Of a DNA stretch of 49,366 nucleotides, positions 1-49,366 are shown piece by piece. The DNA is taken from positions 1 to 49,366 of the forward strand of contig JAJZBW010000002.1 of the NCBI GenBank assembly GCA_021798745.1, written 5' to 3'. The translations under genes were made by a program, and so were the position numbers. Source of the stretch: Actinomycetes bacterium (GTDB lineage: Bacteria > Actinomycetota > Acidimicrobiia > Acidimicrobiales > Bog-793). Below the pieces are notes generated by a model. It had not been told where the DNA came from. It worked only from the letters and a program-made list of their open reading frames with translations, and ran no database searches. Every line of letters begins with the position of its first letter. Position 1 is the stretch's first letter.

Positions 1-169
1 GCGCCGGCACGAGCGCCGCGGCGCGCGCGCGGGGCGCGAGCGCGGGGCGCCCGCCGCGCAGGTGCCGGGTCCACGTGCCCCGAGGACCGGCCCCCGCGAC
101 GGACGCGACGGCGAGCAGGAGCACGAGCACGGCGAGAACCGTCCAGAGCACGTTCACGAGCGCCGACAT
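1..169 (-). CDS. Hypothetical membrane-anchored protein, N-terminal fragment (continues past the left edge)
   Basis: There is a reverse-strand ATG at 169-167 with GGGAGGAA 2 nt upstream. The translation MSALVNVLWTVLAVLVLLLAVASVAG... forms one clean hydrophobic helix, and the frame stays open to the window edge. It is absent from the ORF track because there is no stop in the window. Confidence 0.35.
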   Translation of the reverse strand, partial: MSALVNVLWTVLAVLVLLLAVASVAGAGPRGTWTRHLRGGRPALAPRARAAALVPA

Positions 170-299
170 CGTTCCTCCCGGTTCGGACGACTTGTACCGT
201 CGACCCCGAGGCTGCCAGGCAGATGTTGGCGATCTTGGACGTCAGGCGCGAGGGGTCTGTTAGGGGACCGACGCGAGGGGCGCGTTAGCGTGTCCGTCC

Positions 300-1850
300 A
301 TGACCGCACCGGGGCAGGGCCGGGGAGCCGGGGTCCCGATCGCGGAGGTCCCGAGCCCGGGGGAGCCTGAGCGGAGAGCCCCCGGGGAGCCTGCCCGCGA
401 CGCGGTCCCCGTCGGCCCGTCCGTGCCCGCGGGGGTCGCCGCGTCCCTCGCCCGGCTCGATGAGGCGCACCGGGGTGGGGCGCTCCGCTCGGTCGAGTCG
501 CGGCTCGCGTGCCTCTCGGACCTGCGTGAGCGCGTCGTCTCGAGCGCTCGCCTCCTCGAGGGCGCGCTCGGCGCGGATCTCGGGAAGCACCCCTCGGAGA
601 GCCTCGTCCTGGAGACGGGGCTCGTGGTCGCCGAGATCGACCACGTGGAGCGGAACCTGAGGCGGTGGCTCCGTCCCTCCCCGGTGCGGGTCCCGCTCGC
701 CCAGTGGCCCGGACGGGCGCGAGTGGTGCTCGAGCCGGTCGGGACGGTGCTCGTCGTGTCCCCCTGGAACTACCCGGTCCAGCTCGCGCTCATGCCGCTC
801 GTGTCGGCCGTCGCCGCGGGGAACTGCGTGGCCCTGAAGCCCTCCGAGCTCGCCCCTCGGGTCGCGGAGGCGCTCGCGACGCTGCTCTCCGGGGGTCGGG
901 TCGGCGAGACCACCGAGGTGCTCCTCGGGGACGCGGCGACCGTGCACGGCGCGATCGAGCACGGGGTCGACCACGTGTTCTTCACGGGGAGCACGCGGGT
1001 CGGGAGGATCGTCGCCGCAGCCGCGGCCGGCCGGCTCATCCCGGTGACGCTCGAGCTCGGGGGAAAGTGCCCGGCGATCGTGGACGAGTCCGCGGACCTG
1101 CGCTCCGCCGCGAGGAGGATCGCGTGGGCGAAGTTCGTGAACGCGGGCCAGTCCTGCGTCGCGCCGGACTACGTCCTCGCCGACCGGAAGGTCGCGGACC
1201 GGCTCGTCGCCGAGCTGGCGGAGGCGATCCACGCGATGTACGGCGCGGACCCGGCGACGAGCCCCGACTACCCGCGGGTCGTCGACCGCTCGCACCACGA
1301 GCGGCTCGCGGCGATGCTCGACGAGTCGCGGGGCTCCGTCGTCGTCGGCGGGGGGATCGACGTCTCGCGCCTCTACGTAGGCCCGACGGTGCTTCGCGAT
1401 CCCCCGGCCCGCTCCCGGGTGATGGAGGAGGAGGTCTTCGGGCCCCTCCTCCCGGTGGTCTCGGTGGGCGACCTCGAGGAGGCGATCGGGTTCGTCTCCC
1501 GGCTGCCCCCGCCTCTCGCCGTGTACGCGTTCTCGGCGAGCCGGGCCGCGCTCGCGCGAGCCGAGCGCGCGACGAGGTCGGGGGCGTTCTGCGCGAACGT
1601 CGCGCTCACGCAGCTCGGCGTCCCCGACCTGCCCTTCGGGGGGGTGGGGGAGTCCGGGTGCGGCCTCTCGCACGGGCGCGCCGGGGTCACGGCGCTCTCG
1701 CAGGTGCGCTCCGTGCTCGAGCGACCGGCGCGCCCGGACCTCGCGGTCCACCGCCCCCCGTACACGAGGATCCGCTCGTACGTGACCGCGCGCGTGGTCG
1801 GGGCGGGTCGCGGCCCGGCGCGCGACGGAGGACCCCCGGCTACGGGGTGA
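300..1850 (+). CDS. NAD(P)-dependent aldehyde dehydrogenase (class-3-like ALDH)
   Basis: The translation carries ALDH hallmarks: VSPWNYP, the ELGGKCP Glu box, the FVNAGQSCVAPDY catalytic Cys box, and EEVFGPLLPV. The start is uncertain (ATG 300 or in-frame GTG 423), and the first ~45 aa are low complexity. Confidence 0.9.
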   Translation: MTAPGQGRGAGVPIAEVPSPGEPERRAPGEPARDAVPVGPSVPAGVAASLARLDEAHRGGALRSVESRLACLSDLRERVVSSARLLEGALGADLGKHPSESLVLETGLVVAEIDHVERNLRRWLRPSPVRVPLAQWPGRARVVLEPVGTVLVVSPWNYPVQLALMPLVSAVAAGNCVALKPSELAPRVAEALATLLSGGRVGETTEVLLGDAATVHGAIEHGVDHVFFTGSTRVGRIVAAAAAGRLIPVTLELGGKCPAIVDESADLRSAARRIAWAKFVNAGQSCVAPDYVLADRKVADRLVAELAEAIHAMYGADPATSPDYPRVVDRSHHERLAAMLDESRGSVVVGGGIDVSRLYVGPTVLRDPPARSRVMEEEVFGPLLPVVSVGDLEEAIGFVSRLPPPLAVYAFSASRAALARAERATRSGAFCANVALTQLGVPDLPFGGVGESGCGLSHGRAGVTALSQVRSVLERPARPDLAVHRPPYTRIRSYVTARVVGAGRGPARDGGPPATG

Positions 1851-2967
1851 TCGTGACCGCGCCCTTCAGAGCGGCCGTCGTGTCGAGCACGATCTCGACG
1901 AACGTCCGCCCCGGGGTGAGGTCGACCGGCGCGCCGTGCGCGTCCGTGAACGTCGTCATGGCGCTCGCGTTCGGGCGGTGCCAGGTGACGGGGATCTCCT
2001 TGCCGTTCCGCAGGATGTAGCCCGGACCGGTCCCGGTGAGGACGCTCTCGACGTCGCCCGTCCCGCCCGGGCTCTCGATGTACGGCCCGATCGAGTACTT
2101 CACGACCTGCACGACGACGTTGTTCGTGGAGACCTGCTTGTTCGTGAGGGCGTCGATGTCCGGTCCCGATCCTGCGTAGCTGTGGAGCCAGAGCGAGCTC
2201 GCCGGGTTCCAGGTCCACACGCCGTCGGTGCCCTGGGAGAAGTTGATCTCGATGCTCTTCGCGGGCTTCGCGCTCGCCGGGAGGCTCGACGAGTAGTGGA
2301 ACACGGGAGCGGGCGGTGCCTTCTCGTTCGGGAACGAGGCCCACAGCTGCGCGGTGTCCGTGTAGAGGTTGTCCGGCGGGACGCGGCTCGTGATCCGGGT
2401 GCTGTCCGCCGCGTAGGTGCTGAGGAGGTTGACGTCCGTGACGTACTTGACGGAGTCGAGAGCGGTGATGTCCGGCTGGATGCCGCCCGCGTGGACGAGC
2501 AGGGGCCGGTTCCGGAACATCGCGAGGATGTGCCAGTCGACCCATCGCAGGGAGCGGACGGGGCCGATCGAGGAGGCGCCCGTGCACTGGTAGACGGCCT
2601 CGTACCGCATGATCCCGCCCTCTGCAGGCGTGTCGTAGACGATGTCCGCCTCGTTGAGACCGCTCTGCGGACGGGCTCCCTGGGGCTCGTTCCCGATCTT
2701 CACGGCGAGCGCGGGGCGCTTCGGGACGACCCCACCGGGCGCACGGGTGTCCGTGAGCGGGCAGATGCCCGACGCGAGCGACGCGGTCGTCGTGCTCGTC
2801 GACGCGTGCGGGGTGCGGCCGGGCGATTTCGCGGGGGACTTCGAGAAGAGGACCGCGAGCACGGCGGCGACGATCACGACGAGGGCGACCGCGCCGAGTA
2901 CGAGGCGCCGGTCCGGTCCTGATCGGCGGGCGCGGTGCGACGGAGGGGTACGAGGCGTCGAAGGCAC
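1840..2967 (-). CDS. Membrane-anchored/secreted DUF3048-like protein (YerB type)
   Basis: An Arg-rich N-terminus is followed by a hydrophobic anchor (LVLGAVALVVIVAAVLAVLF). The core PALAVKIGNEPQGARPQSGLNEADIVYDTPAEGGIMRYEAVY...LLVHAGG matches the RPQSGL..ADIVYE..EGG.TR pattern I associate with DUF3048. It lies 48 nt downstream of the FAD oxidoreductase gene on the same strand. Confidence 0.7.
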   Translation of the reverse strand: MPSTPRTPPSHRARRSGPDRRLVLGAVALVVIVAAVLAVLFSKSPAKSPGRTPHASTSTTTASLASGICPLTDTRAPGGVVPKRPALAVKIGNEPQGARPQSGLNEADIVYDTPAEGGIMRYEAVYQCTGASSIGPVRSLRWVDWHILAMFRNRPLLVHAGGIQPDITALDSVKYVTDVNLLSTYAADSTRITSRVPPDNLYTDTAQLWASFPNEKAPPAPVFHYSSSLPASAKPAKSIEINFSQGTDGVWTWNPASSLWLHSYAGSGPDIDALTNKQVSTNNVVVQVVKYSIGPYIESPGGTGDVESVLTGTGPGYILRNGKEIPVTWHRPNASAMTTFTDAHGAPVDLTPGRTFVEIVLDTTAALKGAVTITP

Positions 2968-3015
2968 GAGGGCACGGTAGTGGGTCGCGCGCCCGAGGTG
3001 GTGTCAACCGACCGC

Positions 3016-4428
3016 TCAGACCCCCATGACGCGCTCGAACCAGGCGGCGCGCCGGGCAGGCCGTCCCGTGCGCTCCTCGGCTCGGTCCGCGGAGGTCATG
3101 ACCGCGAGCCCCGCGTTCACGCCGAGGTACCGGAGCGGCTCCGGCTCCCAGCGTCGCGACCGGTGGCCGACCCACGGGAGCCGGGTGAGCGGGGAGTCGA
3201 CGCGAAGGACCAGGTCCGCGACGGTGCGACCCGCGAGGTTCGTCGTCGATACCCCGTCGCCGACGTATCCCCCCGCGCTCGCGAGCCCGCTCGAGCGGTC
3301 GAAGCAGACCGAGGAGAACCAGTCGCGAGGGATCCCGAGCGGCCCGCCCCAACGGTGGGTGATCCCGATGCCCGCGAGGGTGGGGAGCAGCTCGACGAGG
3401 GCTTCCGCGAGCATGTCGTGGACGCGCGGGACCCGGTCGTGGCTCGGGCGGATCGCCGAGGCGAAGTGGTACGGGGCTCCCCTTCCTCCGAACGCGATCC
3501 TGCCGTCGGCGGTCCTCTGCCCGTAGACGACGAGGTGGCGGTGGTCGGCGAACGTCTCGCGCCGCGCGAGCCCGATCTCGCTCCACGTAGAGTCCGAGAG
3601 CGGCTCGGTCGCGATCATGAGCGAGTACACGGGAGCGACGTCACGGCGCGCTCCTCGCAGACGCGCCGTGTACCCCTCGGTCGCACGCACGACGACGTCC
3701 GCGCGAACGGTCCCGTGGTCGGTCTCGACGCGCCCTGGGGCGATCGCGCGAGCCGGCGTTCCCTCGTATATGCGTGCGCCGAGCCGCTCGACGCTCGACG
3801 CGAGGCCCCGGACGAGCCGCGCGGGGTGGATCGCCGCGCAGTGAGGCGTGTAGGTCGCACCGAGAAGCCCGTCCGCGCCGAACCGCTCCCTCGCCTCGTC
3901 CGGTCCGAGGAGCGCGAGGTCCCCGGGCCCGACGCCGAGCGAGCGCGCCTGTTCGACCTCGGCGACCGCCCGCGCGAGCTGCGCGGCGTTGCGCACCGCG
4001 TGCACGGTGCCGCCCTTCGCGAAGTGGCAGTCGATCCCCTCGAGCGCGGCGACCCGGCCGACCTCGTCCACGGAGTCGTTCATCGCGGCGCGCATCGCGT
4101 GCGCCGCCCCGAGCCCGAACGACCGGGAGATCCGACTGTCCGACGCGGCGAACAGCGCCGAGCACCACCCCCCGTTGCGTCCCGAGGCGCCGAAGCCGGC
4201 GAACTCCGACTCGACGACCGCGACGCGAAGCGACGGATCGCCGCGAAGGAGGTAGTAGGCAGTCCACAGGCCGGTGAACCCTGCTCCTACGATCGCGACG
4301 TCGCACGACTCGTCCCGGTCGAGCGGCTCGCGGCGCGCGACCGGAGCGCCGAGCGAGTCGAGCCAGAAGGAGAGGTCCTCGGGGCGCGCCTCGTCCTGGC
4401 GCGAGCCGCGTGAGGTGCGCGCGCTCAC
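3016..4428 (-). CDS. FAD-dependent oxidoreductase (DAO family, PuuB / gamma-glutamylputrescine-oxidase-like)
   Basis: The dinucleotide-binding motif VAIVGAGFTGLWTAYYL sits near the N-terminus, and length and layout fit the DAO family. I place the start at GTG 4428-4426 with GGAGGA upstream. The ORF-track ATG at 4539 would overlap the upstream aminotransferase by 74 nt. Confidence 0.85.
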   Translation of the reverse strand: MSARTSRGSRQDEARPEDLSFWLDSLGAPVARREPLDRDESCDVAIVGAGFTGLWTAYYLLRGDPSLRVAVVESEFAGFGASGRNGGWCSALFAASDSRISRSFGLGAAHAMRAAMNDSVDEVGRVAALEGIDCHFAKGGTVHAVRNAAQLARAVAEVEQARSLGVGPGDLALLGPDEARERFGADGLLGATYTPHCAAIHPARLVRGLASSVERLGARIYEGTPARAIAPGRVETDHGTVRADVVVRATEGYTARLRGARRDVAPVYSLMIATEPLSDSTWSEIGLARRETFADHRHLVVYGQRTADGRIAFGGRGAPYHFASAIRPSHDRVPRVHDMLAEALVELLPTLAGIGITHRWGGPLGIPRDWFSSVCFDRSSGLASAGGYVGDGVSTTNLAGRTVADLVLRVDSPLTRLPWVGHRSRRWEPEPLRYLGVNAGLAVMTSADRAEERTGRPARRAAWFERVMGV

Positions 4429-4465
4429 CGGGTCCTCCGGAGACCGAGTCCCTCCCTCGCGACGG

Positions 4466-5839
4466 TCACAGCTGCTTCCACGCCTCCTCGAGAACCGTGC
4501 GGAGCACGTGGGATATCTCGGCGAACTGCTCCTCGCCACAGACGAGTGGCGGCGCGAGCTGGATGACCGGGTCGCCGCGGTCGTCGGCGCGGCAGACGAG
4601 CCCGGCCTCGAACAGCCGTGGGGAGAGGAACCCGCGGAGGAGCCGCTCGGACTCGTCGTCGTCGAAGGTCTGCTTGGTCCGCTTGTCCTTCACGAGCTCG
4701 ATCCCGTAGAAGTACCCCGCGCCCCGGACGTCCCCGACGATCGGGAGGTCTCGCAGCGCCTCGAGCTCGGCACGGAACGCGCCTTCGCTCGCGCGCACGT
4801 GCCCGAGGATGTCCTCGCGCTCGAACACGTCGAGGTTCGCGAGCGCGACCGCGCTGGAGACGGGGTGGCCCGCGAAGGTGATCCCGTGGAGGAACGTCCG
4901 CTCCCCGGTGAGGAAAGGCTCGACGAGGTGGTCGCCGACGATGAGGGCGCCGAGCGGGGAGTAGCCGCTCGTGAGCCCCTTGGCGGTCGTGATCATGTCC
5001 GGGACGTAGCCGTACCGCTCGCCCGCGAAGTAGTGGCCGAGCCGGCCGAACGCGCAGATCACCTCGTCCGAGACGAGGAGGACGCCGTAGCGGTCGCAGA
5101 TCTCCCGGACCCTCGGGAAGTACCCGGGTGGCGGGGTGAAGCAGCCACCGCTGTTCTGAACGGGCTCGAGGAACACGGCGGCGACCGTGTCGGGTCCCTC
5201 GCGAAGGATCGCGCGCTCGATCTCGTCCGCCGCCCACACGCCGAACTCCGTCTCGTCGTCCCCGTGCTCGGGGGCGCGGTAGAAGTTCGTGTTCGGCACC
5301 TTCACCGCTCCCGGAACGAGCGGCTCGAACACGGACTTGAGGTCCGGTACCCCGGTGATGGACAGAGCGCCCATGGTCGTCCCGTGGTAGGCGATGTCCC
5401 TGCTCACGACCTTCCACCGCTGCGGCTGGCCGATCGTCTTGAAGTACTGGCGGGCGAGCTTCCACGCGGACTCCACGGCCTCGGACCCTCCGGTCGTGAA
5501 GAACACGCGGTTCAAGTTGCCCGGGGCGAGCGACGCGAGGCGGTCGGCGAGCTCGATCCCACGGGGGTGGGCGTAGCTCCACAACGGGAAGTAGGCGAGC
5601 TCGCTCGCCTGCGCCGCGGCGGCCTCCGCGAGCTCGGTGCGCCCGTGGCCGATCTGCACCGTGAACAGTCCCGACAGCCCGTCGAGGTAGCGCCGACCGG
5701 ACTGGTCGTACACGTACGCTCCCTCGCCCCGGACGATCACCGGGACGTCGTGGTGCGCGTAGGAGGACAGACGCGTGAAGTGCATCCACAAGTGGTTGCG
5801 CGCCGCGGCCTGGAGCTCGTCGTTCGTCATCGCCTTCAT
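4466..5839 (-). CDS. Class-III PLP aminotransferase (omega-amine:pyruvate/2-oxoglutarate transaminase type)
   Basis: The 457-aa product has an N-terminus (NHLWMHFTR) and an overall pattern (FFTTGGSEAVESAWKLAR, LVSDEVICAFGRLG, TTAKGLTSGY with the PLP lysine) typical of class-III transaminases. Its ATG at 5839-5837 overlaps the lrp stop as ATGA. Confidence 0.9.
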   Translation of the reverse strand: MKAMTNDELQAAARNHLWMHFTRLSSYAHHDVPVIVRGEGAYVYDQSGRRYLDGLSGLFTVQIGHGRTELAEAAAAQASELAYFPLWSYAHPRGIELADRLASLAPGNLNRVFFTTGGSEAVESAWKLARQYFKTIGQPQRWKVVSRDIAYHGTTMGALSITGVPDLKSVFEPLVPGAVKVPNTNFYRAPEHGDDETEFGVWAADEIERAILREGPDTVAAVFLEPVQNSGGCFTPPPGYFPRVREICDRYGVLLVSDEVICAFGRLGHYFAGERYGYVPDMITTAKGLTSGYSPLGALIVGDHLVEPFLTGERTFLHGITFAGHPVSSAVALANLDVFEREDILGHVRASEGAFRAELEALRDLPIVGDVRGAGYFYGIELVKDKRTKQTFDDDESERLLRGFLSPRLFEAGLVCRADDRGDPVIQLAPPLVCGEEQFAEISHVLRTVLEEAWKQL

Positions 5840-6306
5840 CTAGTCCCCCAGGTGTAGGTCTGTTTGGTGAGCTCGAGGTACACGAACGTCTCGGCGTGGC
5901 GGACGCCGGGGAGAGCGCGGACCGTCGAGTTCAGGATCTCGAGGAGGTGCGTGTCGTTCTCGCACACGACCTCGACGAGGATGTCGAAGCCGCCTGCGCA
6001 GACGACCACGTAGTCGACTTCCGGGATCTGTGCGAGCATCGCCGCCAGCGTGCGCACGTCTCCGTCCGCGCGGATCCCCACCATCGCCTGGCGCGCGAAG
6101 CCCACCTGCTTGGGGTCCGTGACCGCGACGACCTGGATGACCCCGGACTCACGGAGCCGCTGGACGCGCTGGCGCACGGCGGCCTCCGAGAGCCCGACCA
6201 CGGCGGCGATGGCGCTGTACGCCCGTCGACCGTCGCGCTGCAGCTCCTCGATGATGGCCCGGTTCGCCTCGTCGAGCACCTCCACGTCATCCTCCTCACC
6301 CTCCAC
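5836..6306 (-). CDS. Lrp/AsnC-family transcriptional regulator
   Basis: An N-terminal HTH (LDEANRAIIEELQRDGRRAYSAIAAVVGLSEAAVRQRVQRLRESGVI) is followed by a C-terminal RAM/AsnC_trans_reg-like domain. It is the first gene of the minus-strand operon and is divergent from the ALDH/ald genes. Confidence 0.9.
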   Translation of the reverse strand: MEGEEDDVEVLDEANRAIIEELQRDGRRAYSAIAAVVGLSEAAVRQRVQRLRESGVIQVVAVTDPKQVGFARQAMVGIRADGDVRTLAAMLAQIPEVDYVVVCAGGFDILVEVVCENDTHLLEILNSTVRALPGVRHAETFVYLELTKQTYTWGTR

Positions 6307-6440
6307 GGTGCGCCATCGGAGGGCCCCGCGTCAAGTGAATCCGTCGCAGAACGCCCCGAGATGTACGAAATCGCTTGTCGCAGCGGGCAAGTTCTGCGAG
6401 GATGGCGGGAGCAGTCCGAGAGACGCCGCGGGAGGCAGCG

Positions 6441-7877
6441 ATGGCAGCGCTCGAGCGATTCGAGAACTTCGTCGGAGGGCGGCGCGTCGCCGCGCGCTCC
6501 GAGCAGGTGGACGAGATCGTGGACCCGAGCACGGGCGAGCCGTACGCGACCGCCCCGGTGTCCGACGCGTCGGACGTGGACGACGCGGTCCGCGCCGCGG
6601 AGAGAGCGTTCCCGGCCTGGCGCGACGCGACCCCGTCGCAGCGGTCGCTCGCGCTGTTCCGGATAGCGGACGCGCTCGAGTCTCATGCGGACGAGATCGC
6701 CCGCATCGAGTGCCGCGATACGGGCAAGCCCCTCGCGGTGATGCTCTCCGAGGAGATCCCTCCCTCCGCCGACCAGATCAGGTTCTTCGCGGGTGCGGCC
6801 CGAATGCTCGAGGGCCGGGCCGCCGCGGAGTACATGGCCGGTCACACCTCGTACGTCCGGCGTGAGCCGATCGGCGTGTGTGCCGCGGTGACGCCGTGGA
6901 ACTACCCGCTGATGATGGCGATCTGGAAATGGGGACCCGCGCTCGCGGCGGGCAACACGATGGTCCTCAAGCCCTCGGACACGACCCCGGCCTCGATCCT
7001 GTTCCTCGCGGAGCTCATGGCCGAGCACCTGCCTCCGGGCGTGCTCAACGTGGTGTGCGGCGACCGCGACACGGGCCGCGCTCTCGTCGCGCACGACGTG
7101 CCCCAGATGGTGTCGATCACCGGGAGCGTGCGCGCGGGGATCGAGGTCGCGACGGCCGCCGCTCCGTCGCTGAAGCGCGTGCACCTCGAGCTCGGCGGGA
7201 AGGCGCCCGTCGTGGTGTTCGACGACGCGGACCTCGAGTCCGCGGCCGACGGGATCGCGATGGCCGGGTACTTCAACGCGGGCCAGGACTGCACCGCCGC
7301 GACACGCGTGCTCGTCGCTCCGGGCCTCCACGACGCGTTCGTCGCGGCCCTCGCCGACAGGGCGAGGGCGACCAAGGTCGGGGGGACGGACGTGCCCGAC
7401 GCGGAGGTCGGGCCGCTCAACAACGTGAACCAGCTCGCACGCGTCGCGGGGATCGTCGAGCGGGTGCCCGCGCACGCGGAGATCGTGGTCGGAGGAACGC
7501 GGCTGGGCGATCGCGGGTACTGCTACGCGCCGACGGTCGTGGCGGGCCTGCGACAGGACGACGAGATGGTCCAGGACGAGATCTTCGGGCCGGTGATCAC
7601 GGTCCAGAGGTTCTCCGACGAGGACGAGGCGATCTCCTGGGCGAACGGGGTGCGATACGGGCTCGCGTCGAGCGTGTGGACGTCGAACCACGGTCGCGCC
7701 ATGCGCATGGCGAAGGCGCTCGACTTCGGCGCCGTCTGGATCAACACGCACATCCCGATCGTCGCGGAGATGCCGCACGGAGGGTTCAAGAGCTCCGGGT
7801 ACGGCAAGGACCTGTCCGTGTACGGGTTCGAGGACTACACGCGCCTCAAGCACGTGATGTCGAGCCTCGGAGCCTGA
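6441..7877 (+). CDS. Aldehyde dehydrogenase (aminobutyraldehyde/betaine-aldehyde dehydrogenase-like)
   Basis: The translation contains VTPWNYPLMMA, the LELGGKAP Glu box, the FNAGQDCTAATR Cys box, and EIFGPVITV. I place the start at ATG 6441 with GGGAGG at 6430-6435. The ORF-track start at 6375 adds a non-conserved leader. Confidence 0.9.
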   Translation: MAALERFENFVGGRRVAARSEQVDEIVDPSTGEPYATAPVSDASDVDDAVRAAERAFPAWRDATPSQRSLALFRIADALESHADEIARIECRDTGKPLAVMLSEEIPPSADQIRFFAGAARMLEGRAAAEYMAGHTSYVRREPIGVCAAVTPWNYPLMMAIWKWGPALAAGNTMVLKPSDTTPASILFLAELMAEHLPPGVLNVVCGDRDTGRALVAHDVPQMVSITGSVRAGIEVATAAAPSLKRVHLELGGKAPVVVFDDADLESAADGIAMAGYFNAGQDCTAATRVLVAPGLHDAFVAALADRARATKVGGTDVPDAEVGPLNNVNQLARVAGIVERVPAHAEIVVGGTRLGDRGYCYAPTVVAGLRQDDEMVQDEIFGPVITVQRFSDEDEAISWANGVRYGLASSVWTSNHGRAMRMAKALDFGAVWINTHIPIVAEMPHGGFKSSGYGKDLSVYGFEDYTRLKHVMSSLGA

Positions 7878-7906
7878 CGGGGAGCGGCCGGGACGCGGGG
7901 CTCGAC

Positions 7907-7932
7907 GTCGTCGGGGTAGCGAGCCCGACGAC
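7907..7932 (+). terminator. GC hairpin downstream of the ALDH gene
   Basis: GTCGTCGGG (7907-7915) pairs with CCCGACGAC (7924-7932) around an 8-nt loop, 30 nt after the stop. There is no U-tract, which is common in high-GC actinobacteria. Confidence 0.3.
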
Positions 7933-8216
7933 CGTCGGGAGGGCGGCGGCCACGAAGGCGCCGACCACGTGCGCCGTCGTGAACGGCTTCGGGATCGACC
8001 TGCAGGTCGCCATCGGGAGGGCGAGGCGCGCAGCGGGCGGGTGTCGGTCGCCACCCGGTGCGTTCGACCCGTGGAAATCGTCGCCAATAGGTGCTGCCAC
8101 GACGGATCCGCTTGCAGTGTCCCCGCTCGAGTGCGAGGATTCGCAGGAGTGCGGCGAGGGAGCCGCGGCGCGCCCGCACGGACCAGGCGGGGCACGGAGC
8201 GATTCGAGGAGCGACG

Positions 8217-9332
8217 ATGAGGATCGGGATCCCCCGCGAGGTCAAGGACAACGAGTTCCGAGTGTCGATGACGCCCGCAGGCGTGCGCGAGCTCGTCTCG
8301 GCGGGGCACACCGTCAGGCTCGAGCGGTCGGCCGGTGTCGGGTCCTCGATCACCGACGCCGAGTACGAGAGGGCCGGAGCGACCATCGTGGAGACTGCGG
8401 ACGAGCTCTGGGCGGGGTCCGAGCTCGTGTGCAAGGTCAAGGAGCCCGTGGCCGAGGAGTTCCACCGACTGAGGGGCGACCTCGTGCTGTTCACCTACCT
8501 GCACCTGGCGGCGTCGCGCGCGTGCACGGACGCGCTCCTCGGCGCGGGGACCGTCGGGATCGCGTACGAGACCGTGCAGCTTCGGGACGGCTCGCTCCCG
8601 CTCCTCGCTCCTATGAGCGAGGTCGCGGGGCGAATGGCGCCGCTCGTCGGAGCCGAGCACCTCCAGCGTCCGGCCGGGGGGCGCGGCGTGCTCGTGAGCG
8701 GGGTGCCCGGAGTGCGTGCCGCCCAGGTGGTCGTCATCGGGGCGGGGGTGTCCGGGATGAACGCGGCCATGATCGCGGCGGGCATGCACGCCGAGGTGCG
8801 CGTGCTCGACCGCGACCTCGCGAAGCTGCGTGCAGTGGACGCGCTGTACCAGGGGCGGATCACGACGCTCGCGTCGAGCGAGCACGCGATCGAGGAGGCC
8901 TGCGTCGACGCCGACCTCGTGATCGGGGCGGTGCTCGTGCCGGGAGCCAAGGCGCCCCGTCTCGTGAGCGACGAGCTCGTCGCGAAGATGCGGCCCGGGT
9001 CCGTGCTGGTGGACATCTCGGTCGACCAGGGGGGGTGCTTCGAGTCGACGCACCCGACGACGCACTCCGCACCGACGTTCCCCGTCCACGGCTCGCTCTT
9101 CTACTGCGTCGCGAACATGCCGGGCGCGGTCCCGCACACCTCGACCCACGCGCTCACGAACGCGACGCTCCGCTACACGGTCGCGATCGCCGAGCACGGG
9201 TGGCGGGAGGCGGCACGCCACGACCCCGCGCTCGCGCTCGGGCTCAACACGGTGGACGGGTCGGTCACGTACGCGCCGGTCGCGGAGGCGCACGGTCTCG
9301 ACGTGCTGCCGCTCGCGGACGTGCTCGCCTGA
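8217..9332 (+). CDS. ald: L-alanine dehydrogenase
   Basis: The MRIGIPREVKDNEFRVSMTPAGV N-terminus is near-canonical for Ald. The NAD fold VVVIGAGVSGMNAA and the C-terminal FYCVANMPGAVP motif are present. The ATG at 8217 has GAGGA 7 nt upstream, and the product is 371 aa. Confidence 0.93.
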   Translation: MRIGIPREVKDNEFRVSMTPAGVRELVSAGHTVRLERSAGVGSSITDAEYERAGATIVETADELWAGSELVCKVKEPVAEEFHRLRGDLVLFTYLHLAASRACTDALLGAGTVGIAYETVQLRDGSLPLLAPMSEVAGRMAPLVGAEHLQRPAGGRGVLVSGVPGVRAAQVVVIGAGVSGMNAAMIAAGMHAEVRVLDRDLAKLRAVDALYQGRITTLASSEHAIEEACVDADLVIGAVLVPGAKAPRLVSDELVAKMRPGSVLVDISVDQGGCFESTHPTTHSAPTFPVHGSLFYCVANMPGAVPHTSTHALTNATLRYTVAIAEHGWREAARHDPALALGLNTVDGSVTYAPVAEAHGLDVLPLADVLA

Positions 9333-9364
9333 CCGCAGCCCTCGCGCCGCTACTATCCGGCGCG

Positions 9365-10528
9365 ATGCCCCGTCGCGCCCCGTACCTGACCTCCCGGCTC
9401 CAGGGGTTCGCGACGACGATCTTCGCGGAGATGTCCGCGCTCGCGACCTCTACGGGGTCGATCAACCTCGGCCAGGGGTTCCCGGACGTAGACGGGCCGG
9501 ACGAGGTGAAGGGCTGGGCCGTCGAGGCGATCCTCGCGGGCGAGAACCAGTACCCGCCCGGGAAGGGGATCGCCGCGCTCCGGTCGGCGGTCTCTGCCCA
9601 CCAGGCCGCCTGCTACGGGCTCGCGTACGACCCGGAGGAGGAGGTGCTCGTCACCGCAGGGGCGACCGAGGCCATCGCCGCCGCCCTGCTCGGGATGTGC
9701 GAGGTCGGCGACGAGGTCGTCGTGCTCGAGCCCTACTACGACGCGTACGCGGCGTGCACCGCGATGGCGGGAGCGGCACGACGGGTCGTGCCCCTGCGCT
9801 ACCCGGACTGGCGTCTCGACCCGGACGACCTCGACGCGGCGATCACTCCGCGTACCCGAGTCGTCGTCGTGAACAGCCCGCACAACCCGACAGGGCGGGT
9901 GCTGACCCGAGAGGAGCTGGAGCTCGTCGCGAGCCGGTGCGTCGAGAACGACCTTGTGGCGGTCACGGACGAGGTGTACGAGCACCTCGTGTACGACGGG
10001 AAGCACGTGCCGCTCGCGACCCTGCCGGGGATGCGGGAGCGGACGGTCTCTATCTCCTCCGCGGGGAAGACCTACTCGTTCACGGGCTGGAAGATCGGTT
10101 GGGCATGCGCGCCGGCACCGCTGCTCGCGGCGGTCCGGACCGCGAAGCAGTTCCTCACCTACGTGAGCGGCGCTCCGTTCCAGCATGCGATCGCGCGGGC
10201 GCTCCGGGAGAGCGATTGGCACGAGCGCGCGGCCGGGGTGCTCCGGCCCCGGCGCGACCAGCTTGCCGACGGGCTCGAGGCGCTCGGGTTCGAGGTCGCG
10301 CGCCCCGAGGGCGGCTACTTCGTGACGACCGACGTCCGATCCGTCGGGTACGACGACGGGCTGCGGTTCTGCGCGTCGCTCCCCGAGCGGTGCGGGGTCG
10401 TCGCGATCCCGAGCTCTGTCTTCTACGACGACCAGGATGCGGGTCGCCCGCTCGTCCGGTGGGCGTTCTGCAAGAGCGAGCAGGTGATCGACGAGGCGCT
10501 CGGCCGGCTCTCGTCGCTCGCGCCATGA
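9365..10528 (+). CDS. Class-I/II PLP aminotransferase (kynurenine/glutamine transaminase K, YbdL/DapC-like)
   Basis: The translation contains INLGQGFPD, NQYPPGKG, NSPHNPTG and SSAGKTYSFTGWKIGW (PLP Lys). Only the last 387 codons of the 1216-aa ORF-track frame are gene-like. The ATG is at 9365. Confidence 0.88.
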   Translation: MPRRAPYLTSRLQGFATTIFAEMSALATSTGSINLGQGFPDVDGPDEVKGWAVEAILAGENQYPPGKGIAALRSAVSAHQAACYGLAYDPEEEVLVTAGATEAIAAALLGMCEVGDEVVVLEPYYDAYAACTAMAGAARRVVPLRYPDWRLDPDDLDAAITPRTRVVVVNSPHNPTGRVLTREELELVASRCVENDLVAVTDEVYEHLVYDGKHVPLATLPGMRERTVSISSAGKTYSFTGWKIGWACAPAPLLAAVRTAKQFLTYVSGAPFQHAIARALRESDWHERAAGVLRPRRDQLADGLEALGFEVARPEGGYFVTTDVRSVGYDDGLRFCASLPERCGVVAIPSSVFYDDQDAGRPLVRWAFCKSEQVIDEALGRLSSLAP

Positions 10529-11352
10529 GGTCCACCGGGTCCCCGTCGAGGGCGCTTCGGATCGCCGCGGTCCAGTGCGATGTCGCCTGGGAAGACCGCG
10601 CCGCGAACCTCGGGCGCGCGGCGCGCGACGTCGCGGCGGCGGCGGACCAGGGGGCTCGCCTCGTGGTGTTCCCGGAGATGTTCCCGACGGGGTTCTCGAT
10701 GCGCACGGAGGTGGTCGCAGAGCCCGAGGACGGCCCGACGGCGGCCTTCCTGCACGAGCAGGCGGTGACGCGGGGGGTGCACGTCGGAGGCTCCTTCGCG
10801 TGCAGCGCCGCCGGTCGGGACCGACCCGTGAACCGCTTCCTCCTCGCCGCGCCAACGGGCGTGGACACCGTCTACGACAAGCTCCACCCGTTCAGCTACA
10901 GCGGCGAGGGCGAGCACTACGCGCCCGGGCGAGAGATCGTGACGACCTCGGTCGACGGGGTCCGGGTCACCCCGTTCGTCTGCTACGACCTGAGGTTCGC
11001 GGACGTGTTCTGGGACGCTGCAGCCGACACGGACGCGTACGTCGTGGTCGCGAGCTGGCCCGCGGCACGCAAGCAGCACTGGCGGGCGCTTCTTGCCGCT
11101 CGGGCCATCGAGAACCAGGCGTACGTGGTCGGCGTGAACAGGACGGGGACGGGCGGGGGCGTCGCGTACGAGGGGGGGAGCGTCGTGTTCGCACCCTTTG
11201 GCGAGGTCGTCGGCGAGGCCGGGACGGGTCCGGAGCTGCTCGTCGCGACGGTCGACCCGGACGAGGTGGGCGAGGTGAGGTCGCGCTATCCGTTCCTCGC
11301 GGACCGTCGTCGTGGCGAGGTGGCGCGGCGGCTGCCCGCGAGCTCCTCGTAG
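10525..11352 (+). CDS. Carbon-nitrogen hydrolase (nitrilase superfamily; omega-amidase/Nit2-like)
   Basis: The pattern LRIAAVQCDVAWED..., VVFPEMFPTGF (catalytic Glu), the YDKLHPF Lys region, and FVCYDLRF (catalytic Cys) is typical of the C-N hydrolase fold. The ATG at 10525 overlaps the aminotransferase stop as ATGA. Confidence 0.85.
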   Translation: MRSTGSPSRALRIAAVQCDVAWEDRAANLGRAARDVAAAADQGARLVVFPEMFPTGFSMRTEVVAEPEDGPTAAFLHEQAVTRGVHVGGSFACSAAGRDRPVNRFLLAAPTGVDTVYDKLHPFSYSGEGEHYAPGREIVTTSVDGVRVTPFVCYDLRFADVFWDAAADTDAYVVVASWPAARKQHWRALLAARAIENQAYVVGVNRTGTGGGVAYEGGSVVFAPFGEVVGEAGTGPELLVATVDPDEVGEVRSRYPFLADRRRGEVARRLPASSS

Positions 11353-13934
11353 AGGGCGCGGGTCTCCTCGGACGGCTCGCCTCCGTCCAGGATCGCGAGC
11401 CCGGCTTCGAGGTCGTGCCACTCCCGGCGGAGCGCGTCGGGGTCTCCCGAGAGGTCCGCGAGGATCATCGCGTCGCGAGCGAGCATCTCCGAGCACGGCT
11501 CGACGATCCGCCCCTTCGAGACCGCCCAGCTCGCGAGGTCGAGCTCGCGACCGGCGATGGCGAGGGACGCGAGGTGGTGGCTCGCGTCGACGACCGACGA
11601 CACCATGGTCGTGAGGAGGCCTCGGGACACGAGCCAGTCCCACCCGGACGGCGACTCCGAGCACGGGAGACCTCCGACGAGGTCGAGCGCGCCGGCCAGG
11701 AGCTCGATCGCCTCCGGGACCGACGACGTGCGGGCGCGCGTGGACATCTGCTCGAAACGGGTCCAGTCGCAGGTCACGCGCTCGTCGAGCCGGTAGCGCC
11801 CGCCCGAGGAGGCGGGGAGCAGGAAGCGCCCCTCCTCGTCCGTGCCGAGCGCCGATCGTGCTGCCGAGGCGACGTTGTGGACACGGCCGAGCGACGCGAC
11901 TCGGTCGCTCCGCCCGAATACCTGCTCGCGTATCGCGTCGGTCGTCGCGCCATGGCCGGCGAGCGCGAGGTAGGCGACGAGCTCGACGACTCGCGAGCGG
12001 TCCTTGCTCGCGAGCGGGGACGCAAGCCCCGTGAGCGACGGGACAGGGGCGAGCACACAGATCTCGACCTGCCCGGGCCCGGCGCGCCTCGACGGCCGGC
12101 CGGTCGACGCGACGCCAGGTGCGGGGGCGGCCGGACGCACGAGGAGGGGCCGGTCGAGGAGGTCGTCCGCGAGCGCCGCCTGGAGCGCGGTGGGCGAGCG
12201 CGCGAGCAGCTCCACGCCGTCGGGGAGCACGACGAGGGCACCGTGCTCGACGACCACGGTGACGGCGATCTCGGGACCGCCTCGGACCGAGGTCGTCACG
12301 ATCCCCGCCCTCTCCCCGATCGCCGCGCGGAGGTCCGGCCCGAGAGCGTCGGCGGGCGGACCGTCGAGGACGACGAGCACGTGCTGTGGCTCGCTGCGAA
12401 CGGCCCGGTCTGCCGCGTCGGGGAGGGGCGAGCGCGCGAGGGCGACGAGCTCCGAGGCGCTCGACGGCGCGACCGTGTGGTCGCAGCGGGACCCTGGGGG
12501 AGGGTCGACCCCGAGGAGCTCGACCTGGAGAGCGCTCGCCCACGGGAGGGTGCAGAGCGCGGTGACCATCGCGTCGAGATGGGGACGCAGGGGGGCGCCG
12601 TCCGCGCTCCGTAGGAGGAGGTGGCGACGCGGGCCGACTGCGGCGAGATAGGACGCCTCCGCGGAGTCCCCAATCGGCACGAGAGCCGGGACGTGCCGTC
12701 GGAAGCCGTCGACGAGTGCGAGGAGGTCGGCGAGCGCGATGTCGGGATCGAGCACCCAGGTCCAGCCTCCGTCGCGTGACAGGAACCCCTCGGGCGGGTC
12801 GACGACCGGGGCGTCGAGGAGGAGCTCGACCCCGTCGGGCCCGGCGCGCACGAGGCGCACCTCGGGCAGAGCGCCTCGCCGGTCGCGAAGGGCGCGCGTG
12901 AGGAGCCTGTTCGCGCCGTCCACCCAGTCGAGGAGAGTCGTGTCCGCGAGCGGGTCGAGCGCCGCCGCGGCGGAGGCGGTGTGGGGATCCCCCTCCGCGG
13001 CGCGCTCGCCCGGTCGGCGCATGCACTCGGTCGAGCGGCGTGAAGATCGGATCTTGCGCGCGAGAGCCGCGGTCGTGAGCATCCCGAGGCCGAGAATCCC
13101 GAGCTCGGCGAGCCCGCGCACGGGGATGCCGCCCGGGTGTGGCCCGGTGCTCGGCGGATCGGGGTGCCGCGTGACCTCGAGGGCCCGCTCCGTCCGCCGG
13201 GCCGCGACGACCCGCCGACGAGGCAGGCCGGTCGAGCTTCGCTCCGCCGCGCTGCGCTCGGTGGTGGCGCGCGGCATCGTCCTCGATCCTGCTCGACGCG
13301 AGACGACGGGTGCCCCGGGGGCAGAGGGGATGGCGAGCACCCATCCGGGGTACACGAGGCTCGGGTCGACGAGACGCCTCCCGTCCGGCTCGTGCCGGTC
13401 CTGGTTGAGGCGCCAGAGGGTCGTCCACTCGGCCGCGTCTCCGAGCAGTCGGGCTGCGATCGACGCGAGGCAGTCGCCGGGCCGGACGACGTAGCTGCGC
13501 ACCGCGGGGGACGGATCACCTGAGGCGACTGCGGGTGTCTCCGCGTGTGCTGCGACGGGGGGACTCGCTAGGGACGGGGCCGCGTACGCGGCGCTCGCGC
13601 CGACGGTGAGGCCCGATCCGAGGACGAGCAGGAGCCCGGCGACCCGAGTCGCCCAGCGGGCCGACCACGAGCGCGAGGGCGACGCGAGACGACCGTCGAG
13701 GGCGCGCGCGACGTCGCGTACGAGCCGGACGGCCGCGGCGCCCCACAGGGCGGCGACGAGCGCGATCACGAGGTGGTCGATCGTCGCCCGTGCGAGCCAC
13801 GGCTCGGAGGCGCGCGGAGCGGAGGGAGCCAGCGCCCAGAGCCGGGCGAGGGCGACGGGCACCCCTCCTAGGAGCACGGCGCACTTCGCGAGCGCGACGA
13901 GACCCGAGAACGTTGCTCTCGAGCGGGTCGTCAT
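11286..13934 (-). CDS. Membrane-tethered regulator: 3 TM + extracytoplasmic LysM + TM + unknown cytoplasmic region + winged-HTH/BTAD (SARP-type) C-terminus
   Basis: Hydrophobic helices lie at about aa 11-33, 53-72, 96-117 and 274-292. A LysM signature lies at aa ~147-203 (YVVRPGDCLASIAARLLGDAAEWTTLWRLN...YPGWVLAIP). The C-terminus (VEICVLAPV...SRVVELVAYLALAGHGATTDAIREQVFG...RYRLDERVTCDWTRF...) is followed by TPR-like BTAD helices ending in ALYEELAG. Confidence 0.75.
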   Translation of the reverse strand: MTTRSRATFSGLVALAKCAVLLGGVPVALARLWALAPSAPRASEPWLARATIDHLVIALVAALWGAAAVRLVRDVARALDGRLASPSRSWSARWATRVAGLLLVLGSGLTVGASAAYAAPSLASPPVAAHAETPAVASGDPSPAVRSYVVRPGDCLASIAARLLGDAAEWTTLWRLNQDRHEPDGRRLVDPSLVYPGWVLAIPSAPGAPVVSRRAGSRTMPRATTERSAAERSSTGLPRRRVVAARRTERALEVTRHPDPPSTGPHPGGIPVRGLAELGILGLGMLTTAALARKIRSSRRSTECMRRPGERAAEGDPHTASAAAALDPLADTTLLDWVDGANRLLTRALRDRRGALPEVRLVRAGPDGVELLLDAPVVDPPEGFLSRDGGWTWVLDPDIALADLLALVDGFRRHVPALVPIGDSAEASYLAAVGPRRHLLLRSADGAPLRPHLDAMVTALCTLPWASALQVELLGVDPPPGSRCDHTVAPSSASELVALARSPLPDAADRAVRSEPQHVLVVLDGPPADALGPDLRAAIGERAGIVTTSVRGGPEIAVTVVVEHGALVVLPDGVELLARSPTALQAALADDLLDRPLLVRPAAPAPGVASTGRPSRRAGPGQVEICVLAPVPSLTGLASPLASKDRSRVVELVAYLALAGHGATTDAIREQVFGRSDRVASLGRVHNVASAARSALGTDEEGRFLLPASSGGRYRLDERVTCDWTRFEQMSTRARTSSVPEAIELLAGALDLVGGLPCSESPSGWDWLVSRGLLTTMVSSVVDASHHLASLAIAGRELDLASWAVSKGRIVEPCSEMLARDAMILADLSGDPDALRREWHDLEAGLAILDGGEPSEETRALYEELAGSRRATSPRRRSARNG

Positions 13935-13940
13935 CCGGGG

Positions 13941-14780
13941 TCACCTCCGCTGCGCCGGGTAGTGGGCGACGAGCGAGTACGACACGACTGCGGCCGTGCC
14001 AACGGGCTCGGCGATCGTGACCTCGCAGTTTCCCGGCTCGCCTACCGCAGACACGTACAGTCCCGTCGTCCCCGTTGCCGACCGCGACCCGCCCGCGCAC
14101 ACGACCGAGATCCTGAGCTCGGGAGCTCCGGACCAGGCTGCGGTCGCGGAGACGACGCCGCCCGAGGTCCGGAGCGCGAACGCCGCGGACACGTCGTCCG
14201 GGTACTGGAGGTTGCCCGGCCAGGACACGGTCACGACCGCCGGCCCGGGTGGCGTGCTCGGTGGGGGCGCGCCCGCGGACGGAGCGTTAGCCGCGGGACC
14301 GGCACGCCTCGTCGGTCGCGCGCTCGGGCTCGTAGTCGCGACTGTCGACGTCCTCGTCGGAGCAGCGGTCGTCGGAGCAGCGGTCGTCGGAGCAGCGGTC
14401 GTCGGAGCAGCGGTCGTCGGAGCAGCGGTCGTCGGAGCAGCGGTCGTCGGAGCAGCGGTCGTCGGAGCAGCGGGCAGCCGCGTCGTCCCCGAGGAAAGCG
14501 GGCCCTGCTTTGTTGCATACCGCGGCGGGGCCGAGGGTGGGACGGTCGCGCTCCCCTCTCGCCTCCGGCCGCGCGAGGGCTCCGCGGAGCGCTCTCCGTG
14601 GACCCCGCTGCGGGAGGCGTGCACGGGGCGTGCGGTCGTGAGAACGACGACGGCAGCGACGGCGATGCCGAGAGCGAGCCACGAGGCGAGCTCGTGACGG
14701 GGCCGCCGCTCGTCGGCGGTGCGCCGAGCGGCGCGTCGGCGGCGTCGGCTGCCGGACGACGGTGCGGCGCGTGCGGTCAC
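13941..14780 (-). CDS. Single-pass membrane protein with (AAPTT)n linker and Cys-containing C-terminal beta-rich domain
   Basis: An Arg-rich N-terminus of ~30 aa is followed by a TM helix (LASWLALGIAVAAVVVLTTA) and then 7-8 AAPTT repeats. A ~100-aa C-terminal domain carries 2 Cys. The gene overlaps the sigma-like gene stop by 4 nt, and its own stop lies 6 nt before the start of the next gene. It sits in the anti-sigma position but lacks a canonical anti-sigma domain. Confidence 0.6.
   Translation of the reverse strand: MTARAAPSSGSRRRRRAARRTADERRPRHELASWLALGIAVAAVVVLTTARPVHASRSGVHGERSAEPSRGRRREGSATVPPSAPPRYATKQGPLSSGTTRLPAAPTTAAPTTAAPTTAAPTTAAPTTAAPTTAAPTTAAPTRTSTVATTSPSARPTRRAGPAANAPSAGAPPPSTPPGPAVVTVSWPGNLQYPDDVSAAFALRTSGGVVSATAAWSGAPELRISVVCAGGSRSATGTTGLYVSAVGEPGNCEVTIAEPVGTAAVVSYSLVAHYPAQRR
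14356..14475 (-). repeat. 15-bp tandem repeat (plus-strand unit GTCGGAGCAGCGGTC), 7 perfect copies plus 1 copy with one mismatch
   Basis: Read directly: units start at 14356, 14371, ... 14446 and are identical, and the unit at 14461 ends CGGGC instead of CGGTC. The repeat is in-frame and encodes (AAPTT)n on the minus strand. Confidence 0.95.
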
Positions 14781-15496
14781 CGAACCACCGCCTGCTCCGC
14801 GAGCCGGCGCCGGTACGCGAGATGCGACGCGCTCTCGCCGGTCATCTCGGCAAGCTCGGCGAGCCGGTACCCGTGGACGCGGGTCGCGACGAGGAGCGCG
14901 ACGTCGCGTGGGGCGACCAGCGACCCGGAGAGCAGTGCGAGCGCGTGGGCGAGCTCGCTCAAAAGGTCGACGCCCGGCGAGGGCAGGTCGTCCAGGTCGT
15001 CTGGCGATCGGCGGCGGGCGAGGTCGCGTCGGTGGCGTTCGAGGTCAGTGCGCAGCGAGCGGCGAGCCCGCTCCAGGATCACCCGACAGGGCCGCTCGAG
15101 GGTGAGCCCCGCATGGAGCCGGGCAGAGCGCCAGGCGGCGGCGACGAGATCGGACTCGAACTCGTCCCGGTCCGACCAGGGGCCGCCTTCGCCCCAGTGC
15201 AGGGATCTGGCGACGCGCGTGAGCCCGGGGATGAGAAGGCGGACGACCGTCACCCCGACGAGCTCGTCACACTCGAACTGTCGAACGAGTGCTGCGATGG
15301 CGGCGTTCACGAGATCAGGGGGAACGGCTCGCGCCCGACCGCTCGTCACGGCGACGAGCTCGGAGAGGTCGCGCGCGTCGAGGCGGGCGACGTCCGGCTC
15401 GAGCGCGGCGAGTCGATCGACGACCGCGCGAGCGCGCGGGGACGCCGCGACAAGCTCCCATCTCCGTCGGACCGTGTCGAGGGCACGCACCGTCAT
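14777..15496 (-). CDS. Divergent sigma-70/ECF-like sigma factor (region-4 HTH clear, region 2 weak)
   Basis: The C-terminus PRDVALLVATRVHGYRLAELAEMTGESASHLAYRRRLAEQ fits the sigma region-4 / LuxR-like HTH pattern. The central LIPGLTRVARSL...DEFESDLVAAAWRS loosely resembles region 2. It is the first gene of a 3-gene minus-strand unit. Confidence 0.5.
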   Translation of the reverse strand: MTVRALDTVRRRWELVAASPRARAVVDRLAALEPDVARLDARDLSELVAVTSGRARAVPPDLVNAAIAALVRQFECDELVGVTVVRLLIPGLTRVARSLHWGEGGPWSDRDEFESDLVAAAWRSARLHAGLTLERPCRVILERARRSLRTDLERHRRDLARRRSPDDLDDLPSPGVDLLSELAHALALLSGSLVAPRDVALLVATRVHGYRLAELAEMTGESASHLAYRRRLAEQAVVR

Positions 15497-15806
15497 CGGG
15501 GCGACTGTGCCACCCGCTATTCACGCGTTGCCTCACCTGTCTATTCACGGTGCAGATCACGACCTATCGGCGTGGTCCGACTGCTCACGCCTCACCTCAC
15601 GCGCTGTGATCACAGGACAGCCTGCTCGGATGATGTCGGCCCAATCGAAGAAATACCACAGCACGACAACGCATCTCCCGCGTCGTCCGGCCGCCCGTGG
15701 CACGGGAGGGAGAAGTTTCACCGTTCTTGCCTGTGCCTCGCCAAGTACTCCTTGACGCGAATAGCGCGTCGTAGGTTCACGATACGCACAGGAAGGCGTA
15801 CACAGT
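15497..15806. promoter_or_regulatory. Divergent promoter/operator region between the sigma-like gene and the adhesin gene
   Basis: This 310-bp spacer is visibly lower in GC. It carries the direct repeat CTATTCACG at 15517-15525 and 15541-15549, GCCTCACCT at 15530-15538 and 15589-15597, and a perfect 12-bp palindrome CTGTGATCACAG at 15604-15615. AGGAAGG lies ~12 nt before ATG 15807. Confidence 0.45.
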
Positions 15807-18800
15807 ATGAAGGGCCCGTGCACCCGCGTGACTCTGCGGCGAGCCTTCGCGGTCGTCGTCGGCGTGGCGGGCGCAGCCTGCCTCCTCGCGGTCCTCGGTT
15901 CCGCACCCGCGGCGGCGTCGGAGGTCTGCGGGACGACGACCGTCGCGTCCGCGTACAACGGCGCGTGCGCGACGTTCGAGGGAGTGTCCGGCTGGTTCGG
16001 CACCTACGGGCCGGGGTTCCCGACGGCGACCGGCTGGGCGCTCGCTGCCGGGTCACCGGCCCCGGGCCCCGGCCCCAGCCCTGCGGGCGCGTACTCGGCC
16101 GCGGTCGCGCCCGTCGGATCGGACACGGGGTCGCTTCCCGCGCTCGGGTACGCGCTCGGCGAGGCGACCGCTGCCGGCGCGTGGGCTGGCGGCGCGTCGT
16201 TCAGCGCGGACGACGCGGCGGTCGCCGCGGAGCTCCTCTACGACCACCTCGTCTGGGGAGCGCCAAGCCCGCTGCTCGCCGCCGGTGAGCTCGCCGCTTA
16301 CGACGAGCTCGAGGCGTGGTTCGCGGGCGCATCGGGAGCGACGGGGAGCCCGACGCTCGACATGAACACCACGGGAATCGGCCCCGTGCCGACTGCGGGG
16401 GCGATCTACCAGGTCCGGCTCGTGTTCCCCGGGTCGGGCGCGGCCGCCTCGGGGGTCCCAGTCACGCTCACGCTCCACGGGGGGACCTTTGCGGGTGGCG
16501 CGACGGCCGCGACGCTCACGACGGACTCGCTCGGCGACGTGAGCGCGGAGGTGTACGCGGACAGCTCCAGCACCCCGGTCACGGTCGACGCTGCCGCGTC
16601 GGTGGGCGCGCTCGGACTTCAGTTCCTCGCTACGGGCGCCGGTGACGAGGTCGTGAGCCCAGAGTCCCCCGTCACGACCTCGAACTCCGACACGATCGCC
16701 CCCTCCGGACAGCCGGCAGGTACCGGGACCGTGTCGGTGGACGAGGGCGGTGACGACGTCGCCTATCTCGGGCTCTCCGGCGGCGTCTACCAGGTCGTGG
16801 GCACGGCCGGGACGGTTGTCGCGACGCTCACGACGAACTCCTCGGGCGCAGCCGGCCCAAGCTTGCCTCTGCCGGCCGGGACCTACACGGTCCGCGAGTC
16901 GACCGCGCCGCTGGGGTACGCCCCGGGCCCGGACCAAACCGTGACCGTTCTCGACGGGGGCAACGTCACGGCGCATTTCACGGGAGCTAACGAGAACACG
17001 GCTATTCCTGCGACACTTGATGTGAACGACACGGATGAACAGACTGGCGTTCCGCTGGCATACGCCACGTTCGATATCAGATTTGATTCCCAGGGCAACG
17101 GATCGTTTGGAACTGACCTCGGGACGTGTACGACGGATGCGCAAGGCACTTGCCAGCCTCCTTCCAACGACGGAGCGAGCTTTCTTCCTGGGAAATACCT
17201 GATTTCCGAAGTCGGTCCAGCACCTGGTTACGCGGCATCTACGAGCAATTCAAATGTCATAACGCTCGAGCCCGGTGCGACGGTATCTCTCAGCATTCAG
17301 GAGCTGTTGCTCGGCTCCCTTACGGTCTCCATGACGGGGAACGACACGGCCTACTACCCGGTCGGTGGGGCGCAGTTCGAGGTGTCCGGGCCCGCTCCGT
17401 CGAACGGGCTGGCGGGGACGGTCACGGTCGGGGCGTCCGGGCCGTCGGGAGCGGTGGGAGGTCTCGAGCCGGGGATCTACACGCTCACAGAGACGAAGCA
17501 GCCGCCGGGCTACGCGGCTGTGCCTCCGTTCGACACCTCCGTGTCGCTCGGGCACGCGACGACAGTGGCGCACGTGGCGGATTCCGTCGACCCGGGGACG
17601 CTCGACGTGTACAACGTCGCGTCGGGGACGAGCGCACCCGTCGTGGGCGGAGTGTTCGACGTGCGGTACGACGCGACGGCGTCCGGCGTGTACGGAGACG
17701 ACCTCGGCGAGTGCACGACGAGCTCGATCGGGGCGTGCTCTCCCAGCTCGGGAGGGGCCATCGGGCTCCTGCCCGGGCGTTACGAGGTCACCGAGGTGTC
17801 GGCGCCGCCGGGGTACGCGCCCGGAGCGGGCGCGACGAGCCGGTACGTGGTGCTCGCGCCGGGGTCGGCGGCGGTCGTCGACTTCGCGGACCCGAGGCTC
17901 GTCGCGGTCGAGTTCGCCAAGCACCCGACGGGGAACGTCGACCCCGTCGCGCTGGACGTCGCGGGCGCGCGCCTCGTGGTGGACGCGACGGGCAGCCCGG
18001 GGGGCGCGGTCGCGACGTGCACGACGGACGGCGCGGGAACCTGCACGACGCAGCCGGCCCTCGTGCCCGGGGATAGATACTGCTGGGTCGAGACCGTCGC
18101 GCCCCCGGGCTTCGTGGCGGGCGAGAGCGGATGTCTCGTGGCCGCGTCGGGAGCGGGCACCGTCGCGGTCGCGGTCGACGAGCCGGGGGAGTTCGTGGAG
18201 GTCACCGCCGCGAAGGTCGACGCGATCGCCCCGGGGGGGGACCTGGCGGGGGCGACCCTCGACCTCTACAGGATGGTCGGCGGGAGCGGCCCTCCCGGCC
18301 CGCCGCCCCCGGCGGGCGCCCCGACGATCGCGGGGGGGACGTGGGTCGCGTCGGTCACGTCCGGGTCGTCGGGCCCGGCGGTGTTCCCGCTCGAGCTGCC
18401 CGGGTACCGGTACTGCGTGGTCGAGGGCACGCCGCCACCCGGCTACCAGGCGGACCGGGCGCCGCGGTGCACCCCGGTCCTCGCGGGCCGGACTTCCGTG
18501 CCTCCCGAGACGGCTCTCGTCACGCTCGCCGACGTCCCGCTCGTCGGTCCGGGCGCGCCCCCACCTCCGGCACCGGGCGAGTGGCCGCCGAAGCCCGACG
18601 CCCCGGCCCCGGCCCCGGCCCCGACCCCGGTCCCGGCCGGGAGCTCGGGGCCACCCGCGGTCGTGGGGACGGTGACGATCCGGGCGCACAAGTTCGACTC
18701 CCTCGCTCCTGCGAGCGCTATCGGGGGCGCGGTCTACGACCTGTACGTGGTCGGACCACCGCTCTCGAGCGTGCCGCCGGTCGAGCCGGGGGACCCCACC

Positions 18801-19553
18801 CCGCGACGGCGCGCGGGCGAGCACTGGGTCGAGCGCGGCCGGACGGACGCGGCGGGAAACCTCTCGTTCGTCGTGCCGTCCGGCCGCTCGTGGTGCCTCG
18901 TCGAGGTCTCGGCACCGCCCGACTTCGTCGCCGACCCCCGTGCGCGCTGCACGCCCGTGCTCGGGAGGGGGAGCCCTCCCGGGGAGGATCGCGTCCTTCT
19001 TCCCGAGCGACCGCGCATGGTCGACATCCAGGCGCACAAGTTCAACTCGCTCGAGCCGGACACGGGCATACCCGGGGCGGTGTACGCGGTCTTCTCCGTC
19101 GGAGGCCGCGCTCCCGGCGCGCGGCCCGCCCGGGGGTTCCCAGTCCCCCGGGGGGTGCCGGGCGGCGCGTTCTACGAGCTCGGGGTCACGGGGCGGGACG
19201 GCGAGATGGTCCTCGAGGTGCCCGCCGGGTACGCGTGGTGCTTGAAGGAGGTCCGCGCGCCGCCGGGGTACCGGTTCGACCCGGCGCTGCACTGCACGGT
19301 CCGTCTGACGGCGCGCCAGGCGGTCGCGCCGGTCGAGATAGCGCTCCCGGAGATCCCCTCGCACCTTCCGATGCCCGCCCGTCCCCCGGCCCCTCCCGCC
19401 CCGGCGCCGCCGACGCTCCCGTTCACCGGCCTCGACGTCGAGCCGATGGTCGAGCTTGCCGGGGCTCTCGCCCTCGCGGGCGCCGTGCTGCTCCTGACCG
19501 CTCGGGGCCGGGGCCGGGGCCGGGGCCGGGGCCGGAGGCGAGGGGAAGTGTGA
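15807..19553 (+). CDS. LPxTG(LPFTG)-anchored cell-wall surface protein with eight SpaA/prealbumin-like (Cna-B-type) repeats
   Basis: The signal peptide is MKGPCTRVTLRRAFAVVVGVAGAACLLAVLGSAPAAA. Eight repeats each end in the motif Y/W-x-[VLI]-x-E-x3-P-P/L-G-Y/F (YTVRESTAPLGYAP, YLISEVGPAPGYAA, YTLTETKQPPGYAA, YEVTEVSAPPGYAP, YCWVETVAPPGFVA, YCVVEGTPPPGYQA, WCLVEVSAPPDFVA, WCLKEVRAPPGYRF). Pro-rich linkers are present. The C-terminus is LPFTG, a hydrophobic helix, and an RGRGRGRGRGRRRGEV tail. Confidence 0.88.
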   Translation: MKGPCTRVTLRRAFAVVVGVAGAACLLAVLGSAPAAASEVCGTTTVASAYNGACATFEGVSGWFGTYGPGFPTATGWALAAGSPAPGPGPSPAGAYSAAVAPVGSDTGSLPALGYALGEATAAGAWAGGASFSADDAAVAAELLYDHLVWGAPSPLLAAGELAAYDELEAWFAGASGATGSPTLDMNTTGIGPVPTAGAIYQVRLVFPGSGAAASGVPVTLTLHGGTFAGGATAATLTTDSLGDVSAEVYADSSSTPVTVDAAASVGALGLQFLATGAGDEVVSPESPVTTSNSDTIAPSGQPAGTGTVSVDEGGDDVAYLGLSGGVYQVVGTAGTVVATLTTNSSGAAGPSLPLPAGTYTVRESTAPLGYAPGPDQTVTVLDGGNVTAHFTGANENTAIPATLDVNDTDEQTGVPLAYATFDIRFDSQGNGSFGTDLGTCTTDAQGTCQPPSNDGASFLPGKYLISEVGPAPGYAASTSNSNVITLEPGATVSLSIQELLLGSLTVSMTGNDTAYYPVGGAQFEVSGPAPSNGLAGTVTVGASGPSGAVGGLEPGIYTLTETKQPPGYAAVPPFDTSVSLGHATTVAHVADSVDPGTLDVYNVASGTSAPVVGGVFDVRYDATASGVYGDDLGECTTSSIGACSPSSGGAIGLLPGRYEVTEVSAPPGYAPGAGATSRYVVLAPGSAAVVDFADPRLVAVEFAKHPTGNVDPVALDVAGARLVVDATGSPGGAVATCTTDGAGTCTTQPALVPGDRYCWVETVAPPGFVAGESGCLVAASGAGTVAVAVDEPGEFVEVTAAKVDAIAPGGDLAGATLDLYRMVGGSGPPGPPPPAGAPTIAGGTWVASVTSGSSGPAVFPLELPGYRYCVVEGTPPPGYQADRAPRCTPVLAGRTSVPPETALVTLADVPLVGPGAPPPPAPGEWPPKPDAPAPAPAPTPVPAGSSGPPAVVGTVTIRAHKFDSLAPASAIGGAVYDLYVVGPPLSSVPPVEPGDPTPRRRAGEHWVERGRTDAAGNLSFVVPSGRSWCLVEVSAPPDFVADPRARCTPVLGRGSPPGEDRVLLPERPRMVDIQAHKFNSLEPDTGIPGAVYAVFSVGGRAPGARPARGFPVPRGVPGGAFYELGVTGRDGEMVLEVPAGYAWCLKEVRAPPGYRFDPALHCTVRLTARQAVAPVEIALPEIPSHLPMPARPPAPPAPAPPTLPFTGLDVEPMVELAGALALAGAVLLLTARGRGRGRGRGRRRGEV
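19504..19533 (+). repeat. (GGGGCC)5 hexanucleotide microsatellite inside the adhesin 3' end
   Basis: Read directly: five perfect GGGGCC units encode the (RG)5 part of the post-anchor tail. A related imperfect (CCCCGG)n tract at 18601-18636 encodes APAPAPTPVPA. Confidence 0.9.
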
Positions 19554-19603
19554 GGCCGCGAGGGACAGCAGGCCGATCGTCACGGCGGGAACCGTGCGAC
19601 GCG

Positions 19604-19635
19604 GCCCGGCCGGGCGATCCGTCGCCCGGCCGGGC
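19604..19635 (+). terminator. Strong GC hairpin ~50 nt after the adhesin stop
   Basis: G-CCCGGCCGGG (19604-19614) pairs with CCCGGCCGGG-C (19625-19635) as an 11-bp stem around a 10-nt loop. There is no U-tract. Confidence 0.4.
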
Positions 19636-19906
19636 GCGCGACGGCGGGGGAAGCGAGACGCCCGGGAGGGCTGCCGTCGTGGCGCGGAGGGGTCGGGGAC
19701 CCGGCGCCGGTCCGCCGCGTGGTGCAGGGGAACAACCCGTCGTGTCCCGGTGTTCGAAGCTGTGCGCCGCGGGTGGTGCGTCTCGCCCCGGGCCCGTGTC
19801 GTCGGGAGGGGACGTGGTGCACGCGCGCCCGTCGCTCGCGTCGCGCGAGCGGATCGCGCGTCGGGACGGACATCCCGGCCCGTCCGGATCGTCAGGAGGT
19901 GGGTCC

Positions 19907-20872
19907 GTGCCTGCAGTGACCGTCGAGGACATCTTGGTGCTCCCGCGGGTGGAGCGACCCGACCCCGTCGCGTCGCGCGAGCGCCCGGTGCGGTCCGTCA
20001 CGGTCGCCCCGAGCGGGTTCGAAGGAGAGGGCTTCCCCGTCCGTCGCGCCTTTGCGGGAGTGCCCCAGGGCGAGCTCGACCCGTTCGTCCACTTGGACCA
20101 GATGGGTGAGGTCGACTACGCGCCCGGAGAGCCGAAGGGCACCCCGTGGCACCCGCATCGCGGGTTCGAGACGGTGACGTACCTGATCGACGGCGTGTTC
20201 CGTCACCAGGACTCGATCGGGGGCGGAGGGCGCATCACCGACGGGGACACCCAGTGGATGACGGCGGGCGCGGGGATACTCCACATCGAGGCCCCACCGG
20301 AGGAGCTCGTCGTGTCCGGAGGGCTCTTCCACGGGGTCCAGCTCTGGGTCAACCTCCCGGCGGCGAAGAAGTGGGAGCCCCCTCGCTACCAGGACATCGG
20401 TCGGGCGAGCCAGACCCTCGTCGCGTCGCACGACGGGGGCGCGCTCGTGAGGATCATCGCGGGGACTCTCGGGGTGCACGGCGGACCGGGCGCCACGCAC
20501 ACCCCGATCACGCTCGTGCACGCGACCGTCGAGCCGGGAGCCCGCGTCGAGCTGCCCTGGCCGAGCGACCAGAACGCGCTCGTGTACGTGCTCGCGGGAT
20601 CGGGGACCGTCGGGAGCGCGGCCCACCCGGTGAGCACCGGTCGACTCGCGGTGCTCGGGGAGGGGGACCACCTCGTCGTCGGGGCGTCACAGGCCCCGGA
20701 CGCCCGTGCCCCGAAGCTCGAGGTGCTCCTCCTCGGCGGCGTACCGATCCGCGAGCCGGTCGCGTGGTACGGGCCGTTCGTGATGAACACCGAGGAGGAG
20801 CTGCGCCAGGCGTTCGACGACTACCAGAAGGGACGTCTCGGACAGGTGCCCGCGACGCACATCGGGTCGTGA
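19907..20872 (+). CDS. Pirin-family protein (bicupin)
   Basis: The translation contains HPHRGFETVTYLIDG, the metal-binding His pattern (HPH...), TQWMTAGAGILHIE and GPFVMNTEEELRQAFDDYQ. The GTG at 19907 has AGGAGG at 19894-19899. Only the last 321 codons of the 913-aa ORF-track frame are gene-like. Confidence 0.9.
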   Translation: MPAVTVEDILVLPRVERPDPVASRERPVRSVTVAPSGFEGEGFPVRRAFAGVPQGELDPFVHLDQMGEVDYAPGEPKGTPWHPHRGFETVTYLIDGVFRHQDSIGGGGRITDGDTQWMTAGAGILHIEAPPEELVVSGGLFHGVQLWVNLPAAKKWEPPRYQDIGRASQTLVASHDGGALVRIIAGTLGVHGGPGATHTPITLVHATVEPGARVELPWPSDQNALVYVLAGSGTVGSAAHPVSTGRLAVLGEGDHLVVGASQAPDARAPKLEVLLLGGVPIREPVAWYGPFVMNTEEELRQAFDDYQKGRLGQVPATHIGS

Positions 20873-20942
20873 TGGGCCCGGCGTAGGCAAGCACCGCGCA
20901 CGGTCCGTCGCGAGACCGCGCGCGCGGAGGCGACTCGGTGCG

Positions 20943-21359
20943 TCACTCCTCCGAGCACCTCGGGCAGCGTCCCTGGTAGACGATGTCGACGCCCGTCACG
21001 ACGAAGCCGTGCGCCTCGCCTGCCCCGAGCTCGGGCACGGATCCGGGAGCGGGCACGTCGCGCAGGTCTCCGCACGAGGTGCACACGAGGTGGTGGTGGG
21101 GGGTAGCGACGTTCGGGTCGTACCGCTTCGGCCCGGCGCCCGCGGACACCTCGAGCACCTCGCCCATCGAGACGAGCTCGTTCAAGGTGTTGTAGACGGT
21201 CGCGAGGCTGATCTCCGGGAGGATGTCGTGGGCGCGTCGATGGACGGTCTCGGCGCTCAGGTGCACGTGGTCTCCGTCGAGGACCTGCGCGACCGCACGC
21301 CGCTGCGGCGTGACCCGCCAGTTCCTCTCTCGAAGCCGCTCCAGGAGATCGCTGATCGT
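20943..21359 (-). CDS. Fur-family metalloregulator (5' end unresolved)
   Basis: The translation contains RVTPQRRAVAQVL, LATVYNTLNELVSMG (recognition helix), HHHLVCTSCG and the terminal CPRC (CxxC...CxxC structural Zn site). There is no in-frame ATG/GTG/TTG between the upstream gene stop (21443) and GTG 21266, so the true start is unclear. The coordinates begin at the first residue of the conserved block. Confidence 0.7.
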   Translation of the reverse strand, partial: TISDLLERLRERNWRVTPQRRAVAQVLDGDHVHLSAETVHRRAHDILPEISLATVYNTLNELVSMGEVLEVSAGAGPKRYDPNVATPHHHLVCTSCGDLRDVPAPGSVPELGAGEAHGFVVTGVDIVYQGRCPRCSEE

Positions 21360-21442
21360 CGGCCCCTCGCCGTCGGCCGGGCGCGGCCAACGCGCCCGGG
21401 TGCGCCGCGCACCTTGGAACGATTCTAGCGGGGCGCGTCCGG

Positions 21443-21880
21443 TCAGCCGGCGAGCAGGACCCCGAGGACGAGCGCGACGAGAGAGGCGAGCGCGGTGACC
21501 GCCCCGTACGCGGCGAGGCCGGCACGCGACCGGGCACGCTGGTGGAGCCAGGCTGCGAGGCCCGCCGCGAGCGCGACCGCGATCTTCGCCGCGAGCACGA
21601 CCTTCCAGGCCGTGCTCTCGTGGGACGGGTGGGTCGCGAGGACGTTCCACACCCCGGTCGCGATGAGGAGCGCGAACGCGGGCCATTCGAGCCTTCCGAA
21701 GGTCCGAGCGATCGCACGCGGGGCACCCTCCCCGAAGCCGCGCACGGTGCCGAGGAGCCCCGCGACGGTGATCTGTCCCCCGACCCACACGGATGCGGCG
21801 AGCACGTGGAGCGAGAGTCGGAGCGCCGTCATGGCCGGTGCGAGCGCGGCGAGCGTGTCCGTCGAGGGTCCCAGGGGCAC
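21443..21880 (-). CDS. Four-helix integral membrane protein (CopD/HemJ-like H-x7-W-x-GG motif)
   Basis: The 145-aa product has four hydrophobic helices. LSLHVLAASVWVGGQ resembles the CopD-family signature. It lies immediately upstream of the Fur-family gene on the same strand. Confidence 0.55.
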   Translation of the reverse strand: MPLGPSTDTLAALAPAMTALRLSLHVLAASVWVGGQITVAGLLGTVRGFGEGAPRAIARTFGRLEWPAFALLIATGVWNVLATHPSHESTAWKVVLAAKIAVALAAGLAAWLHQRARSRAGLAAYGAVTALASLVALVLGVLLAG

Positions 21881-21999
21881 GTGGGGAACCTACCAGCTCG
21901 GACCGGCCCGCCGGCCAGTGTCCCGGGTCGTGCACGGTTAGGCTCGCCCTGTCGCTCCGGTCGTGGCCGGGGCGCGCCGACCACGACCGGGAGCGCCCG

Positions 22000-23370
22000 A
22001 TGTCGACCGCCCTCAGGACGGACCGGTACGAGCTCACGATGCTCGACGCCGCCCTCCGCTCCGGCGTGGCGGGTCGCCGCGCGGTGTTCGAGGTCTTCGC
22101 CCGTTCCCTTCCTCCGGGCCGGCGGTACGGGGTCGTCGCCGGGCTCGGTCGGCTCCTCGAGGCGCTGGAGGAGTTCCGGTTCGGAGCCGAGGAGCTCGCG
22201 TGGCTCGAGAGGGAGCGCGTCGTGTCCGAGCAGGCGCTCGACTGGCTCGGCTCGTACCGTCTCTCGGCCACGGTCGACGCGTACGGAGAGGGGGAGTGCT
22301 ACTTCGCGGACAGTCCGGTGCTCACCGTGGACGCGACGCTCGGCGAGGGGCTGCTCCTCGAGACGCTCGTCCTTTCCGTGCTCAACGCGGACAGCGCGGT
22401 CGCGTCCGCGGCGGCACGGATGGTCGTCGCGGCTCGAGGTCGTGACCTCGTGGAGATGGGGTCCCGGAGGGTCCACGACGCGGCAGCGCCGGCGGTCGCG
22501 CGCGCCGCGTACCTCGCGGGCTTCTCCTCGACCTCGAACCTCGAGGCCGGGAGGAGGTTCGGAGTGCCGACGGCCGGGACGGCGTCGCACGCGTTCACGC
22601 TCGCGTACCCGAGCGAGCGGGACGCGTTCGACGCGCAGCTCGCCTCGAGCGGCCCCGCCACGACGCTCCTCGTGGACACCTTCGACGTGGAGTCCGGGGT
22701 CGAGCACGCGGTCGACGCGGCGCGCCGCGCGGGCGCCTCCGGGCCGGGGGCCGTGCGCATCGACTCGGGGGACCTCGCCTCGCTCGCTCTCTCCGCCCGC
22801 CGGCAGCTCGACCGGCTCGGTGCGAGCGCGACGCGGATCGTCGTCAGCTCGGACCTCGACGAGCACGTGCTCGAGTCGCTCGGCGGCGCACCGGTCGACG
22901 CGTACGGGGTCGGGACGAGCGTCGCGACCGGCGCAGGCGCCCCGACGGCGGGGTTCGTGTACAAGCTCGTCGCGGTCGCGCCGTCGGGCGCTCCCGGCGC
23001 GGAGCTCCACCCGGTCGCGAAGCGATCGGTCGGCAAGGCCGGTCTCGGAGGACGGAAGCTCGCCTACCGGGTCCTCGACGCCTCCGGGACGGCGCGCGGC
23101 GAGCTCCTCGCGCTCGTGGGTCGCGACCTCGACGGGCCGCTCCGTGCGGCAGCGGTTCGGGTCGCGGGGAAGGGTGCGTCGCTCCGCCCGCTGCAGCGTT
23201 CGGTGCTCCTCGCCGGGGAGCCGGTCGGGAGAGAGACGCTCGACGCGGCGCGTGCGCGTGCGCGCACCTCTATCCTCGAGCTCGACCCGGTCGCGCTCGA
23301 CGTCCGACCGGGTGATCCCGCGATGCTCGTCGAGCACGTGCAGGCTGCCGGTCCCGGGCCGAGCGGGTAG
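22000..23370 (+). CDS. pncB: Nicotinate phosphoribosyltransferase
   Basis: The MSTALRTDRYELTMLDAAL N-terminus, GTASHAF and RIDSGDL are characteristic of NAPRTase. I place the start at ATG 22000, since the ORF-track start at 21793 adds an Arg-rich leader that overlaps the divergent gene. Confidence 0.9.
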   Translation: MSTALRTDRYELTMLDAALRSGVAGRRAVFEVFARSLPPGRRYGVVAGLGRLLEALEEFRFGAEELAWLERERVVSEQALDWLGSYRLSATVDAYGEGECYFADSPVLTVDATLGEGLLLETLVLSVLNADSAVASAAARMVVAARGRDLVEMGSRRVHDAAAPAVARAAYLAGFSSTSNLEAGRRFGVPTAGTASHAFTLAYPSERDAFDAQLASSGPATTLLVDTFDVESGVEHAVDAARRAGASGPGAVRIDSGDLASLALSARRQLDRLGASATRIVVSSDLDEHVLESLGGAPVDAYGVGTSVATGAGAPTAGFVYKLVAVAPSGAPGAELHPVAKRSVGKAGLGGRKLAYRVLDASGTARGELLALVGRDLDGPLRAAAVRVAGKGASLRPLQRSVLLAGEPVGRETLDAARARARTSILELDPVALDVRPGDPAMLVEHVQAAGPGPSG

Positions 23371-23456
23371 GCCGCCGGACCCGTCCCGGGCGGCCGGTCG
23401 TGAGCGTCCGTGCGGGCGAGCGCGAACCGGGGCGCGGCTCTCCGGGCAGAGGGTTC

Positions 23457-24488
23457 CTACTCGAGGAACACGCGTGCGACGTCCTCGACGAGCGACCGGC
23501 CGACCCGCTTGAGCTCGCTGGTGGCGTCCTCGAGGGTCACCCTCTCGACCGAGCCGCCGTGGAGCGCGACCATCTCCCCGAACGCACGGTCGTGCGCCGC
23601 GTCGACCGCAGCGATCCCAAAGCGCGTCGCGAGGACGCGGTCGAACGCGGAGGGGGTCCCTCCGCGAAGGACGTGCCCGAGGATCGTGACCCTGCACTCG
23701 AGCCCCGTGAGCCCCTCGAGCTCGCGTGCGACGACGCTCCCGATACCTCCGAGCCGCTCGTGGTCGTACTGGTCGATCTCGGCGGGCGGGAGGTCGAGGG
23801 TCCCCTCCTTCGGCTTCGCCCCCTCTGCCACGACCACGATCGAGGCGAAGCGGCCCTTCTCGTGGCGGCGAGCGAGGTGCCCGGCCACGAGGGAGAGGTC
23901 GAAGGGCTCCTCGGGGACGAGCACGACCGCCGCGCCCGCAGCGAGCCCGCTGTAGAGGGCGATCCAGCCCACGTGGCGGCCCATCACCTCGCAGACCATC
24001 ACGCGGTCGTGGGACTCCGCGGTCGTGTGGAGCCGGTCGATCGCCTCCACGGCGACCTGGACGGCCGTGTCGAACCCGATCGTGAAGTCCGTCCGGTTCA
24101 CGTCGTTGTCGATCGTCTTCGGGATGCCGATCACCGGGACACCCTGCCGGGAGAGCTGGCGCGCCGCGGAGAGCGTCCCCTCGCCCCCGATCGCGACGAC
24201 GGCCTCGATCCCGTGGCGCTCGAGGTTCGCGATCGCCCGGTCGACGCCACCGGGGACCTTGAACGGGTTGTATCGAGAGGTGCCGAGCATCGTCCCTCCG
24301 CGTGGGAGGACCCCGCGGCAGCGCGCGACGTCGAGCGGGAGCGAGTCGTCCTCGACGACGCCGCGCCATCCGTCTCGGAACCCGACCACCTCGTCCGAGT
24401 ACGAGACCGTCGCCTTGCGCACGACCGCTCGGATCGCCGCGTTCAGACCGGGACAGTCGCCTCCGCCGGTAAGGACAGCAACGCGCAT
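23457..24488 (-). CDS. pfkA: 6-phosphofructokinase (PfkA family; GGEG motif suggests the ATP-dependent type)
   Basis: The translation contains MRVAVLTGGGDCPGLNAAIRAVV, VAIGGEGTL, GIPKTIDND and MGRHVGWIAL. Confidence 0.93.
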   Translation of the reverse strand: MRVAVLTGGGDCPGLNAAIRAVVRKATVSYSDEVVGFRDGWRGVVEDDSLPLDVARCRGVLPRGGTMLGTSRYNPFKVPGGVDRAIANLERHGIEAVVAIGGEGTLSAARQLSRQGVPVIGIPKTIDNDVNRTDFTIGFDTAVQVAVEAIDRLHTTAESHDRVMVCEVMGRHVGWIALYSGLAAGAAVVLVPEEPFDLSLVAGHLARRHEKGRFASIVVVAEGAKPKEGTLDLPPAEIDQYDHERLGGIGSVVARELEGLTGLECRVTILGHVLRGGTPSAFDRVLATRFGIAAVDAAHDRAFGEMVALHGGSVERVTLEDATSELKRVGRSLVEDVARVFLE

Positions 24489-24615
24489 CTCCTCGGACCC
24501 TCTCCGCTCGTGGCTTCTCGCGTCACCCGGACCGTCGCGGCGGAGCGCGGTGCCACCACGGTCGGGCGGGACGCGGGCGTCGTCGCAACCCTAGTGGCCA
24601 CGGGAGCGGGCGCGA

Positions 24616-24665
24616 GGTGACCGGTGGGGTCGTCACGTCCGGTGACCGGTGGGGTCGTCACGTCC
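24616..24665. repeat. Perfect 25-bp tandem duplication GGTGACCGGTGGGGTCGTCACGTCC x2 in the pfkA / ABC-SBP divergent spacer
   Basis: Read directly: 24616-24640 is identical to 24641-24665. Each unit contains the inverted pentamers GTGAC...GTCAC. Confidence 0.92.
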
Positions 24666-24813
24666 GGCTCCCGGTCGGATCGCGAGATGTCCCGCGTCCC
24701 GTTACCGATTGTTCAGCGAGCGGTCACGTCGAGGTGGACCGAGCGTAACGGTCGCTTCCTAAGGTCCCCGGCGTCGCTGTGAGACGGAACCGACGCTCGA
24801 CGGGAGAGAGAAC

Positions 24814-25911
24814 GTGACGAAAGTAGCGTACGGATCGACGCGCCCGAGGCGCCCGAGACTCGTGCCGCAGGTCGCTGCGCTGTCCGCGGCGGGAGCGCTC
24901 GCTGCGACGCTCGGGGCAACCGCGGGGGTCGCCTCCGCGAGCTCGGTGCACCGCTCCTCGGGGCGCTCGAAGGTCGTCCCCCTCGTCGTGTACTCGGCAC
25001 AGGGCTACGACAAGCTCGCGACCGAGGACTTCTCGAAGAAGTACCACATCCCGGTCCAGCTGGACGACAACTCGACGGGGCCGCTGCTCACCCAGATCGA
25101 GGCCTCGAAGAACAACCCGAAGTGGGGGCTTCTCTGGGTCGACGGTGCGACCGCGTTCGCGGGCCTCGACACCCAGCACCTCCTCCTTCGCGGCTACGAG
25201 CCCCGCGTGTCGTGGAACTCCCTCGGGCTCCAGGCGCTCCCCAAGGACAAGAGCTACGTGCCGACCGGGGTGACGCTCGCGGGCGCGATGGCCTACGACG
25301 CCGCGAAGGTGCCGAACCCGCCGTCCAGCTGGGCGGACCTGCTCGCCGCGAAGTGGAAGGGCCAGATCGGGACGAACGACCCGAGCCAGTCGGGTCCGAC
25401 CTACCCGTTCGTCGCGGGGATGATGAACGACCTCGGCGGGATCGGCGCGGGGGAGACGTTCTTCTCGGACCTGAAGGCGAACGGGCTCGTCGTGAACCCG
25501 ACGAACGGCCCGACGCTCGCGGCGCTCGCGTCGGGTCAGATCAACATCGCGCTCGTCCAGAGCTCGGCCGCGGTCGGGGCGACCTTCTCGGACAAGAACC
25601 TGAAGGTGCGGTACCTCGACCCGGTCACGATCCTCCCGAGCGCGATCGGGATCGACGCGAAGGCCCCGAAGCAGGAGCAGGTCGAGGCCGAGGAGTTCGC
25701 CTCCTACGTGCTCTCGCCGGCGGGTCAGAAGGTCATGCAGACGGGCGACCCGACGGGCGACTCCCTCTACTACCCGGTCCTGAACGGGATAGCGCCGCGA
25801 AAGGCGCTCCCTCCGCTCACGGGTGTGAAGACCCAGAACATCGACCCGTACGTGTGGGGGCCGAAGGAGAACACGATCAACGCGTGGTTCGACCAGAGCA
25901 TCGTCCAGTAG
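24814..25911 (+). CDS. ABC transporter substrate-binding protein (family-1 SBP, Fe3+/thiamine/polyamine type)
   Basis: The GTG at 24814 has GGGAGAGAG upstream. The signal region is RPRRPRLVPQVAALSAAGALAATLGATAGVASA. Size and pattern (VVYSAQGYD..., PKWGLLWVDG) fit FbpA/AfuA-like binding proteins, and a double-length permease and an ATPase follow it. Confidence 0.82.
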   Translation: MTKVAYGSTRPRRPRLVPQVAALSAAGALAATLGATAGVASASSVHRSSGRSKVVPLVVYSAQGYDKLATEDFSKKYHIPVQLDDNSTGPLLTQIEASKNNPKWGLLWVDGATAFAGLDTQHLLLRGYEPRVSWNSLGLQALPKDKSYVPTGVTLAGAMAYDAAKVPNPPSSWADLLAAKWKGQIGTNDPSQSGPTYPFVAGMMNDLGGIGAGETFFSDLKANGLVVNPTNGPTLAALASGQINIALVQSSAAVGATFSDKNLKVRYLDPVTILPSAIGIDAKAPKQEQVEAEEFASYVLSPAGQKVMQTGDPTGDSLYYPVLNGIAPRKALPPLTGVKTQNIDPYVWGPKENTINAWFDQSIVQ

Positions 25912-25945
25912 AGACGGAGGACGAGACGGCGCGCTCCGCCCGCCG

Positions 25946-27814
25946 ATGACGCTCGCCGCCCACGAGAGCCCGCCTGCGAGAACGGATCTCGTCGGAGGGC
26001 GGGACGACGCAGAGCCAACCGCCTCCGGCACCTCGTCCGTCCCGGGCCCCCGCGGCCCGGGACGGGAGGGGCGCCGGGTCGGGAGCACGCGCCGTTCGGA
26101 CCTGTGGACGCTCTCTGCGGAGGGCCTGGCGCGGCTCGGGCGGCCCGTGCTCTGGCTGTCGATCGTCGCGCTCATCCTCGCTCCGAGCGCGTGCTTCCTC
26201 GTCCTCGCGGTCTCTCCGAGGCTCTTCGGGCAGGGGAGCGCGTGGTTCACGCTCTCCTACCTGCGCGCCGTGCTCACGGGGGGGACGGCGACGGCGCTCG
26301 TGAACTCCGTCTGGGTGTCGTGTGCGGCAGCGGCGCTCGGCCTCGCGGTCGGGTTCCCGATCGCGTGGCTCGCGAGCCGGACGGACCTTCCCGGCCGTCG
26401 GGTCGTCGCCGGAGCGATGTGGTTCGTCCTGCTCCTCCCGTCGTGGCTGCCCGCGATCGGTTGGCAGCGGCTCGTCCAGCCGGACGGCGTCATGTACCGG
26501 ATCGGGCTCGACCTTCCCGTCGTGACCCATCTCGTGATGGGGCCCGTCGGGGTCGTGCTGCTCCTCGGGATGCGGTGCGTTCCGTTCACGTACCTCGCGG
26601 TGACGGCGGCTCTCGCGGGGCTCGGCCAGGAGTTCGAGGACGCGGCCCGTGTGCACGGGGCGACCCGGACGGGCGCGATCCGCCTCGTGGCTCCGATCCT
26701 CGCACCCGCGATCACCTCGGCGCTCGCGATCGGGTTCGCGGAGACGGTGAGCGACTTCGGGGTGGCCTCGACGCTCGCGTACTCGTCGCACTTCCCTCTC
26801 GCGACCTACCAGCTGTACGCGGACGTGAACGGCTTCCCCCCGAGCTTCTCGGGGGCGGCCGCGATCGGGTGGCTCCTCGTCGCGTCGGTCGCGGTGCCGC
26901 TCGCGTTCCAGGCGCGCGCCCTTCGGGGGCGCTCCTACGCGGTGCTCTCCGGTCGGACGCGGCCGGTCGTGCGGCGCGAGCTCCGCCCACGAGCGAAGCT
27001 CGGGGCGGTCGCGTTCGTGGCGCTCTTCTACGGCGCGGCGCTCGGCGTCCCGGGATTCGGCGCGCTGAGCTCGTCGCTCCTCGCCGACTTCGGCGCGAGC
27101 TTCCGCCTCACGCTCGTGAACTACCGGCTCGTGTTCGCGAGCTCGGGGCTGTCCGGCCCGCTCGAGCGGTCGCTCGCGTACGGGGCGATCACGGCCTCGG
27201 TGACGGTCGTCGGCGGGTTCGTGTTCGCGACGATGCTCGCCCGGAAGCGGACGGCGACGACGAAGATCCTCGACTTCCTCCTGCTCGCGGCGGTGGCGCT
27301 TCCGAGCGTCGTGTTCGCGGCGGGGTACATCTTCGCCTACAACCTGCCGTTCCTGTCGCGGATGGGGATAGACATCTACCAGACCGTCACGCTCCTCGTC
27401 TTGGGCTACGTCGCGTCGAGCCTCCCGACGAACGCACGAGTGCTCGTCGGAGCGGTCTCCCAGGTGCAGAGGTCGCTGCACGAGGCCGGACGCGCCCACG
27501 GTGCGGGCAGCGTGCGCGCCTGGGCGCGTGGGGTGTTCCCCGTGCTCTCGCGCCCGCTCACGATGGCGTGGCTTCTCACGTTCACCGGGATATTCCTCGA
27601 GCTGCCGATCTCGCAGCTCCTGTACGCGCCCGGATCGCCGCCGTTGTCGGTCGCGATCCAGGACAACCTCGGCAACTACCACTTCGGCACGGGAATGGCC
27701 CAGGCGGTCGTGGCGGTGCTGTTCGCGCTCGTCGCCGTCGGGGTCGTGCTCGGCGGATATCGGCTTCTCGCGCCGAAGGGATGGCGGCGGATCGGAGGAG
27801 GGGCACATGGGTGA
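25946..27814 (+). CDS. ABC transporter permease, fused double-TMD type (FbpB/ThiP-like)
   Basis: The 622-aa product has ~12 hydrophobic helices in two homologous halves, each with an EAA-like loop (EDAARVHGATRTGAIRLV and HEAGRAHGAGSVRAWARGV). Confidence 0.85.
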   Translation: MTLAAHESPPARTDLVGGRDDAEPTASGTSSVPGPRGPGREGRRVGSTRRSDLWTLSAEGLARLGRPVLWLSIVALILAPSACFLVLAVSPRLFGQGSAWFTLSYLRAVLTGGTATALVNSVWVSCAAAALGLAVGFPIAWLASRTDLPGRRVVAGAMWFVLLLPSWLPAIGWQRLVQPDGVMYRIGLDLPVVTHLVMGPVGVVLLLGMRCVPFTYLAVTAALAGLGQEFEDAARVHGATRTGAIRLVAPILAPAITSALAIGFAETVSDFGVASTLAYSSHFPLATYQLYADVNGFPPSFSGAAAIGWLLVASVAVPLAFQARALRGRSYAVLSGRTRPVVRRELRPRAKLGAVAFVALFYGAALGVPGFGALSSSLLADFGASFRLTLVNYRLVFASSGLSGPLERSLAYGAITASVTVVGGFVFATMLARKRTATTKILDFLLLAAVALPSVVFAAGYIFAYNLPFLSRMGIDIYQTVTLLVLGYVASSLPTNARVLVGAVSQVQRSLHEAGRAHGAGSVRAWARGVFPVLSRPLTMAWLLTFTGIFLELPISQLLYAPGSPPLSVAIQDNLGNYHFGTGMAQAVVAVLFALVAVGVVLGGYRLLAPKGWRRIGGGAHG

Positions 27815-29036
27815 GAGAGTCGTCGTCGGGTCCGTCGACAAGCTCTACGCGGGAGCGAGCCGAGCTCTCGACGCGGTCTCGATGGAGGTCGACGCGGGGA
27901 CCGTGCTCGTTCTCCTCGGGCCCTCGGGCTCGGGCAAGACGACGCTCCTGCGCTGCATCGCGGGAATCGAGCGCGTGAGCGCGGGGGAGATCGTCATAGG
28001 AGAGGTGCCGGTCGCCGCCGACCGGGTCCACCTCCCGCCCGAGAGGAGGAACCTCTCGATGGTCTTCCAGGACTACGCGCTGTGGCCGCACATGGTCGCC
28101 CGGGACAACGTCGCGTTCGCGCTGAAGCGCCGTGGGCTCGCGAAGCAGGAGGCGCGCGCACGCGCGCTCGAGATGCTCGCACGTGTCGGGCTCGGGCATC
28201 TCGCGGGCCGCTACCCGAGCGAGCTCTCCGGAGGGGAGCAGCAGCGCGTCGCGCTCGCACGAGCGCTCGTCGGCGGCACCGGACTCGTGCTCTTCGACGA
28301 GCCACTCTCGAACCTCGACGCGGATCTGCGCGAGAGGATGCGCATCGAGATCTCCTCGCTCGTGCGCGCGGCGGGGGCGACGGCCATCTACATCACCCAC
28401 GACCAGTCGGAGGCGTTCGCGCTCGCCGACCGCGTCGGCGTGCTCGAGAAGGGGCGCCTCGTCCAGTTCGGGGTCCCCGAGGAGATCTACGCGGCGCCCG
28501 CGTCCCCGTTCGTCGCACGGTTCACGGGTCTCGCGGGCGAGCTCGCCGTGCGCTCGCGGGGAGAGGAGCGAGGCGACGGGACCCTCGAGGTCGAGGCGAC
28601 GTCCGCCTCCTCCGTCCGGGCTTTCCGGGCGCGCGTCGGGCAGCGCGGTGCACGTGTCGAACGCGGGACGGTCATGATCCGCCCGACCGCGGTTCGGATC
28701 TGCCACCCGGAGGGGGACGAGCACCACCTCGTCGGGCGGGTCGCGGATGTCGCGTTCCGCGGGCGCGGCTACGAGCACGCGGTCGAGCTCGCGTGCGGGA
28801 CGCAGCTGAGCAACGTGTTCGCGGACGTCCGCGTCGAGAGGGGCGAGAGCGTGGCGCTCCGTCTCGAGGTCGCGGGGTGCATGGTCTTCTCCTCCGACGA
28901 GTTCGCTACGATGGGAGGCGACACGCCGAGCGCCGCTCCGGCCGAGACGCGTCCCTCGGGCGATCCGGGCGGTGACCCGACGCTCGTCGCGGTGCTCCAT
29001 GCGGGAGCGGTGGAGGAGATCGGGTCGTGGAAGTGA
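27807..29036 (+). CDS. ABC transporter ATP-binding protein with C-terminal TOBE-like regulatory domain
   Basis: The translation has Walker A GPSGSGKTT, the signature LSGGEQQRVALARAL, Walker B LVLFDEPLSNLD and the H-loop ITHDQ. The ATG at 27807 overlaps the permease stop at 27812-27814. Confidence 0.9.
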   Translation: MGERVVVGSVDKLYAGASRALDAVSMEVDAGTVLVLLGPSGSGKTTLLRCIAGIERVSAGEIVIGEVPVAADRVHLPPERRNLSMVFQDYALWPHMVARDNVAFALKRRGLAKQEARARALEMLARVGLGHLAGRYPSELSGGEQQRVALARALVGGTGLVLFDEPLSNLDADLRERMRIEISSLVRAAGATAIYITHDQSEAFALADRVGVLEKGRLVQFGVPEEIYAAPASPFVARFTGLAGELAVRSRGEERGDGTLEVEATSASSVRAFRARVGQRGARVERGTVMIRPTAVRICHPEGDEHHLVGRVADVAFRGRGYEHAVELACGTQLSNVFADVRVERGESVALRLEVAGCMVFSSDEFATMGGDTPSAAPAETRPSGDPGGDPTLVAVLHAGAVEEIGSWK

Positions 29037-29073
29037 CCGGGTCGTGCGGGACGCGGAGGGAGGTCGGACCCCT

Positions 29074-29865
29074 GTGACCTCGACGGTCGTTCTCATGCTC
29101 GCGGTGTTCGCCGCGAGCGCGGTCGAGATGGTCGAGGCGCTCACGATCGTCGTCGCGGCGGGCACGACCCGAGGCTGGCGTTCGGCCTTCGAGGGGAGCG
29201 CGGTCGCGGTCGTCGCGCTCGCGGCGATCGTCGGCGCGGTCGGGGTCCCGCTCGTCCACCTCGTCCCGATAGACGTGCTCCGGGTCGTGATCGGCGCGCT
29301 CCTCCTCGTGCTCGGGCTCGCGTGGCTGCGAAAGGCGATCCTCCGCTCGAGCGGGCACAAGGAGATGCACGACGAGGACGCTATCTACGCGAGGACCGTC
29401 GCAGAGCTCGCCGGCGACGAGGAGCCCACGCGGGTGCGCCGCGACGCGGTCGGGTTCGTCGTCGCGTTCAAAGGGGTGTTCCTCGAGGGGATGGAGGTCG
29501 TCCTCATCGTGCTCAGCCTCGGCTCGAGCGCCCACAAGCTCGGGCTTGCGGCGGCGGCCGCCGGCGCGGCGGCGGTCGTCGTCGCTGGCGTCGGGGTGCT
29601 CGTCGCCCGTCAGCTCTCCGAGGTTCCGGAGAACGCGATGAAGATGGGCGTCGGGATCATGCTCACGAGCTTCGGGGTCTTCTGGGCGGGAGAGGGCTCG
29701 GGCGTGCGCTGGCCGGGGAGCGACCTCTCGATACTCGCGCTCGTCGCGTTCTTCGCGGCGGTGACCGCGCTGTCCGTCATGGCGATGCGGCGCGTGCTCC
29801 CGGGCGCCGTCGGGCGAAGTCGGGACGGGGTCGCGGCTCGGCTCGACGAGGTCGCGGGGCGGTGA
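29074..29865 (+). CDS. Seven-helix membrane protein with internal two-fold repeat and intramembrane acidic motifs (putative cation transporter)
   Basis: The GTG at 29074 has GGAGGGAGG upstream. The repeated motifs are AVEMVEALTIVVA (helix 1) and FLEGMEVVLIVLS (helix 4). It lies directly downstream of the ABC importer. Confidence 0.55.
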   Translation: MTSTVVLMLAVFAASAVEMVEALTIVVAAGTTRGWRSAFEGSAVAVVALAAIVGAVGVPLVHLVPIDVLRVVIGALLLVLGLAWLRKAILRSSGHKEMHDEDAIYARTVAELAGDEEPTRVRRDAVGFVVAFKGVFLEGMEVVLIVLSLGSSAHKLGLAAAAAGAAAVVVAGVGVLVARQLSEVPENAMKMGVGIMLTSFGVFWAGEGSGVRWPGSDLSILALVAFFAAVTALSVMAMRRVLPGAVGRSRDGVAARLDEVAGR

Positions 29866-30077
29866 CCTCCGCGCTCGGCAGGTACGTCGTCGCGTTCGGG
29901 CGGTTCTGGTGGGACTTCCTCGTGGGCGACACCCCGGAGGTATTCGTCGGGGTGCTCGTCGTCGTCGGCGCGGCCGTGGGCCTCCGCCACGAGCGGACCG
30001 GCGACGTCGTCGTGACCCCCCTGCTCACGGTCGCGGTGCTCGCCCTCAGCACCTACCGGGGCCGCCGGCGCGCCTGA
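29862..30077 (+). CDS. Small (71 aa) two-helix membrane protein
   Basis: A GTGA overlap joins it to the preceding gene (GTG 29862, TGA 29863-29865). The translation contains FGRFWWDFLVGDTPEVFVGVLVVVGAAVGL...VVTPLLTVAVLALS. Support is positional coupling and hydrophobicity only. Confidence 0.4.
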   Translation: MTSALGRYVVAFGRFWWDFLVGDTPEVFVGVLVVVGAAVGLRHERTGDVVVTPLLTVAVLALSTYRGRRRA

Positions 30078-30120
30078 TCCCCGTCGCCCCACGGAGGTGC
30101 GGGTCCTGGGACCCGTTCGC

Positions 30121-30861
30121 TCAGGGGTGCCGGTGGACGACGCCGACCCGGACCTGGTCGCGCGGGCGGATCACCATCTGGTCGACGTCGACGTGGCTCG
30201 GGCGGCTCACGACGAACGCGATGCACTCGGCGACGTCGTCCGCGCTGAGCGGGGTCATCCGCTCGTACACGGCCGTCGCGCGAGCAGCGTCGCCCTCGAA
30301 GCGCACGAGCGAGAACTCCGTCTCGACCATCCCCGGGTCGATCTCGCTCACCCGTACGGGCTCGCCGAGGAGCTCGAGACGGAGAACGTCCATGAGCGCT
30401 CGCGTCGCGTGCTTCGCCGCGTTGTAGCCGCCGCCCCCGACGTAGGGCTCGAACGCGGCGACGGACCCGACGGTCACGACGTGGCCGTCCCCCGACGCGA
30501 CGAGCGCGGGGAGCAGCGCTCGGACCATCCGGAGCGTCCCGAGCACGTTCGACTCGAACATGGCGCGCCACTTCTCGACGTCCGCGTCGGCGACGCTCTC
30601 GAACCCGAGGGCGCCTCCGGCGCAGTTCACGAGAACCCGGCACTCGGTCAGCGCGGCACAGAACTCCTCGACCGAGCGCTCGTCGGCGACGTCGAGCCGG
30701 TGGGCCCGGGCGGACGCGCCGATCTCGGCCGCGAGCGACTCGATGCGCTCGACGCGGCGCGCCCCGAGAACGACCTCGTAGCCGGCCGCGGCGAGCGCTC
30801 GTGCGGTGGCGGCTCCGATGCCGCTCGACGCTCCCGTGACGACGGCGACGGGACGTGACAT
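30121..30861 (-). CDS. Short-chain dehydrogenase/reductase (classical SDR)
   Basis: The translation contains VAVVTGASSGIGAATARALA (TGxxxGxG), NCAG, and the catalytic YNAAK. The ATG at 30861 has GGAGGA upstream. Confidence 0.9.
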   Translation of the reverse strand: MSRPVAVVTGASSGIGAATARALAAAGYEVVLGARRVERIESLAAEIGASARAHRLDVADERSVEEFCAALTECRVLVNCAGGALGFESVADADVEKWRAMFESNVLGTLRMVRALLPALVASGDGHVVTVGSVAAFEPYVGGGGYNAAKHATRALMDVLRLELLGEPVRVSEIDPGMVETEFSLVRFEGDAARATAVYERMTPLSADDVAECIAFVVSRPSHVDVDQMVIRPRDQVRVGVVHRHP

Positions 30862-30985
30862 GGGTGGGTCCTCCATCCGACCAGCCGTCCGGCGCCGGCC
30901 GGCCGAGCGAGAACGTAGTGGCCCGCAGGCTGCTCCCGCCACGCGTCGGGATGCGGGACGGGAAGGTCGCGAGCCCTCCCCGGGG

Positions 30986-31561
30986 TCACCCGGCGTGCAC
31001 GGCTGCCCGGCGGCGGGCCGCGGCGGGCCCCCAGAGGTCGGCGCACGCCTCGCAGGTCGCCTCGGAGACGAGACCGACGCGCATGAGCACGCCGAACAGC
31101 TGGCACCCGACGCAGAACCCGAGAGCGGCCTCGAGGAGCGCCGGGAGGGCGAGCACCGCGAGCAGGACGTAGGTCGCGACCGGAGCGCCCGCGGCCCAGC
31201 AGCCCGTGGCGGCGAGGGTGAACGCCGCCCCGATCCCCTGGGCGAAGCGCTTCGGGGGGCCGGGGACGAGCTTCTCGTGCGCGGCGAGCCGCGGTGCGAC
31301 GAGCCGCGTCGCGACCTGCGCGAGCGGGCTCAGGCGCGGGCCGCTCACGACGCGTGCGAGGAACCCGTAGGCGAGGGGCGCCGCGAGCCACGCCTGGCGC
31401 GTCGCGAGCGCCGTGACCGCCGTCGCGAAGACGCCGGACGCGACGGTGCGGGCCGCGACGTCGTTCACCTGCTCGGGGAACCCGACGAGCGACGCGGCGG
31501 CCCGGACCGGGCGTGCCGCGGTGCGTCGCGCCCGTGCGAGGCCATCTCCTCCAGCCATCAC
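30986..31561 (-). CDS. DUF4395-like membrane protein
   Basis: It has four hydrophobic segments and a C-terminal GFCVGCQLF...CEAC cysteine cluster, the pattern I associate with DUF4395. Confidence 0.6.
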   Translation of the reverse strand: MMAGGDGLARARRTAARPVRAAASLVGFPEQVNDVAARTVASGVFATAVTALATRQAWLAAPLAYGFLARVVSGPRLSPLAQVATRLVAPRLAAHEKLVPGPPKRFAQGIGAAFTLAATGCWAAGAPVATYVLLAVLALPALLEAALGFCVGCQLFGVLMRVGLVSEATCEACADLWGPAAARRRAAVHAG

Positions 31562-31772
31562 GCCCTCCTGCTCGACCCTCCGTGCGCCCGGCGGCGGATC
31601 GCTGCCGTCGCACCCCGTGCTACCTGCCCGGACGTCCCCAGCGTGTCCCCGACCGGACGTCCGTCCCCGTGGTCACGCAATTGTTGACTAGCTGGATCAT
31701 ATATCGCGTCCGGAGCCGGTCGGCGCGAAGGTCGTCCCGCAGGCTCGGGAGCGGAGAGAATGGTCCGGTGCC

Positions 31773-32618
31773 GTGCCCCTCCGAGCGCCCGAGAAGCCGC
31801 GCGTGAGCGGGGCGGGCCACCACGTCGGCCACCGCCGCGCGGAGCGCACCGAGGAGCAGGACCGGCGGGCCGACGCGCTCGTCGCGGCAGTGTCCGGAGC
31901 GGTCGCCCTCGCCGCCGTGGTCGGGGGCTCGATCTACGGCAACGTCCGGCCGAGCGGTCCCGGGGACCACCTCGAGGCCGAGGTCGCTGCGTGGAGCTCG
32001 GCGGCCGTGCTCGCGGTCGCCGGGGTGCTCCTGACACGGCACGGGTCGAGCGTCCTCGGACGTCTCGTGGCCCGCAGGACGATCCCGGCGGCGGGCGTCG
32101 CGATCCGGATCGTCGCGTCCGTCGTCGGGTACGTGGTCGTCCTGTTCACCGCCCTCGGGCTCCTCAGCGTGTCCGTGAGCCACATCCTCACCGCGGGCGC
32201 CATCACGGGCGTCGTCGTCGGGATCGCCGCGCAGCAGAGCCTCGGGAACGTGTTCGCCGGGCTCGTCCTGCTCCTCGCGCGCCCGTTCACGATCGGCGAC
32301 CACGTCCGGGTCCGCTCCGGCTCGCTCGGAGGGCTGTTCGACGGGGTCGTGCTCGAGATGAGCCTCACGTACGTGACCCTCTCCACCGACGACGGGCCCC
32401 TCAAGGTCCCGAACGCCGCGCTCCTCGCGTCCGCCGTGGGCCCGTACCGCGACCGGCTCCCGGTCGCACCGACGCCCGGGGACGGACCGACGCCCGAGGT
32501 CGGCCCTCCCTCCGGCGAAGGATCGACGTCCGGTCCCACGTCCTCCGGGGACGGGCCGGAGGCTCCGGACGCGCGTCGGGAGGGGAGCGGCCCGGCACCC
32601 GGAGCGGCGGAGTCCTGA
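31773..32618 (+). CDS. Small-conductance mechanosensitive channel (MscS family)
   Basis: The pore helix plus beta-domain signature GIAAQQSLGNVFAGLVLLLARPFTIGDHVRV...GVVLEMSLTYVTL is present, with a Pro/Gly/Ser-rich C-terminal tail. The start is uncertain (GTG 31773 or GTG 31803). Confidence 0.8.
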   Translation: MPLRAPEKPRVSGAGHHVGHRRAERTEEQDRRADALVAAVSGAVALAAVVGGSIYGNVRPSGPGDHLEAEVAAWSSAAVLAVAGVLLTRHGSSVLGRLVARRTIPAAGVAIRIVASVVGYVVVLFTALGLLSVSVSHILTAGAITGVVVGIAAQQSLGNVFAGLVLLLARPFTIGDHVRVRSGSLGGLFDGVVLEMSLTYVTLSTDDGPLKVPNAALLASAVGPYRDRLPVAPTPGDGPTPEVGPPSGEGSTSGPTSSGDGPEAPDARREGSGPAPGAAES

Positions 32619-32659
32619 CTGCTCTGCACGCATCTCGTGCCATCTCATGAGTTGCTCGC

Positions 32660-32760
32660 ATGGACAATGTCCATTCCAGGCGCATGTTCGACCGAGTCGC
32701 TAACTTTGCGTTAGCAATTCGATAACGTTGGTCGCGGAGAATCCGGGGGACCTCGGATTC
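32660..32760 (+). promoter_or_regulatory. AT-richer leader with three short palindromes upstream of the secreted repeat protein
   Basis: The three elements are ATGGACA-A-TGTCCAT at 32660-32674, GCTAAC-TTTGC-GTTAGC at 32699-32715, and GAATCCG-N8-CGGATTC at 32739-32760. AGGAGGAGGA lies at 32793-32802, before ATG 32809. Confidence 0.35.
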
Positions 32761-32808
32761 ACAGGCTCGCAGGATGCGAACCGGGGCGACACAGGAGGAG
32801 GACCGTCC

Positions 32809-33960
32809 ATGGAGATCGTCGATCAGAGCGCGCGCTCCCGGCCCCGGTCGAGCCGACGGCTCCTCCTCGGGGCACTCTCCGCAGGTCTCGCGTGCACGCT
32901 CGGGGCGTCGCTCGCGGCCGTCGCGGGCGCGTCGGCCGCGCGTCCCGCAGACCGCGGTCACCCGGGTCACGGTGGCGACGGGCACGGCGGCAACGGCGGC
33001 TTCGGGCACCGGGGGCTCCACGACGCGATCTCCGGGACCGTGAGCGGCGTCGCGGCGGACGGCTCGAGCTTCACGCTCGCGACGGGCCGGAACGGGCTCC
33101 TGCAGCTCACGGTCGACCTGCAGGCGACGACCGTGTACAGCGAGGGCGGGGCGTCGTCGTCCATCACGGCTCTCCGGACCGGCGTGAAGGTGCGCGTGCG
33201 CGGGACGATGACCGCCGCCAACACGATCACGGCGGCCTCGGTGGACATCGCGGCGTCGAGCTCGGCCACGCCGACGGTGTCGGTCGAGGGGACGGTCACC
33301 GCGGTCGCGGCGAGCTCGTTCACCCTCGCGACGGGGGACAACGCGCTCGTCCAGATCACGGTCGACGTGAGCCCGACGACCACGTACCGCACTTCCGGCT
33401 CGGAGCCGCACCCGTACGGTCCGTGGTGGGGCACGACGACGACCACGACCTCGACGACCTCCACCACGACCTCGACGACCTCCACCACGACGACCGTCGC
33501 GCCTCCGCCGCTCGGAGGCGTCGCGTTGGGTGACCACGTCGAGGTCCGGGGCACCGTGAGCGCCCCGAACACGATCACCGCGACGGTCGTCGACATCCGG
33601 TCGACCGGCGGCGTGGAGGTCACCGGGAGGGTGGGCGTCGTCGGGTCGAGCAGCTTCACGCTGCTCCACGGGAGGAGCTCGCTGAACCAGATCACGGTGG
33701 ACGTGACGTCCTCGACGACCTACTCGACGTTCACGCCCGGCCCGTGGCGTCTCGAGCCGACCGAGGAGGGGACGACCACGACGACCACGCTGCCGGGCAC
33801 GACCACGACGGTCTCCCCGACCACGCCCGGGCTCGGGTCGCTCGTGGCCAACGACCTCGTCTCGGTCCGGGGGACCGTGAGCGCGCCGAACACGATCACC
33901 GCGACGACGATCGTCGTGCTCCCCGCGTCCGGAGCGTTCCCCGGCCGGCACGGCGACTGA
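32809..33960 (+). CDS. Secreted protein with three DUF5666-like repeats, His/Gly-rich N-terminus and Thr-rich inserts
   Basis: A Tat-like signal (SRRLLLGALSAGLACTLGASLAAVAGASA) is followed by HPGHGGDGHGGNGGFGHRGLHD. Three ~100-aa repeats each have G[TR]V..V...SF[TL]L..G...L.Q[IL]TVD....T.Y......G..V.VRGT.[ST]A.NTITA. The GTTTTTTSTTSTTTSTTSTTTT inserts are also present. Confidence 0.7.
   Translation: MEIVDQSARSRPRSSRRLLLGALSAGLACTLGASLAAVAGASAARPADRGHPGHGGDGHGGNGGFGHRGLHDAISGTVSGVAADGSSFTLATGRNGLLQLTVDLQATTVYSEGGASSSITALRTGVKVRVRGTMTAANTITAASVDIAASSSATPTVSVEGTVTAVAASSFTLATGDNALVQITVDVSPTTTYRTSGSEPHPYGPWWGTTTTTTSTTSTTTSTTSTTTTVAPPPLGGVALGDHVEVRGTVSAPNTITATVVDIRSTGGVEVTGRVGVVGSSSFTLLHGRSSLNQITVDVTSSTTYSTFTPGPWRLEPTEEGTTTTTTLPGTTTTVSPTTPGLGSLVANDLVSVRGTVSAPNTITATTIVVLPASGAFPGRHGD
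33444..33485 (+). repeat. Perfect 21-bp tandem duplication (CACGACCTCGACGACCTCCAC x2)
   Basis: Read directly: 33444-33464 is identical to 33465-33485. It is in-frame and encodes the duplicated TTSTTST unit. Confidence 0.9.
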
Positions 33961-34108
33961 GCCCGGGCGCGCCGCGCCGCGGCGCCCGTCGCACGCCCGC
34001 CTGTCGCGCTCTCCCGCGGCGGGCGGGCGTGCGGCGCGCCTGGCACCCTACATACCCATGGGGGTAAGGTGCAGCGACCGTCGCCGAGGAGGGAAGGGAA
34101 GGGCGCGC

Positions 34109-34288
34109 ATGTGCCACGCAGTGAGGTGCCGGACCTGTGGGAAGACGACCTGGGCGGGGTGCGGCCAGCACGTCGACCAGGTGATGCGCCGCGTCCCGGC
34201 GTCGCAGCGGTGCGAGGGCCACGCGTCCGAGCCCCGGAGCACGGAGTCGATCCTCACGAGGCTCCTCGGGAGGCGGCGCACCCCCTGA
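34109..34288 (+). CDS. Small (59 aa) Cys/His-rich protein, putative zinc-binding
   Basis: The ATG at 34109 has GAGGAGGGAAGGG upstream. The translation is MCHAVRCRTCGKTTWAGCGQHVDQVMRRVPASQRCEGH..., with CxxxxCxxC...C..H...C..H spacing. I recall similar small proteins in other actinobacteria but cannot verify this here. Confidence 0.5.
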   Translation: MCHAVRCRTCGKTTWAGCGQHVDQVMRRVPASQRCEGHASEPRSTESILTRLLGRRRTP

Positions 34289-34418
34289 GCCGTGCGGCGG
34301 CCGCGCCGTCAGCGACCCGCGGCGACCGTTCTGAGCTCGCCGGCGACCGAGCTGCCGGCGCCCGGGAGGCGCCCGCGGCTGCCCGGCGTCTCGGGACGCG
34401 CGGGCGCCGACGGGGCGA

Positions 34419-35060
34419 CTAGGAGGGGCTCTCGGCGGAGGCGCCGCGCCGGCCGGTCGCGGAGAGGCGTCGAACCGCCCAGAACGCGATCGCGGCGACG
34501 ATGAGGACCCCGAAAGCGATGCTCACGGGGGTGAACGCCGAGGAGACGCTGCTCCAGTTGGACGCGAGCGCGTCGCCGGCGAGCGCGAGCGCGAAGGTCC
34601 ACGGAAGGCTGCCGACGAGGGTGAGGACGCTGAACGTGCCGAAGCGCATCTCGGCGACACCGGCGGGAAGGCTTATGAAGGTGCGCACGACCGGGAGAAC
34701 CCGCGCGACGAGGACCGCGAGCGCTCCCCGCCGGGCGAAGAACCGCTCGGCGCGGTCGAGGTCGTGGCGGCGGAGGAGCACGTAGCGCCCGTAGCGCTCG
34801 ACGAGCGGGCGGCCGCCCACGCGCCCGACCGCGTAGGCGATCCACGACCCGACGAGGTTCCCGGCCGTGCCGGCGAGAGCGACGCCGACGACGTTCAGGT
34901 GGACGTGCACGCCGGCGAGGACGACGCCTCCGGCGAGGGCGCCTCCGAAGAGCATGACCGCCTCGCTCGGGATCGGGATGCAGGCCGACTCGAGGACCAT
35001 GAGCGCGAGGACCGCGAGGTAACCGTGCCGACTGATCTCGGTCACGACGAGGTGCTCCAT
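34419..35060 (-). CDS. DedA/SNARE-associated family membrane protein
   Basis: The translation contains YLAVLALMVLESACIPIPSEAVMLFGGALA and VLVARVLPVVRTFISLPAG, which are DedA signatures. The ATG at 35060 has AAGGAG upstream. Confidence 0.85.
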   Translation of the reverse strand: MEHLVVTEISRHGYLAVLALMVLESACIPIPSEAVMLFGGALAGGVVLAGVHVHLNVVGVALAGTAGNLVGSWIAYAVGRVGGRPLVERYGRYVLLRRHDLDRAERFFARRGALAVLVARVLPVVRTFISLPAGVAEMRFGTFSVLTLVGSLPWTFALALAGDALASNWSSVSSAFTPVSIAFGVLIVAAIAFWAVRRLSATGRRGASAESPS

Positions 35061-35420
35061 CGGGCTCCTTCGAGATGCGGTGCCGGCTCGGGCGCGACGA
35101 GAAGGTGCCCGGCAAGGTAGCACAGAGCGCGACGCCCATCTCCGTCCCGATCGCGCCCCGTAGAGGGCGCCGCACGGGCGCGACCGGCGCCCTCACGGCG
35201 GTGCTCCGGGCGCCGGTGGCCCGTCCCGCCGCGCAGGAGCGCCCCGCGGGCGACGCTGAACGAGCGCTCAGAGCATGTTCATGGTGCGACGGAGAACGTT
35301 CAGGAGCGCTCGTCGCGCCGGGCGCGGGCGCGTCATGTTGCCTCTCTACGGTGTCCCCGGCACGACCGACCGGGGGGGCGGTCCGCCACGAGCTCTCAGC
35401 CCACCACGACAGGAGGCACG

Positions 35421-36800
35421 ATGACGTTGGACCGACGCCACCGACCGCACCCCGGCACTCCGACCGGTGCACACGCCGCTCGCAGCGGCACGCTCGGAGC
35501 GGCGCGGCGCCGCGCCGCGCTCGTAGCGGGAGCCGCGTCCGTCGCAGCGGTCGCCGCTGCCTCGGGAGCGGGGGCCGCGACACCCGCTGCCCGCCCCCTC
35601 GCGCGCCGGGCAGGCGTCGCGCCGGTGGTCGTCCAGCTGTGGGAGTCGCACAACGGAGGCCCCGTCGGCGCGGCCATGACGGCGCTCGTGGACAGGTTCG
35701 ACGCCACGCACAAGGCCGTGCGGGTGACGATCGTCGTGACGAAGGCCTCGCAGAAGCTGGCCGCCGCGCTGCCGGCCGGCGATGCTCCGGTGCTCGCGGA
35801 GATAAGCCACTACGACGGGATCTACGTGAAAGCGGGCGCGCTCGTCTCGTGGAACTCCTTCATGGCCCACAGCGCCGTCGTGAACGCGTCGAACGTGCTT
35901 CCGGCCGTGTGGGCGAACGGGCTCGTCCACGGTCAGCACTACCGGCTGCAGGCAGACCTCAAGGTCTCGGAGGTCTTCTACAACGAGAGCCTCTTCGCCA
36001 AGGCCGGGATCACGTCGGCCCCGACCACCTGGACGGGGCTCGCCGCCGACGCGTCGAAGCTGAAGGCGCTCGGGGTCATCCCGATCGGATGGAAGGACTC
36101 GTCGGCCCACATCCTCCCCGCGTTCATGAGCAACGGGGGGACGCTCCTCGAGGGAGGGAACTCGGTCGGCACCGCGGCGAACTTCGACAGCGCTGCGGGT
36201 AGGAGGACGTTCTCGTACTTCCGGTCCCTGTACGCCTCGGGAGAGCTGCAGCTCCACCACGGGACCACTCTCAGGGAGGACCTCGCCGCAGGCAAGATGG
36301 CGATGATCGACGGGACGTCCGCCGGCTACGCGAAGGTCCTCGACGCCGTGGGAGGCAAGTTCCGGGTCGGGGCGTTCGTCGAGCCGGCCGGCACGACGGG
36401 GCACGCGGCGAACATCGCCCAGGGGCTGGGGTTCGTGCTCCCGAAGGGGCACACGCACGCGCAGGACGAGGCGGCGTGGACGTTCGTGCAGTGGTGGTTC
36501 GAGCCCGCACAGCAGGCGCTGTGGGCCGAGCGCACGGGGTTCGACCCCGAGGACCGCTCGGGGATCGCGGCGGTCCCGGCCTCCTACCTGCGCACCCACC
36601 CGGGGCTCGCGGCGTCGATCTCGGCAGCCGAGTCGCCCGACACGCTTCCCCGCCCGGTGAGCGACAGCTACAACGAGGTCCAGGCGTCGATCGACGCGGA
36701 GTTCTTCGACGCAGTCACGGCGAAGCAGTCCGTGTCCAGCGCGCTCGCGACCCTCGAGCAGCAGGCGAACGGGTACCTGAAGGGTGCGAGCGAGCTGTGA
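35421..36800 (+). CDS. Sugar-type ABC transporter substrate-binding protein (family-1 SBP)
   Basis: The ATG at 35421 has CAGGAGG upstream. A Tat-like/lipobox-less signal (RRRAALVAGAASVAAVAAASGAGA) is present, and the 459-aa size and pattern fit CUT1 sugar SBPs. The matching MalK-like ATPase and MalF/G-like permeases lie downstream. Confidence 0.82.
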   Translation: MTLDRRHRPHPGTPTGAHAARSGTLGAARRRAALVAGAASVAAVAAASGAGAATPAARPLARRAGVAPVVVQLWESHNGGPVGAAMTALVDRFDATHKAVRVTIVVTKASQKLAAALPAGDAPVLAEISHYDGIYVKAGALVSWNSFMAHSAVVNASNVLPAVWANGLVHGQHYRLQADLKVSEVFYNESLFAKAGITSAPTTWTGLAADASKLKALGVIPIGWKDSSAHILPAFMSNGGTLLEGGNSVGTAANFDSAAGRRTFSYFRSLYASGELQLHHGTTLREDLAAGKMAMIDGTSAGYAKVLDAVGGKFRVGAFVEPAGTTGHAANIAQGLGFVLPKGHTHAQDEAAWTFVQWWFEPAQQALWAERTGFDPEDRSGIAAVPASYLRTHPGLAASISAAESPDTLPRPVSDSYNEVQASIDAEFFDAVTAKQSVSSALATLEQQANGYLKGASEL

Positions 36801-36829
36801 GCCTCCGCTAGCAGGGAGGAACCGGCGCG

Positions 36830-36867
36830 GCCGGCCCCGACCCCCGCGTGCGCGGGCCGGGGCCGGC
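36830..36867 (+). terminator. GC-rich hairpin between the SBP gene and the VIT1 gene (attenuator/terminator candidate)
   Basis: GCCGGCCCCG (36830-36839) pairs with CGGGGCCGGC (36858-36867), with additional inner CCGCG/CGCGG pairing. It lies 30 nt after the SBP stop. Confidence 0.35.
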
Positions 36868-36933
36868 ACCGCGGCCGAGACGCGCTCGCACGAGCGCCGG
36901 ACCGACGAGACGAGACGACAGGACCCACGAGAG

Positions 36934-37674
36934 ATGCGGGACACGACGACGGCAGAGGCTCCGAGCGAGCTGCACGACCCCGAGCACCGGCACCGCGACG
37001 TCCGGAAGGGAGGTGCACGGGCCGCGGTGTTCGGGGTGAGCGACGGGCTCGTGTCGAACGCGTCCCTCGTGCTCGGCATGGAAGGGGCGCATCCGGCGGT
37101 CGCCGCCGTGCGCCTCGCGGGTCTCGCGGGCCTGTTCGGCGGTGCTCTGTCCATGGCCGCGGGGGAGCTCATCTCGATGCGCGCCCAGGCCGAGCTCCTC
37201 GAGCGCGAGCTCGAGGTCGAGCGTGCGGAGATAGCGCGTCACTTCGACGGGGAGCACCGCGAGCTCCAGATGATCTACGAGCGTCGTGGGATCGCTCCGG
37301 CGGTCGCCTACGAGCTCGCGAGCGAGATGATGGCGACGCCCGAGCGCGCGCTCGAGACCCACGCACGCGAGGAGCTCGGGATCGACCCCGACGAGCTCGG
37401 CTCGCCGGTCACGGCCGCAGGCGCCTCGTTCGCCTCGTTCGCGCTCGGCGCGCTCGTCCCTCTCGTCGCGGTCCTCGCCGTCTCGGGCGCGGCGGGAGCC
37501 GTCCTCGCGGTCGTCGCGAGCGGCGCCGCGGCGCTGCTCGTCGGCGTCACGCTCGCCTACTTCTCCGGCCGCCCGCCGTGGCGGTCGGCCGTTCGCCAGC
37601 TCGCCGTCTGCGCAGCCGCCGCAACGGTCACGTTCGGCATCGGGACGCTCGTCCACCACCTCGGCGTGCTGTAG
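36934..37674 (+). CDS. VIT1/CCC1-family iron/manganese transporter
   Basis: The translation contains AAVFGVSDGLVSNASLVLGM, a central acidic helical metal-binding domain (ELLERELEVERAEIARHFDGEHRELQMIYE), and C-terminal TM helices. The ATG is at 36934. Confidence 0.85.
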   Translation: MRDTTTAEAPSELHDPEHRHRDVRKGGARAAVFGVSDGLVSNASLVLGMEGAHPAVAAVRLAGLAGLFGGALSMAAGELISMRAQAELLERELEVERAEIARHFDGEHRELQMIYERRGIAPAVAYELASEMMATPERALETHAREELGIDPDELGSPVTAAGASFASFALGALVPLVAVLAVSGAAGAVLAVVASGAAALLVGVTLAYFSGRPPWRSAVRQLAVCAAAATVTFGIGTLVHHLGVL

Positions 37675-37706
37675 GCGCGCCGGTCGCATCGGAAGGCGTG
37701 AGTCGC

Positions 37707-38882
37707 ATGACACGTATCGACCTCGACGGAGTCGAGAAGACCTTCGGGGCAGACCGGGTGGTCGACGGCGTCGACCTCACGATGGCGGCGGGGGAGCTCA
37801 CCGTCCTCCTCGGCCCGTCGGGCTGCGGGAAGACGACCACCCTCCGGATGGTCGCGGGGCTCGAGCAGGTCGGGGGTGGCGAGATCCGCTTCGACGGGCG
37901 GCGGGTCAACGAGGTGCCGCCGGACCGGAGGCGCGTGGGGATGGTGTTCCAGAGCTACGCGCTCTACCCGCACATGACCGTCGCCGCGAACCTCTCGTTC
38001 GGGCTCGAGTCGCGACCGGACCGAGGTCCGCGGCGACGCGCGAGGTCGGACGAGCGCGCCCGTGTCCTCGAGATCGCCCGGCTCCTCGAGATCGAGCACG
38101 TCCTCGAGCACCGCCCGCGGGAGCTCTCCGGTGGCCAGCGCCAGCGAGTCGCGCTCGGGCGTGCGCTCGTCCGGGAGCCGGAGGTGTTCCTCCTCGACGA
38201 GCCGCTCTCGAACCTCGACGCGAACCTGCGGGAGCGGATGCGGATGGAGCTCGCGCGGCTCCACGCCGAGCTCCCGATCACCACCGTGTACGTCACCCAC
38301 GACCAGGGAGAGGCCCTGACGCTCGCGGACCAGCTCGTCGTGATGCACGCGGGTCGGATCCGCCAGGCGGACTCGCCGGGCACGGTCTACGAGCGCCCCG
38401 CGGACACCTTCGTCGCGGGCTTCCTCGGCTCTCCCGGGATGAACCTCTGGGCGCTCGCGCCACCCGGGGGGGGCCCGTCGCGCGAGCACGGGGACGTGTC
38501 GCTCCCGGCCGACCTGCTGCTCGCGCACGGGGTGCCGGGAGCGACGGTGACGGTCGGGATCCGCCCGGAGCACCTCGAGATCGCACGCGAGGACGCGTCG
38601 CTTCCCGCGCGGGTGCGCTGCGACGTGCGCGTCGTCGAGAACCTCGGGAGCCACCTCCTCGTCCACGGCGCCCTGTGCGCCGACGCCGCGGCGCGCGTCG
38701 TCGCGAAGCTCGAGGTCGGATGCGGGGTGCGCCGGGGCGATCGGATCACGCTCGGCGCACGGGAGGAGCACGTCCACCTGTTCGACGCCGAGACCTCGGC
38801 ACGCCTCGGGCGGACAGGTCGCGAGCGGGTCGCCGTCGGGGCGGCACGGGCGGGCGCGCGGGAGGAGGCGGTGGCCCGGTGA
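37707..38882 (+). CDS. Sugar ABC transporter ATP-binding protein (MalK/UgpC/MsiK type)
   Basis: The translation has Walker A GPSGCGKTT, the Q-loop MVFQSYALYPHM, the signature LSGGQRQRVALGRAL, Walker B VFLLDEPLSNLD, and a C-terminal TOBE-like domain. The ATG is at 37707. Confidence 0.9.
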   Translation: MTRIDLDGVEKTFGADRVVDGVDLTMAAGELTVLLGPSGCGKTTTLRMVAGLEQVGGGEIRFDGRRVNEVPPDRRRVGMVFQSYALYPHMTVAANLSFGLESRPDRGPRRRARSDERARVLEIARLLEIEHVLEHRPRELSGGQRQRVALGRALVREPEVFLLDEPLSNLDANLRERMRMELARLHAELPITTVYVTHDQGEALTLADQLVVMHAGRIRQADSPGTVYERPADTFVAGFLGSPGMNLWALAPPGGGPSREHGDVSLPADLLLAHGVPGATVTVGIRPEHLEIAREDASLPARVRCDVRVVENLGSHLLVHGALCADAAARVVAKLEVGCGVRRGDRITLGAREEHVHLFDAETSARLGRTGRERVAVGAARAGAREEAVAR

Positions 38883-39883
38883 GGACCCTCGCGGACCGAC
38901 CTGCGGTGGCGGACGGATCGCACGGCGGGACCGCCCGACGGGGCGCGGCGGACCGGCCGGCGTCCGCGACCGTCTCGCGGCGAATGCGAAGCCTGAAGGA
39001 GCACCTCGTCGCCTACGGCCTGCTCGCCCCCGCGATAGCGGTGTTCACGGTGTTCTTCTTCGTCCCCGCCGTCTACCTCGTGTACATCTCGTTCTTCCAC
39101 TGGGGAGTGCTCTCGTCCGCGACCCAGTTCGTCGGGCTGCAGAACTTCCGGCGGCTCGTCGAGCAGCCGCTCTTCTGGCACTCGCTCGTCACGAGCGCGT
39201 ACTACACGGCCGTGATGATCCCCGCGACGGTGCTCCTCGCGCTCGGGATCGCGCTCGTGCTCCGCGAGGCGGTGACGGCGCGGCGAGGCGGCGTGTGGCG
39301 GGCGGCGGTCTTCCTCCCCCACGTGACCCCGGTGGTCGCGACCTCGATCATCTGGATCTGGATCTTCAATCCACAGTTCGGGCTCGCGAACTTCGTGCTC
39401 ACCTCGCTGCACCTTCCCGCGCTCGGGTGGCTCGACACGACGCAGTGGGCGCTTCCTGCGGTCATGATCGACTCGCTGTGGCACTCGCTCGGGCTGTACG
39501 TGATCGTCTTCCTCGCGGGGCTCGCGAACGTCCCGCGCGAGCTCGTCGAGGTCGCCCGGCTCGACGGGGCGCGCCGGAGGAGGATCTTCTGGCGCATAAT
39601 CTGGCCCCTTCTCTCGCCGACGACCTTCTTCGTCGTGGTGCTCGCGACGGTGAACAGCTGGCAGGCCTTCTCGCAGATATACACGATGACGGGCGGCCCG
39701 CACGGAGGGGCAGGAGGGCCCGCGTTCTCGACGACGACGGACGCCGTCCTCGTCTACCAGACGGCGTTCGGATTCGACCACTTCAGCCTCGCGGCCGCCA
39801 TGGCGCTCGTGCTGTTCGTGATAATCCTCGTGCTCACGGTCGTGCAGAAGTGGATATCGAACAAGGTGGTGTTCTACCGATGA
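38879..39883 (+). CDS. Sugar ABC transporter permease (MalF/UgpA type)
   Basis: Six hydrophobic helices and the EAA loop (VEVARLDGARRRRIFWRIIWPLL) are present. I prefer the GTG at 38879, which has a GTGA overlap with the ATPase stop and GGAGGAGG 11 nt upstream. An alternative ATG at 38984 would give 299 aa. Confidence 0.82.
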   Translation: MRTLADRPAVADGSHGGTARRGAADRPASATVSRRMRSLKEHLVAYGLLAPAIAVFTVFFFVPAVYLVYISFFHWGVLSSATQFVGLQNFRRLVEQPLFWHSLVTSAYYTAVMIPATVLLALGIALVLREAVTARRGGVWRAAVFLPHVTPVVATSIIWIWIFNPQFGLANFVLTSLHLPALGWLDTTQWALPAVMIDSLWHSLGLYVIVFLAGLANVPRELVEVARLDGARRRRIFWRIIWPLLSPTTFFVVVLATVNSWQAFSQIYTMTGGPHGGAGGPAFSTTTDAVLVYQTAFGFDHFSLAAAMALVLFVIILVLTVVQKWISNKVVFYR

Positions 39884-40737
39884 CGAGCGCTCGCGTTCCC
39901 ACGAGGCGGTCGCCGCACCTCGCGCCGTTCACGGTGCTCCGGTGGGCGGCGGTGGTCGTGATCGCGGTTCTGTTCGCGTTCCCGCTCTACTGGGTCGTCG
40001 TGACGGCCTTCCAGAGCCGGACCGGGGTGTTCTCGCTCCCTCCGAGGTTCCTCCCGGCGCTCCACACCGCGCCGTTCCTCTACGTGGTCGAGCACACGGA
40101 CTGGGTCCGGTTCATGGTGAACACGGTGTTCGTGGCGGGAAGCACCGTGCTGCTCGTGCTCGTGACGTCCGCGCTCGCCGGCTACGCGCTCGCGGAGCTC
40201 TCGTTCCGGGGCCGGGGCGTCGTGTTCTTCCTCGTGCTCGCGGTGATCATGCTCCCGAGCCAGGCGCTCCTCATCCCGCAGTACGCGGTGGCTCTCCACC
40301 TCCACCTGCTCAACACCTACGCGATCCAGATCGTCCCGTTCGCCGCGAGCACGTTCGGGGTGATCCTGTTCCGCCAGTTCTTCAAGGGCCTCCCGCGCGC
40401 GTACTGGGAGGCTGCACGACTGGAGGGGGTCGGGCACCTGCGCTACATCTGGCGCGTGGCGGTCCCGCTCGCCCGCCCCGCCGCGGTGACCGTGGCGCTG
40501 CTCACGTTCATAACGGCCTGGAACCAGTTCCAGTGGCCCCTCATCATGACGACCTCGTCGTCGATCCAGCCGATCGAGGTCGCGCTCGGCCACTACATGC
40601 AGACGTTCGAGGCGAACTGGCGCAAGCTCTCCTCGGCGGTCCTGCTCGCCCTCCTTCCGGTGGTCGTGCTGTTCCTCGTCCTCCAGCGGCACATCGTCTC
40701 GGGTGTCGCGGGGAGGGACAGTGGTGTCAACACCTGA
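39880..40737 (+). CDS. Sugar ABC transporter permease (MalG/UgpE type)
   Basis: An ATGA overlap joins it to the preceding permease. The translation contains FPLYWVVVTAFQ and the EAA loop YWEAARLEGVGHLRYIWRVAVPL. Confidence 0.88.
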   Translation: MTSARVPTRRSPHLAPFTVLRWAAVVVIAVLFAFPLYWVVVTAFQSRTGVFSLPPRFLPALHTAPFLYVVEHTDWVRFMVNTVFVAGSTVLLVLVTSALAGYALAELSFRGRGVVFFLVLAVIMLPSQALLIPQYAVALHLHLLNTYAIQIVPFAASTFGVILFRQFFKGLPRAYWEAARLEGVGHLRYIWRVAVPLARPAAVTVALLTFITAWNQFQWPLIMTTSSSIQPIEVALGHYMQTFEANWRKLSSAVLLALLPVVVLFLVLQRHIVSGVAGRDSGVNT

Positions 40738-40749
40738 GGGGCCCGCACG

Positions 40750-41502
40750 GTGAGCGACGCGCCGGGGGGCCCCGAGGGGGACGGCCGAGCGCGGCGCTCC
40801 GGCGGGCACCGGGTGCTCGTCGTCGAGGACGACGAGGAGCTCCTCTCGGCCCTCGCGCGGCACCTCGGCGAGGAGGGGTTCGTGGTCGAGCTCGCCCGCG
40901 ACGGAGAGGAGGCGCTCGACGTGCTCCTCCGGCGCGGCCGGGGGACGCGGCCGGGGGACATCGAGGCCGTCGTGCTCGACCTGCTCCTGCCCGGTCTGAA
41001 CGGGCTCGAGGTCTGCTACCGGTTGCGTGCGGCGGGGTGCTGGGTGCCCGTCCTCATGGCGACCGCCTTCGGAGAGATCGAGGACCGCGTCCAGGGCTTC
41101 GCGGACGGGGCGGACGACTACCTCGTGAAGCCGTTCAGCCTCGTCGAGCTCGTCGCCCGCCTCCGGGCGGTCCTGCGCCGCGCCGCCGGACGAGAGGACG
41201 GGGACCTCGAGGTCGGCGACCTGAGGCTCGAGCTCGCCGGTCACCAGGCGTGGCGAGGGTCCTGCCCGGTCGAGCTCACGCGACGGGAGCTCGCGGTGCT
41301 GCAGGTCCTCATGCGACGACCGGGGATCGTGCTGAGCCGGCACGCGCTCATGGCGGCCGTGTGGGGCCGCGACGCGACCGTCTCGGAGAACCTCCTCGAG
41401 CAGTACATAGCGCGGCTCCGCCGCAAGCTCGACGTCCCGTTCGGCAGGAGCGACATCGAGACGCTTCCGCGCGTCGGCTACCGCATCCGGTCACCGCGGT
41501 AG
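40750..41502 (+). CDS. OmpR/PhoB-family response regulator
   Basis: The receiver is VLVVEDDEELL...AVVLDLLLPGLNG...KPF, and the winged helix is LTRRELAVLQVLM...YIARLRRKL...IETLPRVGYRI. The GTG at 40750 lies 12 nt after the permease stop. Confidence 0.9.
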   Translation: MSDAPGGPEGDGRARRSGGHRVLVVEDDEELLSALARHLGEEGFVVELARDGEEALDVLLRRGRGTRPGDIEAVVLDLLLPGLNGLEVCYRLRAAGCWVPVLMATAFGEIEDRVQGFADGADDYLVKPFSLVELVARLRAVLRRAAGREDGDLEVGDLRLELAGHQAWRGSCPVELTRRELAVLQVLMRRPGIVLSRHALMAAVWGRDATVSENLLEQYIARLRRKLDVPFGRSDIETLPRVGYRIRSPR

Positions 41503-41510
41503 GCGGCACG

Positions 41511-42959
41511 GTGTCGATCCGCCTCCGTCTCGCGCTCGTGGTGGCGCTGATCACGACCGTCCTCGTCGCGACGGGAGGGGTGGTCTCCGAGGCGGTCCTC
41601 TCCTCGGGGATGCGCGCCACGCTCCAGGACGACCTGCGCCGGAACGCGGCACGGCTCGTGAACGACCTCGAGACGAGACGGCTCGTCCTCGGCGCGGCCG
41701 CGCCGGTGGTCGACCCCTCGAGGGACCAGAGCGTCCTCCAGGTGGTCACCTCGAACGGTCACGTCGGGTACACGACGGTTCGCGCGGGGACGACGAGCAT
41801 GCTGAGCGGCCCGGAGCGCGCCCGGGCCGGGGCGAGGCGCATCTACGTGGTCCGCGATCGAGCCGGTTGGCGCAGCCCGCGGCTGCTCCTCGCCGAGCCC
41901 GCGCCGGCGCACCCGGGGTGGCTGATCGTCGTCGGCGCGTCGCTCGACGAGCTCGACGACACGACTGCTCGCCTCGAGCTCCTCCTCGTGGGCGGAGGGG
42001 CGGCGCTCGTCGTGGTCGCGACCGCGGGCGGGTACCTCCTCGCCGGTCGCGCCCTGCGCCCCGTGGACCGGCTCCGTGCCGAGGCCGAGGAGATCTCCGC
42101 GACGCTCCCGTCCCGGCGCCTCGCGACCCCGACGACCCGCGACGAGCTCGCGAGGCTCGCGGAGACGCTCAACCGGCTGCTCGACCGCCTGCAGGGGACG
42201 CTGTCGCGTCAGAGGGAGTTCGTCGCGGTGGCGAGCCACGAGCTGCGAACCCCCCTCGCGGTGCTCCAGGCCGAGCTCGAGATGGCGCGTCGCCCCGGAC
42301 GGAGCGTGGAGGAGCTCCGCGGGGCGCTCGAGGTGCTCGGGCCACGGGTGGACCAGCTCGCGCGCCTCGCCGACGACCTCCTTCTCCTCGCGCGGGGGGA
42401 CGAGGGGGCGCTCGGGATGCGGGTGGTCCGCCAGCCGCTCGAGCCGATCGTCGCGCAGAGCCTCGCCTCGCTCTCCCGGGTCGCCGAGGCGCGCGGGGTC
42501 GCGCTCGCGCTCGACGCGGACGGGGACGTCGCGGCGCCCGTCGACGCGGGTCGGTTCCAGCAGGTCGTGGAGAACCTCGTCGAGAACTCGCTCGAGCACG
42601 CGGTCGGCGGGCGGCTCGTCGCGGTGCACCTGCGGGAGGAGGCGGACCACGCGGTCCTCGAGGTCCGCGACGAGGGTCCGGGCTTCGCGCCGGACGTCCT
42701 CCCGAGGGCGTTCGAGAGGTTCACCCGCGCCGAGGCGCCCGCTCGGCGAGGGGGCAGGCGAGGAGCAGGTCTCGGGCTCGCGATCGCGCGGCTCGTCGTC
42801 GAGGCGCACGGGGGGAGCGTCGAGGCGAGGAACCGTGCCGCGGGAGGGGCGTGCGTGGTCGTGCGCCTGCCGGTGAGCCCCGCAGGGGCGGACGGATCTC
42901 CCGAGGTGCAGCAGGGAGCAGGGAAGTCGACGAGAGGAGCGCGTCCGTGGACGTCGTAG
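41511..42959 (+). CDS. Sensor histidine kinase (two TM helices, HAMP, HisKA, HATPase_c)
   Basis: TM1 is LRLALVVALITTVLVATGGVV, with a second TM after a periplasmic region of ~130 aa. The H-box VAVASHELRTPLAVL is present, along with the N-box VENLVENSLEH and the G-boxes DEGPGF and GAGLGLAI. The GTG at 41511 lies 8 nt after the RR stop. Confidence 0.88.
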   Translation: MSIRLRLALVVALITTVLVATGGVVSEAVLSSGMRATLQDDLRRNAARLVNDLETRRLVLGAAAPVVDPSRDQSVLQVVTSNGHVGYTTVRAGTTSMLSGPERARAGARRIYVVRDRAGWRSPRLLLAEPAPAHPGWLIVVGASLDELDDTTARLELLLVGGGAALVVVATAGGYLLAGRALRPVDRLRAEAEEISATLPSRRLATPTTRDELARLAETLNRLLDRLQGTLSRQREFVAVASHELRTPLAVLQAELEMARRPGRSVEELRGALEVLGPRVDQLARLADDLLLLARGDEGALGMRVVRQPLEPIVAQSLASLSRVAEARGVALALDADGDVAAPVDAGRFQQVVENLVENSLEHAVGGRLVAVHLREEADHAVLEVRDEGPGFAPDVLPRAFERFTRAEAPARRGGRRGAGLGLAIARLVVEAHGGSVEARNRAAGGACVVVRLPVSPAGADGSPEVQQGAGKSTRGARPWTS

Positions 42960-44800
42960 TCGCCGTGAAGCAGGTCCCGAGGAGCGAGGTGCTCGCTCTC
43001 GGCCCGGACGCCCGGCTCGAACGGGAGGGCGTGCCCACCGAGATGAGCGCGTACTGCAGGAGGGCGCTCGCCAAGGGGATCGAGCTCGCCCGGGCCACCT
43101 CGGGACGGTGCACGGTCGTGAGCGTCGGCCCTCCCTCGGCCGCGACCGTGGCGCGCGACGCGCTCGCGTGCGGGGCAGACGAGGCGATCCTTCTCAGCGA
43201 CCCCGCTCTCGCAGGGTCCGACACGCTCGTGACGGCGCGCGCGCTCGCGGCGCTGCTCGCGACGCTCGGGAGGGTCGACCTCGTGCTCGTGGGCAAGGCC
43301 TCCCTCGACGCGGAGACGGGCCAGGTCGGGCCCCAGCTCGCGGAGCTGCTCGACCTCCCCTTCGCGGGAGCCGTGCGCGAGCTCGAGATCGACCTCGGCG
43401 AAGGCGTGGCGCGCACGGTGTGCGAGCTCGACGACGGTCGGGAGGAGGTCACGGTCGCGCTCCCTGCGGTGCTCGCGATGGCCGAGCGGAGCTGCAGCCC
43501 GGCGAGGGCGGACCCGTCTGTCGTCGCGACCATCCCCCTCGCGCGGGTCCGCCGGGTCGACGTCGGCGCGCTCGGCTCCCCCGGGCCGTGGGGCGCCGCG
43601 GGCAGCCCGACGAAGGTGGACAGCGTCGTGCCGGCGAGCCGCGCCCGTCGGGGAGTGGTGCTCGCCGGGACGGTCGAGGAGCAGGTCGACGCGCTGCTCG
43701 AGCTGCTCGTCGCGCGAGGCGCCCTCGAGACGACGGCGCGACCCGGACGTCGCGCGGAGGACGCTCGCCCCGTCCCGGCTCCGGCCGGGGCCGGGTGGCG
43801 GGACGCGGGTCCCCGGGGAGCAGCGCCCGGCGACCGGGTCGCGGTGCTCGCGCTCCTCGAGCCGGGGCAGCCGCGGCTCGCCGCGGAGATCGTCGGGGGA
43901 GCCGCGAGGATCGCGGCCGAGCTGGGCGGCACGACGAGCGCGACGGGACCCGGTCAGCACGACGGGCTCCTCGCGACACGCTGGGCCGAAGGGGCCGACG
44001 AGGTTGTCGACCTCGTCGGGTCCCCGATCGCCGAGGACGTCGCCCGGGCGCTCGCGTCCTACGTCGGGCTCGAGCAGCCCGAGGTGCTCCTCGCACCGTC
44101 GACGACGTGGGGGCGCGAGGTCGCCGCACGGCTCGCCGCGCGGATCGGGGCGGGACTCGTCGGGGACGTCGTCGACCTGGAAGTCGTCGGTGGTCGGCTG
44201 CGGGGGGTCAAGCCCGCGTGCGCGGGCGGGCTCCTCGCGACGGTCTCGGTCACCTCGGCGGTGCAGCTCGCGACGGTGCGTCCGGGCGCGCTCGTCGTGC
44301 CCGAGGGGCGGACAGGAGGGGGGCGGGCGAGCCGACGGGTGGTCGAGGTCGCCGCGCGGGGCCGCGTCGCGACGGGGTCGAGGTCGCGTGACGACGAGGT
44401 GGACGCGCTGGAGCGCGCGAGCGTGGTCGTCGGCGTGGGGCTCGGCGTCCCGCCCGAGGCGTACGGGGAGGTGCGCCGGCTCGCCGAGCGGATGGGCGCC
44501 GAGCTCGGCGCGACCCGCAAGGTGACCGACCGGGGCTACCTCCCTCGCTCGCGTCAGATCGGGATCACCGGACGGAACGTGGCTCCGGGCCTCTACCTCG
44601 CGCTGGGGGTGAGCGGCTCGCCGAACCATCTCGCGGGCGTCCGGAGAGCGGGGACCGTCGTCGCGGTGAACAGCGACCCCGGTGCTCCGGTGCTCGCGGC
44701 GAGCGACGTCGGGATCGTCGCCGACTGGCGAGACGTCGTCGCGACGCTCCTCGAGCGCCTCGGGGAGGAGGTGCCGCGCCCGGCGGCTCCCGTGGCCTGA
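42947..44800 (+). CDS. Electron-transfer flavoprotein, EtfB-EtfA fusion in one 617-aa reading frame
   Basis: The N-terminal half is EtfB-like (VVVAVKQVP...GADEAILLSD...DLVLVGKASLDAETGQVGPQLAELLDLPF...). A ~45-aa Pro/Ala/Arg linker follows. The C-terminal half is EtfA-like (...LLAPSTTWGREVAARLAARIGAGLVGDV...IGITGRNVAPGLYLALGVSGSPNHLAGV...VAVNSDPGAPV). There is no stop codon between the halves. The GTG at 42947 has GAGAGGAG upstream and overlaps the HK stop by 13 nt. Confidence 0.8.
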   Translation: MDVVVAVKQVPRSEVLALGPDARLEREGVPTEMSAYCRRALAKGIELARATSGRCTVVSVGPPSAATVARDALACGADEAILLSDPALAGSDTLVTARALAALLATLGRVDLVLVGKASLDAETGQVGPQLAELLDLPFAGAVRELEIDLGEGVARTVCELDDGREEVTVALPAVLAMAERSCSPARADPSVVATIPLARVRRVDVGALGSPGPWGAAGSPTKVDSVVPASRARRGVVLAGTVEEQVDALLELLVARGALETTARPGRRAEDARPVPAPAGAGWRDAGPRGAAPGDRVAVLALLEPGQPRLAAEIVGGAARIAAELGGTTSATGPGQHDGLLATRWAEGADEVVDLVGSPIAEDVARALASYVGLEQPEVLLAPSTTWGREVAARLAARIGAGLVGDVVDLEVVGGRLRGVKPACAGGLLATVSVTSAVQLATVRPGALVVPEGRTGGGRASRRVVEVAARGRVATGSRSRDDEVDALERASVVVGVGLGVPPEAYGEVRRLAERMGAELGATRKVTDRGYLPRSRQIGITGRNVAPGLYLALGVSGSPNHLAGVRRAGTVVAVNSDPGAPVLAASDVGIVADWRDVVATLLERLGEEVPRPAAPVA

Positions 44801-44971
44801 GACGCGACGGAGACGGGCGAGGCGATCGGCCTCCCCCCTCGCACGGGCCCCGTCGCGAGGAGCGCGTGCCCGCCCGGGCGCGCAGGTCGGCGAGCTCGCG
44901 GCGCTCCGTGGCGATCTCCGCTTTCGGGCCACCGCCCCGTACGGCACAGTTGCGGGCGTGAACGAGGCGGC

Positions 44972-45859
44972 GTGCGCGTGACGAGCCGGTCCGCGTCGCT
45001 CGGCCTCGTGGCGGCGGCCGCCTGCTGGGGGTCGACCGTGGTCGCGATCAAGGTCGCCGAGCGCGGGCTCCCGAGCCTCGGGGTGACGGTCGTCGAGACG
45101 ACGATCGCGATCGCGACGCTCGCGGTCGTGTCCGCCTACCGGCGGCAGGTCCCCTGGCGGGTCCCGTGGCCCGCGCTCGCCGCAGGGGTGCTCGAGCCGG
45201 GGCTCACGTACCTGCTCATCAACCTCGGGCTCGCCCGGACGAGCGGGCTGGACGGGGCGCTGTTGATCGGGACCGAGTCGCTCTTCATCGTCCTGCTCTC
45301 GGCAGCGTGGCGGAGGAGGATGCCCTCGGCGGCGTCGCTCCTCGGGCTGTCGATCGCGCTCGGCGGGTCGGTCGGGCTCGCGAGCAGGGGAGGGCACGCG
45401 AGCGTCGTCGGCGACGTGCTCGTCGGGGCGGGGAGCCTGGCGGCGGCGGGATACGTCGTGGTCACGCACCACTACGCGTCGGACGCCGACGCGGTCGCGG
45501 TCACGACCGGCCAGTTCGGGGTCGGGGCGGTCTTCACCCTCCTCGTGGCCGGGGTCGCGGGAGCCGCGGGCGACGACCCGTTCCGGCACGCCACTCCGGG
45601 GGCGGTGGTCGCTGCGCTCGTCGCGGGAGTCCTCGGGTCGACCGTGGGCTTTCTCGCGTACAACACCGCGCTCGCTCGCGTGAGCGTGACCGAGGCGGCG
45701 CTCGCGGTCGCGCTCATCCCGGTGTTCGGTGCCGTGTTCTCGCTCCTCGTCCTCGGGGGCGGTGTCACGGCGACGAACGCGGTCGCGGGTGTCGCGATCG
45801 TGACGGGCGTGACCGTCGCCCAGTGGGCCGAGACCCGGCCGGCGGCAGAGCCCACCTGA
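44972..45859 (+). CDS. EamA/DMT-superfamily transporter
   Basis: The ~295-aa product has ten hydrophobic helices in two EamA-like halves (LGLVAAAACWGSTVVAIK...; ...GSTVGFLAYNTALARV). Confidence 0.8.
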   Translation: MRVTSRSASLGLVAAAACWGSTVVAIKVAERGLPSLGVTVVETTIAIATLAVVSAYRRQVPWRVPWPALAAGVLEPGLTYLLINLGLARTSGLDGALLIGTESLFIVLLSAAWRRRMPSAASLLGLSIALGGSVGLASRGGHASVVGDVLVGAGSLAAAGYVVVTHHYASDADAVAVTTGQFGVGAVFTLLVAGVAGAAGDDPFRHATPGAVVAALVAGVLGSTVGFLAYNTALARVSVTEAALAVALIPVFGAVFSLLVLGGGVTATNAVAGVAIVTGVTVAQWAETRPAAEPT

Positions 45860-46035
45860 GGTCGGCGCACCGGCAGCTGCCCGAGGCGCGATAGTACGTA
45901 CGCAATGACGTCTCGCCTCGTGCCCGAGCCCGGATCGGTGCGCCACGAGAACGAGAGCGGGCCGTGCGCGCTCCGGGTCGCGGCGCTCGGGCCCGTGGCG
46001 GGCTGACCCGGCGTCGTGTCGGGGAGCGGCGGACG

Positions 46036-46767
46036 ATGACGAAGGCGCGCTCGGTGGACCGCGGGAGCCCGGTCCCGCTGTGGGCCCAGGTGCTGTCGGA
46101 CCTGAGGGGCCGGGTCGCCGCGGGCGAGTTCGACGAGCGGTTCCCGACGGACGAGCAGCTTCGGGCCGAGTACGGGGTCAGCCGGCAGACGATCCGAGAG
46201 GCGGCCCGGCGCCTCCAGGGCGACGGGGTGATCGTGCGGGAGCGGGGACGGGGGAGCACGCTTGCGACCTCCCCCGTGGAGCAGCCGCTCCACACGCTCT
46301 ACAGCCTGGCGCGGACCGCCCAGGAACAGGGGTTGAGCGAGCACAGCGAGGTTCGCCGCCTCGAGAGGATCCCGGCAGGGGAGTCCCGCGGGCCGCTCGG
46401 GCTCGCGGACGGGGACACGGTCGTGTACGTGGAGCGCCTGCGCTTCGTAGGAGACGAGCCGCTGTCGCTCCACCGGTCGTGGCTGCCCTACGAGCGGGCC
46501 GAGGGGCTGCTCGACGCGGACCTTCGAAGCGGCTCTCTCTACGACGCGCTCGGCGCGTGCTGCGGGGTGCGGGTCACGGGCGGATGGGAGCGGATACAGC
46601 CGGAGCTTCCGACGGGCGCGATGCGCCGGCTGCTCGGCGTCCCGGACGGCCAGGCGGTGCTCGTCGTGGACCGGCTCGCGATCGCGGGGAGCACCCCGGT
46701 CGAGTGGAGGCGGAGCGTGGTCCGGGGCGACCGGTACGCGTTCCGGGCGGAGTGGTCCGCGACCTGA
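46036..46767 (+). CDS. GntR-family transcriptional regulator, HutC subfamily (UTRA effector domain)
   Basis: The wHTH is PLWAQVLSDLRGRVAAGEF...FPTDEQLRAEYGVSRQTIREAARRLQGDGVIVRERGRGSTL, followed by a UTRA-like C-terminus. The ATG is at 46036. Confidence 0.88.
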   Translation: MTKARSVDRGSPVPLWAQVLSDLRGRVAAGEFDERFPTDEQLRAEYGVSRQTIREAARRLQGDGVIVRERGRGSTLATSPVEQPLHTLYSLARTAQEQGLSEHSEVRRLERIPAGESRGPLGLADGDTVVYVERLRFVGDEPLSLHRSWLPYERAEGLLDADLRSGSLYDALGACCGVRVTGGWERIQPELPTGAMRRLLGVPDGQAVLVVDRLAIAGSTPVEWRRSVVRGDRYAFRAEWSAT

Positions 46768-46922
46768 CGCGCACCGGGCCGGCACCGCGCTGCCCTCGCG
46801 GCCGGTCCGTGGCTCCCCGCCCGGCGCGTCTCGGGCCGGGTCGCCTGTAGGGAGCGGTCCCCCGTGGGCCGGAGGCCCGGCGCGAGTCGTGCCGGTCCCC
46901 GGCGCTCCGGTACCGTCGGTCC

Positions 46923-47684
46923 GTGCGGGCCTACGTGCGAGACACCCGGCGGAGCGCCGTGGACGGGTCGTCGCGCCGCGCGCTCTGGTCGGGCGTCGCT
47001 CTCGCGGTGCTCGCCGTCGTGGCCGCGGGAGCTGCCGGGACGACGCGCTTCTCCGGTCCTCGCTGGGTGCCCCACTGGAGCACGCGTCCAGGCGCGGCTC
47101 GCGCGGGGCGCGGCGTGTCGCCCGGGGCACGCGTGCCCGTGGCGACCGCGGCACGGACGTCGGTGCGGGTGCCGCTCGCGCCCGTTCTGTGGGTGCTCGC
47201 CGGGCTCGCCCTCCTCGGAGCGGCGCTCGTGCTGTGGCGGTTGTGGTCGCGCCGCTCGTCCCGCCCCGCGCGTGACGTGCACGCGGCTGCGGTCGCTGCC
47301 GCGCGGGACGCTCCGCCCGAGCCCGCGCCCGAGCCCGAGCCCGAGCGGATCCTCACGGGGATCGAGCTCGCGCTCGAGGCGCTCGACGGGGAGCGGCACC
47401 CGACCGACGCGGTGGTGCGCGCGTGGCTCGGGCTCGAGCAGACCGCCGCGGAGTCCGGAGTCGTGCGCCGTCCGTCGGAGACGCCGACGGAGCTGACGGA
47501 ACGGATCCTCGGGAGGGTCTTCAGCGACGACCGCGCGGTGCGGACTCTCCTCCGTCTCTACCTCCGGACGCGATTCGGCGACCACCCGGTGACGGCGTGG
47601 GAGGTCGCTGCGGTCCGCGGTGCGCTCGGAGAGCTCGTCCGGAGCCGGCACGGTGCCGAGCGCTCACCGTCCGCGGCGCGCTGA
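46923..47684 (+). CDS. DUF4129-like membrane protein
   Basis: Two TM segments are followed by the C-terminal block AVVRAWLGLEQTAAESGVVRRPSETPTELTERIL...LLRLYLRTRFGDHPVT, which matches the DUF4129 pattern usually found upstream of MoxR/DUF58 loci. The start is GTG 46923. Confidence 0.6.
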   Translation: MRAYVRDTRRSAVDGSSRRALWSGVALAVLAVVAAGAAGTTRFSGPRWVPHWSTRPGAARAGRGVSPGARVPVATAARTSVRVPLAPVLWVLAGLALLGAALVLWRLWSRRSSRPARDVHAAAVAAARDAPPEPAPEPEPERILTGIELALEALDGERHPTDAVVRAWLGLEQTAAESGVVRRPSETPTELTERILGRVFSDDRAVRTLLRLYLRTRFGDHPVTAWEVAAVRGALGELVRSRHGAERSPSAAR

Positions 47685-47685
47685 C

Positions 47686-48294
47686 GTGGTCGCACGCGCC
47701 CTCGGAGAGCTCCTCGCGCGCCGGGGTGGCCGGGCGATCGCGGAGGTGACGGCGACCGCGGTCGTGGCCGGTGCGATCTGCTGGTACTTCGGGGCGGACG
47801 TGTGGCGGTCGCTCGTGCTCGGGACCGCGATCGCGGCGGCGGCCGTGGCCGGGCTCGAGGGGCTCGCGCTCGGGCTGTCGCCGGACGACGACGACTCCTC
47901 GTGGCGCGAAGAGCGAGGGATGCGGCGCAACGGGGCGCGCGGCGACGTCGCGAGCCTGGCCGCGTCCGTGCGAGGGCGGGGCGGACGAGCGAGCCTCGCG
48001 CGGGGCCCGGTGCACCAGATCGCGCGTCGTCGCCTCGCGACCCGTCAGCTCGACATCGAACGTCCCGAGGACCGGGCCGCGATCGAGCAGGTTGTCGGTC
48101 GGCGCGCGTACAGGCTGCTCGTGCGCGACCACCGTCGCGGGCTCTCCGAGCGGTCCCTCGTGCACTGTCTCGACGCTCTCGACGCGCTCGGTCCCCCCGC
48201 GGCCGGGGCGGATGCGCGCCCGAACGCGCCGGAGCGCGCGGGAGCGGACGTCTCGCGGCTGTCGCATCTCACGAGGAGGGCCCGTGAACGCTGA
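47686..48294 (+). CDS. Hypothetical two-TM membrane protein upstream of MoxR
   Basis: The GTG at 47686 lies 1 nt after the DUF4129 stop. The helices are AIAEVTATAVVAGAICWYF and SLVLGTAIAAAAVAGLEGLAL, followed by an Arg-rich cytoplasmic part. It overlaps the MoxR start by 11 nt. Support is positional only. Confidence 0.4.
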   Translation: MVARALGELLARRGGRAIAEVTATAVVAGAICWYFGADVWRSLVLGTAIAAAAVAGLEGLALGLSPDDDDSSWREERGMRRNGARGDVASLAASVRGRGGRASLARGPVHQIARRRLATRQLDIERPEDRAAIEQVVGRRAYRLLVRDHRRGLSERSLVHCLDALDALGPPAAGADARPNAPERAGADVSRLSHLTRRARER

Positions 48295-49327
48295 CGTCCG
48301 TCCGAGGAGATCTGACGGCGACCCGTCACGCCCGGAGGTGCCCGGGGCGCTTCCCGTCGCTCGCATCGCGCAGCTCGCCGAGGAGATCCTCGGACGGGTC
48401 GCGACCGTGGTGGTCGGGATGGACGAGGCGGTCGAGCTCGCGCTCGCGAGCATCCTCGCGGGTGGGCACGTGCTGTTCGAGGACCTTCCCGGACTGGGAA
48501 AGACGCTCGCGGCGCGAAGCCTCGCCGCGGCGCTCGGGCTCGACTTCCGCCGGCTCCAGTGCACGCCGGACCTGCTCCCCGCGGACATCACGGGGTCGTT
48601 CGTCTACAGCCCCGCGACGAGCGAGTTCGCGTTCCGGCCCGGACCGGTGTTCACGGGGCTGTTCCTCGCCGACGAGATCAACCGGACGTCGCCGAAGACC
48701 CAGTCGGCGCTCCTCGAGGCCATGGCGGAAGGTCAGGTGAGCGTCGAGGGGCAGAGCTTCCGTCTCCCGCCCCCGTTCCACGTGGTGGCGACGGCGAACC
48801 CGATCGAGTACGAGGGAACGTATGCGCTGCCCGAGGCGCAGCTCGACCGGTTCCTCGTCCGTCTCGAGGTCGGGTACCCGGACCGAGACGGGGAGACCCA
48901 GATCCTCCTCAACCGTGTCGAGCGCCGCCGCGAGGTCGCGGACGTCGATCCCGTCGTCGACTCCTCGACGCTCCTCGCGATGCAGCGCGGCGTCGAGAGC
49001 GTGTACGTGGAGCCGGACGTGGCCCGCTACTGCGTCGACGTCGCGGCCGCGACCCGCCGGCATCGGGCGATCGAGGTCGGGGCCTCCCCGCGGGGATCGC
49101 AGGGGCTCATGCTCCTCGGACGGGCGCTCGCGGTGGTCGACGGGCGGGACTTCGTTACCCCGGACGACGTGAAGCGGGTGGCGGTCCCCGTGCTCGCGCA
49201 CCGGCTCACGCTCACGACCCAGGCGTGGGCGGACGGGACGCGCACGGCCGACGTGGTGTCGGCGATCGTCGCGGACGTCTCCGGGCCACCGACGGTCGGT
49301 CGGCGCCCGCCCGCCGGGCCGCGGTGA
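48284..49327 (+). CDS. moxR: MoxR-family AAA+ ATPase
   Basis: The translation contains GHVLFEDLPGLGKTLAARSLA (Walker A), LFLADEINRTSPKTQSALLEAMAE (Walker B / sensor) and ATANPIEYEGTYALPEAQLDRF. The GTG at 48284 has GAGGAGGG upstream. Confidence 0.92.
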   Translation: MNADVRPRRSDGDPSRPEVPGALPVARIAQLAEEILGRVATVVVGMDEAVELALASILAGGHVLFEDLPGLGKTLAARSLAAALGLDFRRLQCTPDLLPADITGSFVYSPATSEFAFRPGPVFTGLFLADEINRTSPKTQSALLEAMAEGQVSVEGQSFRLPPPFHVVATANPIEYEGTYALPEAQLDRFLVRLEVGYPDRDGETQILLNRVERRREVADVDPVVDSSTLLAMQRGVESVYVEPDVARYCVDVAAATRRHRAIEVGASPRGSQGLMLLGRALAVVDGRDFVTPDDVKRVAVPVLAHRLTLTTQAWADGTRTADVVSAIVADVSGPPTVGRRPPAGPR

Positions 49328-49366
49328 GCGGGTCCACGTCCGGGCGCGCCGCCCCCGACGGGTCGA
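49324..49366 (+). CDS. Start of next gene (DUF58-type partner expected by synteny), fragment
   Basis: A GTGA overlap joins it to the moxR stop (GTG 49324, TGA 49325-49327). Only 14 codons are visible, so the product is inferred from the usual MoxR-DUF58 pairing. Confidence 0.25.
   Translation, partial: MSGSTSGRAAPDGS

Follow-up and report, generated by a model that had tools for sequence, protein, structure and literature searches.

A conserved module of uncultured Acidimicrobiia with a sigma-like protein, a putative membrane-embedded SARP regulator and a wall-anchored adhesin

The window, which is the whole stretch of 49,366 nt that was analysed, belongs to an organism known only from metagenome assemblies. 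Three of its genes, encoding proteins of 239, 279 and 882 aa, follow each other in this order on the minus strand and diverge from a plus-strand gene encoding an adhesin of 1248 aa (Table 1). The genes for the 239- and 279-aa proteins overlap by 4 nt (GTGA), and a gap of 6 nt separates the latter from the gene for the 882-aa protein, which has a GGAGG sequence 9 nt ahead of its ATG. The ORF check confirmed the coordinates, strands, overlap and gap of the original prediction for the three minus-strand genes, as well as the divergent gene located across a 310-bp spacer (15497-15806) of lower G+C content (60.6%, against 73.2% for the window). Third-position GC was 0.81–0.89 in each of the four frames and, therefore, all of them look coding. 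The G+C content of the four-gene block is that of the genome. Pfam scans of the about 48 ORFs called across the window identified neither a sortase nor pilin partners or Tad genes, and no integrase, relaxase, T4SS gene or tRNA was found in it.

Table 1. Positions of the genes, protein domains and non-coding elements of the locus in the window.
Feature	Position	Strand	Basis
Gene for the 882-aa polytopic protein (predicted order: TM1-3, external LysM, TM4, P-loop-less FtsK-like domain, C-terminal SARP module)	11286..13934 (13934->11286)	-	ORF, AF2, Foldseek, hydropathy
Three N-terminal TM helices of the 882-aa protein (aa 12-116)	13587..13901	-	hydropathy and AF2
LysM-like ectodomain of the 882-aa protein (aa 146-203)	13326..13499	-	Pfam, NCBIfam, AF2
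TM4 of the 882-aa protein (aa 274-292), predicted to return the chain to the cytoplasm	13059..13115	-	hydropathy; AF2 helix 285-305
FtsK/EccC-like alpha/beta domain without Walker A of the 882-aa protein (aa ~330-595)	12150..12947	-	Foldseek
Predicted SARP module of the 882-aa protein, OmpR-type wHTH + BTAD (aa ~620-872)	11319..12077	-	Foldseek, Pfam in homologues
Gene for the 279-aa single-pass membrane protein, constant partner of the 882-aa protein	13941..14780 (14780->13941)	-	ORF, co-occurrence
TM segment of the 279-aa protein (aa 31-49)	14634..14690	-	hydropathy
Tandem repeat (15 bp x 8, perfect) for the (APTTA)8 stalk of the 279-aa protein	14354..14473	-	TRF
~95-aa extracytoplasmic domain of the 279-aa protein	13944..14237	-	alignment of 18 sequences
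Gene for the 239-aa protein (an ECF-like, divergent sigma or, minimally, an HTH protein with sigma region 4)	14777..15496 (15496->14777)	-	ORF, family profile
-10-like hexamer CACAGT, with 7 nt between it and the start codon (ATG) of the gene for the 239-aa protein	15504..15509	-	sequence, conservation
Four direct repeats CGTGA(T/A) / GTGAGG with 12-bp spacing	15519..15561	-	conservation in 8 loci
Upstream pair of the same repeat, CGTGAG-N6-CGTGAG	15585..15602	-	invariant GCGTGA columns in 8 loci
Conserved non-coding block GTTTCAC ... TGTGCCTCGCC ... TACT, 50-90 nt before the adhesin ATG	15716..15757	+	alignments
Gene for the 1248-aa wall-anchored adhesin (signal peptide, ~260-aa N-terminal domain, 8 SpaA/CnaB-type domains, LPFTG)	15807..19553	+	ORF, Pfam, motifs
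Cell-wall sorting signal of the adhesin: LPFTG (aa 1204), hydrophobic stretch, Arg-rich tail	19416..19550	+	sequence

The 882-aa protein, for which 44 homologues were found, is predicted from its structure model to lie in the membrane, to expose a LysM outside and to end in a SARP module made up of a wHTH and a BTAD. The pLDDT of the AF2 model was 75 overall, rising to about 90 for the cytoplasmic part. The first three hydropathy peaks (Kyte-Doolittle; aa 12-36, 54-72 and 95-116) corresponded with AF2 helices 3-35, 47-79 and 90-118 and, as there are four TM segments in total, the LysM would be outside and the SARP module inside. The LysM reached 18.5 bits in Pfam, where the gathering score is 20.9; the same region matched NCBIfam PRK11198 (E=1e-4), had a beta-alpha-alpha-beta fold in the AF2 model and was above the Pfam threshold in distant relatives. 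Neither BTAD nor Trans_reg_C was matched by Pfam or NCBIfam in the window protein. The best PDB matches of the SARP module in Foldseek were that of AfsR, solved within a transcription complex (8hvr_I; E=1.2e-6, TM 0.73, 259 columns), and EmbR (2fez; E=2e-5), and Pfam detected BTAD in 9 of 20 members of the family (best E=1e-7) and Trans_reg_C in one of 20 homologues (E=0.087). In distant relatives, the complete order LysM-FtsK_SpoIIIE-Trans_reg_C-BTAD was obtained above Pfam thresholds. The original LysM-SARP domain reading of this protein is hence sustained, at remote-homology level, by AF2, Foldseek and the homologues, although in direct Pfam searches the LysM was sub-threshold and the wHTH and BTAD were not detected.

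The central domain of the 882-aa protein had been overlooked in the original prediction. It is similar to the FtsK motor (6t8g_B; Foldseek E=4e-3, prob 0.97) and to ESX-3 core chains (E=6e-4), and distant relatives exceed the Pfam threshold of FtsK_SpoIIIE (PF01580). No Walker A motif (GxxxxGK[ST]) was present in the 20 family members (the window protein and 19 others), in 13 distant relatives or in 15 metagenomic relatives, the aligned position of the window protein being RRHLLLRSADGAP. Since Walker A is missing, the domain is a pseudo-ATPase and not a translocase.

The 279-aa protein spans the membrane once, leaves about 30 residues in the cytoplasm and gave no Pfam match to an anti-sigma domain, as had been anticipated. 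Its juxtamembrane motif RRxRELAxWLALG is kept in both clades. The tandem repeat encoding its PT-rich stalk was perfect (100% matches, TRF score 240). In the ~95-aa domain that follows, two Cys and a W, a G and a Y were invariant among the 18 aligned sequences, and no match to this domain was found in Pfam or the PDB. In each of the 28 Acidimicrobiales loci whose upstream DNA could be read, the 882 homologue was directly preceded by a homologue of the 279-aa protein. In addition, this homologue was kept, juxtamembrane segment included, in 17 loci lacking the sigma gene, always adjoining the 882 homologue. Because of this retention, the 279-aa protein is better regarded as a partner of the 882-aa protein than as a classical anti-sigma.

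The 239-aa protein appears to be a very divergent, ECF-like sigma with a clear region 4, a weak region 2 and an N-terminal extension of about 65 aa. The window protein itself had no Pfam or NCBIfam match, Sigma70 models included. An exhaustive profile search outlined the family, with about 355 cluster representatives that, with few exceptions, have about 240 aa; among 58 members, Sigma70_r4_2 was detected in 25 (best E=2e-5) and Sigma70_r2 in none. When compared with the PDB, the family profile matched CnrH (E=9.5e-6, query 107-242) and also region 4 of SigC, SigD, SigR and SigE, the alignment with CnrH and several weaker ones running colinearly from region 2 to region 4. Comparison with RpoE using hhalign covered the region 4.2 HTH only (E=1e-3). 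The top 50 Foldseek matches were almost all sigma factors, but with E values of 0.03 or higher and from an AF2 model with a pLDDT of 55. One member of the family has been named a sigma24-family protein by JGI. The proposed ECF sigma identity was therefore recovered at the family-profile level for region 4, and weakly for region 2.

The adhesin begins with a signal-like segment and matched Pfam SpaA (PF17802) with an E value of 9e-46 in seven stretches. It also contains eight E-box-like motifs (E..P.GY), and these data, together with the LPFTG at aa 1204, agree with the signal peptide, eight SpaA-like repeats and wall anchor that had been predicted. Homologues carry LPYTG, LPFTG or LAFTG. The SpaA/CnaB-type domains, E-box-like motifs and LPXTG signal are also found in SpaA-type pilus islands; however, the locus and its relatives are without the YPK motif, class C sortase and partner pilins of those islands. 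The YPK pilin motif ([WYF]P[KR]) was absent from the adhesin, and no sortase-like TLxTC motif adjoined the module in any related locus. The adhesin is a single stalk adhesin of eight domains, and the original view that this is not a pilus island was borne out by the lack of a sortase in the window and of the pilin motif. Taking the window proteins together, direct profile searches recovered SpaA, left LysM below threshold and did not detect BTAD, Trans_reg_C or Sigma70; for the domain labels that failed in these searches, agreement was remote, via homologues and predicted structure.

Comparison of related loci supported that the four genes form a conserved module in uncultured Acidimicrobiia. 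The same arrangement was found in at least nine other loci, whose proteins are only 29–67% identical. Co-occurrence is nested, not uniform: all four genes were present in 10 loci, the three minus-strand genes with a different giant protein (Ig/NHL) in one, these three genes without an adjacent giant protein in four and the 279+882 pair alone in 17. The sigma gene, found in 17 loci, was always followed by the pair. The upstream DNA could be read in 15 of the loci with the sigma gene, and 11 of these had a giant surface protein next to it; none of the 17 sigma-less loci had one next to the pair (0/17). The expected co-occurrence of the 279- and 882-aa proteins thus held wherever it could be read, while that of the sigma and the adhesin was limited to a subset. 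An NJ tree indicated that the pair-only loci lost the sigma and the adhesin and kept the 279-aa protein. The chromosomal position of the locus (Pirin ... AlaDh) is kept across an Acidimicrobiaceae radiation, where the 882-aa proteins are only 35–60% identical. As separate observations, a tyrosine integrase and an HTH_17 gene are located at 1.6 kb from this four-gene set in one locus (L032), and in another (L030) a VirD4/TraG coupling protein is encoded after a distant sigma-like gene.

The 882-aa family is not isolated, as distant relatives end actinobacterial Tad operons or follow VirB4, often on plasmids. LysM/BTAD proteins of Tad operons, such as PAGK_2369 (Cutibacterium acnes plasmid), OG238_RS00210 (Streptomyces plasmid) and DN069_34015 (Streptacidiphilus), have the order LysM, FtsK-like, wHTH and BTAD, with N-terminal TM segments and without Walker A, as the 882-aa protein does. 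Sequence similarity between both groups is distant and found at both ends, and both are linked to surface-structure genes. However, the Tad-operon proteins are larger (1050–1250 aa), are co-transcribed after tadA/B/C, flp and tadE genes and are not accompanied by a 279-like partner, a sigma-like gene or an LPXTG adhesin, whereas no Tad genes were found in the window or in the inspected Acidimicrobiales loci. These proteins appear in annotation tables (PMC3666418), and our literature search found no functional study of them beyond such tables.

Upstream of the three-gene operon, the -10-like hexamer is kept as CA(C/G)AGT or TAAGCAT in eight loci, and an equally placed CAACGT is found in the two-gene clade; from its position, the operon is probably leaderless or near-leaderless. 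The array of direct repeats, whose columns are invariant across the eight loci, was the sole match in the window (0.05 expected by chance). The last 6-nt repeat core ends 10 bp from the hexamer (9 bp if the unit is of 7 nt). In the sigma-less clade, CGGGAG-N6-CGGGAA-N10-CAACGT occupies the equivalent place once per locus, and all 17 matches to it in 894 kb sit there. Two further loci (L033 and L031) have other repeats with 11-12-bp spacing before CACTGT and the ATG. In characterised SARP promoters the repeats are 11 or 22 bp apart and the 3' repeat lies 8 bp from the -10, which is CACTGT in afsS (PMC10936776). With a spacing of 12 bp, in place of 11 or 22 bp, the geometry observed here appears close to the published rule.

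The predicted recognition helix of the wHTH also changes with the repeat: RVHNV goes with CGTGAR and R(A/T)(D/E)N(V/T) with CGGGAR, and other helices go with other repeats, clade by clade. This co-variation would fit a SARP-type autoregulation of the three-gene operon, although it is confounded by phylogeny because few independent clades are available. On the adhesin side, the conserved block is not a copy of the repeat array and is a candidate promoter or operator of the adhesin gene. No copy of the repeats facing the adhesin gene was found and, as a consequence, the regulators are linked to it by adjacency and co-occurrence alone. In addition, no ECF-type -35/-10 motif common to the sigma and adhesin promoters was found.

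Several features are shared with SARP-family activators (AfsR, ActII-ORF4, DnrI and EmbR of M. tuberculosis). The wHTH and BTAD of the 882-aa protein superpose on those of AfsR and EmbR (TM 0.73 on AfsR); direct repeats stand beside a weak -10 (CACAGT here, CACTGT in afsS) with no recognisable -35; and, as in 'large' SARPs, an extra domain of nucleotide-binding type is fused to the SARP module. However, SARPs are usually soluble and have the module at the N-terminus, whereas here it is C-terminal, behind four TM segments, a LysM and an FtsK-like domain. Large SARPs contain NOD/NB-ARC and TPR domains instead of a P-loop-less FtsK-like fold, and SARPs are found in the context of antibiotic clusters, not of surface proteins.

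We consider that the most probable reading, with a likelihood slightly under one half (about 0.45), is a layered module of Acidimicrobiia for the control of surface proteins, in which a SARP core carries an accessory layer formed by the sigma and the adhesin. The membrane-tethered SARP module would bind the 12-bp-spaced repeats abutting the -10 of its own operon promoter and take the place of the -35 contact, as soluble SARPs do; we propose that the operon would therefore activate itself. Input from the envelope would come through two ectodomains, the LysM and the C-terminal domain of the 279-aa protein, the latter a novel disulfide domain (~95 aa) that the PT-rich stalk places at the level of the wall. 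The pseudo-ATPase domain might couple this input to the SARP module, in a manner comparable to the NOD domain of large SARPs. The 239-aa sigma would most likely transcribe the divergent adhesin gene from the block at 15716-15757, and a housekeeping sortase encoded elsewhere would anchor the adhesin to peptidoglycan. The gating of adhesin display by cell-wall status, suggested in the original prediction, is an inference; the DNA data point to an autoregulation of the SARP type for the three-gene operon, and the conserved block at the adhesin promoter is a different one. Precedents for DNA binding by a membrane-tethered SARP were searched and none was found. Nor did the literature contain a functional description of the module or of its gene composition, in line with the original statement that no such system had been described. 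As a whole, the gene set resembles a mechanism, not yet described, by which the expression of surface proteins would be tied to the cell envelope.

Other explanations were considered. The 882- and 279-aa proteins could have a structural role, being anchored to the wall as scaffolds for surface structures or as factors in their assembly, with the wHTH and BTAD used for protein contacts and another regulator reading the repeats. This would account for the distant relatives that end Tad/Flp operons or follow a VirB4-like ATPase, for the resemblance of the FtsK-like fold to the secretion ATPases EccC and FtsK in Foldseek and for BTAD being a TPR-like interaction domain; the Tad and T4SS relatives could equally point to such a role. 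Nevertheless, it is unlikely in view of the well-folded wHTH that superposes on DNA-bound AfsR, the SARP-box geometry of repeats that co-vary with the recognition helix, and the 17 loci where the pair alone sits between housekeeping genes with no machine to assemble. It also seems quite unlikely that the genes are the legacy of a mobile element, serving an integrative or conjugative element and not host envelope sensing, with an adhesin for mating pairs, an 882-aa protein derived from a repeat-recognising DNA handler of the TraB or T4CP type and a sigma for the genes of the element. Neither integrase, relaxase or T4SS genes nor a tRNA occur in the window, the G+C content of the block does not depart from that of the genome, the Pirin ... 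AlaDh position has been kept while the 882-aa proteins diverged to 35–60% identity and, as Walker A is missing from every member, DNA pumping is excluded. These facts have to be set against the integrase near the four genes of L032, the coupling-protein gene behind the sigma-like gene of L030, six relatives that follow a VirB4 gene and the occurrence of a relative on 153 actinobacterial plasmids. Furthermore, an FtsK-like domain combined with a wHTH that would read direct repeats recalls TraB of Streptomyces and its clt site.

The wiring put forward in the original prediction, with the 239- and 279-aa proteins as a classical pair of ECF sigma and membrane anti-sigma and the 882-aa protein as an independent second regulator of the adhesin, is very unlikely. 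It is true that the gene order is the usual one, with the gene of a single-pass membrane protein behind that of a sigma and overlapping it by 4 nt, and that the sigma family had its best PDB match in CnrH, the anti-sigma of which (CnrY) acts through a short cytosolic peptide (4cxf). However, the anti-sigma position fails functionally, as the 279-aa protein tracks the 882-aa protein in the 17 sigma-less loci and the NJ tree indicates its retention after loss of sigma and adhesin; besides, a class I anti-sigma domain would need more than the about 30 cytoplasmic residues available, and Pfam gave no match. The likeness to ECF pairs such as CnrH-CnrY and SigE-RseA includes a small two-domain-like sigma with a region-4 HTH, a gene for a single-pass membrane protein directly downstream and an envelope protein as the apparent target. 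The differences are the barely detectable region 2, the N-terminal extension and a downstream protein that goes with the SARP protein and not with the sigma. Finally, the probability is extremely low that the genes lie side by side without being functionally connected, that the 239-aa protein is a common HTH regulator and that the repeats are incidental: the failure of direct Pfam searches for the 239-aa protein and the SARP part of the 882-aa protein and the four loci with the triple and no adhesin are opposed by a nested co-occurrence that extends down to about 30% identity in unrelated genomic contexts and by invariant non-coding elements.

The layered control reading may be extended, tentatively, beyond Acidimicrobiia. 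It is possible, although we hold it with low confidence, that LysM-pseudoFtsK-SARP proteins are widespread membrane-embedded SARP activators of Actinomycetota which would read the state of peptidoglycan or the envelope via LysM and switch on accompanying surface-structure genes via lineage-specific, 12-bp-spaced repeats at promoters without -35, here through a dedicated divergent sigma. If so, their targets would be Tad pili in Streptomyces and Cutibacterium plasmids, T4SS genes in conjugative elements and sortase-anchored giant adhesins in Acidimicrobiia, where the LysM would act together with a dedicated stalked partner.

Membrane-tethered wHTH of the OmpR type with a sensor domain across the membrane are found in ToxR, CadC and TcpP, and small membrane proteins such as ToxS and TcpH act as partners of membrane-bound wHTH regulators. 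To our knowledge, these regulators have no sequence relationship with the 882-aa protein beyond the wHTH fold. With respect to them, the predicted topology of the 882-aa protein is reversed, having the sensor at the N-terminus and the DNA-binding domain at the C-terminus, and four TM segments together with BTAD and pseudo-ATPase domains are present.

All four ORFs of the module were found exactly where the original prediction had placed them, and coding frames were told apart by third-position GC. A 4-nt overlap (GTGA) joins the genes of the 239-aa and 279-aa proteins, those of the 279-aa and 882-aa proteins are separated by 6 nt with a GGAGG ahead of the ATG of the latter, and the 310-bp divergent spacer has a G+C content of 60.6%, against 73.2% for the window. 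Pfam scans of the approximately 48 ORFs of the window identified only housekeeping genes, with aminotransferase and CN-hydrolase in one flank and Pirin, Fur, CopD and PFK in the opposite flank. Genes for sortase, pilin, Tad proteins and integrase were not detected, which upholds the earlier statement that sortase, pilin partner and Tad genes are missing from the window. No tRNA genes were found in the window, Rfam gave no match over 10.5-20.5 kb, and a consensus scan for sigma-70 promoters and terminators yielded no sites. At its 3' end the gene of the 882-aa protein shares 67 nt with the CN-hydrolase gene that converges on it, and no terminator-like site was found; the corresponding overlap is 25 nt in two related loci (L001 and L002).

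Coordinates of the features in the window and in related loci (L handles)
Sequence	Coordinates	Strand	Feature
Window	11286-13934	-	882-aa protein gene
Window	11286-11352		3' overlap with CN-hydrolase gene
Window	13941-14780	-	279-aa protein gene
Window	14354-14473		15-bp x 8 tandem repeat
Window	14777-15496	-	239-aa protein gene
Window	15497-15806		Divergent spacer
Window	15716-15757		Conserved block upstream of adhesin
Window	15756-15764		Inverted copy of repeat, rejected
Window	15807-19553	+	Adhesin gene (1248 aa)
Window	16860-17300		GC drop in adhesin gene
Window	32809-33960	+	ORF matching DUF5666 and DUF5818
Window	32967-33695	-	Overlapping ORF
Window	42947-44800		617-aa ORF
L003	9040-9075		Two-gene promoter
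L030	1987-4679		Distant sigma-like gene, VirD4/TraG-type and AAA_30 genes
L031	1-1452		CAP/SCP-domain protein gene
L032	7533-9071		CAP/SCP-domain protein gene
L032	772-2280 and 3895-13413		Four genes and CAP-domain protein beside integrase and HTH_17 genes
L038	6781-8187 and 8896-11769		VirB4-like and 882-family genes

Direct Pfam and NCBIfam scans bore out the profiles originally expected for the four proteins only in part: SpaA was matched in the adhesin, the 882-aa protein gave only a LysM below threshold (18.5 bits vs 20.9), and neither the 239-aa nor the 279-aa protein matched any model. Evidence at the level of families and structures was therefore required.

The 882-aa protein has 44 homologues, all of them from Acidimicrobiales metagenomes or MAGs. 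BTAD was found in 9 of 20 aligned family members (best E=1e-7), and the family profile gave only weak LysM matches against PDB sequences. An AF2 model built from the 20-member alignment was confident in the cytoplasmic part (pLDDT ~90), and its comparison with the PDB by Foldseek related the C-terminal ~260 residues to the SARP domain of AfsR within a transcription-activation complex (8hvr_I, E=1.2e-6, TM 0.73) and also to EmbR, and the central domain to core chains of ESX-3 as well as to the FtsK motor (6t8g_B, probability 0.97). Hydropathy and the model place four transmembrane helices; the loop with the putative LysM domain (aa ~120-275) lies outside, and the chain is cytoplasmic from aa 292 onwards. 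The Walker A motif is absent from the FtsK-like domain in 20/20 family members, 13/13 distant relatives and 15/15 further metagenomic relatives, and consequently this domain is regarded as a pseudo-ATPase. Distant relatives show LysM, FtsK_SpoIIIE, Trans_reg_C and BTAD in the same order and above Pfam thresholds. The modelled fold and topology of the 882-aa protein and its P-loop loss are among the points shown here, with the nested co-occurrence and the conserved repeats described below.

The distribution of the genes was studied in 62 loci, scored with local HMMs of the four proteins and counted without duplicate contigs. The adhesin diverges from the sigma-279-882 triple in the window and in L002, L005, L008, L010, L011, L020, L027 and L031. 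The triple of L033 diverges from another giant protein of 1214 aa with He_PIG, NHL and Big_3_5 domains, and no giant protein adjoins the triple in L029, L041, L044 and L051. In L001 and L009 the contig stops within the sigma gene or a short way upstream of it, leaving the position of the adhesin unreadable. The 279-aa and 882-aa homologues alone were present at 17 loci, 15 of them from Acidimicrobiaceae. The co-occurrence is therefore nested in the loci read: the adhesin was never found without sigma, sigma never without the other two (except for a very distant sigma-like gene in L030), and 279 never without 882, which may itself occur without 279. This agrees with the original expectation that the four-gene set recurs elsewhere. 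In a neighbour-joining tree the sigma-bearing loci fall outside both Acidimicrobiaceae clades, so that the two-gene state is most simply explained by loss of sigma and adhesin.

The 279-aa protein contains ~30 Arg-rich cytoplasmic residues, one transmembrane segment, an (APTTA)8 stalk encoded by a perfect (100%) tandem repeat, and a C-terminal domain of ~95 aa in which two Cys are invariant, as are W, G and Y residues. This domain has no relative in Pfam or the PDB, and a guess that its fold is PPC-like was dropped as unsupported. Homologues have PT/ST-rich stalks differing in length and sequence, and for this reason stalk length probably varies by slippage.

Word-indexed searches with the 239-aa protein returned only 5 and 8 relatives, and an exhaustive profile search was needed; this gave 355 cluster representatives (E<=1e-3, clusters at 50% identity), nearly all of ~240 aa and matched over their full length. 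Among 58 aligned members, 25 matched Sigma70_r4_2 (best E=2e-5), six Sigma70_r4, six Sigma70_ECF and none Sigma70_r2. The best PDB match of the family profile was the ECF sigma factor CnrH (E=9.5e-6, query 107-242 vs CnrH 44-183), followed by SigC, SigD, SigE, SigR, SigH and SigL; a shallow alignment found no match among PDB sequences. One member carries the JGI name sigma24-family protein. The 239-aa protein had no match among plasmids. The AF2 model obtained from five sequences was poor (pLDDT 55), and its Foldseek matches, nearly all sigma factors, were not significant (E>=0.03); hhalign against E. coli RpoE aligned only the region 4.2 HTH (probability 20%). On these profile matches the 239-aa protein is called a divergent ECF-like sigma factor with a ~65-aa N-terminal extension. 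The sigma label originally given to it thus stands at the family level for region 4, which is solid, and region 2 is only suggested. Since no Pfam model matched this family of ~355 clusters at its curated threshold, it would escape surveys starting from Pfam sigma-70 domains.

The adhesin has a signal-like N-terminus, SpaA in seven stretches (Pfam, E=9e-46), eight E-box-like motifs and an LPFTG sorting signal, and it lacks the YPK pilin motif. It is an ordinary multi-domain LPXTG protein and not a pilin. A search for the TLxTC motif in all loci revealed no sortase beside the module. Within the adhesin gene, the second SpaA-like domain (aa ~350-500) stands out by a third-position GC of 0.55-0.72, down from ~0.9, and a total GC of 0.55-0.64; this domain may be a recently recombined or imported cassette. 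In the outgroup loci L031 and L032 a CAP/SCP-domain protein of ~500 aa, not present in the window, adjoins the SpaA adhesin and may be a further cargo or accessory protein of the module.

Conserved repeats with a SARP-like geometry were found in the non-coding DNA. Just upstream of the sigma gene, eight four-gene loci carry invariant direct repeats (core CGTGA(A/G), 12 bp apart) arranged as one pair farther upstream and an array nearer the gene. A -10-like hexamer, CA(C/G)AGT or TAAGCAT, lies 10 bp beyond the last core and the ATG 7-8 nt beyond the hexamer, which implies a leaderless or near-leaderless mRNA. The three-repeat pattern occurs once in the window, against 0.05 expected by chance. 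Upstream of the 279 homologue, CGGGAG-N6-CGGGAA-N10-CA(A/C)CGT was present in the 14 fully read two-gene Acidimicrobiaceae loci, all sigma-less; each locus has a single copy of this motif, and 894 kb contain no other. In L033, GGTAAACC repeats spaced by 12 bp precede CACTGT by 7 nt, and the ATG lies 6 nt beyond CACTGT; L031 has GTCGAAAA repeats. The direct repeats bound by characterised SARPs are spaced by 11 or 22 bp, the 3' one lying 8 bp from the -10, which in afsS is CACTGT (PMC10936776). The wHTH recognition helix tracks the repeat by clade (RVHNV with CGTGAR, R(A/T)(D/E)N(V/T) with CGGGAR, other helices with other repeats), a correlation confounded by phylogeny. No DNA-binding candidate other than the 882-family protein is common to all these loci, which makes this protein the leading candidate to read the repeats, in which case the operon would be autoregulated. 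Additionally, two-gene promoters (A11 alignment, columns 33-61) show an inverted TTCCCG ~35-45 nt upstream and a (T/G)CAAC(A/G) box, both invariant, pointing to an operator layout beyond a simple SARP box. A separate conserved block lies upstream of the adhesin, and no conserved repeat faces this gene; the inverted copy CGCGAATAG near its start looked like such a repeat and was rejected because L002 and L005 do not conserve it.

We propose that the membrane-tethered SARP module of the 882-aa protein would switch on its own operon in response to envelope input through the ectodomains of the 882-aa and 279-aa proteins; the sigma-like product would drive the neighbouring giant surface-protein gene, whose product would be anchored by a sortase encoded elsewhere. 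A classical sigma/anti-sigma pair had been contemplated from the position of the 279-aa membrane protein beside the sigma gene, but loci without sigma still carry 279, and its role as anti-sigma was consequently demoted; the nested co-occurrence assigns 279 to 882 rather than to sigma. The same nesting, seen in unrelated genomic contexts, speaks against mere adjacency of the genes.

The 882-aa and 279-aa proteins might also be structural and act in the assembly of surface machines. Tad operons of Streptacidiphilus and of a Streptomyces plasmid end with distant 882 relatives, a 'LysM, BTAD' ORF holds the same position in a table of C. acnes plasmids (PMC3666418), and in six 882 relatives the gene comes shortly after that of a VirB4-like ATPase (PDB 4ag5, E=3.5e-10), with neither 279 nor sigma detected; the AfsR-like fold and the clade-specific repeats favour regulation. 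In this VirB4-linked clade (L036, L038, L039, L040, L042 and L043) the distance from VirB4 to the 882 homologue is 0.7-0.9 kb, and the DNA between them has no clear ORF by a crude caller. A function in mobile elements is another rival. In L032 the four genes all point the same way, genes for a tyrosine integrase and an HTH_17 (excisionase-like) protein lie 1.6 kb from them, and the module travels on an integrative element; 153 actinobacterial plasmids bear a distant 882 relative. On the other hand, the Acidimicrobiaceae two-gene loci with flanks read (L003/L004, L006) occupy the same chromosomal site as the window (Pirin ... AlaDh). Beyond the module, L032 contains more HTH genes and a Sigma70_r4 gene. 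The distant sigma-like gene of L030 directly precedes genes for an AAA_30 protein and a coupling protein of the VirD4/TraG type, so conjugative elements may often carry members of the wider sigma-like family.

SARPs are soluble activators of Streptomyces antibiotic clusters. Judging from the model, the 882-aa protein would work like one, departing from their usual organisation in the C-terminal location of the module, its membrane attachment and the 12-bp spacing. Its likeness to ToxR-type membrane-tethered regulators would be one of logic only, and the LysM/BTAD proteins of Tad operons, listed but not known to have been studied, belong to the same broad family. A literature search for LysM and BTAD/SARP proteins with FtsK, Tad or ECF found no functional description, only an annotation table (PMC3666418). 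If the proposal is true, a SARP that is tethered to the membrane, binds the wall and carries an inactive FtsK-like domain would extend the family to envelope signalling and surface display, and would account for the gene closing many actinobacterial Tad operons, including those of Cutibacterium acnes plasmids, so far present in annotation tables only. Predicted operator-regulator pairs vary by clade, which makes the proposed DNA recognition testable by swaps. Uncultured Acidimicrobiia are abundant in soils and peat, and this locus is a first handle on how they might control a giant adhesin.

Elsewhere in the window, the 617-aa ORF has two ETF domains and an ETF_alpha domain, and represents a fused EtfB-EtfA electron-transfer flavoprotein or else two genes that share a frame. 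Finally, the two ORFs overlapping on opposite strands have third-position GC of 0.95 (plus) and 0.97 (minus).

Follow-up and report, generated by a model that had tools for sequence, protein, structure and literature searches.

The window, by which we mean the whole 49,366-nucleotide stretch of DNA analysed here, encodes a sortase-type surface protein of 1248 amino acids (positions 15807–19553, plus strand). Its translation begins with an N-terminal signal peptide, recognised by eye (MKGPCTRVTLRRAFAVVVGVAGAACLLAVLGSAPAAASE), and ends with the elements of an LPXTG-type anchor: the sorting motif LPFTG (aa 1204–1208; 19416–19430, plus strand), in which L1204, T1207 and G1208 are invariant among homologues, the hydrophobic segment LDVEPMVELAGALALAGAVLLL, and a positively charged Arg/Gly-rich tail, RGRGRGRGRGRRRG, that runs to the stop codon. 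The protein matches Pfam family PF17802 (SpaA) with an E-value of 8.7e-46 (154.5 bits; cut-off 23.1 bits), and this match, the AlphaFold model and the Foldseek results described below all place repeats of the SpaA/CnaB-type prealbumin-like fold in it. Its orthologues are named in their source records 'cell wall anchor protein', 'MSCRAMM family protein' or 'SpaA isopeptide-forming pilin-related protein'; going by the sequence, the label 'pilin' would be unjustified. No cognate sortase was recognised among the neighbouring genes examined. Upstream and divergently transcribed is a gene for a 239-aa product (14777–15496, minus strand), syntenic with the adhesin gene in every locus of the closest orthologue clade and matching no family in Pfam or NCBIfam. 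Two more conserved upstream genes (11286–14780, minus strand; found by synteny and by Pfam/NCBIfam searches) encode a 279-aa product with a (TTAAP)n repeat and an 884-aa product with a weak LysM-like match, and neither database assigned a function to any of the three.

Part of the adhesin gene stands out in the window by its base composition. The low-GC interval was first given, in a sequence-only reading of this DNA, as 16981–17340 (plus strand), and the hand counts made at that time proved exact, with 32, 33, 36, 32, 33 and 35 G+C in the six 60-nt lines, 201/360 or 55.8% in all, and flanks of 75% at 16861–16920 and 71.7% at 17341–17400. Scanning the whole 49 kb confirmed the dip as the lowest 360-nt GC anywhere in the window: the mean is 0.732 (sd 0.034) and the minimum, starting at 16975, is 0.547, about 5.5 sd under the mean. 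Apart from this dip, GC falls below 0.62 only in the divergent intergenic region at 15441–15867. We located the edges of the block by fitting two change points to the GC3 of ORF 15807–19553 in a likelihood scan, which returned codons 390–497 (16974–17297, plus strand), with GC3 of 0.537 inside and 0.910 outside and a log-likelihood gain of about 44. In the block 58/108 codons end in G or C, compared with 1037/1140 in the gene outside it (Fisher p = 8.4e-21); GC1 and GC2 are likewise reduced. The codon types earlier listed as rare indeed account for 25% of the block; their share is 3.3% in the remainder of the gene and 2.4% over 13 other genes of the window. The block is sharp-edged and atypical in both base and codon composition, and, as had been claimed, exactly one domain is affected: GC3 is at least 0.80 in every other 30-codon window of the gene.

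That domain is the second CnaB/SpaA-type domain of the protein. An AlphaFold (AF2) model of aa 296–712, built with an alignment of full-length homologues as input, contains four all-beta domains at a pLDDT of 85.7, and its second domain is a confidently modelled beta-sandwich (aa ~397–501; 16995–17309, plus strand; delimited by model secondary structure and pLDDT). The predicted span matches the low-GC block from the change-point scan, and in this the earlier placement was right. Domain 2 carries a conserved Cys441/Cys449 pair and an LPGxY...E.....GY motif in invariant alignment columns. Foldseek matched the modelled region best to the B. anthracis TIE protein, pilins and SdrD (E-values from 5e-19 to 1e-8), and a search of the PDB with the domain 2 sequence returned no match. 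The nearest paralogue, domain 4 (17595–17891, plus strand; 37% aa identity), has a normal GC3 of 0.93 and is highly conserved among orthologues.

The sequence-only reading took the block for a single domain recently imported by recombination from a much lower-GC donor and not yet ameliorated. Strongly atypical composition and sharp edges are what such an event would leave, and the segment is truly exchangeable in this adhesin gene family, as shown below. However, the 11 other loci of the closest orthologue clade (54–58% aa identity, independent assemblies) all show the dip at the same domain, so that in no close relative is the block absent or compositionally normal. Across the 12 loci at 54% identity or more, the window included, domain 2 has GC3 of 0.48–0.68 versus 0.76–0.91 elsewhere in the gene. 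Fourfold sites in the flanks are saturated in most clade pairs (0.53–0.63 of them differ), and the dip has persisted through this turnover; no drift of block composition towards that of the host is seen, and GC<->AT changes are balanced. Nor was a donor found: when the block was searched separately by an exhaustive HMMER scan of 1.84 billion representative proteins, the best matches were 36–45% identical and came from the same domain at the same position in the same family. With just the 120-aa block as query, a word-index protein search retrieved nothing, not even the window's own protein, and a second protein search seeded with P0007 brought no further clade members. One version of the segment, called A below, is still low in GC after diverging along with its host species. 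A recent un-ameliorated import is thus largely refuted already, and we hold it very unlikely. What stood of the original idea is its recombinational half, since the domain does behave as a recombining cassette that swaps on near-identical flanks and has a discordant phylogeny.

The phylogeny of the segment accordingly departs from that of its surroundings. For the quartet (P7,P9|P5,P8), site counts are 133:8:10 in the flanks and 7:4:13 in the block, where another topology is favoured. The refuting observation named at the outset, a low-GC segment carried by orthologues in all relatives with the phylogeny of the flanks, was half borne out: all close relatives have the low-GC segment, and its phylogeny differs. 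Lineage-specific acceleration as the cause of the P0007/P0009 difference was left open by triplet counts, and was excluded by the quartets and then by swaps within species. The dip is missing from ~30 homologues at 47% identity or less, despite the same domain architecture. Other variable stretches of the gene (aa 81–100 and the Pro-rich linker) show only a weak drop in GC3, and a general rule of low GC3 in variable regions finds little backing, the gene-wide correlation of variability with GC3 being weak (rho 0.24, p = 0.08).

Comparison of close relatives revealed unrelated versions of the block on near-identical genes in four sister species, two of them at the nucleotide level and two at the protein level. 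The clearest pair, L005 and L073 from the same sister species, is identical at 3810/3816 nt (99.84%) outside the block and at 134/225 (59.6%) inside it, with dS of 0.002 in the flanks and 1.86 in the block. This pair defines a minimal swapped cassette equivalent to aa 420–494 of the window protein (17064–17288, plus strand). A longer tract, equivalent to aa 415–535 (17049–17411, plus strand), is swapped between L008 and L074, two versions in another sister species, whose identity is 97.4% outside and 53.2% inside the block. At the protein level, P0005 and P0242 share 0.99 identity in the flanks and 0.55 in the block, and P0240 and P0238 share 0.98 and 0.41. Several very different versions of the cassette thus coexist within species, and recombination in the conserved flanks moves them between otherwise identical genes. 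In the window's own species a single version is seen, with the window and L072 identical there, and we infer polymorphism in that species from its sisters.

All of these sequences are metagenome assemblies, in which strain chimeras are possible; identical combinations of version and flank recur in independent assemblies (P0007 = P0249, P0247 = P0248, P0251 = P0253), which argues against this. The window's own contig is metagenome-assembled too, and contigs of other assemblies break at the block: one from a second assembly of the same organism begins at 17066. This might be taken to mean that the block is an artefact, a chimeric join with reads of a lower-GC organism. Yet the reading frame and the family motifs run on through both junctions, the right junction plus 275 nt of the block is exactly repeated in another assembly record, and 11 other loci, which come from different samples and assemblers, show this pattern too. 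We regard an artefact as improbable in the extreme.

Divergence between versions is great, 33–64% identity with indels, and all of them retain the family-specific motifs and the reading frame. One could imagine that it is produced on the spot by targeted AT-biased hypermutation, whether through a diversity-generating retroelement or through some other local mutator. Divergence in the block is raised at synonymous and non-synonymous sites alike, and between close relatives with a shared version the synonymous rate is 3.4-fold higher there. However, indels and identities this low lie far past A-site mutagenesis, the same versions recur across genomes and species as discrete inherited alleles, and the quartets show shared states incompatible with simple acceleration. 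Neither a template repeat nor another copy of the segment occurs in the 49 kb of the window, and on this template-repeat criterion we set aside a retroelement target: sensitive blastn/tblastn of the block against the window found only the paralogous domains 4 and 5 (33–37% aa identity). Silent partial copies of the kind used in programmed gene conversion are likewise absent from these 49 kb. Hypermutation therefore seems highly improbable.

At least two versions are common to two species each and as old as those species. For version A, dS and dN between the two species are 0.318 and 0.075 in the block and 0.213 and 0.045 in the flanks; for version B, amino acid identity is 0.89 in the block versus 0.92 in the flanks. 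The third-position GC<->AT differences in version A are balanced at 6:7. A further pair with a shared version, P0002 and L027, has dN of 0.013 and dS of 0.266 in the block versus 0.023 and 0.079 in the flanks, and its 13 listed synonymous differences were read as 6:6 GC<->AT. Within one version the protein is, on these rates, under purifying selection. Every version is low in GC3 (about 0.38–0.64, versus 0.8–0.9 in the flanks), and the low-GC3 tract has no fixed position; it varies with the extent of each version. Over aa 495–535, for example, GC3 is 0.41 in version C versus 0.76 in version A of the same species, and aa 390–419 are low in the window only. By these comparisons, the low GC of the cassette is a long-standing and stationary property.

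A variant of the import idea would have other taxa, phages or plasmids act as an unsampled low-GC reservoir from which the versions repeatedly arrive, each of them foreign and young in its host. It would agree with a cassette GC of 0.48–0.61, which lies under that of any clade host genome (0.66–0.74) and does not track host GC3, and with the way low GC moves along with the version-specific tract. Against it stand the long residence implied by versions A and B, each found in two species with a divergence at least as great as that of the flanks, the balanced in-place turnover in P0002/L027 and in version A, and the family-specific motifs and frame kept in all versions; none of the 1.84 billion representative proteins supplied a reservoir sequence. 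We consider recurrent import unlikely.

Local selection on nucleotide or codon composition has to be weighed as well, whether for a slow-translation zone serving co-translational folding or secretion, for avoidance of mRNA structure, or as an AT-richer target of a nucleoid-associated silencer. The dip has been kept at the same domain throughout the clade despite complete synonymous turnover, and about half of the core codons end in A or T in 9/9 independent lineages, which fits such selection. However, the positions of these codons are random among alignment columns (variance 2.39 versus 2.21 expected, p = 0.31), there is no excess of RNA structure (fold z-score +1.04), distant homologues with the same domain architecture lack the dip, and the low-GC3 extent differs between versions of one species, tracking the divergent tract. 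These results also lend no support to the mRNA-structure or translational-pausing alternative put forward at the outset, and local selection overall strikes us as quite unlikely. Site-specific rare codons had looked like a candidate; the overdispersion seen over the whole block is a centre-to-edge gradient that vanishes in the core (p = 0.31). No promoter-like or terminator-like site, tRNA or Rfam match was found in the block.

The reading that we prefer, and believe to be probably correct, takes the block to be the variant, in the window, of a cassette that is both polymorphic and exchangeable, probably maintained as a balanced polymorphism, with a long-standing low GC that would result from escape from a GC-favouring force. 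The cassette is the core of the second CnaB/SpaA-type domain, ~75–120 codons long, in a surface protein of an uncultured Acidimicrobiales clade. Balancing selection probably maintains its versions; it would be negative frequency-dependent and act on a domain exposed at the surface, for example by way of phages or of partner or kin recognition. The low GC would follow if the rest of the genome owes its GC-richness to a weak force, be it GC-biased gene conversion or weak selection, from which the cassette escapes. Versions only ~40–60% identical would not form heteroduplexes with one another, each version would have a small effective population size, and the synonymous sites of the cassette would then drift to an AT-biased mutational equilibrium.

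Bacterial mutation runs in excess from GC to AT (PMC2936529), and recombination is linked to GC3 in bacterial genomes (PMC4450053). The intervals taken as intergenic in the window are themselves mostly GC-rich (0.60–0.83), so a GC3 of 0.54 is beyond what relaxed codon-usage selection alone could produce; it calls for a force that depends on recombination or for a different AT-biased process. We infer that escape from a recombination-linked, GC-favouring force explains the low GC. The broader proposition, that GC-richness in these organisms is upheld by a recombination-dependent force (GC-biased gene conversion) and not by mutation bias or codon selection, is one that we put forward tentatively and would not bet on. 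If it held, the cassette would be nature's own test of what makes high-GC bacteria GC-rich, its GC3 of ~0.5 directly reading out the mutational equilibrium while flanks only bases away stand at ~0.9. The cassette offers a compact test system for recombination-linked GC-biased conversion, with cassette and flanks sharing gene, transcript and expression level.

The case carries a caution: when a high-GC gene contains an abrupt low-GC patch, the usual inference is recent horizontal transfer, and here the comparison of relatives shows a long-lived exchangeable polymorphism instead. In this surface protein of an uncultured environmental actinobacterium, a lone variable domain is probably under frequency-dependent selection, with phages, predators or partner recognition as possible agents. 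A practical effect is that metagenome assemblies break at the cassette edges. We found no earlier description in the literature of low-GC intragenic cassettes in actinobacterial adhesins.

In architecture, the window protein resembles the TIE protein (6fwv), BcpA, RrgB, the SpaA/SpaD pilins and the SdrD B repeats, all with tandem beta-sandwich domains and an LPXTG-type anchor, although sequence identity to them is just 12–19%. None of them is known to have a compositionally distinct cassette. Allelic surface proteins include group B Streptococcus BP-2a with its variable domain and S. aureus FnBPA with its A-domain isotypes. The T-antigen (tee) backbone pilin genes of group A Streptococcus, which form 15 clusters with >90% identity within each (PMC7900414), are of the same kind. 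Like our protein, these three are sortase-anchored proteins with CnaB or Ig-like domains that fall into discrete divergent allele classes within a species, with recombination in and around the gene. They belong, however, to host-associated pathogens, immune pressure is invoked for them, and the variable unit is usually a whole gene or a large region, whereas in this uncultured environmental high-GC lineage it is 75–120 codons within one stalk-type domain, with base-pair-sharp edges and a GC3 deficit of 0.3–0.4.

Localised variability of surface proteins also arises at the targets of diversity-generating retroelements and by gene conversion from silent cassettes, as in pilE/pilS, vlsE and tprK. 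Unlike in those systems, no template repeat or silent copy lies in the 49-kb window, and the versions are stable, inherited and common to different genomes. Low-GC acquired islands, including the 'replacement' flexible islands of surface structures (O-antigen loci, for example), share with the cassette a GC under that of the genome, a connection with the cell surface, and conserved flanks that enclose alternative versions. Such islands are multi-gene, their versions are non-homologous, and their low GC is usually taken as a sign of foreign origin; the cassette, in contrast, sits inside one reading frame, is homologous across versions, and keeps its low GC in place. Hypervariable segments held between conserved flanks by balancing selection are known from the staphylococcal agr specificity region, Borrelia ospC and the centre of flagellin fliC. 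With these the cassette shares sharp borders, few and very divergent allele classes, sharing of alleles across strains or species, and recombination in the flanks; the proteins and their biology are different, and the likeness lies in how the cassette works, not in family membership.

The low-GC block lies in a 1248-aa ORF (15807-19553, forward strand) whose product matches SpaA in Pfam (PF17802, E=8.7e-46). By translation, the protein has a signal-peptide-like N-terminus, and its C-terminus consists of LPFTG followed by a hydrophobic segment and then a tail rich in Arg, with an (RG)n repeat at 19470-19553. AlphaFold models aa 296-712 (pLDDT 85.7) as four beta-sandwich domains, of which domain 2 (aa ~397-501) coincides with the block; the sequence-only reading of this gene as an adhesin of repeated domains, one of them deviant, was thus correct. 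The top Foldseek matches in the PDB are the B. anthracis TIE protein, several Gram-positive pilins and SdrD; no sequence relatives of domain 2 were found there. Homologues come from Acidimicrobiaceae/Acidimicrobiales metagenome-assembled genomes, where they are annotated as 'cell wall anchor', 'MSCRAMM family' or 'SpaA pilin-related' proteins. The N-terminal non-repeat region (15918-16700, aa ~38-300), with the motifs VCG, GAC and W[YF]G[ST]YGPGFP, is the best-conserved part family-wide; it has no Pfam match and probably serves as the adhesin's functional 'head'.

Over 16981-17340 the G+C content is 201/360 (55.8%) against 75% and 72% in the flanks, exactly as had been counted by hand, and that of the whole window is 73.2%. 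The lowest 360-nt sliding-window GC (0.547, from 16975) is ~5.5 sd under the mean (sd 0.034). A two-change-point scan of third codon positions places the block edges at codons 390-497 (nt 16974-17297), and GC3 dips significantly inside, to 0.537 (58/108) versus 0.910 (1037/1140) in the remaining gene (Fisher p=8e-21). GC1 and GC2 are also reduced, and there are no further GC3 dips along the ORF. The codons that the sequence-only reading had singled out as rare do make up 25% of the block, as compared to 3.3% of the gene remainder and 2.4% of 13 other genes.

The sole other stretch with GC below 0.62 is 15441-15867 (about 0.60), the divergent intergenic region between the adhesin gene and a gene for a 239-aa protein. 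It is presumably a shared promoter region; a sigma-70 consensus scan of it gave no match. Three genes divergent from the adhesin gene (11286-15496, reverse strand) keep their synteny with it at all loci of the clade. Their products are the 239-aa protein, a 279-aa protein containing (TTAAP)n in tandem, and an 884-aa protein whose LysM-like match is weak; no family could be assigned to any of the three with confidence, and together they may be a module, regulatory or of the envelope, that is tied to the adhesin.

The sequence-only reading took the block for a single domain imported from a lower-GC donor and not yet ameliorated. This does not hold, as the dip is clade-wide and no donor was found. 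Nine orthologue clusters (53-58% identity) share the gene neighbourhood with the window, and with codons mapped onto the protein alignment GC3 drops at the homologous domain in 9/9 of them (0.48-0.68 vs 0.76-0.89). With extra loci from a metagenome scan the dip is present in 12/12 loci with at least 54% identity, the window counted; its presence in the 11 others speaks strongly against a private, recent import. Among about 30 homologues at 47% identity or less it occurs in none, though most possess the same domain 2. Within the clade no part of the protein varies more than domain 2, and in more distant homologues the variability of this domain is ordinary. A HMMER search with only the 122-aa block as query, run against the full set of 1.84 billion representative proteins, found no outside donor: the closest matches (36-45% identity) lie at the equivalent position (around aa 400-530) in same-family proteins. 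Between most clade members 0.53-0.63 of flank fourfold-degenerate sites differ, which we take to be close to saturation at this base composition. Time on that scale would erase a compositional relic, yet the block core keeps about 50% A/T-ending codons in every clade lineage, which argues against the relic of a single old import.

The exchange of a domain-level cassette, also proposed from the sequence, was by contrast borne out by swaps within species on near-identical flanks. All sequences compared are metagenome assemblies; for the window's own species one cassette version is known. We used members of 90%-identity protein clusters, by which species are named, and two further loci. In species '7', loci L005 (version B) and L073 (version A) are identical at 3810/3816 nt outside the cassette (dS 0.002) and 59.6% identical over 76 codons inside (dS 1.86; window equivalent 17064-17288). 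In species '9', L008 (version A) and L074 (version C) are 97.4% identical outside and 53.2% inside (122 codons; 17049-17411). Amino acid identities outside and inside are 0.99 and 0.55 for species '5' (P0005 vs P0242), 0.98 and 0.41 for species '2' (P0240 vs P0238), and 1.00 and 0.49 for another species '9' pair (P0252, version B, vs P0253, version C). Between the sister orthologues P0007 and P0009, ~93% nucleotide identity drops to 37-57% over aa 414-475, where saturation extends to synonymous and non-synonymous sites alike, and is then restored. Quartet counts for (P7,P9|P5,P8) are 133:8:10 in the flanks and 7:4:13 in the block, favouring another topology. The orthologues therefore agree with the imported-domain reading in that block and flank topologies differ, and disagree in that all clade relatives carry the low-GC segment.

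An assembly artefact is unlikely. Identical version/flank pairings recur in independent assemblies, which argues against chimeras, the 11 other loci have the same pattern, and a second assembly record of the window's own organism (L072, equal to window 17066-27553) is identical from 17066 on. That contig begins at the left edge of the cassette, 2 nt from the boundary defined in a sister species; in another species, of two partial genes (P0238/P0239) one ends inside the block and the other begins just after it. Such breaks fit strain polymorphism breaking assembly graphs.

The versions are old. Version A in species 7 and 9 has diverged much like its flanks (dS 0.318 and dN 0.075 vs 0.213 and 0.045; dS estimates are rough and often saturated), and version B is likewise common to both (amino acid identity 0.89 vs 0.92 in flanks), so these versions cannot be younger than the split between the two species. 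Purifying selection acts on the protein within a version: for P0002 and L027, which share one, dN is 0.013 and dS 0.266 in the block, and 0.023 and 0.079 in the flanks. Cassette-core GC3 is 0.55-0.59 in versions A and B and 0.38 in version C; outside the cassette these genes have a GC3 of 0.82. The composition is stationary, GC-to-AT and AT-to-GC third-position differences between two copies of version A being 6:7. The extent of low GC3 tracks that of each version: over aa 495-535 it is 0.41 in version C and 0.76 in version A of the same species, and over aa 390-419 it is low in the window only. Taken together, the block is a polymorphic cassette that is swapped through recombination in the conserved sequence on either side, and its versions are long-lived and stationary in their low GC.

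It is possible that versions were repeatedly imported from an unsampled low-GC reservoir; no outside carrier was found, and trans-specific versions are at odds with this. Selection on composition or rare codons, including the mRNA structure or translational pausing suggested earlier, is disfavoured: A/T-ending codons are randomly placed, tract extent differs by version, and we detected no RNA structure and no promoter, terminator or Rfam signals in the block. Hypermutation or a DGR is disfavoured too, as the versions are discrete and shared and a search of the window for a template found no second copy of the block.

Within the first strand of domain 2, more distant homologues share a conserved Lys (LTIxKxD; window ~17040-17050, aa 405-416), where CnaB-type domains often bear their isopeptide Lys; all members of the low-GC clade have D, S, N or L instead. 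From the alignment, this difference suggests that the stabilisation of domain 2 may have altered when it turned hypervariable. In domain 3 the window has Met (SMTGND) where most orthologues have Lys (SKTGND). Shorter homologues (L001, L002, P0011-P0013) are missing a segment that runs from halfway through domain 2, across domain 3, to halfway through domain 4 (compared with window 17100-17800), as expected for unequal recombination or duplication between domains 2 and 4, which are paralogous. Orthologues differ by about 60 aa in the Pro-rich linker that joins domains 6 and 7 (18520-18680), and several of P0005-P0009 continue beyond the sorting signal with long Arg/Pro/Ser-rich extensions, which resemble read-through after stop-codon loss.

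We suggest that versions would be maintained by balancing selection on an exposed domain, and that low GC would reflect escape from the force holding GC3 near 0.9 elsewhere. Mutation in bacteria is AT-biased (PMC2936529), and in many bacteria higher recombination accompanies higher GC3 (PMC4450053). At 40-60% identity, heteroduplex between versions would be impossible, and as any one version makes up only part of the population, a process that weakly favours GC would not be effective in the cassette. The synonymous rate within a version is 3.4-fold higher in the block with dN not raised, which fits relaxed constraint at synonymous sites. Presumed intergenic stretches of the window are mostly GC-rich (0.60-0.83), and relaxed codon selection alone therefore cannot yield a GC3 of 0.54; this favours, without proving, a recombination-dependent force.

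Functionally, the cassette is comparable to the allelic types known for pilins and adhesins of Gram-positive bacteria (PMC7900414), and it is also similar to other hypervariable segments that lie between conserved flanks. The protein encoded here is itself not classed as a pilin; no sortase was recognised among the neighbouring genes examined. What distinguishes it is the clean, stationary GC3 contrast within a single reading frame, which could serve to test the gBGC hypothesis.
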